Shown here piece by piece: positions 1 to 64,000 of a stretch of 64,000 nt of DNA. The translations under genes and the position numbers were made by a program. The stretch is from Moniliella sp. 'wahieum'. Its lineage: Eukaryota. The notes below the pieces were generated by a model that was not told where the DNA came from, ran no database searches, and worked only from the letters and a program-made list of their open reading frames with translations. The DNA lies in assembly GCA_003971905.1 (NCBI GenBank), contig RSEE01000016.1, positions 496,001-560,000 of the forward strand, given 5' to 3'. Positions within the stretch are counted from its first letter, which is position 1. Every line of letters starts with the position of its first letter.

Positions 1-1786
1 AACGGCTCCTCCGGATATGCTGATCCTCATCACACAGCTCCTTGATGGGAGCGGGTGAAGTCTGAGGAGATGGGGTGGGGGTAGAGGACATTAACTTCGC
101 GTTCTCCACAGGGGGAGAGGCAACTTGGGGCATTTCCTCAGTCACTGACATATCCTCCTCAGGCTTGGATTGGGCTTCGGCTTCGGGCGCAGACCTATTC
201 TCGTGCTCAGGCTCCTGTCGAGACTCAGGCTCAGGCTCAAGCTCAGGTTCAAGCTCCTTCCGTGGTTGGGCTCCAGATCTGGCTCCTGCACTGTTGAGAC
301 TCGGACATTTGGTGTTGAGGCTCCGATTGCGGTTGCGGTTGCGAGGCAGTCCCGCCTTTTTCGCCGCCCTCGAAGCTGAGCGAGTAATTTTCCTGGTCGG
401 CATCTTTTTCACCCACCCGGGCTGGCTTGGTCTTAGCCTTGGAGGCAGGCACAGGTTTCTTGGATTCCGACGCAATGACGGGTTGCTCGACGAGGCTGTT
501 CAAGCTGCGGGTTTGCAAGGCAGAGTTGCCTCCCATGGCTCTGAGGGGTGAGAGGGAAGCAGGGCCCGGGGTGGGGGTAGGAGAGATAATTCCGTTTTCC
601 TTGTTGCTCAAGCGAGGGGCTGCGAAGAGGGCTGGCTCAAAAGAATCGAGGGCCGGCTTGGCGCACCTTGCGCTGCGGAGACTTGACAAGATCAACGAGC
701 CGGCGGCTGCGCTCGTCCTCACGCCCACGCACCTGCTGACTGGAGACGTCAAGTAGAATTTGGGAGTCAGCTGTTTGCTCCCACGACCAATAGAGGTGGG
801 GGGAGAGAGACGTACACATAGTGCTGCCGGAGAGTGGCGCCGTCGGAGATCATCTGGAGTGCCCAGTCCATGTCGAGGTGAACCTCAAGCACATCGAGGG
901 AGCAGAGGGCATCCAAGCTGGAGAGGAGGCTGCCCAGCGTGGTGGGCGCCCGAGGACGCGTGTGGTAGTGGCCATGCTGGGAATGCTGAGCGCGGATCCA
1001 GGTGGTGTCGAGGCCGGTCGATGGCGATGGTGTTGGGGATGGTGGGGAGCGCCAGGGGGTGGTTGGACCCAACCCTGCGGCCTAAGGCCTGTCCAGCCGA
1101 AGCAGCCTCACCGGTGACGGTCACCCCGGCAAGAGTGAGAGGATGGAGTCTAGCTGAACGTTCAGGCTGCACGCTCAGCGCGCCCCCACGGCGCCAGTGT
1201 TGCCGCGTGCCGCGTCCGAATATCAACACCCACCCGGTGTTGCAATCTTTCAGTCGGCGGCTCCTCCAGCTCAGCCCAACCAGATCAACGCATTAGGCGT
1301 GTTGATCAACCGCCATGTCACGCCCCCCCGCGCCCACTGGCAAGACCCAACAGCACCAAGCCATCGGGGCTGAACACGGTATAATGCATGGGAAGTGCAT
1401 ATCATCGACTTCACTAGGAGACGGCCGTCGGACCCGCTTGACACTTGCCGTTTGTACGTTATCCGATGAACAAGATGCGGGGTTCCTCCTGCCGAGACCA
1501 TCGAGGAGGGAACTGAATCTCCGCACCCATTGGTCGGGAGTGGAGGCAGCAGGCAGCGCGAGAAGAAGAACCAAGCGAAAGTAAGAGGGTGAATGAGATC
1601 CAAACAGCTGAAACGTAACTGGTCTTGGGTACAACAATCCTTGTACCTTTCCCTGCTCATCCAGGCCAACATGTCATACTAACCCGGGCGTGTCGAAAGA
1701 CACAGCGAAATCGTGCCAGTAGGAAGCCGAACTGCCGACCCTTATCGGCGTAGTGGTCGCTCGGGCCCCAGCTGGGTCTTCGTCAT
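1..1786 (-). CDS. Hypothetical protein, runs off the left window edge; Glu/Pro-rich low-complexity distal part
   Basis: Chain of overlapping minus-strand ORF pieces (1271-1672, 885-1229, 767-1072, 249-752). Candidate ATG ~1786 and a GTACGT donor near 815. (GAGCCT)n repeats at ~205-250 encode EPEPE. No family recognised. Confidence 0.45.
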
Positions 1787-2331
1787 GCTTAGCTGTACGA
1801 CAGCCAGAAAAACGGAGTATAGTATTAGTGTAGTCGTAGAGCTCTGCGTCGCGGTTGAAATCGATCGGACGGTCGAGCTATTTGTTTACTAACTTCAGGG
1901 GATAGTTTTCCTGGGGAATTCGTCCACGCTAGCGCTCCTCGTCTTACTGCAAACGGTTCTCATTCGTGGCGGTCCTCGGGCACTATAAACCTCACATGAT
2001 GCGTAATAGAGATGAGGGACATGGGCAGCTTCCGGAAAACAACAGACAGCGAGCGTCCATACTGCGCAAATAGTGTAGATGCACCTCGGGGGTTGTAAGC
2101 CCACATGCAGGACACTGGCGAAAGCCTTTTATTGTCCTTTTAGAACCAGCAGGACCTGTGTTCGTTATACGGTACGACCCGACTCCCGCCTTTCAATCCC
2201 AGGTACAAAAACTGACTGTCACACATGACACAGTCGGGAGCTGAGAGCTGGGAGCCTTGGGGAGGTAAACCAGAGCAATAAAGACAACCAGAGCAAAGAC
2301 AACATCGGGAACTGCAGCAAAAGCAGAAGTG

Positions 2332-2568
2332 TGTTGCGACGGTGATCCGCTTCACCGATCACAGCGCACTTCTGACCTCACTAGCCCTGAGGCTCCGCGG
2401 GCTCCGAAGACGGCAGCTAACGCCGTAGCCTTCTCCTGTAACCCTCGTCCTTCTTCCTACCACCAAAACGCCTCTCTCTCGCCCGCGATCGATCGCCTAC
2501 ACTACTGTCCTAAACGCTTCAGTATCCATTGAGGTCTCCATAGCCGGGTGGACCAGGACGTCGCTACA
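2332..2568 (+). mobile_element. Solo LTR, family A
   Basis: Starts TGTTGCGACG and ends CGTCGCTACA (9/10 inverted match). Flanked by AGTG/AGTG (AAGTG if one A was dropped). Homologous to 29613-29875. Confidence 0.85.
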
Positions 2569-5500
2569 AGTGGACATATAAAGCAAGGGAACAACCTGAG
2601 CAAGGGGAAGAGGAGCGAGATGCGTGCGAGACACCAGAGAAATTGGAAATGTTGGGAGTGAAAGATCAGCCAGCCGATGATACCAAACCGTGTCTGTGGT
2701 GCCCTTGTTTCGCTTAATTTGCCGCATTTTCTTGCAGGCGGGGTGGGCTGGTTCGATTGTCCGTTACCAGTTACTAGCTCTCATCTGGGCAAAACACCGT
2801 GTGTTTTTTTATATGGATCCGTCATCGATTGGACATGAGTCCAGCAGCATCAGCGAAAAGGTCGCGCGGCCGATGATGCAGATGATGCACGGAGGAATAA
2901 CTCTCAACATCTCGCCGTCTGGGGCCAGTAATAGCCCCCAGTTTTTCTATGTTAGTACTTAACGCAGAGAGGGAAATGGAGGAAAGGATGACGGTCATAT
3001 TCGTCGAGGGGAAGGAGGCGAGGTATATGTACCTCGGAGAGAAGAGAACGTGCGAGCCGAGTCACACGGAGGAAGAAAGAGAGCATAATATAAAAAGGGG
3101 AAACAGGGTCTAGAACAGATCAGGGTCCAGCTACCCTATTACTGTGGTGACTATAGTATGTGTGACCAGGTGGGTCTGATGCCGACAGTAGTTATGACAG
3201 ATCCGCTGTGTTGACCATGTAGTTGCGTAAACCGCCCGCCCCTAAGGATGATGTACGGCCGGACCAGGGGGGTAGCCCTGTCCTGCTCCATTTGTCCCCC
3301 GCATATTGGCGGCGTATGGTGGCGAGCCGTGCTCGCAGTTCCTTGTTTCTCTCTGTGTGGGGGCGACGGATATTCTGACACCGTCACTGCCCTCTTAGAA
3401 CGGACCCCGTGCCCATAGCGAGGAATTCTTCGGGTGGACATTCTAAGTAGCCACAGCTGGAACGCGGGGTCAGTCACCTAGTCAGGTCTCCCCATCGCCC
3501 CTCCACAAGGACTTCTCTTTGATCAATGTCCATCCGGATCCAGTGACTACGGAGGGGAAAGGTTGAGTACTGAGTACGTCGAATCCCCTGATGGGCCACA
3601 CACAATAATTAGTACCACACACCGTCGGATGTGCGTACTGCTATGTATATGACCCCCGGTTCTGCATCATCCTTGAAGCTTTTGAAGCTTGACGCTTGGA
3701 GCTTGAAGCTTGACCGGTGGCCCCTTTATGTGTCTCTTTCCCTTCCTCTCGTATATACGGCACCACACTCTGGTATGCCGGCCTGAATGAACACCATCTC
3801 GGCAAACAAAAAGCAACACTCCCAGTTTGATGCATGATGCATGATGCCCAGTGTAATTAGGGGGCGGACAGAGCTCAAAAGTACAGCTTCAAAAGCACTG
3901 CGCGCGTGGCCTTCATTGTTTTGTGGGGAAACCGGAAGAGAGGTGTTGGCAACATGGGTGTGGGCTCCACTGCAAGTGTCCCCTTTTGTGTGTAGAGAGG
4001 CAGACGGAGACCTGGGTGGCTGGTTCAACCATAACCATATACTCGACCGTCCAGCCGTTCACGCGCTCACGTTCACCGGCCGCTTCATGGGTCGGTGCGC
4101 CAGGGACGGCTGCTCCTCCGCTCAGTTGAAACGCCTCCTGCGTCGTTTTTCGTTCATCCTCGCGCACAAAGGCGCCACTGGCATAGCTGAGAACTGCAGA
4201 ATCGCAGCGTCGATTTTGACCTGGTCCAATGGGCCGCAGAGAGAGGCCCCAACAAAATAATATAGGGGCAGGGGCAGTTACCGCAGGTACCCACTAAACT
4301 CATGAAACTCATTAGCCCATCCGGACAGCGACTGTGACGCGCGCAAAGAGGGGAGGGGATGGTGCACGGCATACGCTTGTGGGTGAGGCTGAGGAATGGG
4401 AAAGATTCGACGCCATGCATGACATGGATGACAAGCAACAAGCCACATAGGGGCGCCGTAACGCGGAACGCGTACTACCGCGCAAGACAGATGCATCCAT
4501 CCATCAACGTTGAAGTCATCAACGTTGAACTTCAACGTTGAGCTTACCAGGGCGTGGGGCTCCGCCTGAGCACAGTCAGCGGCTGACTAGTGACTGCCAA
4601 AACGCCAACCACCAAAAAGCGGGGAAGAACAGCCAAGGGCGGAGTGTGAACTCGACGTCCCCGGTGGCGGTGGAGACAGTATGCAGTCCGAGTCACTAGT
4701 CAGCGCCACCAAACGTTCAATGTTCACTCATCCTTACTAGCTTACTCAGTACTGCGTACCGTTAATCATCGAGTTCACTATCAATCCCAGCTGGTTCGCT
4801 CCCCGATTCTGCAACGCGCCATGAAATTTCAAATGTAAACGCTCAGCGCTCCATCGGTGGATGTGTGTGGAGTGTGAACTGGTGAAAACCTTCTGCGGCG
4901 CCAGACACGCAAAAAGTTTGATTTGACTCCAGGAACCGTGTGGGGCGCTGGCGCTGGCTGGCGCTGTGGCGGCGGGGCAAGGCGGAGCCCCACAGCTTGG
5001 TCACCAACGCCCCCCAGCGCACCCAGCACAGCCAGCACACCTTGGTTTAACGTTTGCCGGTTGCCAGTTACCGGTATCGACCAGTGGCTAGTGGTGCCCG
5101 GGGCCCGGGGCCCCCTCTCCAGAGGGAGAGAGCGGTGTTGGTGCGCGGGGCTTGCCTGGCCTTCCACGGCCCATGGCGGAGATTGCGGCAATGATCGAGT
5201 CGGGAGAGGGGCTGCCGGTGTGTGTGGCACTGTGGGGCACGTTGCAGCATGGCCCGTTCTTGATCTGGCATCTTTGAATCAGCCCAAAAGCTTAAATCTT
5301 AATCAGCGCGCAATTGGCCGCGGAGGATCGATGATGCATGTTCATGGGAAGCCTAGCATGCATGATACGCATCGCGGTGGCCAGGCCAGCCAGCGCCCCC
5401 ACGCCTGGATCGGCCCGTCGCACGGAGCTCCTTGCAGTCGACTGGTATCGGTGTGGTCGGTGTGGTCGGTGCGTTCACGCGTTCACGCGTTCACGCCATC

Positions 5501-6633
5501 CCCAATCGCGACGCCAATCGCAATCGGTGGTGCTGTGGGCGGTGGAGACGCCCGTCTCAAGTGCCTGGCTCCCCTGGCGCTGCCAGAGAGCGCAGTGCCA
5601 CAGTAGGCAGCAATGCACCGGCGACAGTCCCGCAGTCCCCACCGCACCCTATTACTGCCCCCTCGTTCCCCTGTGGATGGTAGGTTGGTGGCCGGTGACC
5701 GGTGACCAGTGACCCCTCGGTGACCATCATCGATCATCGATCAGGGCGCAGCGCCAGGCGAGTCATCATCTCCTTCGTTTGGCGTTGCTCTTGCTTGCTT
5801 TGCGATTCACATCCCAAGCGCTAGAGCGCAATCAATTTACCAGTATCAATATTCAATCTGCGGGGGAAGCGGCTGGAACAAAGGGCTGGTTCGCTGGCGC
5901 CGTTGGAAATTGGAGCGTGCCCAGGCACAGGCCGGAACACATGGGCGTGAATGTGGTCATTGGGATGAACGATGAGATTGAACATGCTGAGAGAATTACG
6001 ACGGTAGGACCGAGGGGCGGGGGAATATTGGGGCCAGTTGCCCCCTCGATTCTTGGCACAAGGCCTGCTCGTGAGGAGGGCTGCCTGCGTTGCGGCAACC
6101 AGGCGGTTGGGGTCGGGGGCTGGTGCTGGGACCGTGGGGAAGATGCCGAGCACCAGCCATGCGCCCGGGGGATGTGACACACCGGCGGCCATTTGGGGGC
6201 GGCAGGGGGGCGCAGGCGGGCTGGCGGGCAGGGCGGGGGGGGAGCCCGTGGTGGGTGGGCGTGGGGCAGCACAGGGGCAGTGCCTCTCCGCATTCTTCTC
6301 CTGCCCCGTGCCCGGGCGTGCGCTGGCTGCCGCATGCGCAGTCCCCAGCCGACACTGGCGGGGTGCGCAGCAGCACGCAGCAGCACGCCCGCCGCTCTCC
6401 GCCAGCCAGCCCGACGGCGCTGCGCTGCAGGGCGCTGCTCTGCGCGGCTACCGGCTACCCACCCCCGCCGCCTCCATCTCGGCGCGCGCACACCTCCACC
6501 CGCCGTCCCCGTCCGCCTCACCTGCAGCCCCACCACCACCGCCTCCCCGCCTGCTGCCCGCCCTTGCCGCGCCCCGCCGCCCTCGCCCTCCGCGTCCTCG
6601 GCCCGCCCCCCCGTCACCCACGCTCCTCTGCTC

Positions 6634-8621
6634 ATGCCTACCTCCGATGCTGCTGCCAGCGGCGGTGCCCCCGACCGCAGCAAGATCCACGCCCCTACCA
6701 GTGTCCGCTCTGTCCCCGCGCCTTTTATCGACTGGAGCACCAGGTGCGTCCTCCCCGCCCCCTGCCCTCCTCGTCCCATCCTAACCCCCCTCCCCCAGAC
6801 ACGCCACATCCGCACCCACACCGGCGAGAAGCCCCATGCATGCCAGCACGCCGGCTGTGGCAAACGCTTCTCTCGCTCCGATGAGCTGACCCGCCACATG
6901 CGCATCCACGCCAATCCCAAGCGCACCCGCATCATCCAGCCCTCCGCCCCTTGGCTCGCCCCCGCCCCACGGGGCAGGCCAAGTCGCCCGAGCTGTCTGC
7001 GTCCGATGCGAATCCCGTCCCCCTCGTGCCGGCCACATCCGTACCAATGGCAATGCCCGTCCCGTACCCCCGCAGGCTGCGCCCGCCCTGCGATGGAAGG
7101 CAGCTACCCCATGTCGTGGGAGGAGTACCATGCTGGTGCCCCGCCTTACCGATCGGTAACCATCCGCTTCGTCCCAGGCAGGGCCGTTCCTGTTCGTAAA
7201 GGATGCCGATGTTAGCATGGACCCCGAGCCAGAGCGCGACGCCGCTTACTCGCAGTCCCATCCTCCGGTAAGAGGCGGGAACAATATGAATGCGTTGGCA
7301 ATGTTGGCTGCAGAGGAACTGCAGGAACTGAACCAAGCCACTTCGCCCACCGGCGCCGTCACTTCGCCCGGCTCGGCCCCGACCCGGCCGGCGTGCGAGC
7401 ACGAGGGGTGCATGGACTCGTACCATGAACAAATCGCATCGGCCGTGCGTAGTAACTTTCCGTCCCTGCCTCGGCTCATGAAAGACGAAGTCCCCACTAT
7501 GCCCACTCGGCACACCAGCCCGTGTTGGGACCCCGCTCCTTCTCCGGTCCTTCTTATCGGACGATGCGCCCCCCACCCGAGTCGGTGGTGAGTTCGACGG
7601 CGCCTTCGCCCCGGATGAGTGCGCTGGACCGCCCGGGCTTTGGGGACGATCCCGAGTCGGATGGAGAGCTGCCGCCGCCGCAGGCATACAAATATGGTTC
7701 GTCGGTTCCCTCGTCCCACCGTGTCACGGGCAGTCGCGGGCCCGGCACGTTTTTCACCCCTTCTGGTTCCCCCGTACTTGGTCCGCTGCGCAACATGAGT
7801 CTTCGTTCGGCGCGGACCATGCCAAATACCCCGCACACTTCCCGCCCCAGTTCGCCCGTGCACCTGCACCACGCGCGCCAGCCCAATCTCGCTTCTCTCT
7901 CCCCACCCTCGCCCCGGCCGGGTCGGCGCAAGGTTTGGGCGTGTTAGTATCGGATTCTGGCCCGATGCATACGCCCAGTACCGGTCACCATCCCGTTCAC
8001 CGTCACCGTCCATCCCACCCTTACAGTCCGGGCTCGACCTCGGTCAGCTCGGAGGCAGCACGCGCGCGGGCTGGGGTGGCGCGCTCTCTCCAATTGACTG
8101 CGCTCCCGGTCGGGGGCGAGGAGGGCGAGCTAGGCGCGCGTCCATTGGCCCGCTCTCGCTCTTTGGGGCCCATCGGCGCGAAGACGAATTTACTTCGATG
8201 TCCACTGCGCCGAAGAGGCGAAAACGCATTTCGGACTTACTGTCGGCCGCGCCAGGGCCGCAGCCCTCGGGGCCACCACCCTGCGCACCGCTCGCTCTGC
8301 CCCCGGAAGTCCACGATGACTCGTGGCGTGACCCCCGTCCCGCGCGGCTCGGCCGAATCGTCGCCGGCTTCGGAACCGCGCGAGTTGCCCGGGTTGACCT
8401 ACACCAAGTCTGCTGCCTCCTCCATCTCGCACATTCCGCCCACATGCACCAACTCGCCCACCGAGACAAGGCCCGTATCACCATCTTCCTCCTCGGCCTT
8501 TTCCTTGGCCAAGTATAAGTTGCCCCCCTTGAGCGCCATGACGCCGATCGTGCCGACGGAGCAAGCTGCGTCGCCGGGCCCGGCCGCGTTGCCGACGCTG
8601 CGGACGCTGTTGAGCGAATAG
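6634..8621 (+). CDS. creA: CreA/Mig1-type C2H2 zinc-finger carbon catabolite repressor
   Basis: [18 protein letters not shown], intron 6744-6798, then [37 protein letters not shown]: the CreA/Mig1 finger signature. Ser/Pro-rich body and C-terminal KLPPL...LPTLRTLL motifs. Several frameshifts. Confidence 0.9.
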
Positions 8622-8985
8622 TTTCCTTCTTGCACCTATTGTACCTTGTAGGGTTTGCCCTGGCCGCGTCTCCCCCTCTTGGTTCTCCCTGAGTACCTTA
8701 GTACTCTTGCCACTCCAGGCGAAAATGTGGAGGGGAGGCCTGCGCAGGGATTCTTGTCGGCTATCCTGTTCAGATCTCTACGTGTGACGCGTGTTCCAAT
8801 GTATCATGATGCGCATCGCTCTGCGCCCTTGGGGCGCTTCCCAATCGCAGGGAGGGGAAGGGGTTCGAATGTACCCCTCCTTTCGGAGGCCAGGAAAAAT
8901 GATTTGGAGTCAGCAAGCGTCTGCTTGAAGCTTGAGGCTGCTTCATAAAAAACTCGTGAACAAAAAAGAGGACGCCCTGTTGGGT

Positions 8986-9065
8986 CGAACGACGCAGGGG
9001 TCGAACCTGCACCTCCTGATTACAACCAGTCGTAGTCAGACGCGCTACCATTGCGCCAGCCGTCC
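8986..9065 (-). tRNA. tRNA-Arg(ACG), ~9-nt intron
   Basis: Reverse complement GGACGGC TGGCGCAATGGTAGCGCG TCTGA CT ACG A [CTGGTTGTA] A TCAGG AGGT GCAGGTTCGACCCCTGC GTCGTTC G. Confidence 0.9.
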
Positions 9066-9330
9066 TTCCTTGGTCGGGGAAGCATATCGAATAATGCATT
9101 TCCGTCCAATTGTCCTGCTCTACGTTTACTCGTATCGTAAACTACCGCACGACGTGGAAAAATACTGTTGGGAAGAGATGGGCGAGAAGAAGAGCGCAAC
9201 AGGCATAAGGTGGCAAATGGAGGCTGTCCTTACACACATCCATGTATGCTATCCTTTACTCCAATGGTCGCAAGCTCGCGCTGGGTGCCGCCCCTGTTTG
9301 CCGGAGGGCTGTGGGCGAGAAGGAAAAGCA

Positions 9331-10725
9331 TTATGAGCCCGTATATACTCCAGGATACATGAAGCGTGTGGAGTAGCTCGGTCCTCTCCAGACCATGTGG
9401 TTGATCAGCTGCCGGGCTACAGCAAATTCGTCTTTCGACAGCGAACCCGTGAGGGTCACCCCCCCCCCCCCAAATCCCTGAGGACATATATCACTGTCAG
9501 AACTCGTCAAATATCTCGATATTGGCACAGTAGCAACAAGTAAGCGTACCAAACAGCCAACGTGTAAGAGGGAGATTGCTTTTTAGTCTCGTTTAGGTTA
9601 GATTGTAAGAAGAAGGGGGAACAGCGACAGCGACAGCAAGGTTGGCCCGTCTTGTCCGAGTTAAGATTGTCAACGCATTGGCATAAGACCGTCTGTGTTC
9701 GGTGATGGTACGTCCAAGACAGAAGCCCCAGATACTGTGGTCCTGTAATATTGTCCTGTAGATTTTGTGGTGACATATGTCGAAGCAGCTCAATCGCCAA
9801 GCGAGAAGGGGTCTTGCCTTCCGTACATTGTGTCCGGGGCGATAGGCGAGGACGAGAATACGTTTATCAACTGGTGTGAGGGGGCGCGCTAAAAAGTTTG
9901 GGCTTTACTTGTGAAAGACAGGCATCATGATTGGCGGTGCCATCAAGCACAGCCCACTCACGGGCCGAAATGGCAAAAACGCGGTTTAAACGTGACTTCG
10001 CCCCCTGTCATATTAGGTCGAAAGGTGCGGTTGGAGGGTACAGCGGCCGAACGCGAGGGCGGGCGGATGGGCCTGCCGATATGCAATGCCCTCAAACACG
10101 GTGGAAGCGGTGGGAGCGGGGGCTGTACCGAAGACGGTAACCTGACCTTGCTAGCTTGTGAAATGAGACGGAGAGCAGTGCTAAAGCTGTTGGATGTGAG
10201 GAAGCTGACGTTGTGACTGTCGGCGATGGCCCATAACTGACCGAGGACCTAGAGGGCAGGCGACAGGGAGCAGATGACTTGACAGCCTGGTCGCTTCCAA
10301 GAACGCCGACTGGCCCGGATCTCCGAGTGACCGCGAAGATGGGCATACCCAGTGCGCTCTCGGCCGGGGTGGTAAGTGCTACTGGGGGGGGCGCGATAGG
10401 ATGGGGAGCAGTTAGAATCAGATAGGACAGGCAATGTGGAAGTGGACAGTACATACATGACGTGGGTAATAGTACCGGGAAGACCCGAGGACAATGACGA
10501 TTGCAACGGTACTAAACCGGCGATAGCGGCAGGGGTGGCGAGAGGGCGAGGGCGATGGCGAGGATGGTGGCAAGAGCGATGGGCAAGATGAGGATTAGGG
10601 CCAAGAAGCAGCATCCAGTACTAGTAACGCACCCAGCGCTGCTGGTGGTGCGCCGTCCATCCGATATTGATTGCCCAGGTTTTCACTTACCACATGAGAG
10701 GCACAGGCGCAGTGCTGGATGCATT
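9331..10725 (-). CDS. Possible hypothetical membrane-anchored protein (fragmented)
   Basis: ATG ~10725, a GTAAGT donor, then a hydrophobic stretch CCFLALILILPIALATILAIALAL, a further GTATGT donor ~10455 and short ORF pieces. No recognisable domain. Confidence 0.3.
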
Positions 10726-10959
10726 ATGTACCGTCTGGTCCCGCTTGCCCACCGTTGGAACCCCCTAAAGCCTAGGGGCAGTACTCGTGTGTTTTCCTAT
10801 AGCGCTCGCTGAAGACTTACGTGCCACCCTTAAACCTCCATTTTCATTGTATTATGGGCGTTCACGACTGGTGGAACAGGAGGTGCACAGGTGCTAGTGT
10901 ACAAGAGGGACATTGAGCCGGCCTGGTGGCCGCCTGCTTTTACCATTCGCCGCACACAC

Positions 10960-11943
10960 CTAAGCATGCCGCTGGTACTGCGCCACAAGCATAGCATGTG
11001 TCACGCTCATACGGCTCCAGCGTCAGTTGCTCCCGTGGCCGGAACATCTCCCCTTGCAGCTTCTTGACCTCCGAAGCAAACACCGCCTCGGCCGGGGCGG
11101 TCGAGTCAATACACGCCTTGATGGAAATGACAACGTGCCCCCCGTCCTTGAGGAAGTAGTGCGCGTTGAGCGCTACAATACGAGCCTGGTCTGGCTGAGC
11201 CACATCGGCAAAGATCACGTCCACCGTGTCCACCATGCGGTACTTCTGGGGATGACGCGCGTCCTCGATGATGGGAATCACGTTGGTGCGCTTCTTGGCC
11301 ATGTTGATCAAATCCCGCCCACTGCGGTGGAGAACTCAACAGCGTACACTACACCCGTCGGCCCCACCACGTCGGCTACGTGAGATACGGACGTTCCGGA
11401 AGCAGCACCAAGGTAAAGCACCTTGGCACCCGGCTGGATATGGATGTGATCCAGACCACCGAGGATGCCAGCAGCCAGCTTGGAACGGAACGGATTCCAC
11501 ACACGGTACTCAACCTTGGCGCCGGGAACACCGTCATCCTGAACCACGTCGACTGAAATACGCTTTTCGCCGTAAACCGAATCACCAGGAGCCAAGTTCT
11601 TGGTCACGAGCAAGTGCTCTTTGCCCTCGGCAATGAACACACCAGCGTGACGGTGAGGCTTGACAATTACCTTGCTGCCTCCACGGGCACCACCACGGGG
11701 CGCACCACGTCCACGAGGGGCACCACGGCCACCGCCACGAGGGCCACCGCGTCCGCCACCACGGGCGCCTAAACACAAGGAACGTCAGTCGTCTGGGCAA
11801 AGATCCCGCGCAGATACCAATTAACGTACCACGGCCACCAGGAGCGCCACGGGCGCCGCCGCGGCCCCCACGTCCAGGGGGCCGCCACGTCCACCACGGA
11901 ATCCTCCGCGTCCACCACCACGTCCACGGTCACCAAAGGCCAT
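10960..11943 (-). CDS. NOP1: Fibrillarin, box C/D snoRNP rRNA 2'-O-methyltransferase
   Basis: RGG/GAR N-terminus, intron 11769-11829, motifs [73 protein letters not shown]. Confidence 0.97.
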
Positions 11944-12348
11944 TTTGTCAGTCAAAGCAAAAAAAGTGCGGAGGCTGGTTGTGGTTGATTGGGTCGGCCT
12001 GCAATGCTTGGACTTTGCTTCGAATGGCCAAGTCAAACGGCAAAAATTTAATGCTTACGTATGGACTCTGTTCCGCCAGCGGGGCAGCGGAAACGAGCCA
12101 ACAAGCAATTTTTGAAATGTAAAGCCATCTTTTTTATCTTGCGCGTTCAACTTCAGCCGAAGGCCAAAAGGGCGACGGAAGGACGTTTGATTGCACTGAA
12201 CTTGTCCCACCACCACCGTTGTTTATACAAGTTGCGCGTAGCTTCCCTTGCCTTTGAGCTTGACTAGCTTAACTGGACGCTTCAAACAACGTTCGGACTC
12301 AGCCGCTCAAATGGCAGCCCAAATGCCAGGCTTGGTCAGCGTCCGATA

Positions 12349-15300
12349 TGTTGGGACCTGCGGTCCCGTACATAGGCCAAGGCGCCTTATCACCCTTCGC
12401 CCTCATTAATCATTTGACCTCCGAAGGCTCCACGTGTATACTCAGGCTTGTTTGAACCTTGTCTCATCTAGGTGTGGCATAAAGATTAGACCCAACCACC
12501 ACCACCGCGATTGCACTGTTCTACATTTCCAGAGGTTCATCGCCCAACCCCCTGGGTTCCTCCGGTCTTACAGAGTTACAATCCTCTTGACGCTCATTCC
12601 TGAGTACTCCCCATTCACCCCACTCCTCCATCTAACCCATTCACTCCACCCAAGTCCTGGCTCAATTCCTCAATGCCACCTCGTGCTGCTCCCGCCGCCG
12701 AGGACACACCTCGTGTTACTCCCGTGCCCGAGGCCATCCCCACTCCTACCCCCGACGATACCGCACCCATATCGTCATTGCAGACGAACGGCATCCAGGC
12801 TAATATCTCCAACATTGTCGACGTTCTCCGCCCCGTATTTGCCTTTTTCAACGCTGGGAAGATCACCTTCGAGGAGTTCCAACAGGCGGGTACTTCACAC
12901 GGGTTTTCGCTCCAATCGACGATGCAAGCCTTCACACGGATTGCCGGGGAAACATCGGTTTTCGTATCGAAGCCGAGCCGCGATAAGAACCCTTGGGCGC
13001 TACCCCCCCACAAACTTTTGCGTGAAGCTATCCGCACCGATGTGCCGTATAACGAACGCCTACACATGAACGGCTCTTTTTGGTTATGGGCCGAACACTT
13101 CTTGCCCAGTCTCCACATCATCCCACAAGGTCGCGAGCACCTGGAACAAGGCCCATCTCTGAGTGGGTACAATGAGACCCTTGATGCCCTTTTAGTCAAA
13201 GTGCTACTCCCATGGCTGGATACCGACGTTGCCCAGAGTCTTACCCTGATGAGCACTCCAGCCCTCGGCTCTGCGTACTTTCAGACCCTGCGTAGTGTGT
13301 ACGGCTTTGTGTCCGACGCTCAGTTGACACACCTGTATGCCAAGATTGCAACGATTAAGATGGGTTCCAAATCCGGCCGCCAATACCTCAACGAGTTCCA
13401 AATGGCCGTTCGCGAATACGAGCTGAGCGCGAAGACTGAGTTGGGTGAGCGGACTCTGGCACATATACTGCGGGCAGGTGTGCCGGATAGGATGTGGCTG
13501 AAGATGCATCGCAACAGCAGTTACGACGCCGTATGCACAGCGGTGAATGAACTCGACGCCTTTGTTGATGAGCAGGTCCTGCGCAAGCCATACCAACCCC
13601 AACCTCCCGCGCTCTACACCCAGCAACACTGTCAGCACTGGTACCAGTTGCGGAAGAGGCCACGGCAGCGGCGGCAGTTATCGAGGAGGATACCACGGCG
13701 GTCACTGTGGCGATAGCCGGTACGGTCCTCCTCGACAGGCGAGTCAATCTCGACTGCCCACGCACGATTCCCAATGCTTCCCTCCACAACGCCTGAGATG
13801 CCCGCTGTGCCTGAGACGGAATCGATCGTGTCCACAACCCCTCCCCACCCTTACAGGGCCAGTGCGGAGGCCGTACGCCAGCCAACCTCCCTGCGCAACA
13901 CGATTCAAGTGCGAGACCATCCGTATTCAATAAACGAAGCGCGTTTATCAATCTTCGCCCACACCGCGAGCCCATAGCGGTGGCAAACGGGCCGATCGCA
14001 TACACTGAAGGTATTGGCACCATTTCTATGTACATTCAAACCCAGAACGGAGCTCCTATCCGCATCCACCTTCCCGGCAGTTTGTACTGCCCTACCTTCC
14101 CGACCAACCTCCTAAGCGCTTATCATCTCTCTGTCGCAGGCATTGGCAGCTGGATCCCTCCAGGTGGCCATGGCCTCCACCTTGGTCGACACGGCGAACC
14201 CCTTCGTCTCGCCGCCGATTCAAGCTATTCCCTCGCTCTTGCGTCTAATACTACGGCCACAGCCAACAGAGCCACTTCGCCACTCAACCTTGAAGCAACC
14301 CTGGTCAAGGTGAAAAACGCCCACATCCGATGGAACCATGCACCACTAGATCAACTTTCAACCCTCACGTCGGACGACCCAGCATTCGAACGGGTCAAGA
14401 GTGGCGACATCGTTTTAGTCCGGTCCTCGTGGCACTGTGCCCCATGCGCACTAAGCAGAGCCACTGTCCCCACCCCACGCTACGACTGGACGCCCAATCC
14501 GAACCATTCGCCCTTCTCTCTCTCTTCACCTCGATGTCCTCGACATATCCCGCCAAAACGGTGGGGGTCATACGTACGCCCTTATCATTGTCGACGATTT
14601 TACGCGGTATACCTGGACGCTACCCTTGGTGTCCAAGGGTGATGCCACAGCCCAACTTCAGGCCTTTATCCGGCGAGCATCGCCAACATCCCGACCGCCC
14701 CCTCCAGACTGTCCACTCTGACAATGCGCCTGAACTTACCACCGCAATGGACGACTTTTACTGCGAACTAGGCGTAGTGAGCGAGCGCACACCAATCCTG
14801 GCGAAAGTGCGTCCAATGGGGTCGCCGAACGCGCCATAAGATCGATTACGGATCGCGCTCGACTCATGGTGGTAGCCAACCGATTGATTCCCGACGAGTG
14901 GTGGGAACACGCTTGTTGGCAGCCACATACGCACACAACCAGTCGCCGCCAAAGGCACTGGGTGGTGACAGTCGATTTGTCCGATACCATGGCTTCAAAC
15001 CTTCCTTCGCATGCGCGGGTTTGGCACCCTTGCTTACCTGCGCCTATTGACCAACCAACGCGAGGGAGGCATACTTGGTCCGCGGGCCATCCCAGCGATG
15101 TTGGTGGGTTACGGGCACGGCCGCGGTTCGAAGGGGTGGCTCTTTGCCATCCACCAGGATGACGGCCAAGTTGGATTCCGTTGGAAAAAGCCGTCCACCT
15201 GGACACATGTCCCGTACACCACCGAATATCCCACGCACTTTCATCTGGACCCCCTTGTTCCTTCTGGTGGCGGAGAGTTGGGGGTGGGCGGAGGGATGGG

Positions 15301-15579
15301 TGCTGTGAGGCAGTCAAACAGCTCTCCACCCGTCGGCGTGTGCGTTTTGCGATGGATGAATCGCAGTCCCGTACATAGGCCAAGGCGCCTTATCACCCTT
15401 CGCCCCTCAGGCCTCATTTGACCTCCGAAGTCTCCACGCGTGTATACTCAGGCTTGTTTGAACCCCTGTCTCCTCTAGGTGTGGCATAAGGCTTAGACTC
15501 AACCCCACCACCCCGCGATTGCATTGCTTTACATTTCCAGAGGCTCATCGCCCAACCCCTTGGGTTCCTCCGGTCTTCA
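12349..15579 (+). mobile_element. Ty1/Copia LTR retrotransposon, internally deleted (no RT/RNase H)
   Basis: 5' LTR 12349-12572 (TGTTGGGAC...GGTCTTACA). 3' LTR ~15362-15579 lacks its first ~11 bp. Flanks CGATA/CGATG. Domain order gag-PR-GAG_pre-integrase-integrase is Copia-type. Confidence 0.9.
12673..15360 (+). pseudogene. Copia gag-pol remnant (gag, aspartic protease, integrase)
   Basis: Gag-like 12673-13716. Protease HDSSA...IAVANG...GIGTI...LYCPTFPTNLLS. AHIRWNH...CAPC zinc motif. Integrase IVDDFTRYTW, VHSDNAPE, NGVAERAIR, RGFGTLAY...RAIPAMLVGY. Confidence 0.88.
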
Positions 15580-15749
15580 CGATGTACTAGTGCACAGTTC
15601 TACCCTGCGCCTTCCGTGCCGGCTCACCGCTCGCGGTCGAAAGGCCGCCATCCATTCGTCTCCGTCATCGATTCCACCTCTCCATCTCTTTCCCCCTACT
15701 ATATATGCACGAACGAATGACAACCCATTGTGCAAGATAAATGCTCTTA

Positions 15750-18247
15750 AATGATGCTGGTGAGGTTCCATGTTCGGGATGGGTCGCATAGTCGAAGTGC
15801 AAGATGCAAGTGGTAAAATGCAGGGCAATCTCACCCAGTGAGTCCAAGTTGGGTGGAGAGGGGCCGTCATTCCGGTCCCAGCAAGGCAGCAGTAGAGCCG
15901 TTGGAGATTTCGTGCTCGACCGATGGGGGTTTGAAAGGCCAAATGTCAAAGACGCGAGCCAGCGCGACAAGCTGGGTGGTAACAGATCGCATACCCTCGC
16001 CCTAGGATCCACCACTTCCTCGGGTGAGTGGGCAAAGTCCGTGTTGTCCTTAGCGAGACGATGAACAATTTCCTCCGCACCAGGTGCAACATGGCGCAGG
16101 GAATCGAGGATGGAATGGCTGCGCAAACAAGGACGTTCTTCATCAACCAGTCAAACGTTGGGTAGAGGTCCACCGGCACCAGAGGATTCCTGCGCGAGTG
16201 ATTGTAACGAACGCAAGACGCTGTCGGTTCAACCCCGACGCCGCATTGTCGCTTTCAGGCCCGCCATTGGTCTTGACCAAACGAGAGTAAGCCGATTTGC
16301 CCACAATCATTTGTTCACTGCCATAAACGTGTTCATAAAGCGGCAGGAACTCGTCCCCGCGCATGTGGTACTCCACATGCGCAAGGGCGTCCGTCAGCAC
16401 GTTCACCTTGGACCGATGGTGATCCCCGGGCGTGATCACCAATCGGTCGGCCAAGCTTTCGGTAATGATTAGGTGCATTTTGACCCTGCCATAACGGAAA
16501 AGCCACGCGCGAGAGCCAATAGCCGAAATCATTTGGACGACGAGTTGCTCCCCCAAAACGCTGTTGGGGATTGTCATAAACACTTCCAAGGGAGACGCCA
16601 ATTTCCAATCCAGAGTATCGAACGAAAGGCTGTCGCTAGGTTCAACCTGGGAAGGAAAATGCCAGTATCACGCAACGGGTAATCAAGGCGCCACCCTTTT
16701 CCAAGTCGGTGTATGTGGCCCACTCCCAAGCCGAATAGGGAATACAGTAAGCCGGCTTCCATCCACCTTGGACGCCTTCGTTGCATTCCTCCAACCGGAT
16801 GAGCCAGGACCAATAATTCAACCCATCCTCCATTGCATAGACGTGTTCCACATTTGGGTGGCGGAGAAGGCCTTGAGTGACTGTGCCGGCCCCTGCATAG
16901 CCCTCCAGAATGATGCGGGGGGGCCTTGATCGAGCTTCATATGAGAGATGACTTTCTCCACAGTCGAGCTGTTATTGAGGAAAAAATGGTTGACTGCGTG
17001 GAACGAAGTATCCTTCTCAAACCCAAACTCGAGAGCCTGCCGCCAGCTTTGACAGGGGGAGATGGGGAAAGTCTTGATGAGTCCGAATCATATCCTCTTG
17101 CTTCTCACTGGGCAAGTCCCACATCGCCTTGTGAGTCGTAATGAGTTCAGCATACGTTCTTGACGTTTGAGTAGCCGCGCTTTCGACACACGATTCCGGC
17201 CCAAGAGGAACTGGGTATCAGGGAGGGGCGCAACCTCCAAAGCATCCGTCCGGGATTCATCCGCCTCAGGTTCTCCACCTTCCTCATTCTTCTCATCGGT
17301 GATTGGATTGCGGGCTTCCGCCAGAGCTAATGCTTGGGTGATCGACAACATCGATACGCGGGCGGCATCCAGTCGTGACGTTTGTGCATTAAGCACATTC
17401 TGGCGAAGACGTTCCGGATCGTACTCTGGGGGCCTCACACCAAATGGCACCGATGAGCGAAGGTACGTAGTTGCGTATTCTTCTTCCAGCGTCGGCGCCT
17501 TGGTGTTCTGGCCCACAACAGGAGGAGGATTGGTCTCCGCAGGAAGGGCCTTCAAAGGAATAGTCTCCGACGGAAGGGACTGCGCAGGAATGGTCTTAGG
17601 CGTAGGGACCACACGTTTTTTCGCCTTCTTGGGAACCGGGGTTTCTTCTTTGGAGATGTAGAGCGGAGAATAGAGATTGATCCATGGGAACCCAGGTCTT
17701 CCCAGGTGAAAGAATCCCATCCCCCAAAGAAAGTGACATAGCATCATGTACATCACGTACAGGCGATATAAGGCTCTCCGCATCACCAGCCTGCATTTTG
17801 GCGAGGGCGTCCACGCTCACGCTTCGTACTTGCCTTTTCTTCGCGTGAAGAAGCGGGTGGGCGCCCACGCGGCCGTTTCGGACGTTCCTCTTCATCACGA
17901 GGTCGAGGGCGGGTGGACGCCCACGCGGCCGCTTCGGACGTGTCACTTCATCGCGTGGTGAAGTGGGTGGGCGCCCGCGGGGCTTTTTCGGAGGCACCTT
18001 TTCAATCAAATCGTCACCAGCGCCCGAAGGAGCAGCTGGCATCTGGCGAGGCCGGCCTCCTTGAGGTTGCAGGGGGGTGCTTCGGTCCCCACATCGGTTT
18101 CGTCTTGCCAGTTCGCCGAGGTCAGACTGAAACGGCGGGAGGGTGCCGCAAGAGGATCCTCGTAGATGGAAGAAATATCTGGGATGCCAATGGCCTTGGA
18201 ACCGATAGCCTTGGAAGGACGCGGGCGACACGAGCGGCGAGCGCCAT
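15750..18247 (-). CDS. MTF1: Mitochondrial transcription factor 1 / KsgA-Dim1-like SAM-methyltransferase fold, with N-terminal AT-hook region
   Basis: Arg-rich targeting-like start MALAARVARVLPRLSVPR. Motifs IILEGYAGAG, HVYAMED, SAWEWATY, LGEQLVVQMISAIGSRAWLFRYGRVKMHL, RSKVNVL, LARVFDIWPFKP. Frameshifted; 3' end uncertain (stop possibly 15867). Confidence 0.8.
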
Positions 18248-18705
18248 GCCAGGAGAGAAAGCGGTGGTCAGGCTTTAAAAACGCAGCCGGGTATGGCGCC
18301 GAAGAAAAAGCCGCACTGTTTGGGTTACATAAGCCACATTCTGTTCCAGCGCCTGTGCAAGTTGTTAAAGTACACTTACGCTTTAAAATTAAGAAATTAA
18401 AGGGACTGTAGCAGGCAGACGGCGCGGTCTAAGCTACCAGAAGCAGATGAGCGAGAACGAGGTAACGAGTCGAGCGAAGAAGTGGGGGCGGTAAGGAAAA
18501 CAGAGGAATGCGTCAGCGGTGTCTACTACGCGTGCGGCTTACACTTGGAACCAAGGTGGAGGCGCCATGCATGTGTGAGAGCGCGACCCAAAGTCTAGAC
18601 CAAAACTATTAGGGCACAGTGACACTCACAGCAGCCATCACCTGCAACAGGGCCACCGATGGAGCCTGACACATCCTGTGATGGGTGCCGGCCCGGTTTG
18701 GATCT

Positions 18706-18930
18706 TGTTGAGCTAAGTGGCTCGTGATTTGGCCAATGTCCCTTCAGCTCCTCCTCAGACCTAGGAGTTCCGCTGTTTCCCCTCTCCTGTTTTCCTCCTT
18801 GCCCCGCAGCTTAGCCCCTGATGGCGACTCGCTGCTTGATGTTCCTCTGTAGGCATTGCTGGTTGCCACACCACCACCACCAGTGCGATTGCATCACCCT
18901 CGAGGACCATCAGGACTCCAGGTCTCATCA
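18706..18930 (+). mobile_element. Solo LTR, family B
   Basis: TGTTGAG...GGTCTCATCA with a perfect 5-bp TSD GATCT (18701-18705 / 18931-18935). Homologous to 52245-52465 and 63042-63273. Confidence 0.93.
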
Positions 18931-19472
18931 GATCTGGTACAGAATGCATTGAAAGCATGAGACACGCTACTTTTCGCTGCAAACTACACACTTCTCATAC
19001 ACGGCGACTGGTTAGAAAGGTGAGCATCTACAGAACCCGCGGATTCGCAATCTGAGTTTGAGGCACATATATATGTGGTTTTGTGAATGCAGACAATGAC
19101 CCTCGTCCCGCAGTGTGTTGACACTTAACGACACATCTTCTTCCTCATCGATTATTTCGTCGCTTCAAGGCGGCTTTTCTTCATCTGATTGGCACTTTCA
19201 AAAAGAGGCTGTCACAGCAGTAACCATCTATCTGTCTGAATTTAGCCATTGACAAGCTAGATCCGGCACGGGGGGTAGGGCAACGAATAAGAAACAAGTG
19301 GTGAGAAAGGGGATGCGGGGGCGGATACGAGCAACTCTCGTTTTCAAAGACTCACTCGGCCCACACGGCACGAGCCACGGGGCACGAGGGCCTACCAACA
19401 ACTCAGTACGAACCTGTCGTGCCACAGCAGCGCTGGGCGCACCATAGGATTATTTTGCAGAGTGGGACTCAC

Positions 19473-20721
19473 TCAAGCAGATTCCTCAACCGCCTCGGGC
19501 TTAGGCTCCGCTACCTCCTCCTTCGTCTCCTCAGGGGTGGAAACCTCCTTGGCAGGCTCCTCCTCCTTAGCAGACTCCTTCTTGACCGGCTCCTCGACCT
19601 TGGAAACAGCCTCGTCAACAGCCTCCTCCACTTGGGGGCAACCTCCTCAACTACCTCTGCCGCCTTGGAGGCAACTTCCTCAACCGCCTCCTCAGTTTGG
19701 GGCAACCTTCTCCACAGTCTCCTCCGCCTGAGGGGCAGCCTCTTCCACGGGGCAGGAGTGGGTGCTGGGACATCCTCCTTGGGGGTCTCCGTCTCCTCCG
19801 TCGGCTCAGCGGCCTCCTCCACCTTGGAGTTTCCGCAGCAGGAGCCTCGGCCTCAGCGGGCTGCTCGGTGCCAAAGCTAAAATGGACCGGGGCAGTGGAC
19901 GGAGAAGGCTCGGCAGCAGCGCCAAAGTCCTTGCTAATGGAACCCTCGTCCGCCGGCTTGTCCGATGTGGCCGAAACGACGTCCCACTCATTTGTCGAAC
20001 CCGAAACAGACTCAGGCTTGGCAGATTCCTTGGCCTCTTCAGTTTCCTCCTCCTTCTTCTCTTCGTCCTTCTTCTCTCCGTCCTTAGACTCCTCCACCTT
20101 GGATTCCGCACCCTTGGGGCAGAGGGAGCCTCATCGTCCACCTCGTCAACACGGATCGACGCGCCGGCCGAGCCGAGGGGGCCTCACCCTCGGCCAGAAT
20201 CACATCCTTCTCGACCATCTCATAATGAGTTGGTTTACCTCCTCCGGGACCGTCTTGCCGAGGATCACGAGCAGCTCAAATGGCTGCGGGTAGACCTTGA
20301 GCGCGCGGAAGAAGGCAGTGGCCGAGTCAAGGTGGAAGTCCTTGCCGCGGTTAAAGAGGAGCTCACCAACAGAGATTTGCTCCATGAAGTAGGCCTCGCG
20401 GGTGGCGGGGTCCTTGGGATGGTGCCGTCGGCGAGAGCAGCACGCGTGCTGGCCACCGCCGCAGCAATGGCTATGTCTGAGGCTTTACTGGATTCCTCCG
20501 CCTTCTTGGCCTCAGCCTTCTTTTGGCGCTTGTACTGCTGCCCAAGGAGCGGCGGAAGGTGGCGTCATGGCGGCGGCGATAGTCAAAGTAGCTGGAGAGC
20601 CAAGGGGTCAGCACAAATGAAGGCGACAGCAAAAGGTGGGAGAAGCACGCACGCAGCATAGCCAACGACGGCGCCGGCGAGCGTCAGGCCAGTGACAGCG
20701 GCAGCAGTTTGACGCCTTCAT
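19473..20721 (-). CDS. TOM20: Mitochondrial import receptor Tom20 (MAS20) with long Glu/Ala/Pro-rich C-terminal extension
   Basis: Hydrophobic anchor, intron 20592-20652, YFDYRRRHDATFRRSL, EAYFMEQISVGE, AFFRALKVYPQPFELLVI. Acidic tail ends VEESA*. Confidence 0.9.
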
Positions 20722-21297
20722 GGTGCAGACGGTGGTGGTGGAAGAGGGTCGGTGGCTGGGCGGACGGCAGCAGCGGCCGAGGAACAAAATCTGACAGTGC
20801 AGGCTTCGCGGCTGCTAGGGTTGCGTCTGGGGAGGCGCCTTGGGGGCAGTGTGAGCACTGGGCAGCCTGAGCGCTCCGGCTCAGCGCTGAGGCTCAGCAC
20901 TGCGACCATCGATCCCCGATCACCTGGATCACCGTTCAAGAGACGGAGCCAGCGCAGCCGGGCAGGGCTAAGGCGCGGGGGCACTGAGGGGCGCCTCATC
21001 GGTCGCAGCGGTGACTCGTAACCATGGGCGACTGAGCCTCAGCGGCCCAGCGCTCAACCAACGTTCAACGAGGATAGGTGCACGTGATGCGTGTGGACGA
21101 GGTGCAATGCGGGGCACGTGACGCGGGAGAGCATGCCCACCCCGCACGGACCGGCGGGCAGTGGCGCAGCAGCGGCGCAGCAGAGAGGCTGTGCACCGCC
21201 AAAGAAAGCTGCCGCAACACGCAACAGCAGAAAGGCCGCCCGCTCGCTATTTAACCCCCACATCGCCCCTTCCTCTCCCGGCGCCACCACGCATACG

Positions 21298-24138
21298 ATG
21301 GCCACCCGTCCCCCTGCGACCCAGATGCCTCAGGGACAGCCGCCGTACGCAGGCGCCCCGGGCATCCTGACGCCGCTGCGTACCCACTACCTCAAGAAGG
21401 CCCTTGTTCAACTCGAGGTCGAGCACGAGCTCGCCATCCTCAACCGAGCAGTTAGTAGTCCGATCTCTGCTCTTTCCCCCGTCCTTTAACCCCAACCTCT
21501 CTCTCTCTGCACCTTTCCTCATCCCCAGATGCTCTCGCCGCACTCGTGCGCCGTTTCATCCCGTCGCTGGCGCTCCCATACACGCCGACGACTTGCCTTT
21601 ACTCCGCTTTGTTTTCCAGCGATGGGTGCTCACCTTCCCCCTTGTCAAGGATACCTCTGCCAGCTTTTTCCCCAAAGTACAGCAGCTTGCTCAGGAATTC
21701 TATGCTCGCAACATCTCTGCCTCTATGACCGCGAAGAGGCGAGCAAGCGCCGCAAAATTGCCAACCGGGTGGAGCGCTACGTCACACTCCTATTTGCTGC
21801 TGCGATCCTTGCCAAGCCCCCGCCTGGATGTGCGCCCGGTGAAGGGGAGCAGGTCGTAGAGTTAACGGACCAGGATCGCCAGGCTATCACAGCAGCCGAA
21901 CAGGCGGGCGTAAAGGCTGAACAAGATGCGGCTCAGTTGGCAATCAACATCATTGCTGTCCGTCTACCCCCCCCTGCTCCCGGCACCAAGACAGACTTGG
22001 CGTACTCCTCAATTCATCGTTGCCCTCCAGTGCTGGAAAGGGACGGACGAGACCTACGTCGCTCGCTCCTATGCCGACTTTGAACATCTCAAACTCACTC
22101 TCCAACAAGAGCTCGGACCTTTAATTTGGGTGCCCGATCTCCCCCCCAAGGACTATTCGGCCCTTGAGGAGGGAGCACGAAGCATGGGTAAGTCCTTGTC
22201 CGACAAGTTTTTTGGCCTCGCCCTAGGTGGTAGTGCATCCATCACCAGCCCGAGCGGCGGCAACCCGTCATCCCGGGATGCTTCAGGTACAGTATCATCC
22301 CCGTTCTCGCCCGGGAGGCCAACCGTCAATCGCTGCGGGCCTACCTGCGCGACTTGGCCGAGGTCCCAGCGATGCGGACCAGCAAAGCGCTTGACGATTT
22401 TCTGCGTGCCTCTCCGGTTCAGCTCACCGAACTCGAGATGGAGGACGCTTCGCTGCGGAATGAAATGGACTCGCGTCGTGAGGCGGCAACAGTAGCGTTT
22501 GCCGAGGCGAGTGAAGTGCGAGCAGCAGAGTTACGGTCGCTGTTGGGGGGAAGAAGTACGAGGTGTCCCAGCCCGATGGGCTAAACAAGGTGTTTTCCGT
22601 ATTTCGCACCACATCCCAGCTCAAAGATTTGCCTGAGGACTACCGTGCAATGATGGGTTGGGTCAAGATGAGCATGGCCGCTTCTCTCTACACTTCTTTT
22701 ATCGGTTCGGACAATGGGAGCGCTGCATTTGCTTCGTTTAGCAAGATTAACTTTCTCATGCCTTACTCGCTGTTGTCGGGTGTCTTGCGCATCACCAACC
22801 CAGCAGCGATGATCAAGGGAGTGATGAACTTATTCTTGGCGCAGCCTTTGGGGAGCAAATCTTTGCTCCAAAGGATGAGCGGTGCTAGTCTGTCTGAAGG
22901 AACGAGACAGTGGCAGTCGATGGCCCAAAACGCAGCGAAGCGGATCAACGACCCTTTGATGGTTCAAAAGTTGGCAGCCTATGTCGGGCTGCCCGCACAG
23001 GCACGGGTGCAACTCAAGACGCATGCTCAACGCGCCCGTCTTCCGCTTCCTGTGGTGGTCCTATCGAGCGCTGTTTGTGGTCCACCTTTGTCGCCTGCGC
23101 AGGCGGAGCGGGTTGACAAGGCCAGGGTATCCCGGGCTAAGGGTGAATTTACAGGACCCTCCACACTCTTGGACGATTTCCATGCGTTTATGGTGGCTCA
23201 ACTCAAGATTTACGACAATGAGCAACTTGAGTCGCTGGTGACCGAGGGCATTACTGTCGACCTCTTCCGCGATCTGATTGCTATGTTTGTCACGCCCTTG
23301 GCCGAGGTGTATCGGGATGCCAATGCGTCCGACTTTGTAGGAGACGTGCAATCGTTTTGCGATGACTTGATTCAAACCGTCAAAGCGAACCAAGATGGTA
23401 AGTCATTGTCCTTGTTATGTGATGGTCTTGGCTACTGACGATTATCTTTCCTGCGCACCAGTCCGTTGGCAAAACCCGACGATTATGCTACAGGTGTTTC
23501 AAGATCTGGTTGGCCGTCATGAGGATGCGATCTACCGCTTCATCCATGACACTCAAGTAAAGGGTCATAGCCTCTTTGGTGGGTTGATCGACTACGCGCA
23601 GCAGTTTATCAACTTTTTGCGTGGCCAGGGCGCCAGCGCCGATGTGGCGCAACGCCAAGGGATTGGCGAGGTGGACATGGAGGCGCTGTTACCCGCCGTG
23701 GGGGACCCGCTGCGGGATGCGATTCTACGCGAGACGGATGTACTGATCAACCATGCGTACCAGGCCAAGTGGAGCTGCGAGAGGTGCGTCTGCGTCGGCA
23801 ATTGGCCGCGCAGAGTGGCCAAGGCCTGGAGGGAGACACCTTTGGTCATTCTATCCTCGGCTTCAATTCGACTACTGTGGGAGATGCGACGGAGGTTGAG
23901 GCCGCCATCGAGGCCGAGCGGTCGCCGTTTGAGAAAGGAGGTATTCCCGACCCCCGCCTTTTGCCAGAGCCAGAGCTGTTGGAGATCCCCAAACTACTGC
24001 CCCTGTTCCTTGAGCTGGTACGTTGCATTCTCTGCGTATGATATTTTGGGGCGTGTTGTGCTGAGCACTGACCAACATCGCTATAACCGCATCATGTCTG
24101 GACGGCAGGTGCGGCCCATGCTCCCGGAGCAGGCGTAA
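21298..24138 (+). CDS. PX-associated / PX / DUF3818 domain protein (yeast YPR097W/Lec1-like)
   Basis: LTPLRTHYLKKALV, LPLLRFVFQRWVLTFP, DREEASKRRKI, YVARSYADF (PX), MPYSLLSGVLRITNPAAMIKGVMNLFLAQPLGSKSLLQRM. Introns near 21450, 23398 and 24018. Confidence 0.88.
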
Positions 24139-25395
24139 AACCTCTAAGAGGAGTGTGTCATAGTTTGGCTGATCTCGCTCCCATTTCCAATTTCTTCGTC
24201 TCGAGCGTCTCGCTCCTTCCCTGTTCCTTCCACTTCGCACCATGTCCTCTGTGCTTGCTTCTTCCCCACGAACGATTGCTACACCCCTTGGCCTAGTCCG
24301 ATCCTGGTCTCCCTCGCCTTAGCCCCGACTGTGACATTATCGTTCGTGGGGAAGAAGCAAGAACAGAGAGCGAGATCAGCCAAAGTATGACAGAGCATTG
24401 ATGCCTGAGGAGGCGCAGCTGATATGGGCAAGCGCAGCTGCAAAACAGACCTGATGGAAATGCCATGTGGTTGGGCCGCCACCACCGGCGTAAAACACAA
24501 AGGTTAGAGAGTAGGTCTTATAAACGGGCTGCTGGTCCAGTCAGGCGCCAGTAGGCCCAGGCAAGGCAACAACTGGTAACCGACAACCGCCGAGGTAATC
24601 TCTACCACATGTCTGCCGGCTGCCCAATCGTGCGTGCTTGCTCCTGACTTGAGTTTCAATTTTAAGCATCAAGCATCAAGCACCATGCATCAAGTGCATC
24701 AAGCTTCAAGCATCACCGGTCACCGGCAAACTGATGCGACCGGATCCCCATTGCAAGCGAATCGGCAAGCAAGAACGGGAGGTCAATAGAAGTAAGTAGA
24801 GTCGGGGAGAAGGAGGAGGGGACTTGTACGCTACGACTGCCGAAGCTGCAAGATGGAGGCACGTCCGACTGCCAGACTTCCCCCGGGCGGAACTAGCGGA
24901 GCCTGCGGGGAGGAAGCGGCTGGGAGCGCCAGAGTTCGGTTATGCTCTCGGCGCACTGCACTAGTGTCCCAACCAAGCAGGGTTGCCTTCTGAAGTTTTG
25001 CAGCGCACAGCTTCACCGGTGGGCCGGGACTAGTCACTGGCGCTCCTTAGAAGCGCTCAGGCGCTCAGGCGCTCAGGGTTCGGCTGCGCCCCGGTGATAA
25101 AATGGGCTGTCTCACAGCGGCATTGCCGAAAGGGTGGCGGGCATTGGGCCGACACTGCCCCTCCGCCCGTCTTCGCATGCATTGGTAATCGCCGGTCCAA
25201 GCCGGCACCCCACCAGTGTCCCTCTGCCTGCCCGGCAGTCCTGTCGGCATGCGTGCTTGCCGAAGGATACGCAAGGGGCGCAGCGAGCCCATGACAAAAT
25301 TCGGAGTGGCCACTTTTCTACAAAAGTGTCTGCCTACCCAGTCAGCTGGTGTTGCGCACCGTCGACGACTACCACCTTCATTCCCCCTCATCGCC

Positions 25396-26626
25396 ATGGC
25401 CTGCACCTCCAGCAACGCTTGCGCCTGCAAAACCCCTACGGCCCCCCTCCCGCCCCGACAGCCAAGCCAGCTCGTCTGCCACCTACGGCGCCGTGTCTTT
25501 GCCGGCGCGTGAGGGCAGTGGCGAGCGTCAGCCGCTGCTGTGGACCACCAATACCCCCACCAAGCCCGCTTCTGGCTGTTGTGGAGGCTCGCAAGGCAAG
25601 TGTGCCAGCGGCAAGTGCTCGGACGCTGTCAAGCGCAACACCCCCCACACTACCATCACCATCGACGAGCCCGGCTCCCAATGCGTTCGCAACAGCGCGA
25701 CCTTAAGTGGCCGCTGCTGTCGCGAGCTCAAGGGGGAGAAGAAAAGCGTGCTCTCATTGACCCCGATACAATTCGGGACATCATCATTGGTCTGTCCGAT
25801 GGTTTGACGGTGCGTCGCTCCATCTCTTGTGCCGTGTCTCGCCCTGCCGGGAGCAGACAGAGTGCATTCAGGCATATCTGTTCCGGCCCTTTGGCTGACT
25901 TGTTTCTTGTTTAGGTTCCCTTTGCTCTCACTGCCGGCCTCTCTCTGTTGGCTCGTCCAAACTCGTTGTGATTGCTGGAGTTGCCGAGCTCACATCCGGT
26001 GCGATCAGCATGGCCATTGGCGGCTACCTCTCTGCCCAAGCTGAAAAGGAGCACTACGACCACAGCGAGGTCAACACTGCTGGCCGTGTGGCTCAGAGCT
26101 GCGACGAGCAAATTCAATCCGAAGTGCTCGAAATTCTGGCACCTTATGGCATTGTGGGCCCGGTGGCGAGCCAAGTGGCGGCCCAGCTGCAACAAGCCGA
26201 AACGGCAAAACAAGAGCGTATGGCCTTGGCTCAATCCTCTTTGGCTAGAGACGAACGGGAGGAGCTGGCGGGGCGTGGTATCACACCCTTTCTGTTGCGT
26301 CTCGGGCAGGGGTTGGAACCCGTGTCGTCGGAGCGCTCCACACGCTCTGCGATCAACATTGGTGTAGCGTACCTGGTTGGCGGGTTGGTGCCACTCACGC
26401 CTTACTTTTCTTGGCCACCGCCTTGCAGGGATTGGTGGCCTCTACTGTCATCACCGGCCTTACACTGCTCTTGTTTGGTGTGGCCAAGCACCGCGTCACG
26501 GGGGGAGAAGGGTCGGTCAAGTCGTACGCCTGGTCCGCAGTGACAACTTTGGCTGTTGGCGGTGCCGCTGCAGCTTCGTCGTGGCTTATTGTCAAGATGC
26601 TAGAGGGTCCTGATGCAGGACTTTAA
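25396..26626 (+). CDS. CCC1: Vacuolar Fe/Mn transporter CCC1 (VIT1 family)
   Basis: RDIIIGLSDGLT, intron 25810-25914, VPFALTAGL, AGVAELTSGAISMAIGGYLS, GGLVPLTPYF, LFGVAK. Cys-rich N-terminus. Confidence 0.93.
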
Positions 26627-27021
26627 GATGCGCAACTCGGATCCTCCTCCACGGCTTATGTATGGGCAGCGGGTGGAGAGGATTGACTGCGCTTGGTTCG
26701 CTGCAGGCCCTTGGATCCGCCATCCGCCCTAGTATTATTGGCCCGTTGCAGTGCGCTTGTCCTGGCACTTTGTCTGGTATACCTTCCCCTCCACACTACT
26801 TGTTCCCCTCAACGTTCAACTGTCGTTTCGCCCTGTTCTTCATTCGCATGAATCACTCAGCTGTTAGTGGATGTGTAAGCGTGACGGATGTTGTCATAGA
26901 ATACTTGTGATATGTGAGCCCGGGCAGGGCAAGCACGAAGAGGTTGATATGTCGAGATGCCTAATGGGTTAGCTTCCCGGCCAAGAGAAGGCAAATTTTG
27001 CTCTTCTTTAAGTACCAATCA

Positions 27022-27108
27022 GCCTCGCTATTTCAATCGGTAGAATTTGAGACTCTTACTTGAAAGAGGTCCATCTCACGGTTGTGGGTTCGAGTCCCAC
27101 GTGGGGCG
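27022..27108 (+). tRNA. tRNA-Lys(CTT), 14-nt intron
   Basis: GCCTCGC...TGAGA CT CTT A [CTTGAAAGAGGTCC] A TCTCA CGGTT GTGGG TTCGAGT CCCAC GTGGGGC G. Exons identical to the copy at 47705. Confidence 0.9.
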
Positions 27109-27540
27109 AACTTTTGCAGCCAGGATCTACCCGTACCCACTGATAAGGACCCTTCCATGCCCATCTGTCTGAGGCCGGACGCGCGAGCCTCCTATGTATG
27201 GTGGACTCGCCGTCGTCTTGAACCTGTGGACAAGGCAATGTCATGGCGATGTTGGATGGTTTTGGGGAGTGTAAACATGACTCCGACATTCATGCCACAC
27301 CTGGAAGAGACAACAGGGGCCTGAACGTCTTGAACAATAAGAAGGGAGAGATATACCCGCGTATCGACTTCGGAGGTCAACAATAAGATACAAAGAGAGG
27401 GAGTATGTTGACAAAACTAAGCGCGCCGTTTTGACGTACGTATAGTACTTGCGGCACGGGCGGGTGTGAAAAAAAAATTTCGCTTAGATGACCACATCAC
27501 CCAAAAATGAGTAAATTTTTCCGAATATTACCTTCGGCAC

Positions 27541-28200
27541 TTTGGCCACATGAGGTCAAGCGCTTTGGCCCAAGAGGTCAAGCGCTTTGGCCCAAGAGGT
27601 CAAGCGCTTTGGCCACATGCGTTCAAGCGCTTTGGCCACATGAGATCAAGCGCTTTGGCCACATGCGTTCAAGCGCTTTGGCCACATGCGTTCAAGCGCT
27701 TTGGCCACATGAGATCAAGCGCTTTGGCCACATGCGTTCAAGCGCTTTGGCCACATGCGTTCAAGCGCTTTGGCCACATGCGTTCAAGCGCTTTGGCCAC
27801 ATGAGGTCAAGCGCTTTGGCCACATGCGTTCAAGCGCTTTGGCCACATGAGATCAAGCGCTTTGGCCACATGCGTTCAAGCGCTTTGGCCACATGAGATC
27901 AAGCGCTTTGGCCACAGGTCAAGCGCTTTGGCCACATGCGTTCAAGCGCTTTGGCCACATGCGTTCAAGCGCTTTGGCCACATGAGATCAAGCGCTTTGG
28001 CCACATGCGTTCAAGCGCTTTGGCCACATGCGTTCAAGCGCTTTGGCCACATGCGTTCAAGCGCTTTGGCCACATGCGCTCAAGCGCTTTGGCCACATGC
28101 GCTCAATGGCTTTGGCCACATGCGCTCAATGGCTTTGGCCACATGCGCTCAATGGCTTTGGCCACATGCGCTCAAGCGCTTTGGCCACATGCGCTCAAAC
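27541..28200. repeat. 23-bp tandem minisatellite (~29 units), subterminal repeat of the CMC element
   Basis: Unit TCAAGCGCTTTGGCCACATGCGT, with variants ...CATGAGA/GAGG/GCGC and TCAATGGC. ORFs over it show the expected 23-aa periodicity. Confidence 0.97.
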
Positions 28201-28460
28201 GCTTAGCTGTTGATTGGATGCGTGCTTGTAGGCTTTCTAACCGGCTGGTTGGATGGGGCTGGCATCGATCCAGAACTACTAGATTTATAGGCAGGGTAGG
28301 TATTTCTTAGGTATAGAATGCATTCGAAGATCGCTGGGAAGCGATGACACGGCAACCACGGTTAGGTGTGACGTCAGACGGAAGCACCACAACATAGTAG
28401 AGCAGTGAGCGGTACAGAAAGTGGCAGGTTAGTATGAGGGGAGCGCGCACTAGGGAGACG

Positions 28461-29152
28461 CTGGCCAAGTCAGCAGCAGCATGGGGTTAGCGAGAGACAC
28501 AGAAAATGTGCGACGGACTCACAGGTCAGGCGATCAAGAGGGCCAGTAGCGAGGTCAAGCGGGATGAAGGCGGAATGTACACTGGTAGGGCGAACAAGGT
28601 TAGGAACAGCGTTGGCATATAACAGAAGGGACGTACGACGGCGAAAAAGGTCAGATGAGTCGAGGCGAACAAGACGAGACGAACCAACCGTGGGATTCCG
28701 TGCATGGCAGAGCAGCTGGGTAGATAGTGTCAGTGGCAGGACAACTCCAAGCGCGAAGTACGGGGGACATACGATGGCAAGGCAGGCCAGCCAAGCGAGA
28801 GGACCTCAGGCGAGGCAAAATGGAACCAGACGGACAAGGCCGAAGGTGAGCGAAACGGTGCATGCACATCACGCATGCTACCCACAAGGTCAGCAGAAGT
28901 GTGGGGAATGCGAAGGAAGCGGGCACGTACGATGGCGCTGCGGATCAGGTGAAACGAGGGCAAGATGGCCACCGAGGGGGTGTCTGTGTAGGCGGGGTCA
29001 GCAACAGAGCGCTGGTGGGCAAGAGAACACATACGACAAAAGCAATGCAGACAGTGAGAGGGGGCCGGGGCGAGAGGCAGAGGGGGCGTTCACCAGCGAT
29101 ACTGACGAGGCGAGGAGGACGGAGTGTGGCGGGAGAGGGAATGGAGACGTAC
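28461..29152 (-). other. Intron-dense segment (six predicted 51-62-nt introns), no clear ORF
   Basis: Minus-strand GT(A/G)YGT/GTGAGT...YAG introns at 29102-29152, 28984-29034, 28878-28930, 28716-28772, 28582-28636 and 28461-28522. Five have a CTRAC branch point. Confidence 0.6.
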
Positions 29153-29612
29153 GGCAGCAATGCAGACCAGGCGCGGAGAACCGAGCGATGGGGACGGGAC
29201 TAGCAAGGCGGGCAGTAAGCAGTGCAGGCAACAACGATGGTGATGTTAGTGGCCAGGGGAAGAAGATGGTGCTGTTGCGCCGTGGCACAGCAGAGCACTC
29301 TGAGATGTGTTGGCTGCAGAGATGGGATACTGGTTGCTGCGGGCGCAATGAGAGGGGCGGTGGTGAGGAGACAGGATGCAACCACAGAGGAGCAGGAGGT
29401 TAAAAGGAGGCGCGTGTGGCGCAGCCACATTCTGTGCGCACAGACCAATCTGGACCACGCCAGGGGCCTAGGTAAGCTATTATATCTGTCTATTAACGCC
29501 ACAACACTAGCGGCCCCCTGCAGCAGTGTTCAAGGGTCTAATCATCAATCAAGCTTCAAGAGCGCTCTCTTGAGTTTGCCGATTTGCGACTTGCTGTAGT
29601 ACTAGTTGTCTC

Positions 29613-29875
29613 TGTTGCGACGGTGACTGGTTACTGGCTTCGCCGAACGCGACGCACTTGCAGCTTCTCTAGCCCCGAGGCTCCGCGGGCTCCGAAGACT
29701 GCTGATGCGCGCGTACCCGCGTAAGCCAACGACGAATAGCCTTGTCCAGTATAGCCCTCTCGTCCTGCTTCCTACCACCAACGCCTATCTCTCGCCCGCA
29801 ATCGATCGTTTACGCTACTGTCCCAAACGCTTCAGCATTCATTGCGGTCTCCATAGCCGGGTGAATCGCTATACA
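29613..29875 (+). mobile_element. LTR, family A, nested inside the CMC element
   Basis: TGTTGCGACGGTGA...TCGCTATACA. Shares GAGGCTCCGCGGGCTCCGAAGAC and GGTCTCCATAGCCGGGTG with 2332-2568. No TSD seen. Confidence 0.8.
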
Positions 29876-30037
29876 GGTCACGATTATCCTCACTTGATCC
29901 ATACTAGTGGCCTACGGTGTTACATCAAGCTTCAAGTGAATGGGCACCACATGACTTCTTATGTTCACGCACGATGCACCAAAGTCCTTGCGCAGGCCGA
30001 ATGAATGGTCAGTGCTATATCACTGGGAGGAGCTCCT

Positions 30038-31444
30038 CTAAGTCTTCGGAACTGCGTTCAGGTCCGGGAGCAGCATCGAGCAATGCGGATACACGTCCGC
30101 CGGGCCGCCTGCAACGTTTAGCTGACTCTGCAGCGTGTTCACATATGTGGTGGCATCTGGTGGTGTGTTCGAAGACAAGTTGTTAAACTCTTTTTCCACC
30201 CTCGTCCACTGGGCCTGGGCTGTTCGCTCAGTAGTGTCGCTGCCGTTCTGCGTGAAAACCTGAAGGCGCGCCATGGCAATATGGACAAGGGCAAATTTTT
30301 TCACAGCGCACGCTGGAAACCGCTTGAGATGAGCCGGGAGCGTGTTGCGCATGTTGCCCAACTTCCCCCAGGTCTCACGAATGTAGCCGTCCAGGTTGAA
30401 CACCGTCCTGTCGGCCTGCGTTGGATGAGGGCCTTGATGGCGGTACTGGAAATGGGTTAGGAGGGGTTAGCTGCAATCCTGGACACATAATGAGAGATTA
30501 TGCGCACTCGATGCAGTAAATCATGCCGCAGAGTATTCCAATGAGGAGTCAGGACCTTCTTGAGCTCATGGAGAAAGTCGTCCATACGTCCTCTCCAAGC
30601 GAGGTCAAGAGGTATGCACAGGAGTTGCCGCTCGCGCGGTTGCCGTAGCAAGTGGGACACGCGCGACCACAGGTGGGCATTGCTAGTAATGGACGCATTC
30701 GGGGCGCACCACACGATGATCGCAAGGGCAGCAACCCACGTCTGCAGGCATTGAAGTTAGTCCTATAATAACCAATGAAGAATATGAGGCGAGCATACCT
30801 TGTTTGCATCCAAGAACGACCGGTAACCCTGGGGGCTCGCATTGGCAGACGCCATCAAGTTCTGATAATGAGTCTCCATTCTAGTCTCGATGCGTTCCAT
30901 ACGATCGTTCATGTGGTTGACAGCCCCTACGAGCATACGCAACGTCGTCACAATCTGGTCGGTATTAGACCCTTCCTGTAAATCTCCCTCGTTGAAGAGG
31001 GAAGGGACGGCTGGAAATGATCCTTCCCGTTGGGCCCTGGGCATCGTATCATCGCCGTTGTCGAGCAAAGTGTCGATAGTTGGAAACATCTCGCCGAAAG
31101 TGCTCATCGCGCTGTTCCCATCGTTTTCGGTATCAGGAGCCGGAGTTTCCCCCTCCGTTACGGCCTCCTGGGTCATATCATCATCCACGTCGATGTTTCC
31201 TGTGGTGGTCATGTCCAAGGCATTGTTTGCATCGCCATGGTACTGGGCTTGGGTTAGAATAACATTATTCTCAGAGGGAGCTGTCCCTTGCTGCGACAGT
31301 GTTGTCGGCCGCGCCTGGCGTGTCGCCCTCGCAGCAAAGCGCTGATCCAGGACGGACAGAAGGTGTGCCCGCCCCTGCCAACGAGGTGCGGCGCCGGAGA
31401 GGAATCCGACTGGGGGTTCCTCTTCTGACAATTGGAGGGGCCAT
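30038..31444 (-). CDS. Transposon companion (non-transposase) protein
   Basis: ATG 31444, acidic low-complexity N-terminus, coiled coil (NHMNDRMERIETRME), introns 30742-30798 and 30446-30507, helical C-terminus (ARLQVF...QWTRVEKEFNNL). Divergent from the transposase and inside the TIRs. Confidence 0.7.
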
Positions 31445-32374
31445 TGTCGGTACAGTTGGTAAGCTGTATAAGCACAACGGTGTTGGTTGGGAAGGAAGTT
31501 GTAATGCGCTTATACACAAGGAGGACCACCGGGCCTACGGCCCGGTCAGCTGGGGCTTCGCTCCAGCTTGATGCTGCGTCGCCACCTTAGCACCTTTTCC
31601 ACTTCGCCACCGTAGCCACCGTTCCACGGTCGCCAACACCGACATAGAGAAATAATATAACCGATGCTTGCTGGCTGCAGGGGGCGTGGAAGGTGGCACG
31701 GGGCAGCTGATGTTAAAAGTGCACAGGGCGAATCGAGGGATAATATAGGACCGGATGGTGAGAACCGGAGGGTCCTGATATCCTGGCGATCCCTCTGGTT
31801 CCTTAACCTTGGTGGCGCATCCAACAAGCAACCCCCGCAAGATGAACGGTTATTAGGTTTAGACGCAGGGTTCCCCCTGTCCCAGCCTTACGCTCTGTCA
31901 ATGAAATAGACGCGATCTAGGGATATTGTGAGAAGAGCCGCATCAGTATGGTCTGTGTGTTTCGACCAGGGTCTATCGCGCCCCGTGCAGTTCAAGGAGC
32001 TCCGATGTTGTAACCATTAATTCAATTTAACTTTTGCGTTTTCTTTTCCCAAGATGCATGATCTCCGCATCCCTAAGGTATAGCCTCTGTTGCTCTTTTT
32101 GATGCATCCTTGTATTAGGCGTGTCGTTGGCTGGTGGCGTATTCGACCACCACACGACCAACACTATAGTGCTATCGCATCACCCATTAGGGTGGCCATC
32201 TGGACTGCCACTCTCATCAGATAGGGGATCACGAATGTAATACGCCTTGGAAGAGCATCAAAAAGAAGCGGGAGAGCGTGCGTCTCTGGTCTGTATGGGA
32301 CAGGGGGGGCAAGGTTTAAGGTTGGAGGGCCGCGATTGTCTGTCGGGCCGGTGGCAAGAAAAGCACCCACACCC

Positions 32375-35300
32375 ATGCATCATGTACAACCCATCGCCCA
32401 TCCTTACCAAGTCGCCACCGCCATGCTTCGACCTCGGCTCAGTGGTGCCGCCCGATGGAACAAGCTCGCACACGTGCACAATGGGACAGAAGCATCTGCT
32501 GTACCTGTTTCCTCGGCCTGGTCCACGGTGCAGCAGAACGGGAGGTTGCTGTTCCAGTGCCGTGCTTGCCCAGTTCGACCGATGACCCAGTTTGATGCAC
32601 TCAAGCACGCGAAGGTGCGCAAGCACATCCATAACGTGGTGCTGGGTGCGAGGATGGGGGCTAGTCACGCCCACGCCATTGACGAGGTGGCCGAAGATGC
32701 GAGCATGCCCCCCCAGCCACCTAACGCACGCTCGCCTTCCCCTGCTTCCCGTGCCTCTTCACCTGTAGACACTACCATGGCCGAGGACGAGTTAGGCCAG
32801 ACGCAGCCCAGTGTTTCCTTTGAACCGCCTTCAAGAGCCCACGGGCGTGTCCTTTGCCGCCCGTGGGCGCGTGACAACCCGCTCGGCGCCTCGAATGAGC
32901 GTGTCGAGCAAATCCGCAACCAAGAGACTCTCGAGCACTTGCTTTTGGGCCAAGGTGATGATGTGATCGGCGACGAAGATGACTCGAACTGGACTGATGC
33001 CGAGGATGACCTCGACTGGGACAGGGAGATGATGGGCGCAGGGTCGAACGCCACGGCGCACGCAGCCGGATGCATTGCGTCTTCCGCCACACAGAGACGG
33101 CAGCATCACGGCTGGCGGCCCAAGCCTCATGCTGCTGAAGCAAGGATCAAGCTTCTGGAACGACTGGTGGCCAATCCCCCAGCGTCATGGCCTGCCGCAG
33201 GCGTCTTTGAGTCACCAATGGTACGTCACATGTCACATTCTTGCTCTCTTGCTCGTTTGAGTGTGACTGGTGAGATTAACCTGCCAGCCGCAGATCTGGG
33301 CAGTTATGAACGTGTTCTATGGCTCGGTATTCTCCTTCTCAAGGCGCCAGGCCCGGGCAGCATTGCTCTTGATGCGGCTCGCCCGCTGCTTGCAGTGCGC
33401 CATACCTACATGGCACAAGGTGTCGCAAGTGCGGAGGAAACTCAACGGGCCGTTCACATCTGTTCCGAAGTATGTTGACTCTTCTCTGAGCGAGACGTAC
33501 TTCAGTCCATTGGATGAGATCGCACGTCTGGCGTATGGCAACACCCGCTTGCGGAGCGTGATCGAGGACTTGCCAGTGAAGCGAGCTGTGGTGCGCAACG
33601 TATCAGATGGCCAACGTTTCTATAAGGTCATGTCACGACAGCCGACTGCTGTCAACAGCTGCGGGAGAGTATTTTGGTTGGACGAACCCGCGGCTGTGAA
33701 GAGGCAGAGACCTGACACACAACCTCCCCATCCCCAGCGGATCGTTCTTGTCCAAGGATGGCACATTGAAGCTGACTCAAACGCTCCTCGGCGTGTAATG
33801 GCCCGTGTGAGAGACATGGTTCTGGATGATGGTGCTGGAGGCGCCGCTGGCATGATACGGCAAACATATCGTGTGTCCCCTACAGCTGAACAATCGGTTG
33901 TTCCACTCGACGATCTCACGCCCTTCAAGGAACAGGCCTACCGTCGCCTGTCATTTCGCGACCAGTCTGGTGACGTTGTGGCGCAGAACTCGCTCCGCGC
34001 CATGTCTAAGGAGCATGGTGCCGACCGCGTTATCTTTGCACCCATGATGGCTTGGTGCGACGACGCGCGCGTTTTCAGCCACAGCCGGCAGCGTGCGGGT
34101 GCAACAGTCATCTACCTGTCCTGGGCCGGTCTTCCTCAAAGCCACCTGTTCGCGGATGAGGGTACGAGTTTGTTCATGGTCAAGCTGGGAACTGATGAAG
34201 TGCGCGCGTTTGAGGCCCTTGTGCGCCAGGTCCAGTATGTCTTTGTTACTAAGCTATCTTATATATATGTCACCGCTGACTGGCATTTCTGCTCAGGATA
34301 TGGGGAAAGACAGGCATCAAGGGGGCCGACGGAATATCAGGCCGCCCGATTGTCCTCATCCCCCTTGTTCATGCTGTGGTAGCGGACAACCCAGCGGGAA
34401 ACCACCTTGCTGCCCGTGCCCTCAGTCCTAGCCCCCTGTGCTGCCGTATTTGCGGGGCCAATTTCCAGAACCGCGGCCATGCTGACCAAATTCTGCATGT
34501 GCTCACAGGAGGTGTGAAGCGAAGCAATAAGCAGATCCAAGCGAACCTCGAGAGGCAGGTGGATCACGCTATCCTGGGCAATAACGCTGCATACGACCGG
34601 GAACGCGCCGCGACGGGCGACAGGGACCCCAACGTCCACCGACTCTGCTGCTCCTGTGTCGCCGACATGGACATGTTCGAGAATAAGGGTGAGAAGCAGC
34701 CCATTCACACTCGCCCGTCCCGGAAGGGATTTGCTTTGCCTAAGACAAGGGCTAGGGTCATTGAGCTGAACCAATCCGAGGCGGACGATCTGCGACGGAA
34801 GAGTTTCTTGATGTGCCCGGCGCTGTCCCTGCCGCAGTTTGATGTGGCGGACTGCTTTCCCCTCGACTTTCTTCACACCTTCCTCCTCGGAATAGGGAAG
34901 GACCTGCTAAAGTTGGTGGCGACAAGGGTGAAGCCTAAGGCGAAGGAGCAATTGGCGATATTCATCAGCGGTCTCAACACGGAGGGTATCCCTGGCGCAG
35001 AGGGCACCAAGATCCGAGCTAAGGGTTTGATGGCTAACCTAAAGACTGGGGTTGGGAAAGATGTGCGCACTATGCTTGTGGCTCTCCCATTCGCGGCACT
35101 CCCTATCCTTGAGACCGGAAAAGAGGCCAACAATGAGAAGGAGTTCACGTTTCCGATTCCGCTTTATGATGCTATCGTCGCGGCAGCCGACCTGCATGGT
35201 TTGCTTTCCAGGACATGGTACCCGGCAGCCGGGCAGGCCAGGGCCCAGTTCATGGTACGTCCCACAGCCTTGATTGATATACGGGTTTAGACGCTGACAT

Positions 35301-36596
35301 GCCTGTTATGGCTGGAACAGTACCGGGTGACCCAGACTGCATACCGACTGATCGAACGCCTTTCGAGACTCGGCCCCGACAGCGCCATGATCGCGACGCG
35401 ACCGAAGCTCCATCTCCTCCTGGCGCATACGTCTGATGCGCTCGAATTGTTCGGCCCTCTCCAGAACACGGACGCTGCCAGATTCGAGGGTCGCGTGAAG
35501 CACATCCGTGCGTCCGTTGCCCATTGCAACTTCCAGAACCTCCCGCGTGACACCTTGTACAACGTCATGGTCGCCGAGAAGATTCTGCACCACTCTTCAC
35601 CGGGGTATGATGTGTCTAGTGACGGCTCGGTGGTGGCTCGGCCTGGAGCTCCTCCCGGGGTGCTGGAGCAAGGGAAGGAAGAGCCCGACTACGACTCTGA
35701 TGGCATGGCGATTCCACGAGTGGTGCTGGCCCCAGCCAAGAACCAATCCTCGGTGGGTTGCAACAACCTCACCGACGAGGAGCTGGGTCGTTTCCAGTTG
35801 GCGGACCGTGTCAAGGTGCGGGCGCAGTACCTGGTGGGCAAGGCGGCTGTTATCGCTACAGGGGAGATGATCCGTGTGGGGATGAACGTGACGATCGGCC
35901 AGAAGTCGGCCGAGTACAGCGCGTCCGCCGACTTTGTTTGGCAAGATCCTCCGGATTGGGCGCGACCCGTTGGATGAGAAGGCTGCCTGGGTCGGGTACA
36001 GGCCGTACATCATCACGGGTAGCACGCATCGCTCAGGCTGCGCATTGTCCGCGAACTCGATGATGTGTGATGCTCCAGAAGAGTTTGCCCTATTGATGGT
36101 GAGCACCGATGAGTGCTGAATCCGGCTGCGTGACAATTGCTCATCAAGTACTGACACTGGGACATTGTGACCACAGGATGTTGGCAGCGAGGCGCCTCTC
36201 CAGCACGCCTGCACCAAGAAGTGCATGATAGAGCAAGACGGCGAGAAAATACTGGTGCACAACTACGAGAAGGACCCAGTCTCGGGGGAGAATGAGGCGA
36301 TGGAGTACTTCATCCCGGCGGCTTCTCATTTTAAAGCCAAGAATGGGAAGCGGCTGGTATTGAACGAATACGCTATGCGAAGTCCACCACACCACAAGCC
36401 GCACATGGACTTGAGGATCAGCTGGAAGTCCCCCGAACTGAGCGCCAACGCGCTGAGCAAAGACGTGGCCCAGAGGATTGCAACGAACGGTGCCATGCAC
36501 CTGTGGGACAAGCGCGCCAAGAAGAAGACACCTGCCGTGGCCGCTGTCGGAGGAGGGGGCAACAGCGGCGACTCTTCGGACAGTGATAATGATTGA
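32375..36596 (+). CDS. CMC/CACTA-like DDE transposase
   Basis: N-terminal CRAC...HAKVRKH zinc finger. In-frame splicing via introns 33221-33293, 34235-34296 and 35255-35320. Motifs WCDD...IYLSWAGLP, VADNP...CCRIC, PLDFLHTFLLG, GKD, PKLHLLLAH...FGP...RFE, and C-terminal QHAC...H...LN. Frameshifts after ~35950. Confidence 0.85.
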
Positions 36597-38493
36597 TGCG
36601 AGAACCAAATGGACATATGCATCGCGCGATGAGGATGAGTATAGGTTTGGTGTCAGTAGTCAGTCGTCAGTAGCCAGGCCATAGGGTGGTGCGCATCCCG
36701 GACCCATCAGCCGGAACCTCTCGAGACGTGAGATGGGGCGGTGGGCGGCGCTTTGACATGATGCGCATGCGCACATAAGCTTCTTTTGCCGGCGAACGAG
36801 CCAGGTGACGGGTGACTGTCATGCGTCCCATGCGCACGGGCATGGCCGAAGCGAAGGGGCGGTTATGGAGTAAGAGGCCAGACGGTGAGGCGTCGGTTGC
36901 AGCCCCAAATGGATGTCGCCACAAGCGTCGGGTCTCTGCCACGGCCTCCTCAGCCCCACTCCGCTTATCCAGCCGATCTACCCATTTTCCAATCCCGCCA
37001 TGACCCATGTTTCAATTTTTCACACCGCCCGTGGGGGCCGCCGAGGGTCCCAACACTTTCGGCCATCATGCATCATGCTGCGTAGTCACCAGACTGACTG
37101 CACAGACTAGTGATGCCCTGTCATCATGTCGTATGTCATAGTATGAGCAACAGGAAGAAATTTCGGGCGGCAATAAGGCGATCCATGTAGCCACCGCGAA
37201 AGGCCGACAGGGAGAGGAGAGAAGAGAAGCCTGCGTGGCTTTTTTGCGTACACCGAAATCAGCGGCCCAATAAGGCGGGACAATAGAATGGGAGTTTTGA
37301 CCGCAGCATACCCTCTTTGGGGGAATGGTTCACTCTTTCTTGAATCCGAAAAAAGCCGAGAGGACCTGCGGTGGATCCACCCGCACCGGCCATCTTGGCC
37401 CTTCTCCGCACCTCGGTCTTCCGACGCCGCCGCTGTCAGCCGCAGCACACAGCCAACTAGTCAACGCACATACGCCTCACCTGTCACAACAATGGCACCC
37501 CCTGTCTTCCACGCCCATCCGACCCAATAGGGTTTGCAGATTGAAACTTGAAGGAACGTGGGCCACGCTCCACTGACGCTCCACGCTCAAACCACGCCAA
37601 ACCACGCAGCACTCTCCCTCTCTCAATCCCCATCAATCCGCACGCCACACGCCCATCCGACACGACCACATGTCCACACACCCGCAGTCTCCTATATCGA
37701 CACCATCCATCAGCACAGTCTTGAGAAACTTTCTCTGGAACAATATTGGCTTTTTTCTCTTCTTCTGTATCCGTTCTTGACGCCCACCACGTACCACAAT
37801 AACCAACACGTCATATACACAGCGCGACGATTCTTCCTCCATCTCTCGGATCCCGCGGCATCTTAGCTCCATGACATGAGACGCGCAGCCACCTTCAGGT
37901 GTAGGTGTGTTGCTGCGGTGCCCCCTGGTCAGTTTTGCCCTAGAGGAGATGTCGTCCCTTGCATACTCGCGCCCAAAGGGCCGAGAATGTCGGTGGACGA
38001 CAGCAATGCACTTTCATGGATTTCGCACGTCTTCGGCGCCTGTCACTCCTCTGGGTTGCTATTGGTTCCACTCGCTATACCACCGACTGGGGCGGGGAGA
38101 CGACTGAGCGGGAGAGCGTGTCGTGCGACATCATGCATTGATACCTCACAGCTCAAATCGTTCCTTGCCTCTCTGCCAAGGGCCCGTGCTGGCCAGAGGC
38201 CAGCTGGGAAGATCCGTTCTATAGGAGGTTTCTCTACAACGAGAAAAGAGAGCAAAGGCCAAGATGGTATATGCGGGGCTACCGTATAATACTCCAAGAT
38301 TCTGCGAGGTCTCTATCTTTTTCCACCACCACTCCACATTTCTCCCGCGTCTCTCGTCTCTACGCACAACCAACAAACACCTCCCATTTCACTCCTAAAC
38401 ACAGCCCAGTACGTCTCATTCTTCCTTATCTCTTCCATCTACCCTGCTTTTTCTCGAGACTGATCAATCCTTACTTGCTCTGCACACAGCATC

Positions 38494-38864
38494 ATGCTCG
38501 CTCGTACTGGTTTGTTCGCTACCGTCCTTGCTCTTGCCTTCTAGGGCATGGCTACAGCCAGCGCAATCAACGGTATACCGTGGGGGATCGGCGCCGCGCC
38601 AAGATGCGTCGGTGCAGTGCAATGCGTGCGCAGGCGCCCCTGGCACCTCCTCTCTTACTGATTGGTTCGGGCGGATCAACCTGCATGCTGGCCTACTACA
38701 GTGACGGTGCTTGCCAGAACGAGATTAGCGCCGCTCCGGGCCCTATCACCGTCACTGGCAACATCAACTCCAGGCCATTAGCACTGACCCGAACCAGGCG
38801 TGCCAATGCTAGGAAGGCTTCATACTATAGGCACAGCACAACCCCACGGTATCATTGCCTCTAA
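38494..38864 (+). CDS. Possible small secreted Cys-containing protein
   Basis: MLARTGLFATVLALA signal-peptide-like start, later GSTCMLAYYSDGACQN. Needs frameshifts to join. Confidence 0.4.
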
Positions 38865-39534
38865 TAATGTCCTGTTGGGGGGCTTCTGAAGCAAAACGCC
38901 TTGGTTTCCTCCCATGGACCATTGATTTCTCTCCTTTCCTCCTCCATATCTCTGCGCCTTTCACGCCAACAAGAGTTCGGTGCGGCTTTTATCGTCTGGA
39001 AACAGCTGGTACAATCTGGCTGTTTCTCCTTTTCGCTCCAAATGATTTTTTCTACAATAGCATGTATTAATATATAGTATAGTATCATCTAGAATCTGCC
39101 TTTCTTTTCCCATTTCATGTCGACGAGAGGTGCATTCTCTCTTTCACACCAACAAAACATATAGTGTGCGTTGGTCGTGCCCTCTTGCGTCGTCGCGCCG
39201 GTATAATAGAGAGCTTTTTTGTCTAAAACGATGGAGAGGAAAAGACTGTCGGAGAGGGGATGGAAAAGACCACTCTGTTGTAACACAGAGATGGCAGTTC
39301 CCTATTAGACAGACTCTTGCGACGCTTCTTGCACTAATACCATACCTATGTCGTTCCGTTCACAGAGTCAGGGGTCCACATGCCATCTTGACAAAACCCA
39401 GGCCAGGCCTCCATCTCATCATCACATGTCGTCAAGTACGAAATGCGCTCTGAGGCTGTACCAGCTTTGGGCCATCTCATCCCCTGGATGACACTCGAGC
39501 CATGCTTCCTCCTACTGCCTCCGGAGCAGGACTA

Positions 39535-40620
39535 CTACCGAGACGCCACGGTGAATACGATATGGAACGTTACTAAATTATGATATGTTGTGCGTGCTGG
39601 GCGGCGGTCTCGAGTCGTCGACGACGATGGTTGGCGCGGTTCGGGCCACGGTAGGGGGCGAGGCAGGAGCGCCGTCAAATGGGAGGGAGCAGCCTGTGCA
39701 GGTGTCAGGGGCACAGGGAGGTTGTGGGGATCGATGGGCAGCTCAGCGGAGTATGCCTTTGCCACCGTTTCGTTCCAAGACAGGTCACGGCATTCGACCG
39801 CAAACGCGTCGTTTCGCATCGCCCGAATGAGGATTTGGCGCCACACTCGTCAGAGTGGAGAGAAACGGCTTTGAACTGGGCGCGTAGATCCGCAATACCA
39901 GCGGTGACGGGGCCGGAAGTCTCTGCACGCGGTAGATGTTTGGGCTTCGAATAGGGTTTGAAGCCATCGGCGGGGCCCATAGTGGCAAATGCGGCGGTCA
40001 GCATCTCGTACGCGGCTGAGGCGAGGAAGGGGGTGCTTTGCAGGACAGCGTGCAGGACTGTTGGAGGGGATGCCAGCATCCACAATGGCCCAAAGAGCGT
40101 GGTCGAGGCGAGCGTCGTACTCCGCGGCAGCAAGGCCATTGAGAATGATGTCACGCGCGTTGGGCGTGATGGCAGCGACGGCATGTTCAGTCAATTTGAG
40201 CCAGCCGCGGACAGCCACGGGTCGGCCGTGCTTGACAATTGCCGAGTTTAGCGGGGAGGCAGGCAGCTCTGTCTATGGCAGATCGAACGTCCGAGGTGAG
40301 AGGCCATCGAACGTTCGAAGTGAGAGACGAAGCAGCAGGTGCAGGCTCGGGCGTGGGTTCGAGCGCAGGTTCGGGTGTGGGAGGGGCGCGTGCCGGCTTC
40401 GGCCACCAGCAGCTGGGGAAGTAGGGCCTGGATAGTGGCGTCGACAATGGATTGCATGTCGGGACCAGGGGGGGGGGGGGGGAAGTGACCACGGGGGGGG
40501 GGCGATCCTTGAGGCACCGTGGTCGGAGGGCGGTGGGGACAACGAAGAGTCGTTGCCGTCGGCGATATCGTCCATCTCGGGGCCGGCGGCGTTGGGTTCA
40601 ACGGCGCGGCGGTTGGACAT
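39535..40620 (-). CDS. Hypothetical protein, possibly Gag-like
   Basis: Consecutive minus-strand ORF pieces from ATG 40620: Pro-rich N-terminus, helical core SAAYEMLTAAFATMG...IADLRAQF...ILIRAM reminiscent of Copia Gag. No LTRs or pol seen. Confidence 0.45.
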
Positions 40621-40847
40621 GGGGTGGGAGTGGGAGGTAGGGTGATGTCCAACAAGATAGGGGGTGGTTGGGCTAAAAGTCAGGAAGGCTGAGTGGGATC
40701 AAATTTCAAACCAGTAACATGTCAACCTGGTGACTGGTGACCGGCAGGGTGACCGATGACTAGCAAAGTGTGATTATCTCGGACCGACAGACGAGGTGGT
40801 CCCTTCGTGATACCATAAAATTTTGCATCGCTTGTTGCGGGGTATAA

Positions 40848-40925
40848 GCTCCGATCTTCCAGTGGTTAGGAAGTGGGATTTTGAATTAACTTCCCGAAAC
40901 CTGGGTTCGAATCCCAGTTGGAGCT
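40848..40925 (+). tRNA. tRNA-Gln(TTG), very short (~6-nt) intron
   Basis: GCTCCGA TC TTCC AGTGGTTA GGAA G TGGGA TT TTG A [ATTAAC] T TCCCG AAAC CTGGG TTCGAAT CCCAG TTGGAGC T, followed by a T-run. Confidence 0.85.
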
Positions 40926-41389
40926 TTTTGCTGGCAATTTTTTAGTTGCAAGGATGCTGGTTGCGACGACACCAGAGGCTACTTGGAGCAATCCTTTCGC
41001 CTTGCTTTTTGCTACAACGCTGGTCCCAGCAGTGCCTTCAGCTGAAGGGTCAGGCTGTTCGTTCAAGCTCGCTGTTGGAAGTGGGCAACGTGCAGCTTTT
41101 GGCAACTGCCGCGCATCCCACCAGGCCGGCTATTCCAGCCTATTATCCCAGAGAGACAGCGCATGCGCGCCATGTCGGCAACATTCCGAGTATATGCATA
41201 CTGCGTGCTGGCACACGAACCGTTCCCGAGCACATTTCTGCTCAACGAACGCTTGCTGCCGGGAGCTATGGTTCCAATATCTGAACTTGTCCCGCCCACA
41301 GGATGCGCCTGCACCAGTACCAAAGAGAGCAGAATAGAATCAGATGAATGCAGATCTGGACGGCATAGCAAGCGCCTGAAGCTCCCACC

Positions 41390-43742
41390 TCAGGCGGGCG
41401 AGGCGTCACCTCGACAGTGGAGGAGGATATCAAAGGCAAACAAAAAGGACTCAGAAAGACGAATTCCATCATGGACGGGCCACACATCAGAGCCACAGGC
41501 TACAGAACGTAGACACCAGGACACCAATGAGAGCCCCCAAAGAGGTGAGGGGCCAAGTTGGGAAGAGACGAAGAGGATTCCCGAGGCATTACTCGCGCGC
41601 CAGGGCCGCCGTGCCCCCCGGAAGCGAGCCGTATTGCTGCTGAATTGGTACAGTTTCCGGTTCAAATCGTCCAGCAGCTGCGACGCATCTTTCCCCTGCG
41701 CTGTCACCTCAACTCCAACCGATGCGACCGAGGCAGAAGAGGTCAAGCCTTGTCTGGACAAGCCCATCCGGCGCAGACGCGTTCTCGAGAGGCCGCCTCA
41801 ATTTGCGCGCCATCACATACTCTCCAATCGCTCGAATGCGCTTGCGCATCTCCCATCGTGTCCTTCGGGCGGGGAAACGGATCTTGCTGCCTGGCTCGGT
41901 GCGCTTGTCGACCTGGTACCGCTTTCCCCCTTCTTCACCACCCCTTCCACCTCGACAGCCTCCTCCACCTGCACATCCGATGGTGAAGAGGGCAAGACGT
42001 GGGCCATGTGCATCAGGTGCTCCGGCAACGTTGGGCAGCGGCCGCCGCCGCAGGCGGCAATTGGACCTTGGCCGGAACCACATCCCGCGCCGCAGCAGAT
42101 CCGCGGCTAGTTCCGCGAGGTGCTTGGTCGGCGAGGGGGAGCTTTCTTGGACCGGAGTAGAAGCCAGACTTTCTTGGGCCTTGGTCTCCTTCTCCTTACG
42201 CCAACCTTGCGTCCATTGGGCTTCTTATCACTCTCGTCCTCTTCGGCTCGCTGTAGGTAAGGTTGGGTCAGTACTTCTGAAAGAACATGAAAGAGAAGCG
42301 AAAAAAAAAGCACAAGAACACAAGGACATACTCTTTTCTGGGGGCGTGGAACGTTTACGCTTTCGTTGACCACTTCTCTCGCTTGGGTCCTCCTCGGGGA
42401 CAGCAGGTTCCTCCAGTAGATGGGCCGGAATAGGTTCCCAGCCATAGTTGCTGTCGCGCGAGTTCATCGTTGCTCTCCGCTGGGTGGGGGAGGGGATGGG
42501 AAGTGAGGCTAGTGGGGGCGAGACGTTGCGACGGGTAGAGGGCCATTGTTGGGAAGGGGCAGGCGTGCCGTGGAAGGCAGGACAGGATGGGCTCTCCGTT
42601 GCCGAATGGCCAAACTGGACAGCAATTGGCCGCCTCCAGCTCAGCTCGAGTCGCCGTACCATTTCGTCGAGACGCATGCGGGCTCTTCTTGGAACGTTGG
42701 AGGTAGCCTAGGTCGCGCAAAAGGCGAATATGCAGGGTCAGGGCGGCACTGCTCGCAGTAATACACATCCGGGACTCGTCCCCCTTCCATGCCCATGCAG
42801 ACACAATGCTGCCAGCAATGGCACGTGTCGCATTGGATCTCAGTCCAATCGACTCTTCCTCGGAACCACAAATGCAACGCGTTCGCCTCGTCACCTTCGC
42901 CCTCTTCGCCCTCGCCCTCGTCCCCCTCGCCCTCGTCACAAGCCTGAGATATCCAAGCTGGTGTTCATGCCAGATGCGGCATCTGTGTGGCATCTTGCTT
43001 AGGAGGCGATTGAGCGTCAGGGGTGCCCTCTACCCCGTCCTTGTCAAAATGCTGCTCTTCCACCTTGTCCTTAGCGGAAGAGGTACGCTTGAATGGCTTG
43101 GACTCGGCACTGGATGCGCGGGCGGACGAACTGGAAGAGCTCGTATGGGTGGGTGGAGATAGCTGGGTGCGGGCCCGCCGGCGGGGACCCTCAATCACTT
43201 CGCCATCGCCAATGGTGGAGAGGCCGAGTTGAGAAAGCTCTTTGAGTGTCGAGGGCATCCGCCGTTCTTTCTTTTCTTGCCTTCGCTGCCCTCGTCGGAA
43301 TCATGTTCGGATAGCGGCTCGGTCTTGGTGGTGTGGGGGGCAGTAGCGGCATCGCCACTGTGTTCCGACTGGTCCTCGGAGAGGGGTTCGGGCTTGGCAG
43401 GCTTCGCATCGTGTTCATCTTCTTGGCCCTGCGCGTGCTCTAGGTCGGCGTCAGCGTCAGACTGGCCAGGAGAATGGGTGTGGACGGCAGTGGAGGAGTG
43501 ATGAGGGGGAGGGGGGGGGCGCGGGCAGCGGCCGGGCAACGCCATCGGCCGTATCGGCATCGGCATCGGCATCGGCATCGGCATTTGCATCGGCGGGGGC
43601 GGACGCTGCGACGGGGCTGGCCGGCGGGGCAGCAGAAGCAGCGCGCGAGGCAGGCGCATGCTCCGACGGCGGCTGGGAGACAGGCGTAGGCTCGCGGGAG
43701 CCAGCAAGCTCGCCCCTCGAGTTCGTGGTCAGACGGCGGCAT
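41390..43742 (-). CDS. CTI6: Cti6-like PHD-finger protein (Rpd3L HDAC complex subunit)
   Basis: TRCICG...IQCDTCHCWQHCVCMG...YYCEQCRPD (PHD), RRATMNSRDS, KIRFPARRT...EMRKRIRAIGEYV, LLDDLNRKLYQF. Frameshifted; 3' end approximate. Confidence 0.8.
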
Positions 43743-44467
43743 GGCAGGGGGGGGGGGTGGTGGTGGCAGCGGGCGGTCGTTCGACCTTACGTGGGCGAGC
43801 AGGGCGATTGCATGACAAGACCGACCGTTTCTGCCATGGCTTGCTGGCTGCTGCGAGTCTCTGCCGGCGTCCAGCCCGGGGGAGAAACGCCTGCGCAGTT
43901 CCGCTGGGCGGAATGGGATGGGCCAACCCCAGCAAGCCGAGGATCCCCCAGGCTGATCTGAGCAGCGCTCAGCTGGCGGAGGCCCCCCGCTTGCACCGAC
44001 TCGCGGCCCGGCCGCCCGAGCCGGCACAGGGGGAGTGGCCGCCTGCCGGTGGAGTCTGGGAGTGCGCTACGTGTGACATGTGGCATGTGTCATCTGACAT
44101 GATGCATGATGCATGATGCATGATGCATGATCAACCAACATTCCGCACGAGTGCGCTGCTGGCGCTCGCTAATCGCGCGCCAATCATTCTCGACGCGGAC
44201 CTTCTTGAAATGAACATTCGATAGCCAACCTCCCGCGACGGCCCTTGCATGCGGCCTCCGGCCTTCTACGGCCGCTTGCTCGGCTTGGCCGCCGAGTGGC
44301 TTCAACTTCAAGCTTCAAGCTCCAAGCTTCACTAGTCAGTCCACCGAGTAGCTCGTCTCTCCTCGCCCGCCCAACGCCGCCTCGCACGACAGCCCCCAAC
44401 AGCTCACCCAGCGTCGCAAAAAGACGCCACCCCCGCTCCCACGCTTCTCCGCCCCCTCGCCCCCACC

Positions 44468-47464
44468 ATGCCCCCCAAGCGCACCAAGCCTGCCAAGAGC
44501 AAGAACCGCAGCGGCGCGGGCGCTGTTGGTGCTGCTTCTGCTGCTGCCGCAGCTCCTGCCGCGGCTCCTGCCCCTGCGCCTGCGCCGCTTCGGCCGCCAA
44601 TGTCGCCGCAACTGGCACGGTTGCGCGGGGCCGCAAGCGCGAGGTGCCGTATGACGGCAACCCAGCCACCTCCCCCTCTACAAGCTCACGTCCAGGTCCT
44701 TGCTGCTGCTGCCTGCGCTGCTGGCATGGTATGTCGCCCTCGCGGGCATCACCCTCTTTCTTCACTACAAGCTGCCCAGTCCCATCTCGATGGAGGCTAG
44801 TTCGGCCGTTGCCGCAGCCGGCAAGCCTCCGCCCTTTCCGAGGAGAATGCGCGCACGGTCATGAGCTACCTGAGCGAGGACATTGGTTACCGTATCGTCG
44901 GCACTCGCGAGCACGTCGAGGCCGAGGACTGGTTGTGGGACCGGGTCAGTGCCAAGGTGGGATGGTACCCCAACCCATCCGCTCCGGGCAAGACCTCGAG
45001 CGAAGATGAGCGTTTTGCAGGCGTCCAAGTTGAGGCCTGGCGCCAGATTGACGATGGTTCACACCGCTTCGACTTTATGTCGGCGATCGTACAAAAGAAG
45101 TACTACGGCATCTCCAACGTTATTGTCCGTCTCTCGGACGGCACCGACGAAGGCAAGGTGTGTTTTGCGTTTCCTTGTGTCTCTGTTGACGGTAACTGAC
45201 AATGAACATCTTGACGGGAATGAACAGGAAAATGCAGTATTGGTCAACGCTCATCTCGACTCCACCCTCCCTTCGCCAGGGGCAGCGGACGATGCGGCGG
45301 CAGTGGGGAGTACTAGATGATATTTTGCGTTTTGACGACCCCCCCTTCCTGAACTGCACCACTCGGTCATTCTTCTCTTCAACAACGGCGAGGAGAGTCT
45401 ACAAGACGCTTCCCCACCTCTACTCTACCAAGCACGAAACTGTCAAATCAGTGCGCGGAGTGATCAACCTCGAGGCCTGTGGGCGTAACGGGACCCGAAT
45501 TGCTCTTTCAGGCCACTTCGGATGTATTCCTAGAGGCGTATTCCCAAGTGCCGCATCCATTCGGTACTGTTGGCTAACGACGTCTTTGCCACCGGACTCA
45601 TCCTCTCTGACACGGATTTCCGTCAGTTGTCCAGTACGCCAACCTAACTGGCCTGGATATGGCCGTCGTTGGTGACTTTCTCTATCATACTCGGTGACAC
45701 GCCTGAGCACATTCCACCCGGAGTGGTGCAGCACATGGGCGACAATGTCCTGTCGCTTATCCGATATTGGCTGCTAACAATGCGACCTCGGCCAAGCTCC
45801 CCAGCGTGGACGAACCGACGCCATTCCACGAGATGCCGTATTTCTTCACTTGGGCCGCTCGTTACTTTGTACTCCTTTCGCCTAACTTTTTCCGTTCCAT
45901 CTCGATGGGCACCTCGGCCTGGCTCAACTTTGCCCTCCAGTCGATCTCGCAGGGCGACAAGCCATTCCAGGTGTACATTGCATCGCTGGCCGCAGTGCTC
46001 GGTACCCTCGGCTCGATAGTAGGGGGCATTGTGGGCGCAAACGTGGTGGCGGCACTGATGACCTATGTCTTGCACCGTCCTCTCTCTTGGTTTAGCCATC
46101 CGTGGGCCCCACTGCTTCTCTACTTGCCCCCGGCAGTGTTGGGCATCGTGCTCGTTCAGTCCATCATTCCGCGCCTGGTCCTGCCTGAGAACCGACCGTA
46201 TATGGAGCGCGCTTCCTTCACGGGCATCACGGCCACCTTCGTATTTACTCTTCTCATTTCCAATGTCTTCTCTCTCGGATCGGCCTACTTGGCACTACTT
46301 GCTGTTGTAATGGGCTGGTCAGTATGGCGTACAACGATATGTACCAGATTGGCATGTCCAACATTGACATGCACCGCATTCCGGTCGACCAGCGCGTTCA
46401 CTGGTCGACGTACCTTGTCATGTCCAATTCCTGCCACGATCGGTTTGAGGGCCTGACGACCTTTCTCGATCTCTTCACTCCACTCACTGGCCGCACTGGG
46501 GAGGATGCGCACAGACCATATCATCGCCACGATTGTGGGGGCATGACGTGCTCTCGGCACCGGCCCTCATTCCGCTGTCGCACCGTTTTGGAGCAAGTCG
46601 CGCAAGACAGCGACCCAGATCTTGGTTGGCGCTACAGTAGTCATGATGGCCGTCTTTGCCACGTTCCAGCCGTTTGACCAGCTCCATCCCCAACGGCTTT
46701 GTCCTCCAAACCCAGAACCTCACCTCGGGCGAGTGGCTGATGAACATGGGCGGTGCCGATCCCGACTCGGCCTCGCTGGCCAAGGTCATCCGGGATGCGG
46801 CCGAACATACGGGCTACATTGGCGCCCTCCCGAAAGGGTGGAGATGCACCCGTGGAACCCAGACTTTGACCCGCTCTACCCCGTTAGCCAGTTCATCGCG
46901 CCGTACAAGTATCGCTTGCCCGCACCCGAGGCAGGGGTTACCACCACCCGAATTCCGCATCACCGTTACCCATGAGCACTTTGACTGGACGAGGGCCTGC
47001 GCAACGTGACCCTGCACATTGAACACCCGGGCTTGATCTGGTCTGTGGTGGCGTTTGATGCCGACCTGGTTGCGTGGGATGTGGGGCCAACGCCGCCGCC
47101 GCCGGGGCTGCAGCGCCACCACATCAAGGAGGTGAGCCGGTTTGGAATCGACTCGTGGGACATCAACCTCCTCGTTCGCCTTACCGACGAGGCCAGACAG
47201 GCAGCAAAGCAGCGTGGTGCACAGCCGCAGTTTACCCACCTCGTCCGCCTAGGCCAGACGCCGCTCGACGACCCGAGCCGGCTGCGGATCGACTTTACTG
47301 CGCTCGACGAAAGCGGGATGTACCCTCAAAAGGCATCTCAGCACCCGCAGGGCTCCCACGCCCATGTCGACACGTTTGCCTCCCTGGATGCATTCCTCCT
47401 TGAGACGCACCCTGAGGTGGACGCAATGCTGCTACCCACGGTGGCTGGCGTGGCCCTGGCCTGA
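44468..47464 (+). CDS. M28 family membrane metallopeptidase (ERMP1/Pff1-like)
   Basis: YLSEDIGYRIVGTREH, HRFDFM...KKYYGISNVIVRLSDG, intron 45158-45227, AVLVNAHLDSTLPSPGAADD, LFNNGEESLQD, VINLEACG, then multiple TM segments. Confidence 0.9.
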
Positions 47465-47704
47465 ACCTACGCCCCGCTACAGTCTCGACCGGCTTAGTTG
47501 CACCAGAAATACACCCTTCACCATTGCCATCTACATGGAACTTACAATTCGCATCCGATGTGTACAGGTGCAGTGCTTTTGCTGCTTCCCCTTAAGTGTA
47601 GTGTAGGGTAAAGAGAGAAGCCAGCGTAGTAGAGAAGGTAGGGTATCTTGACTCTTGCGATTATAACTTAACTCCATTTCTACGGCCCCAATCTTGCAAC
47701 AAGA

Positions 47705-47789
47705 GCCTCGCTATTTCAATCGGTAGAATTTGAGACTCTTATAACAGAGGTCCATCTCACGGTTGTGGGTTCGAGTCCCACGTGGGGCG
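47705..47789 (+). tRNA. tRNA-Lys(CTT), 12-nt intron
   Basis: Same exons as 27022-27108, intron TAACAGAGGTCC, T7 terminator follows. Confidence 0.9.
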
Positions 47790-47876
47790 TCTTTTTTTGG
47801 CTGACTAGATTGATACATGCAACTGAAAAAACATTAAGAAAGACTGAAATACTAAGTTGGCACTCAGCTGGTCATT

Positions 47877-47975
47877 GGGCTCATGGTGTAGTGGTATCAT
47901 GCCTCTTTCGGGACTCTCCCGAGCTGGACTCAGTTCGAATAGAGGTGGTCGTGGGTTCAATTCCCGCTGAGCCCC
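47877..47975 (+). tRNA. tRNA-Pro(CGG), 27-nt intron
   Basis: GGGCTCA...CCTCT TT CGG G [intron with CGAGCTG/CAGTTCG hairpin] T AGAGG TGGTC GTGGG TTCAATT CCCGC TGAGCCC C, then a T-run. Confidence 0.9.
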
Positions 47976-48418
47976 TTTTTGCTTATTGTGGTTCTGCCCA
48001 CAAAACTCCTTTATAGGTAACGCGTGTCAGTACCTTATGGCCCATGCAATACTAGGTCGAGGAACGGGCATGAGGGCCCTCACAGTTACTCACAAGGCAG
48101 ACCCTCCGTACCTCTAACTCCAAAAGATTTATGTGATCCTTTGCTATGCGTGTGCGGGGAAAGATGCGGTAATGGCGGACACAGGGGATTGTTTGTATGT
48201 CATGGTAGAAGAGAGAGACGACCATAGAATGAAAAAACTTGTGTGGTTGAGACGGGCTCTGCTATGATGTTCAACGGAAAAAGTATAGTGCTCCTTGAAA
48301 AGCGGTCCAAAAGCCTTGATCATTTGAGCCGCTTGTGCTTATCATGACTTTTGAGGCTGAGTGATGAGCGCGTCAAGATGCAAGGAAGCAGAGTAAACCG
48401 AGATGAAGAAGAACGCTT

Positions 48419-51082
48419 TTAAAGTCGCGCCATGCCAACACGAGCCGCAGAAAGAGCTGCCGCCGGCGAAGTGTTGAGCGAGAACAGGCGCGTCGCCGGC
48501 GTCATCGCATAGTTGGACGGCAGCCCGGCCACCAGCCCCGCAACCGAGGGCGGGGAAGTAATGCCATAGTTGATCCCCGCCAGTGCCTGCGTCGTCTCGA
48601 GCAAGGGCTTGCGTGGGCCAGTTAGGTGCTCCAGGACCGCCGCGGAACGGACAGCCTGGGCTTGCGCCTGTTGGGCCTGGACCTGTACCTGGACTGCGCT
48701 CGCCGCCGGGCTAAGCGATCCCGACGAGGCAGAGTTGAACGCACCCTGCAACACTGCTGCCACGGCCGCCGGGTTGACCACCGACGAGCCATACTGCGCC
48801 ACCGCGTTGGCCACAATCGCTTGGGTCACGCTCGACTGCGCCGCCGCCGCCAACGCTGCCTGCGCCTGCGCCGCCACCTCTTGGGTCTGGGCTGCGGCGT
48901 TCCAAGCAGCCGCCTGCTGGGCCACGGCACGCTGCTGGTACACCTGCTGGGCGATGGCACGCTGCTGGGATACCTGCTGGGCAATGGCATGCTGCTGGTA
49001 CGCCTGCGCCACAGCGGAACGTGCGTATGTGGAAGCGGCCGCTTGCTGGATAGCGCTCTCCACCGCATGCTTCGCTACACCCGAAGACTGTGCCTCAAGC
49101 GCGCGCGCCACCGCTGCCTGCTGATTGGCGCTGGCGACCGAAGAAGCAATAGACGACTGAGCCACCGCAGCATACGCAGCCGCCTTGAGCGCCGCCTGCT
49201 GCTTTCCGCCTGTTGGGTGGCCGCGGCCCACTGGACAGCATTCGAAATGGCTGCTTGGGTTAGGGCCGACGTCTTAGCCGCCGCCAACGACGACAATACA
49301 CCCCCGTCACTCCAGCTTGCACTAATGCATTGTCCAGGACTGATTGCGTGTGGCGCGACGCGACCGTCTCCGAAAGTGCCGCCGCCACGTCGGCCGAGGA
49401 GAGACCAGTAGCAGCTTGTAGAGCACCAGTTGAGCCGTAGCTGGCCAAATCGGCCGCGGTAGCTGCCTCGAGTGCAGAAGCGGACCTGTAGCCAGCCAGA
49501 CCGGCAGCAGCCGTCTGTTGGGCAGCGTAATTCTGAGCCTCTGCCGTCTGGGCAGCAGCCGTCTGCGCAGCAGCCTTCTCAGCAGCGTAAGTCTGAGCAA
49601 CAGCCTGGGCAGCAGCCGCCTCAGCAGCATATGTCTGAGCCGCAGCGGTCCGGGCAGCAGCGGTCTGGGCAGCGTACGTTTGAGCCGCAGCGGTCTGGGC
49701 AGCAGCGGTCTGGGCGGCGTAATTCTGTTGGGCAGCGTAGTTCTGAGCAGCATAGTTCTGGGCGGCGTAGTTCTGAGCAGCAGCCGTTGAGCAGCCACCG
49801 TCTGGGCAGCCACCGTCTGGGCAGCAACCGTCTCAGCAGCAACAGCATTAACAGCAGCGGCCTGCGTAGCGGCCTGCGTAGCGGCGGCAGATCCGTACCC
49901 GTTGAACCCGGAAACGGTGCCGCCGTAGCCGGATAGACCAGATGCGGTAGCCGCCTGAGCTGCCTGGATCTGGGCAGCCTCCGCAGCCGCGACAGATCCA
50001 TAGCCGGCCAAGCCAGCGGACTGAGCCGTCTGGAGAGCAGCGCTGGTTCCATTATACCCGCCGCGACCAGCGTAAGCCGCTTGAGCTTGTTGTGCCGCGG
50101 CAAAAGATCCATAGCTGCTCAGATCAGCCGCCGTTGCGGCATTAGCACCAGCGATCGAGTTGTATCCATACAGACCAGCCGCCTGAGCGGCAGAAGTGGA
50201 ACCAACAGTAGCAATCCCGCTGTCGTAGGCAAACTTTGGGTGTATATGATGAAGGAACGAACAGGTCAGTAAGGTGGAAGAAAAGGAGAAGAGCAAATCC
50301 GAAAAAGACATACCAGGTTGGCGGCAGCAATGTTGCTCGCTTGTGAGGTGATGGCCGAGTTGGCAACGGCCGATTCGGCCGCTTGCGAGGCGATGAAGGA
50401 CTTGTTCGCAGCTGTCTGAGCGGCAACGGTGGCAACATCGGCAGCCTGGGTGGCCTTGTAGGCCGCCTCACTGGCGGCTTGGGCTGAGAGTTGCGAATTG
50501 GATGCATACTGGTTAGACTGCTGGGCGGCCAACTCGAGACTGGAGAGGAAACCAGACTGGATTCTGATGCGGCGGCAGTCTGCTGCGACGCCACAAGGGT
50601 CGAAGCTTGCTGTTGCTGGATCTGGCTCAGGCCCGCGACGGATTGGGCAAAGCGTTCTTCGGCAATAGTTTGGTCGATGCGCGACGCGAGGATATCGGCA
50701 CCGGGCAGTGCAATGCCAGAAGCATTGAATACCAAGTCAGCTCTGCCCCCCCATGCCAAGGGTAGCTCGGAGAACAACTGGGAATAGGCCGCGTCGAGCG
50801 CCATCCCGCCAACGGCCCGCTGGGTGGCAAGGTCCAACGCCAACACCGAACCCGACAGAGCGGAAGAGCCAAAGGAAGAGGAGGCGTCAGAGCAGCCTGG
50901 AGGAGGGGTGGAGACGGCGCAACGAAGGACGCGGTGGCCCGACTTGAGCAGGCCGAGGGCGACGGGAGACCGTAGTCCGCATCGCCTATAAAGACGATGG
51001 TCTTGGGTGCCTGGGCTAGGCTGCTGGCAGCCAGAGGGGCGGCACCCAGTGGAGCTGGAGTGGGAGATTGGAAGAAGGCCAT
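48419..51082 (-). CDS. Ala/Gln-rich low-complexity repeat protein, possibly secreted or cell-surface
   Basis: ATG 51082, intron ~50234-50313, A/Q/S/Y-rich throughout, 15-nt tandem units at ~49500-49840 (AAQTV/AAQNY/AAQTA), stop 48419. Confidence 0.75.
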
Positions 51083-52244
51083 AATGGTGGGGGCGGGAAG
51101 TGCTGGTTTTTTTGAGGGGGGGTAGAGGGGAAGAAGAAGACGGGGCTGGGAGAGATGCGGTTGAAGACGGACGGGGGGCTGCTTTTATACACACTCCAAA
51201 AGAAGTGATTGTATGTATGTGGTGGGTAAAATTATGTCGCATCAGAAGAGACTATACCAATCATACCATGAATACCACTGCATTTGACGAGAGAACCCAG
51301 CCCGCTGTGGCGCCTGCAGAGGCGCACGGGCCCGGAGGAAAGGAGAGAGGAGTGCACGGGCCGAGTGGAGAGGAGAGGCGCGGGGGCTATGCACGTTAAA
51401 AGGTGGAACGGATGGGGTGGACGCATACCGAAAAGTTAGTAGGAAATGCCAGGCTAGGGGCGCAGGCAGAGTATATTTCTCAGGAGCGGCGTGGTACTAA
51501 TGTGAGCAAGAGCCGTGGCACTGTATCGCACACTCGCCGTGGGCATCCGAGCAGTGCAACATGCCTCCGAGCCAGCCAACAACAGTGCCTCCGTCCCTTG
51601 CTGTCCTCCCCAGCTGCTGCGGGCAGCTGATGAGGCTCAGCGCTCACGCTGAGCTCTGAGCGCGCTCAGGCCCCTCCGCTCCACTCCACCGCCCACCTCC
51701 CACATGTTAGCCGGCGGAGGTGGCGACGTCTCCATGCTCCTCGTTGGACTAATGGAAGGCTCAGCCGCTCACTAGTCACTCCCCTCTCACGTCACAGCCC
51801 GGAAACTAGCGCCGTGCGGTCCATATGCATGCCGGCGGGCGCAACGCCGTCACACTGGTGCTGTGCTGCTTGGGAGGCGGTCGTATATATAACTAGCAAC
51901 AGGAGTATAGCTCTCTCTCTGTCGTGCTGCCGCCAAAAGCCGGGGCCCAGTCCCAGGCGCACAGCCAGATACATTCGCCAGAGTGCGGATGGGGGTGGGG
52001 GCAAATTGTAAGTTAGTTGCGCTTGGAATCCTCCTAGGTCCAACCCTTTTCGAAGGAGGGCCGACATTGGTGGGTGCAGTGTGGTGTTGTTTGTGTTTTT
52101 GGTAAAGACACTGCAGAGAAGAGAACTTTCACAAAACATTCTTCAGTGTGTGGAGGCCAAAAGAGAAAAGAAGCAAAATTGAACTCCAGCACTGGCTGTG
52201 TTGAACAGCAAAAGTGTTCTTCGTAATGTAGCCCACGCTGCGCT

Positions 52245-52465
52245 TGTTGAGCCATCAGGTGGCTCGTGCTTTGGCCAATGTCCCTTCAGTTCCTCCTCAG
52301 GCCTAGGAGTTCCGTTGTTTTCTCTCCTGTTTTTCCTTGTTCCGCTTAGCCCCTGGTGGCGACTCGCTGCTTGATGTTCCTCTGTAGGCATTGCTGGTTG
52401 CCACCCTACCACCACCCGTGCGATTGCATCACCCTCCAGGACCATCAGGACTCCAGGTCTCATCA
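52245..52465 (+). mobile_element. Solo LTR, family B, no matching TSD
   Basis: TGTTGAGCC...GGTCTCATCA, near-identical to the other two family B copies. Flanks GCGCT / CTGGG differ. Confidence 0.9.
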
Positions 52466-53126
52466 CTGGGTATGGGAACGGATGGAGGGGGCCACCATAG
52501 GGTCCTGATCCAACGGATTGAATCTCTTGGCGACTCCCCTGGTTTTCTAAACGGGGTCGCCGCCAAAAAGCAACACAAGCCGGATGATCGAGCTTTGTCG
52601 ATGATATGGTTACAGTTTCCCTTGTGGTTCCCTAAACGGGGGGGGGGGTTGGCGCGAACGAGCAACATAAGTCGGATGAGCGGGTCGGTTTACAGGCGCA
52701 GCGTTTCTTTGTTCCAGCCTTAAGCTCTGGAAATGACATGGTCACAGCGTAGAGATATGCAGTTTAATTGTGGCTATGAGACTAGCGACCGTCGTTACAC
52801 ACACTACAGACTTCTGTTGCCACACTATACGTTAGCATCACTATCGACATCATCGATGCATCAGTATCGGTCTTTAAGCTTCAAGGTTCACGGGTTATAC
52901 CAGGTTATACTACCGGGCGGGACTCCAGGTATCGGTCGTAACGCGAAAGGGGGGAAGCTTCCTTTTGGTGTCGACCCATGGTGGGGTGGCTCGTGTATTT
53001 TTGCCCCAAAGGTTCTTTTGGACTTTCCCTCTCTTTTCACTGGCCACAAGCTCCAAAAGGAACTCCGATATTCTCGCTGCTGTTTGCCTCGTTTCGCAGC
53101 CATGGGGTCGGTGGCGAATGGGTGCT

Positions 53127-53482
53127 TGAGTACTCACTGAGTACTGAGTCCTTATATACATGTCTCTGGTATATCACACCCACCACCACTATATATAGTG
53201 CTGGAGTGCTGCATCTCAGATATGGCTAGATGACTAGTGACTAGTGACCGGTGACCGGTGACCACTAAGTGACTAGTGGCTATTATAGAGACTCTCCTAT
53301 TGAGAAAGATCTTTTCGGCTCTCAGATCTCACACGCTCCCATCTCAGATCTCATGTCGAAACGACGACCTCCGAAGTCCCCAGGCCTCAGCATGAGGCTT
53401 GACCGGCTGATCCCAGGGCCCTGAGCCTCAGGAGCGTCAGGATCAATTGCATCCAATGGGCATGATGCATGATGCATGATGC
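53127..53482. repeat. Cluster of 7-bp-period TGA/TCA-plus-palindrome motifs (representative cluster)
   Basis: TGAGTACTCACTGAGTACTGA; TGACTAG TGACTAG TGACCGG TGACCGG TGA; CTCAGATCTCA twice; (ATGCATG)n. Confidence 0.9.
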
Positions 53483-54365
53483 CTCCTGTGAAAAGAAAAT
53501 GTGTGTCGTATGTAACTCTGCCGGTATGCCCTCGACCGCAGGAAGAGAGAGGTCGCCTTATTATCTTCGATCCACAGTGTGTTGGGTCTACGTGAATGAG
53601 GCTGTGACTGCCGGCTGGCCAGAAGCGGGGATTAGGCGCTTGCGGGAGGGGAGATAGGAGGAGGCATGCTTGGACGCATGCCGGATATAGTGCTGTATGA
53701 AGCTGATGACGCGCGGTTACTATGATTGGTCGGTGGCGAAGATCTCTCTCGATCGACGGTCTGGCTTTGGTGCCTACCGCCAGACCCTAGTTTGTGCTGC
53801 GTACATAGAGGCCGTTGCGACGATGGAGTAGTGAATGGGAGGCAGGACTCGGGTATTCAGTACGCCGTGCTCGGGCTGTATCCAGGCTTTTGGCCCCAGG
53901 GCGGAGCAGCACTGGGGCGGTTGCTGGTGTGGCTGGTCGGCTGGCTGGCGGAGTTCGACTGCGGGATCGGTGCAACGGATGGGAGGGCGGGCTGGGAGGG
54001 GTGCTGCTGGCGGCCGACGTGTGGGCCGAGCGCATGGCGTGGTGGTGGGTGATCAGTGTGCATCATCGCTGATCGACGTCCCTCGCTCGGCCGAGGAGAG
54101 GCGAGAGGCGAGTGGAGAGAGAGGCAAGAGAGAGGCGAGAGGTGAGACGCGCAGAGGCGCAGGCGGCCAGCCAAAAAAAGGTACAGCCTCCCGCACCCAC
54201 CAACCGCCCCTTCCGCCTCCCGCCAGCGCTGGCCGGCTCAGCCTAGTTCAGCCCAGGCCTGTGCGTCCAACGCGCCGCCTCGTGTCGCCTGCTGTCGCCT
54301 CCGCTTGCCACACCCCGCTCCGCCACCCCTGCGCCATGCCGCCGCCCCTCCCCCCCCCGTGTGCC

Positions 54366-56006
54366 ATGCCCACTGCGCCCAGCACCCCCATGCTCGACCA
54401 GTTCCGCCACTTCATCCGCCACGGCAAAGCCGCCGACCCCGCGGTCGCCCAGACCGAGTGGGCCCAGTACCAGCGCGAGCGCGAGCGCGGCGACGCGATG
54501 GATCTCGATTTGCCGCATGCCGTGCTTGATCCCGTGCCGCCCCACCGGCCGAGGAACCCGGGCGGACGCAGGTGGCAAGAGACCTAGTGCGGCAAGAGCA
54601 TGCCCAGGTGGCGCAGCTGCCCCAGTACCCAGGCCTGACAGAACGGTACCATCTCCTGACCAAGATGGGCGATGGCGCCTTTAGCAACGTTTACCACGCC
54701 GTCCACCGCGAGACGGGCTCGGAATGTGCCATCAAGGTCGTCCGCAAAGCCGAGTCCTCCGCCACCTCCCACCTCAATGCCCAGTTCCGGCGGAAACACA
54801 AGGTAACCGAGCGTGCTGGCATTCTCAAAGGTACACATCATGCGCCGTCTCAACCACGGTAACATCATTCGCCTCCTCGAGTTTAGTGAATCGGACGATT
54901 TCTACTTTCTCGTGTTGGAACTGGCCAAGGGCGGCGAGCTGTTCCATCAAATTGCGCACCTCACCTACTTTTCCGAAGCGCTCGCGCGCCACGTAATCCT
55001 TCAAGTGGCCGAGGCCATTCGCTACTTGCACCAGGAAGGGGTGGTGCACCGCGACATTAAACCAGAGAACATCCTGTTTGAGCCCATCCCGGTCATTCCC
55101 TCCAAGTTCTCCCGGGCGCGGCCCTACGACGAAGACAAGGCGGATGAAGGCGAATTTATTCCCGGCGTGGGGGGCGGTGGCATTGGGCGGGTTAAGATTG
55201 CCGATTTTGGGTTGAGCAAGGTGGTCTGGGAAGGCTGGGCGACCAGTCCGTGTGGCACGATTGGCTACACGGCCCCCGAGATTGTCTCTTCTTCGCGGTA
55301 TAGTAAATCGGTGGATATGTGGGCATTGGGATGCGTACTCTACACCCTCTTATGCGGTTTCCCTCCCTTTTACGATGAGAGCATCGCCACCCTGACCCAA
55401 AAGGTGGCCCGAGGCGAATACACGTTTCTTTCACCCTGGTGGGACGATGTGTCCGAGTCGGCCAAAGACTTGATCCGCCATTTGCTCACTGTTGACCCTC
55501 TCAAGAGGTATACCATCGATCAGTTCCTGGCCCATCCTTGGTGTCGTGCGCCCCAGTCGGTCCCCTTCCTCACTCCTGGTGGGCTGGCGATTGCACAACG
55601 GATGCCGCTGGCCTCCCCTCTGCTCTCCGTTCTCCGTTCCACCAATCCTACCATGACCCGGCAAGCGCGGGCCGGATTGGGTCTCACCACGCCGGGCATG
55701 CAACAACTGAAGGAAGCGTTTGACGTGTCCTATGCTGTACACCGAATGGGCGAGGAGGCTCAGGCGAATCCGTCGGGTGGGCTGATGCAACTGAATGAAG
55801 AGGAGGAAGAGGAAGATCTGCCCTGGGAGGCACAGAAAGCACTCCAAGCCACCCGCATCGGAATCACTCCACCCCCAGCCCGTTCACCTGGCTCGGGCGG
55901 GTTCCAGCTCAACCTCAACAATGCCACGTTGCTAAAGAACCGGGGCAACCGAGAGCCGCAACTGCACTTGGGTGGCCGCATGGCACCCCGCAACCCCGTG
56001 CTTTGA
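54366..56006 (+). CDS. SRK1: MAPK-activated CAMK-family kinase (Srk1/Rck2 type)
   Basis: FRHFIRHGK, KMGDGAFSNVY, AIKVVRK, VVHRDIKPENILF, EGEFIPGVGGGGIGRVKIADFGLSK, PCGTIGYTAPE, EAFDVSYAVHRM. Confidence 0.9.
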
Positions 56007-56576
56007 CTTTGAACGAATCGAGAGAGGGTTGGATCCTTCTCTCTCGGTCTGTACCCTTCTTTTCCCTCTTTCCGTTTCCCTCATACTTTTGTTTCTGCTA
56101 CCCCACACTTTCCCTACTCTTCCCTTTCGCTTTGATTGGCCACCACCATTATTTGCAGTCATTGGATCTATGTGTCATGGGTATCTTTTCTTTGTGATCC
56201 ATCCTTATCCCGCCTGAGCAGGCCAGATCGCAGGCCGAGCAAACGGATGATTTAGAGGATTACTCGATTGATATGCGGTAAAGGAGTTGTGGAGGAAGAG
56301 TAGGAGAAGAAGAGCTGACAAGGGTGGGGACTGGGATAAAAACGGTAAGATGTGGGTTGTGGAGTCTCTGCCGTGACTGTGAAGCTTGAAGCCGCTCATG
56401 TGCTTCTGCGACTTTGGGGCGCCATGTCCCACCTGGTCACAGTCTCACCTATCCGACTGATATCTCACATCCCCGATCTCACAACTTGCACGACCCCATC
56501 CCCCAAGTCGCCCTGTCACATGTGCCAAACAGCTTGCGGCCGCTGCCCCTTCCTGGGGCAGCCTGTCCAAAAAAAT

Positions 56577-56683
56577 TGAAGGCAGTGGGATTCGAACCCA
56601 CGAATGTCGCAGTTCTATCCACTCTTAAGCGGAAGCGCTTAATGACTTGAATACGATGCCATAGACCACTAGGCTATGCCTCC
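56577..56683 (-). tRNA. tRNA-Leu(CAA), 33-nt intron, short variable loop
   Basis: GGAGGCA TA GCCTAGTGGTCTATGGC A TCGTA TT CAA G [intron] C TGCGA CATTC GTGGG TTCGAAT CCCAC TGCCTTC A, with a T-run terminator downstream. Confidence 0.8.
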
Positions 56684-57020
56684 TGATGCCGAGGCACGCG
56701 TCAGCACCTGCTGGGGTGCAGCCGGGCACGTGAGCCAAGCGCCAAGTGGCTTACGCAAGCAGGATACTGGCGCCGTGGGACCAGCGGGCGGCGCGGCGGC
56801 GGAGCGCAGCACTGCTGAGCTGAGCCACTGGCGGCGGCCGGGGCGGGTCGGGAGGGGTGGGCGTGTATGTGCGCTTTGGCTGCGAGTTGCTGCTTCCCTC
56901 GTCGCCCTCCATCCGCACGCCAGCATTGCAGCCTCCCGCCGCCACCACCACCTCTGCTATCACCACCACCACCGCCTCTCCTCCCCCCCCTCCACCCTCT
57001 ACCCCATCACTCCCGCAGGC

Positions 57021-60000
57021 ATGGCCGCCGCCAAGGCGCCCCCGCCCCCCCACACCCACCCCGATGCCTCCTGTGCTCCCGCCCCCTCTGCTGCCAGTCC
57101 CGGCAGCGCCACAAGCGAACTGCGTGCCCTCGCCCGCGTCGAGCTCAACCCCGCCTTCACACCTAAGAGTTATGTGGGCGCGGTGAGTGCTCTTATAGCC
57201 CGCGCACGCAACTCGGACGACTTGGGCGAGTTGGAGACTGCGTTTGTTTCTTATCTCAAGGCCGCCACCATCCTCCACGAGCTGCCTACCCATCCAGCCT
57301 GGCCCCAGGAGAAGAACGCCCGCTCCCCCCCTACGAACGATGGTATAACATTCTTGCACACACCAATGACCTCGTTGATCGCACCACTCGCATTGAGATG
57401 CAGCTTGCCGATCGCTCCCTCCGCCAGGCCAAAGCCCAAGCTTTGGCCCCTGCATCTGCCCCTGCTGTCTCTGCTGCTTCAGTCGCGCCCCAACAAGTTC
57501 TTCCACCCCGCACGACGCACCCGCCAATGCAGGCGATGTCCAGTATACTGACTTGGTTGCTCGTCTCGGCGCGCTTCATGCCCCCGCCGCAGAGCCTACT
57601 ACTGTCACCACCACATTCCCCTCTATCGTTGAGTTTGAACAAAGCTTGGCTTCATCTCATCTGCCCTCTGTGCCTCACAATGCCCCGGGCTTGGGTCCAA
57701 CTGGGTCCATCCCCACCCCTCCACCGCGTGTTTCTGCCCCCTCTGCCCCAGTCTTGCCCCCTCGCGCATTCTCTCTCCTCGCCATCCTGCCTCTGCAAGT
57801 CAACCAGGCAGTGCCACCTCGGGCCCTGGTGCGTCGGACGAGGCCTCAGTTCCAACCCCACCTAAGAAAAAGAAGCCTCCTCCTCCTCCCCCGACATCTG
57901 CTAGACCTTCGACCAAGATGGTATCCAATCTTCCTGGTGCAGGGGATGGGACCCTGGGCGACCTGCCGTCGCCACCCAATACACCATTCTCCGAGCTGTG
58001 GATTTGTGGCCACTGCTCAACCCTCCCTTCCGCACGCGACCGGAGTCTGACAAACTGGAGAAGGTGAAGGGGTTCAAGATTCTGTTACTGGATGTGCGCC
58101 CGCGCGAGGCTTACGACAAGGGGCACATTTTTGCCAAGTACACCGTCTGCATCGACCCTGTCATCTTCACACTGACATGCAGGGCAAGGACATCGAAGAG
58201 CGTCTCATTGTCGGCCCTGCGGATGAGCAGAAATACTTCGCACGCCGCTCCGAGTTTGACCTTATCGTCCTTATGACCAGTCTTCCCGTCCTTCGCTCCA
58301 TGCCCGGCCCAGTGCCAGCGATCCGTTGGGCATTGTCAACCGTGCCATCTACGAGCTCGAATTCAGCAAGCCGCCCAAACACCAACCCATTTACCTCACT
58401 GGTGGGTACGACAGTTGGGAGAAGCTGAACAAATCTAACGAGCCGAGCGAGAGTAAAGTCCCCTTGGTTACAGGGGCCACCGCCCCTTCCTCTCCACCAT
58501 CCTCCTCCCCACCCCCGGCGCGCATTTTCCGCCCAACCGTCCCTTCAGCTGCGGGACTTTCTTCCCCCTCCCTTGGTCCTTCTCGGCAGACTGGCATGCT
58601 GGACTATCCTCCCTTCGAGCAGCCAGTTCTATGCATCCTCCACACCTTTGGCTCTGGGCTTTCCTCGCCGCCGGCCTTGGTGCAGAATGCTACGGCCCTG
58701 GTGCCTAGTCCCGCGCGTCATCCTCACCCTGTTCCACCACCCGCCCCCGAGCCACACCCGCCCGCCCTTGCCGCCAGCACCGCCTCCACTGCCCCCTTCC
58801 CATCCCAAAAGTTCTCCTGCTCCCGTCAGCGCGCACCCTTCCCCAGCCAGCGCAGTGGTCTCTACTGCGCCAGGTGTGGGCATCGGCGCTCGCCGTTTGT
58901 CGTTGCGAATTGGCATGACGGGTATGCGCAACTTGGCGAACACATGCTACATGAACTCGGTGATTCAATGTCTGTCAGCCACACCCGAGCTGGCCCAATA
59001 CTTTGTTCGGGGGGATTATGTCAAGCAGATCAACCACGCCAATCCGCTGGGAACCAATGGTCAACTGGCCCAGGCATTCGCCGTGCTCATCTCTACGCTT
59101 TGGTCGGAGAAGTATGAGTACATTCGTCCAGTTGCCTTTCGCCAGGTGCTTACCCGTGTTCTGCCCACGTTTGCTGGCAATGAGCAACACGACTGTCATG
59201 AGTTCCTCTCCTTCCTCACCGACACGCTGCATGAAGACTGAATCAGCCATCGTCCAAGGCGCTGGCACGCGTCGGCCTGGCATGACAGAGGAGGAACAGC
59301 GCAAGGTGGAAGAGGCTGAACTCGAGCGGCTTCCGATCCAAGAAGGTGCTGCACGCGAGTGGTTGCGCTATGCACAGACGAACGATTCGTTTGTGCTCAA
59401 TGCGTTTGCTGGTATGCTGCGCAACCGAATGCAATGTTCCGTGTGCAGCACGACCAGCACGACCTACAATGTCTTCCGCGACCTGTCCCTTCCCATCCCC
59501 AAACCTCGGGCGAGGTGAGCGTGTATGATGCATTGGACGCCTTCTTGGCACCGGAAGTATTGGATGGAGCAGACAAGTGGATGTGCTCGACGTGCAAGGT
59601 ACCGCGTCGGGCCACCAAACAGCTCACCCTCGCCCGCTTGCCCACCCATCTCGTCATCCACCTCAAACGCTTCTCCTTCACCGCCGGTTCCACCCGCTGG
59701 GGCAACAAGGAGGGCAAGATCACTGCCCGTGTTGACTTTCCGCTGGACGGGCTGGACCTAACCCGCTTTTTGCCTGGGCCGGGAGGGCAGTGTACGATCT
59801 ATACGGCGTCGTGCACCACTTTGGCACGCTCAACTCGGGCCACTACACTGCCACCATCCGCAACGAGGGCCGGTGGGATTATGTGGACGACAGCCGGATC
59901 GTGCCGAACAACGACAAGGAACTGTTTGTACGTCGCTGTTCTAAACTGCACAGTAAAAGCCCAAGGCGCGGTTGGATACTGACCCGGACGACGATTGATA

Positions 60001-60049
60001 CCTGCAGACCAACTCGCCGTACGTGCTGTGGTACCAGCGGCGTACGTGA
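57021..60049 (+). CDS. DOA4: Ubiquitin C-terminal hydrolase, Doa4/USP8 type (MIT-like, rhodanese, USP domains)
   Basis: LETAFVSYLKAA, ILLLDVRPREAYDKGHI (rhodanese), TGMRNLANTCYMNSVIQCL (Cys box), QHDCHEFL...LHED, YDLYGVVHHFGTLNSGHYTA (His box). Intron 59928-60007. Confidence 0.9.
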
Positions 60050-60529
60050 CCACGTGGCCTGCGCCTGGCGCAGCTGCCCTCCACCTGCAACGATGCACCA
60101 TTGAACGTCTGGGTCTTGTGGGTGCGTTGGGTGGGAAGACGAGAAACGTAAGAATAATAGCCAGGAGAGCACTTATCTATCCACCGTTGCGTTGCAGGCG
60201 CCTTGCCTGCTTGCTCGCCTAGCTTGAGTCAACCCAGCTTGGGCGCCACTCGGCCGCGCATTGGCCGCCGACTTGCTTTTGGTGGACCAATCAGCCGAGA
60301 GCGACGACCAATTTCTCATCAGGATGATATAAGGGTGGATGGTGAATGGACCCCAGGTGGGGGCGAGGAAATTTCTGTTGAGGAAAATGGTTGGTAGTCA
60401 CTTTGCTGCCACCGACGACGGGTCCCTCATCCTCTCCCCCTGCATATGACTCCCCCCATCGATCTCTGCTCCCCCCTACCCACCGCCCGCCGTTGTTTCT
60501 GTTGTGGAGAGGGTTTCTGTCGCCCTGTT

Positions 60530-60762
60530 TGCTGAGACCTGCTGTTCCGTTCGTAGGCCAACTGGTGCCTTACTTGTTGTCCACCTTAAGTTTGTCCGCC
60601 GAAAAGCCATAATACACACAAGTCGCTTGTTTGAATCCCCGTCTCTTTTCATATCAGTAGTTTGAGGTGTGGACTTCAACCACCGTCACCATTACATTAC
60701 TCCACTTTTCCAGAGGTTCTCCACTCAAGACCTTGGGTTCTTCCAGTCTTACTATCGTAACA
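60530..60762 (+). mobile_element. Degenerate solo LTR related to the Copia LTR at 12349
   Basis: Shares GACCTGC..TCC, TAGGCCAA, GCTTGTTTGAA, TTTCCAGAGGTTC and TGGGTTC..CC.GTCTTAC with 12349-12572. Confidence 0.7.
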
Positions 60763-60841
60763 TACACTTGTGTCACATTGGGAAAGAATCCATTATTGGC
60801 AAAAGGATGGTAAGATATGAGAACAAAGTAGGGCCATCCAC

Positions 60842-61998
60842 TTAAGAATAGACAATCTTGGCACCCGTCTCAGAGAAGCGCTCACCCTTGACCTCGAGAG
60901 TAATCTTCTCAAAGATCTGTCGCAGCTCCTGGTCCAGCTCGGGGAGAGGACCAAGTTGGCTGCGTCGGCATTCTCGATAACCAAGTTCGCGTGCGTAGTG
61001 CCCGGCATGGGAATCAGCTTGTCATACTGCGCCAACTCCCAGGCGAGGACAAGCTGCACCAAGGGGATGCCCTCACGGGCCGCGACGGCTTGCACCGGTT
61101 TGGCCAGTTCGAGGTTGTGGGCAAAGGCCTGGTCAGAAAAGCGGGGCATGGCCTGGCGAGGGTCGCCGGGAGGTAGGTCGGAAGCGCCCTTGAGCGCACC
61201 AGTGAAGATACCACGGGACAGGGGACGAGAGGCGAAGAGAGCAATCCCCAGCTCCTTGAGGGTAGAGAGGATGCCTTCCTTCTCAATATCCAACGCTGCT
61301 GGGTTGTACTCTGCCTCCACCGCCGCCAGGGGAATCACCGCGTTCACCTCCCGAATGGTTTGCGAGGAGACCTCGCAGAGACCCACATGGCGCGCCAGGC
61401 CCTCTGTAACGAGTCGCTTCAGGTTGGCGCCAATGTCCTTGTTTTTCATGTGACTGTCCTTGCGCGCCAAAAGGAAGAGGTCAATGCGCTTGCCCCGGCC
61501 CAACGAGCGCAGCGCCGCCGAAAGCTCTTGGCGCAAGGTCTCAATGCTGGAGTCGGCGCGCGTCAGGTCATTGAAGGGAGCAAAGCCACCCTTGACCACA
61601 AGGAAGACGCGGTTGATACTCTGGGGGTAGGCTGCAAAGTACCGCGACAAGAGAAGCAGGTTGTCCATGGTTTGGTCCATGGAATAGTAGGTGCCAAAGA
61701 CCCAGCAGGTGGTGCCTGCTTCCAGCGCAGCGTTAAGCACTTGGAAGGCCTGCTCATCAGACGGAGGACTGGTGGTCCAGGTGAGTTCAAGGGCGCCATA
61801 GCCAACTGTGCAAAAGGGAGGGGGGATGAGTTGCACGAGGTCAGCTACTGGGCCCAATTGACATTGGAAGAAACAACAAGCGGCCAGGAATGGTCGGTAG
61901 CATGCAGCAGGATGAGCGCGCCAGAGAGAAAAAGACATACTGGCGCCAACAGAGATATCAGAGGCGGTGCCACCAAGCGGACGGAAGGGGAGGGACAT
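60842..61998 (-). CDS. Aldo-keto reductase (pyridoxal reductase-like)
   Basis: Intron 61806-61940, VGYGALELTW, VFLVVKGG, IDLFLLARKD, RHVGLCEVS, AVEAEY, RPLSRGIFTG, QLVLAW...IPMPGTT. Confidence 0.92.
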
Positions 61999-63041
61999 GG
62001 TCTCGGGCCGGCTGCGAGTGGTAGTGGAGGGGGGGAGGTGGTAGCGGGAGAGAAAGAAGGTTGAGACGTGGTAAACGCGGTGAGAAGCGGGCTGATGGGG
62101 TGACCAGTGAGGGACCGATATAGGAAGGAGTGGGTGAGCGTGTGAGCGCTGCTGACTGATTTACGGACACTGGAGATCGAGAACTCGGAACTGACTTGAA
62201 TTAGTTCAGTACTGAGTGAGCGTGACGCGTGACGCGTGACCCGTGGCGTGTGATGTGCTGTGGAAATTATCACAGCACACTCGTCCCGAGCCTTCCGCCT
62301 TATGTCCAACGGTTAACAATATGACCGGTGACAGACCGGTGACCTCGCCTGTCATGCATGTCGAAGGTGTTTGCTGACATCATGCATGACGTCACTTCGA
62401 CAGCACTTGTGTGGCAAAGGGCGTCACATCAGTGTCATGGTGAGAGGGTGTCAGATCTCAGAGCCGATCTCAGAGGGTTTATTAGTTCGGTACAGTGTCT
62501 GAGTCTCGCTCGAGACCAGTCGGGCCCTGAGGCGGCCTCAGAAGGGTCAGTCGCTAGTCCCTCACTACTTCACTCCGTCACGCGTCATGAGTCATCCAAT
62601 ATGACTTCACCATCGCGGTGCGCGCGTTCAATTGATCGAAACCTGAAGCTCTTGAAGCTTGAAGCTCCATGCTCAAAGCTCCAAGAGCCTCAAGGTGCAT
62701 CTTTTGAGCAGGTTATTTCGCACCCAATCCAAGTTCGAGGCGTTGTATACGAGAGGTCGCGCAGGAGCCAGTCCTCAAATGCGTGCGAGCTCCATGTGGG
62801 ACACCCCGCTCTCTCAATGAGCCAACAGTTGTGGAGAGAAGAGGAAACGAGGTGGGGGGACAGGGCCACATCTACGTCTGGATTACTGAGTGAGTAATAT
62901 GGGTGCGAGTGTGTTGGAGGAGATCTGGGATGGAGGTGGACCACATCATGACAGCCTGGTATAGAAGGTCGGTGGGCACTGGTGCACTGGTGACAACTAC
63001 ATACACTTCTGACAATCTTCCAGCTCACAGGATGAGGCATC

Positions 63042-63273
63042 TGATGAGACCTGGAGTCCAGATGGTCCTCGAGGGTGATGCAATGGCACTAGTGGTGCTG
63101 GTCTAAGCCAACCAGCACCTCCTACAGAGGAAATGTGAACATCACGCAGAGAGTCGCCACCAGGGGCTAACCTGCGGAACAAGGAAAACAGGAGAGAAAA
63201 CAACGGAACTCCTAGGCCTGAGGAGGAACTGAAGGGACATTGGCCAAAGCACGAGCCACCTGATGGCTCAACA
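63042..63273 (-). mobile_element. Solo LTR, family B (reverse orientation)
   Basis: Reverse complement of the 18706 and 52245 copies, with a perfect 5-bp TSD GCATC (63037-63041 / 63274-63278). Confidence 0.93.
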
Positions 63274-64000
63274 GCATCTCTCCTTGAACATGTTCGGCGA
63301 GAGTTGTGGACTTATATATTGGACGCAAGCGGGTGCACTGCTGGGCTGTAGGGGGCATTCCTTGTTCTACTTCAACGTCTGTCATGCCCTGAACAAGGAA
63401 AGGATATAGCAAGAAGCAAGCGAGGTGTGCGAGGACGAAGTGCTAACTATGATGGTCAACGATCCCTGGTATGGAGAGACAGGGTCGGTGAAGAGAGCGG
63501 GGAAGGCGTTTCCTAGAAACCCACCCCAAAGAACATATTCACCTTGACTAAGAGGTTGAAAAGAGTAGAGGGTACATTTTGCCGAAGATCATATGGTACA
63601 CGTGTAATAGAAGCAAAGGGGTAGGAGAAGTGGTATGGGCCCAAAAATGAAGGAACTCGACCAGCAGCAGCTGAGCTTGTTCGTTCATCATCAGGCCCTG
63701 CGCGAAGTAGCCAATGACTCGAGCGGCCACAGTGACAGCTCCATGGCATACACTGAAACGCAGGAAGGTCTGCACCTGTGCCAAGACAGGTTGTAATAGC
63801 AGATTGGGGTAGTCAAGACAAGAGGAAGAAGCTCTTAAATGTAGTTGGCGGGCTTGCGGTCTTTGGGGTTCCGGCGCTTTGGGGCTGCTACCCTTTGGTG
63901 GGTGCGCTTGCTAGAAGCCTGCTTACTCTTTTTGGACGAACCCTTCTTGCTAGATGACTTCGAGAGTGAGCCGAACACGGTCGGGGCTGAGTTACCCTCA

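Follow-up and report, generated by a model that had tools for sequence, protein, structure and literature searches.

Palindrome-spaced TGA and TCA units between genes of Moniliella sp. 'wahieum' are probable flank-templated scars and may record transposon excision

Results

Genes and Repeat Loci of the Window

The DNA analysed here, called the window throughout, is a single stretch of 64,000 nt from Moniliella sp. 'wahieum' (contig RSEE01000016.1), and all motif counts given below refer to it. The window has a G+C content of about 57% and a eukaryotic layout. Matches to Pfam families were obtained for fibrillarin, a PX/PXB/DUF3818 protein, VIT1, an M28 peptidase, an Srk1/Rck2-like kinase, a UCH protease, an aldo/keto reductase, a C2H2 zinc-finger ORF and the remnant of a Copia-type element (Pol_BBD). 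The best named relatives of the kinase are found in the Ustilaginomycotina (i.e., Tilletia, Melanopsichium, Thecaphora, Moesziomyces, and others) with 65-70% identity, and one further protein reaches 81%. For the aldo/keto reductase no named relatives above 38% identity were found. By these matches the fungus would be a sparsely sampled basidiomycete that belongs to the Ustilaginomycotina or stands close to them.

The non-coding DNA of the window carries short arrays in which TGA or TCA (together TSA, where S is G or C) is repeated every 7 bp and the 4 nt in between, the core, form a palindrome. Pairs of the form T[GC]A-N4-T[GC]A with identical S are called same-triplet pairs. The 46 same-triplet pairs with a palindromic core were grouped into 36 loci, written as [up]-TSA-core-TSA-[down], and a flank is said to match when the two nucleotides next to the array equal the neighbouring half of the core. 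Inspection of the sequence confirmed that the arrays quoted in the original prediction, at 53231-53261, 24699, 44323 and 3704, exist as they had been written.

The divergent region of 3 kb before the kinase (51637-53481) contains several of these loci. The single units TCA-GCGC-TCA and TCA-CTAG-TCA at 51637 and 51769 (51637-51778) lie in the same gene-free DNA as the loci between 53127 and 53481. At 53127-53147 a TGA-GTAC-TCA of the inverted type is followed after one base by TGA-GTAC-TGA and then by GT, and both flanks match the core. The compound array (TGA-CTAG)x2-(TGA-CCGG)x2-TGA, followed by CC, spans 53231-53263. Its CCGG core equals the downstream CC plus the inverted copy, whereas the left CTAG block needs an upstream AG and the sequence reads CTAG-A-TGA, which is an offset of 1. 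Further downstream two single TCA-GATC-TCA units (53322-53331 and 53344-53353) are each preceded by TC, the last half of the core, and (TGA-TGCA)x2-TGA, followed by TG, has two matching flanks (53463-53481). A motif of 24 nt is common to 53316-53339 and 62444-62467, with both triplets flipped from G to C.

Upstream of the C2H2 zinc-finger ORF nine loci form a cluster (3564-5855, with loci at 3564, 3683, 3704, 3828, 4584, 4693, 5696, 5727, and 5846), among them an AGCT/CCGG compound at 3704 and an ATAT core at 5846. The M28 peptidase-like gene is preceded by (TGA-TGCA)x4-TGA (44100-44130) and by a compound array in which TCA-AGCT units lead into TCA-CTAG-TCA (44308-44338). A cluster of five loci (62206-62662) consists of CGCGx2 at 62223, CCGG at 62322, GATC at 62451, CGCG at 62578 and AGCT at 62653, and is joined by an inverted-type TCA-GTAC-TGA at 62206; it is located 200-660 bp upstream of the ATG of the aldo/keto reductase (61998, minus strand).

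Outside these clusters single units prevail. TGA-AGCT-TGA at 8926-8935 matches its upstream flank, TCA-ACGT-TCA at 26809-26818 is followed by AC, the two TCA-AGCT-TCA units at 29549 and 29925 (29549-29934) are each followed by AG, and TCA-TGCA-TCA at 37066-37075 matches on both sides. TCA-AATT-TCA at 40699-40708, with a core made of A and T only, is followed by AA, and TGA-AGCT-TGA at 56380-56389, between the kinase gene and the UCH gene, is followed by AG. The unit TCA-CATG-TCA at 33226-33235, followed by CAT, is found at a frame switch between two long ORFs and, to judge by this position, probably lies in an intron. The array at 24664-24726 is again a compound, in which units of TCA-AGCA and TCA-AGCT are followed by TCA-CCGG-TCA-CCGG and the downstream CC matches. 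Two more units, at 12403-12412 and 15407-15416, belong to a repeat pair that is treated separately below.

Taken together, the 36 loci are spread over 14 regions, and 24 of them are located in four 5' gene flanks (3564-5855, 44100-44338, 51637-53481, and 62206-62662). None of the 36 falls into coding-like DNA, defined by a positive codon-usage score and covering 26% of the window, which corresponds to a binomial probability of 1.8e-5 per locus or of about 0.014 with the 14 regions as units (hand arithmetic). ORFs of 450 nt or more cover only 13/36 loci, compared to 64% of all positions. The codon-score mask is conservative and the ORF-cover comparison is crude; both agree with the intergenic placement that had been claimed for the arrays, and an association with promoters is plausible from the positions of the loci.

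TSA Triplets Spaced by Palindromic Tetramers Are Strongly Enriched

Same-triplet pairs occur 86 times in the window, compared to 30.5±5.3 in 100 dinucleotide shuffles, and 46 of the 86 have a palindromic N4, compared to 2.0±1.3. In a second set of 100 shuffles the number of palindromic same-triplet pairs was 1.58±1.22 with a maximum of 6. The excess is confined to a spacer of 4 nt, as for the spacers 0-3 and 5-11 only 20-46 pairs each were counted where about 30 are expected. The palindromic cores and the 7-bp register, which had been read by eye in the original prediction, clearly stand out against shuffled sequence. When all 64 triplets were compared as neighbours of a palindromic 4-mer, only TGA (24) and TCA (22) were enriched; the next triplet, ATG, was counted 7 times and represents the same arrays in a shifted register.

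The same specificity is seen for tandem runs. Exact runs of period 7 with at least 7 matched positions are present 30 times, compared to 12-14 for each of the periods 4, 5, 8, 10, and 11. The unit ab-TSA-b'a', in which the two nucleotides on either side of TSA are inverted complements of each other, accounts for 16/29 non-trivial period-7 runs, and the 13 runs with other units equal the background at the other periods. The excess of period 7 over the periods not divisible by three is therefore due to the 16 TSA-palindrome runs. As cores 15/16 palindromic 4-mers are used, and TATA alone is missing. The statement that arrays with all-A/T cores do not occur has to be corrected, as ATAT (5846), TTAA (12403) and AATT (40699) were each found as a single unit.

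As a control from outside the genome, 139 (TGA-N4) arrays of at least 4 units, from 125 metagenomic loci, were analysed. Palindromic cores were found in 27/1045 TSA-N4-TSA pairs of this set (2.6%) compared to 46/86 in the window. As palindromic cores are rare in metagenomic heptamer arrays, the pattern seen in the window is lineage-specific and not a general property of heptamer repeats. No related fungal loci were found in the metagenome scan; two of its loci, L062 and L093, look bacterial.

The Core Is Copied From the Adjoining Dinucleotide

The identity of the core is not independent of its surroundings. In 22/36 loci the first half of the core is identical to the 2 nt downstream of the array, and in 16/36 its last half is identical to the 2 nt upstream; by chance 2.25 loci are expected in each case. 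One side only matches in 26 loci, both sides match in 6 and neither side in 4, so that the 2 nt adjoining the array equal the neighbouring core half in 32/36 loci. The boundary of this agreement is sharp: the third nucleotide outward agrees in just 10/26 one-sided loci (hand count). Counted by pairs, a flank dinucleotide is matched by 43/46 palindromic pairs compared to 13/40 non-palindromic TSA pairs, and several of the latter are one-step derivatives of palindromic cores (e.g., CCAG, AGCA, and CTGG). For palindromic pairs with other triplets the flank matches in 25/79, and some of these are again the same arrays in a shifted register.

TSA together with 2 nt is repeated directly at a distance of 7 bp in 32/36 loci. 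The base S is largely kept, as the 56 palindromic-core pairs comprise 46 same-triplet and 10 inverted-type pairs, and most loci represent one extra unit, with a single core in 29/36 chains. From these alignments within single loci the elementary event is xy-TSA-uv to xy-TSA-uv·v'u'-TSA-uv, or its mirror form xy-TSA·y'x'-xy-TSA-uv, as far as it can be read from the present-day sequence. This is a gain of 7 bp, in which TSA and 2 flanking nucleotides are copied directly and an inverted copy of the 2-nt flank is placed in between. The core is palindromic because it consists of the flank dinucleotide and its own inverted complement, and cores vary between loci because the flanks vary. The cores were originally described as freely interchangeable, which does not hold, as the core is a copy of its flank.

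The alternative that a palindromic heptamer already present at the site was duplicated and then decayed was rejected. It predicts that both, one or none of the flanks match in about 10, 18 and 8 loci, respectively, whereas 6, 26 and 4 were observed (chi-square about 7.3, hand arithmetic). Moreover, single ab-TSA-b'a' heptamers are present 191 times compared to about 129 expected, an excess approximately equal to the contribution of the arrays only.

Palindromes of 10 bp of the inverted type (TCA-core-TGA) were also more frequent than in the shuffles (10 compared to 1.8±1.3). By eye, a reading as longer hairpins fits some of them only.

All four compound arrays (53231, 24699, 3704, and 44308) consist of two contiguous blocks that are in register with each other. 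Agreement between the right block and the downstream flank is seen in 3/4. For the left block a clean agreement with the upstream flank is limited to 44308; in the other arrays additional degenerate units come first or, at 53231, the block is shifted by 1 nt. One AG/CT-TSA-CC site processed on both sides would give a CTAG/CCGG or an AGCT/CCGG array.

The Two Copies of an LTR-Like Repeat Differ in Their Core at One TCA

A direct repeat of about 215 bp is present in two copies that lie 3.0 kb apart (copy A, 12360-12569, and copy B, 15363-15577). As they bracket Copia-like ORFs they are probably LTRs. The two copies are identical in 190/215 columns, and the 20 mismatched columns fall into 16 runs. 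The only mismatch run longer than 2 is a core: copy A has TCA-TTAA-TCA (12403-12412), and copy B has TCA-GGCC-TCA at the same position (15407-15416), both in the common context CC-TCA...TCA-TT. TTAA is the product expected from the downstream TT, i.e., TT plus its inverted copy, and GGCC is the product expected from the upstream CC, i.e., the inverted CC followed by CC. The alignment suggests that both possible products of one ancestral CC-TCA-TT stand side by side in this pair. Neither a binding code nor slippage nor footprints of element termini would readily account for two different cores at one TCA. That the same TCA was struck in both copies needs an extra assumption, either an element that was present before retrotransposition or a hot spot. 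The most economical scenario, although speculative, is that one small element resided in the LTR at retrotransposition and was later excised separately from each copy.

Discussion

Insertion and Hairpin Excision as the Preferred Explanation

That the units are flank-templated insertion scars of some kind is very probable. We prefer the more specific reading that they are scars left by the insertion and later excision of a cut-and-paste DNA transposon and not a regulatory code, and give it a probability of roughly 55%. According to this model the transposon would insert with a target-site duplication of 7 bp centred on TSA (nnTSAnn). Later the element would excise and leave perfect hairpins on the flanking DNA, each of which would be opened by the host 2 nt off the tip, yielding self-complementary overhangs of 4 nt (uvv'u' on the left and y'x'xy on the right). 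End joining that keeps one overhang and trims the other would then add exactly 7 bp with one of two cores. Every scar would provide a new TSA target, so that arrays could grow by repeated events or slippage, and use of a site on both sides would result in an in-register array of two blocks, such as CTAG/CCGG. In this model the loci would cluster in 5' gene flanks because insertions are preferred or tolerated there.

Two features lead to this model. Staggered integration makes direct duplications of the kind observed, and the off-centre opening of a perfect hairpin gives P nucleotides and would account for an even palindrome copied from the flank. Their combination points to cut-and-paste insertion and excision rather than to spontaneous fold-back. 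The original prediction had considered a fold-back process acting at open promoters, which comes close to what we find, a palindrome made of 2 nt of flank and their inverted copy; the direct duplication of TSA plus 2 nt had been missed. The duplication length of 7 bp is suggested by the symmetry of the units and by the LTR-like pair, and a duplication of 5 bp with one-sided P nucleotides would fit single loci equally well.

Several results do not favour the model. The scar is always +7, whereas hAT and V(D)J junctions are heterogeneous and far less stereotyped, and in 4/36 loci neither flank matches. Among 918, 5927 and 5458 pairs of inverted termini in the 64-kb window none was flanked by identical nnTSAnn, TSANN or NNTSA, respectively, and none of the 151 ORFs scanned there matched a DNA-transposase family. 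By-products expected by the model were not enriched, with 36 pairs compared to 30.8 for spacer 0 and 21 compared to 29.9 for spacer 8. In the spacer-6 class 13/46 pairs have a palindrome at one end, and the extra 2 nt are the predicted flank in only 2/13. The prediction that spacer-6 variants keep an untrimmed upstream dinucleotide was therefore dropped.

Alternative Explanations

An endogenous process that makes flank-templated 7-bp scars without a mobile element is possible but in our view doubtful. A host nuclease, possibly a domesticated transposase, would cut open promoter DNA at nnTSAnn, leaving staggered breaks capped by hairpins, and end joining would follow. The lack of a transposon or transposase in the 64-kb window, the highly stereotyped outcome, the same TCA struck in both LTR-like copies and the clustering of 24/36 loci in four 5' gene flanks all speak for it. 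However, a stretch of 64 kb says little about elements in the rest of the genome, and the duplication and the P nucleotides need two steps, staggered joining and then hairpin cleavage, which a transposon supplies naturally, one upon insertion and one upon excision. We know of no enzyme that performs both at one break. Replication slippage, which would form heptanucleotide microsatellites that are kept palindromic by hairpin-templated (quasi-palindrome) correction, appears quite improbable, even though arrays of 2-4 identical units at 44100, 53463 and 3828 and the one-step intermediates CCAG, CTGG and AGCA are what it would produce. It has no preference for TSA units, and other period-7 units are at background (13 compared to 12-14). 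Furthermore, it accounts neither for the one-sided flank rule (26/36) nor for TTAA and GGCC at one site, and only 27/1045 pairs of the metagenomic TGA heptamer arrays are palindromic. The earlier view that slippage alone is insufficient is borne out by the restriction to TSA units and by the one-sided flank rule.

A functional code, in which TSA half-sites spaced by 7 bp are bound by a lineage-specific protein or position nucleosomes, was the first of the two original interpretations and is now very improbable. It agrees with the non-coding location of the loci and their clustering upstream of genes, and the TGAC-type half-sites in the arrays presumably resemble bZIP sites. Nevertheless, a palindromic spacer would be superfluous to a reader of TSA, and all the more so one copied from the flank, as seen in 43/46 pairs; 29/36 chains have just one core, TGA and TCA orientations are mixed inside each cluster, and the LTR-like pair has two different cores at one TCA. 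A footprint in the style of Tc1/mariner elements, with a 3-bp duplication of TSA and a core made of the terminal nucleotides of the inverted element ends (xy + y'x'), would account for palindromic cores flanked by direct TSA repeats, but is hardly credible and was rejected. Its cores would be independent of the flanks, so that neither flank should match in about 88% of the loci compared to the 4/36 observed, at least 15 different element termini would be needed, and TTAA and GGCC could not arise at the same site. Almost no credence can be given to an assembly or sequencing artefact, as the pattern is sequence-specific and flank-dependent, spares coding DNA and is not the same in both copies of a paralogous pair, and to our knowledge no sequencing error mode yields such a pattern.

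Implications

If the preferred transposon model is true, the scars map past insertions in a genome in which DNA transposons now seem to be nearly absent, and the elements targeted 5' gene flanks. That the scar maker is undescribed seems unlikely. It could then be a new cut-and-paste family with a 7-bp TSA-centred duplication and perfect-hairpin excision as in RAG and Transib, which would have swept through this basidiomycete lineage and vanished, or a domesticated nuclease of such a kind that was retained by the host and would still be cutting promoter DNA. In either form a mutator specific to the lineage would rewrite promoters in steps of 7 bp and multiply its own target.

The apparent promoter grammar becomes a mutational record, as the original site and the processed side can be read from each scar. 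The scars place TGAC-like words and short palindromes into promoters and may in this way have altered regulation. For genome scans this is a warning that periodic motifs with palindromes close to genes may result from repair and need not be binding codes.

Comparison With Known Systems

Target duplications are 8 bp long for hAT elements, 8-10 bp for MULEs and 5 bp for Transib. The TSA scars resemble the P-nucleotide footprints of these elements and of RAG at V(D)J joints in that a direct target duplication is kept and in that a few nucleotides next to it are the inverted complement of the adjoining flank. They differ in the duplication, of which 5 bp are visible and 7 bp inferred and whose target is centred on TSA, and in the dominance of one outcome, +7 with a P tract of 2 nt on one side only. 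Hairpins on the flanking DNA belong to the established excision chemistry of hAT, Transib, MULE and RAG, and for Muta1 a hairpin of 43+43 nt is reported (PMC5499845). The even palindrome in the TSA scars implies a perfect hairpin, as described there for RAG/Transib and Muta1 (PMC5499845). To judge from sequence comparison the TSA scars would work like a P-nucleotide excision footprint, with incomplete membership in this group, as the element itself is absent from the 64-kb window.

With heptanucleotide microsatellites the TSA arrays share head-to-tail units of 7 bp in 2-4 copies. Unlike these, their unit is restricted to ab-TSA-b'a' and the flank serves as template for the first extra unit. 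For elements of the P type we know of no excision that uses flank hairpins. Galileo, a member of the P superfamily, has a 7-bp target duplication with the odd-centred palindromic consensus GTANTAC, and this consensus is palindromic around a free central base just as is proposed here for nnTSAnn (PMC4168063). Galileo is, however, an animal element with another consensus, and scars like those of the window are not described in that paper (PMC4168063).

The literature searched contained neither the motif TGANNNNTGA in print nor anything relevant on 7-bp target sites in basidiomycetes or on palindromic 7-bp excision in Ustilago. Numerous 10-bp repeats have been reported from Ustilago maydis and proposed to be transposon footprints (Laurie et al., 2012; Schirawski et al., 2010; both as cited in Ali et al., 2014, PMC4081816). 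In the searched part of its supplements no details on these repeats were found, and PMC4824034 does not mention them. TSA-N4-TSA likewise comprises 10 bp, is found between genes and would have the same proposed origin as the repeats described in PMC4081816. By the relationship of the kinase to proteins of the Ustilaginomycotina (65-70% identity), U. maydis and the fungus of the window probably belong to the same subphylum. The U. maydis repeats may thus be TSA scars, a comparison made by size, location and proposed origin. If both are identical the phenomenon itself has already been reported and only its decoding is new. The model offers a precise, testable rule by which such unexplained small repeats of smut fungi can be read.

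Variants of the TSA grammar

Besides the 7-bp TSA-N4-TSA grammar with palindromic N4 (TSA being TGA or TCA), variants of the form TGA-palindrome-NN with a 9-bp period are found at 2872-2889, 3673-3690 and 4414-4437. Among the 46 pairs of TSA triplets spaced 6 nt apart in the window, 13 carry a palindromic 4-mer at one end, and in only 2 of these 13 are the extra two nucleotides the flank dinucleotide predicted by the scar model.

Palindromes of the inverted type (TCA-core-TGA) occur 10 times in the window, against 1.8 expected. One of the 10 is TCAACGTTGA, a perfect 10-bp palindrome which is present in three copies with a period of 13-15 bp at 4502-4545.

The 24-nt stretch GAGsGTG-TSA-GATC-TSA-GAGCCGA is present in near-identical copies at two unlinked loci, on the minus strand at 53316-53339 and on the plus strand at 62444-62467. 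In both triplets the middle base, G or C, is switched from one copy to the other, and the sequences around the two copies are unrelated.

Other repeats in the window

A degenerate Copia-like retroelement occupies 12360-15577, where two LTR-like repeats in direct orientation, each about 215 bp long (190/215 identical columns), enclose ORFs, one of which matches Pol_BBD. Further repeats comprise a 54-56-bp repeat in about 3 copies (17805-17992), a tandem array of about 29 copies of a 23-bp unit (93% match; 27540-28204) in gene-poor DNA, and coding-type 15/45-bp repeats (49543-49841) within a long minus-strand ORF.

Comparison with a metagenome contig

The metagenome contig L062, which looks bacterial, carries two inverted arrays of TGAC-type heptamers (TGACTGG/TGACCGG/TGACTAG) at 301-331 and 436-460, lying about 100 bp apart with ORF-like regions on either side. 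The pair is possibly an operator pair, and these arrays are unconnected with the fungal TSA-N4-TSA loci, read as flank-templated 7-bp insertion scars.
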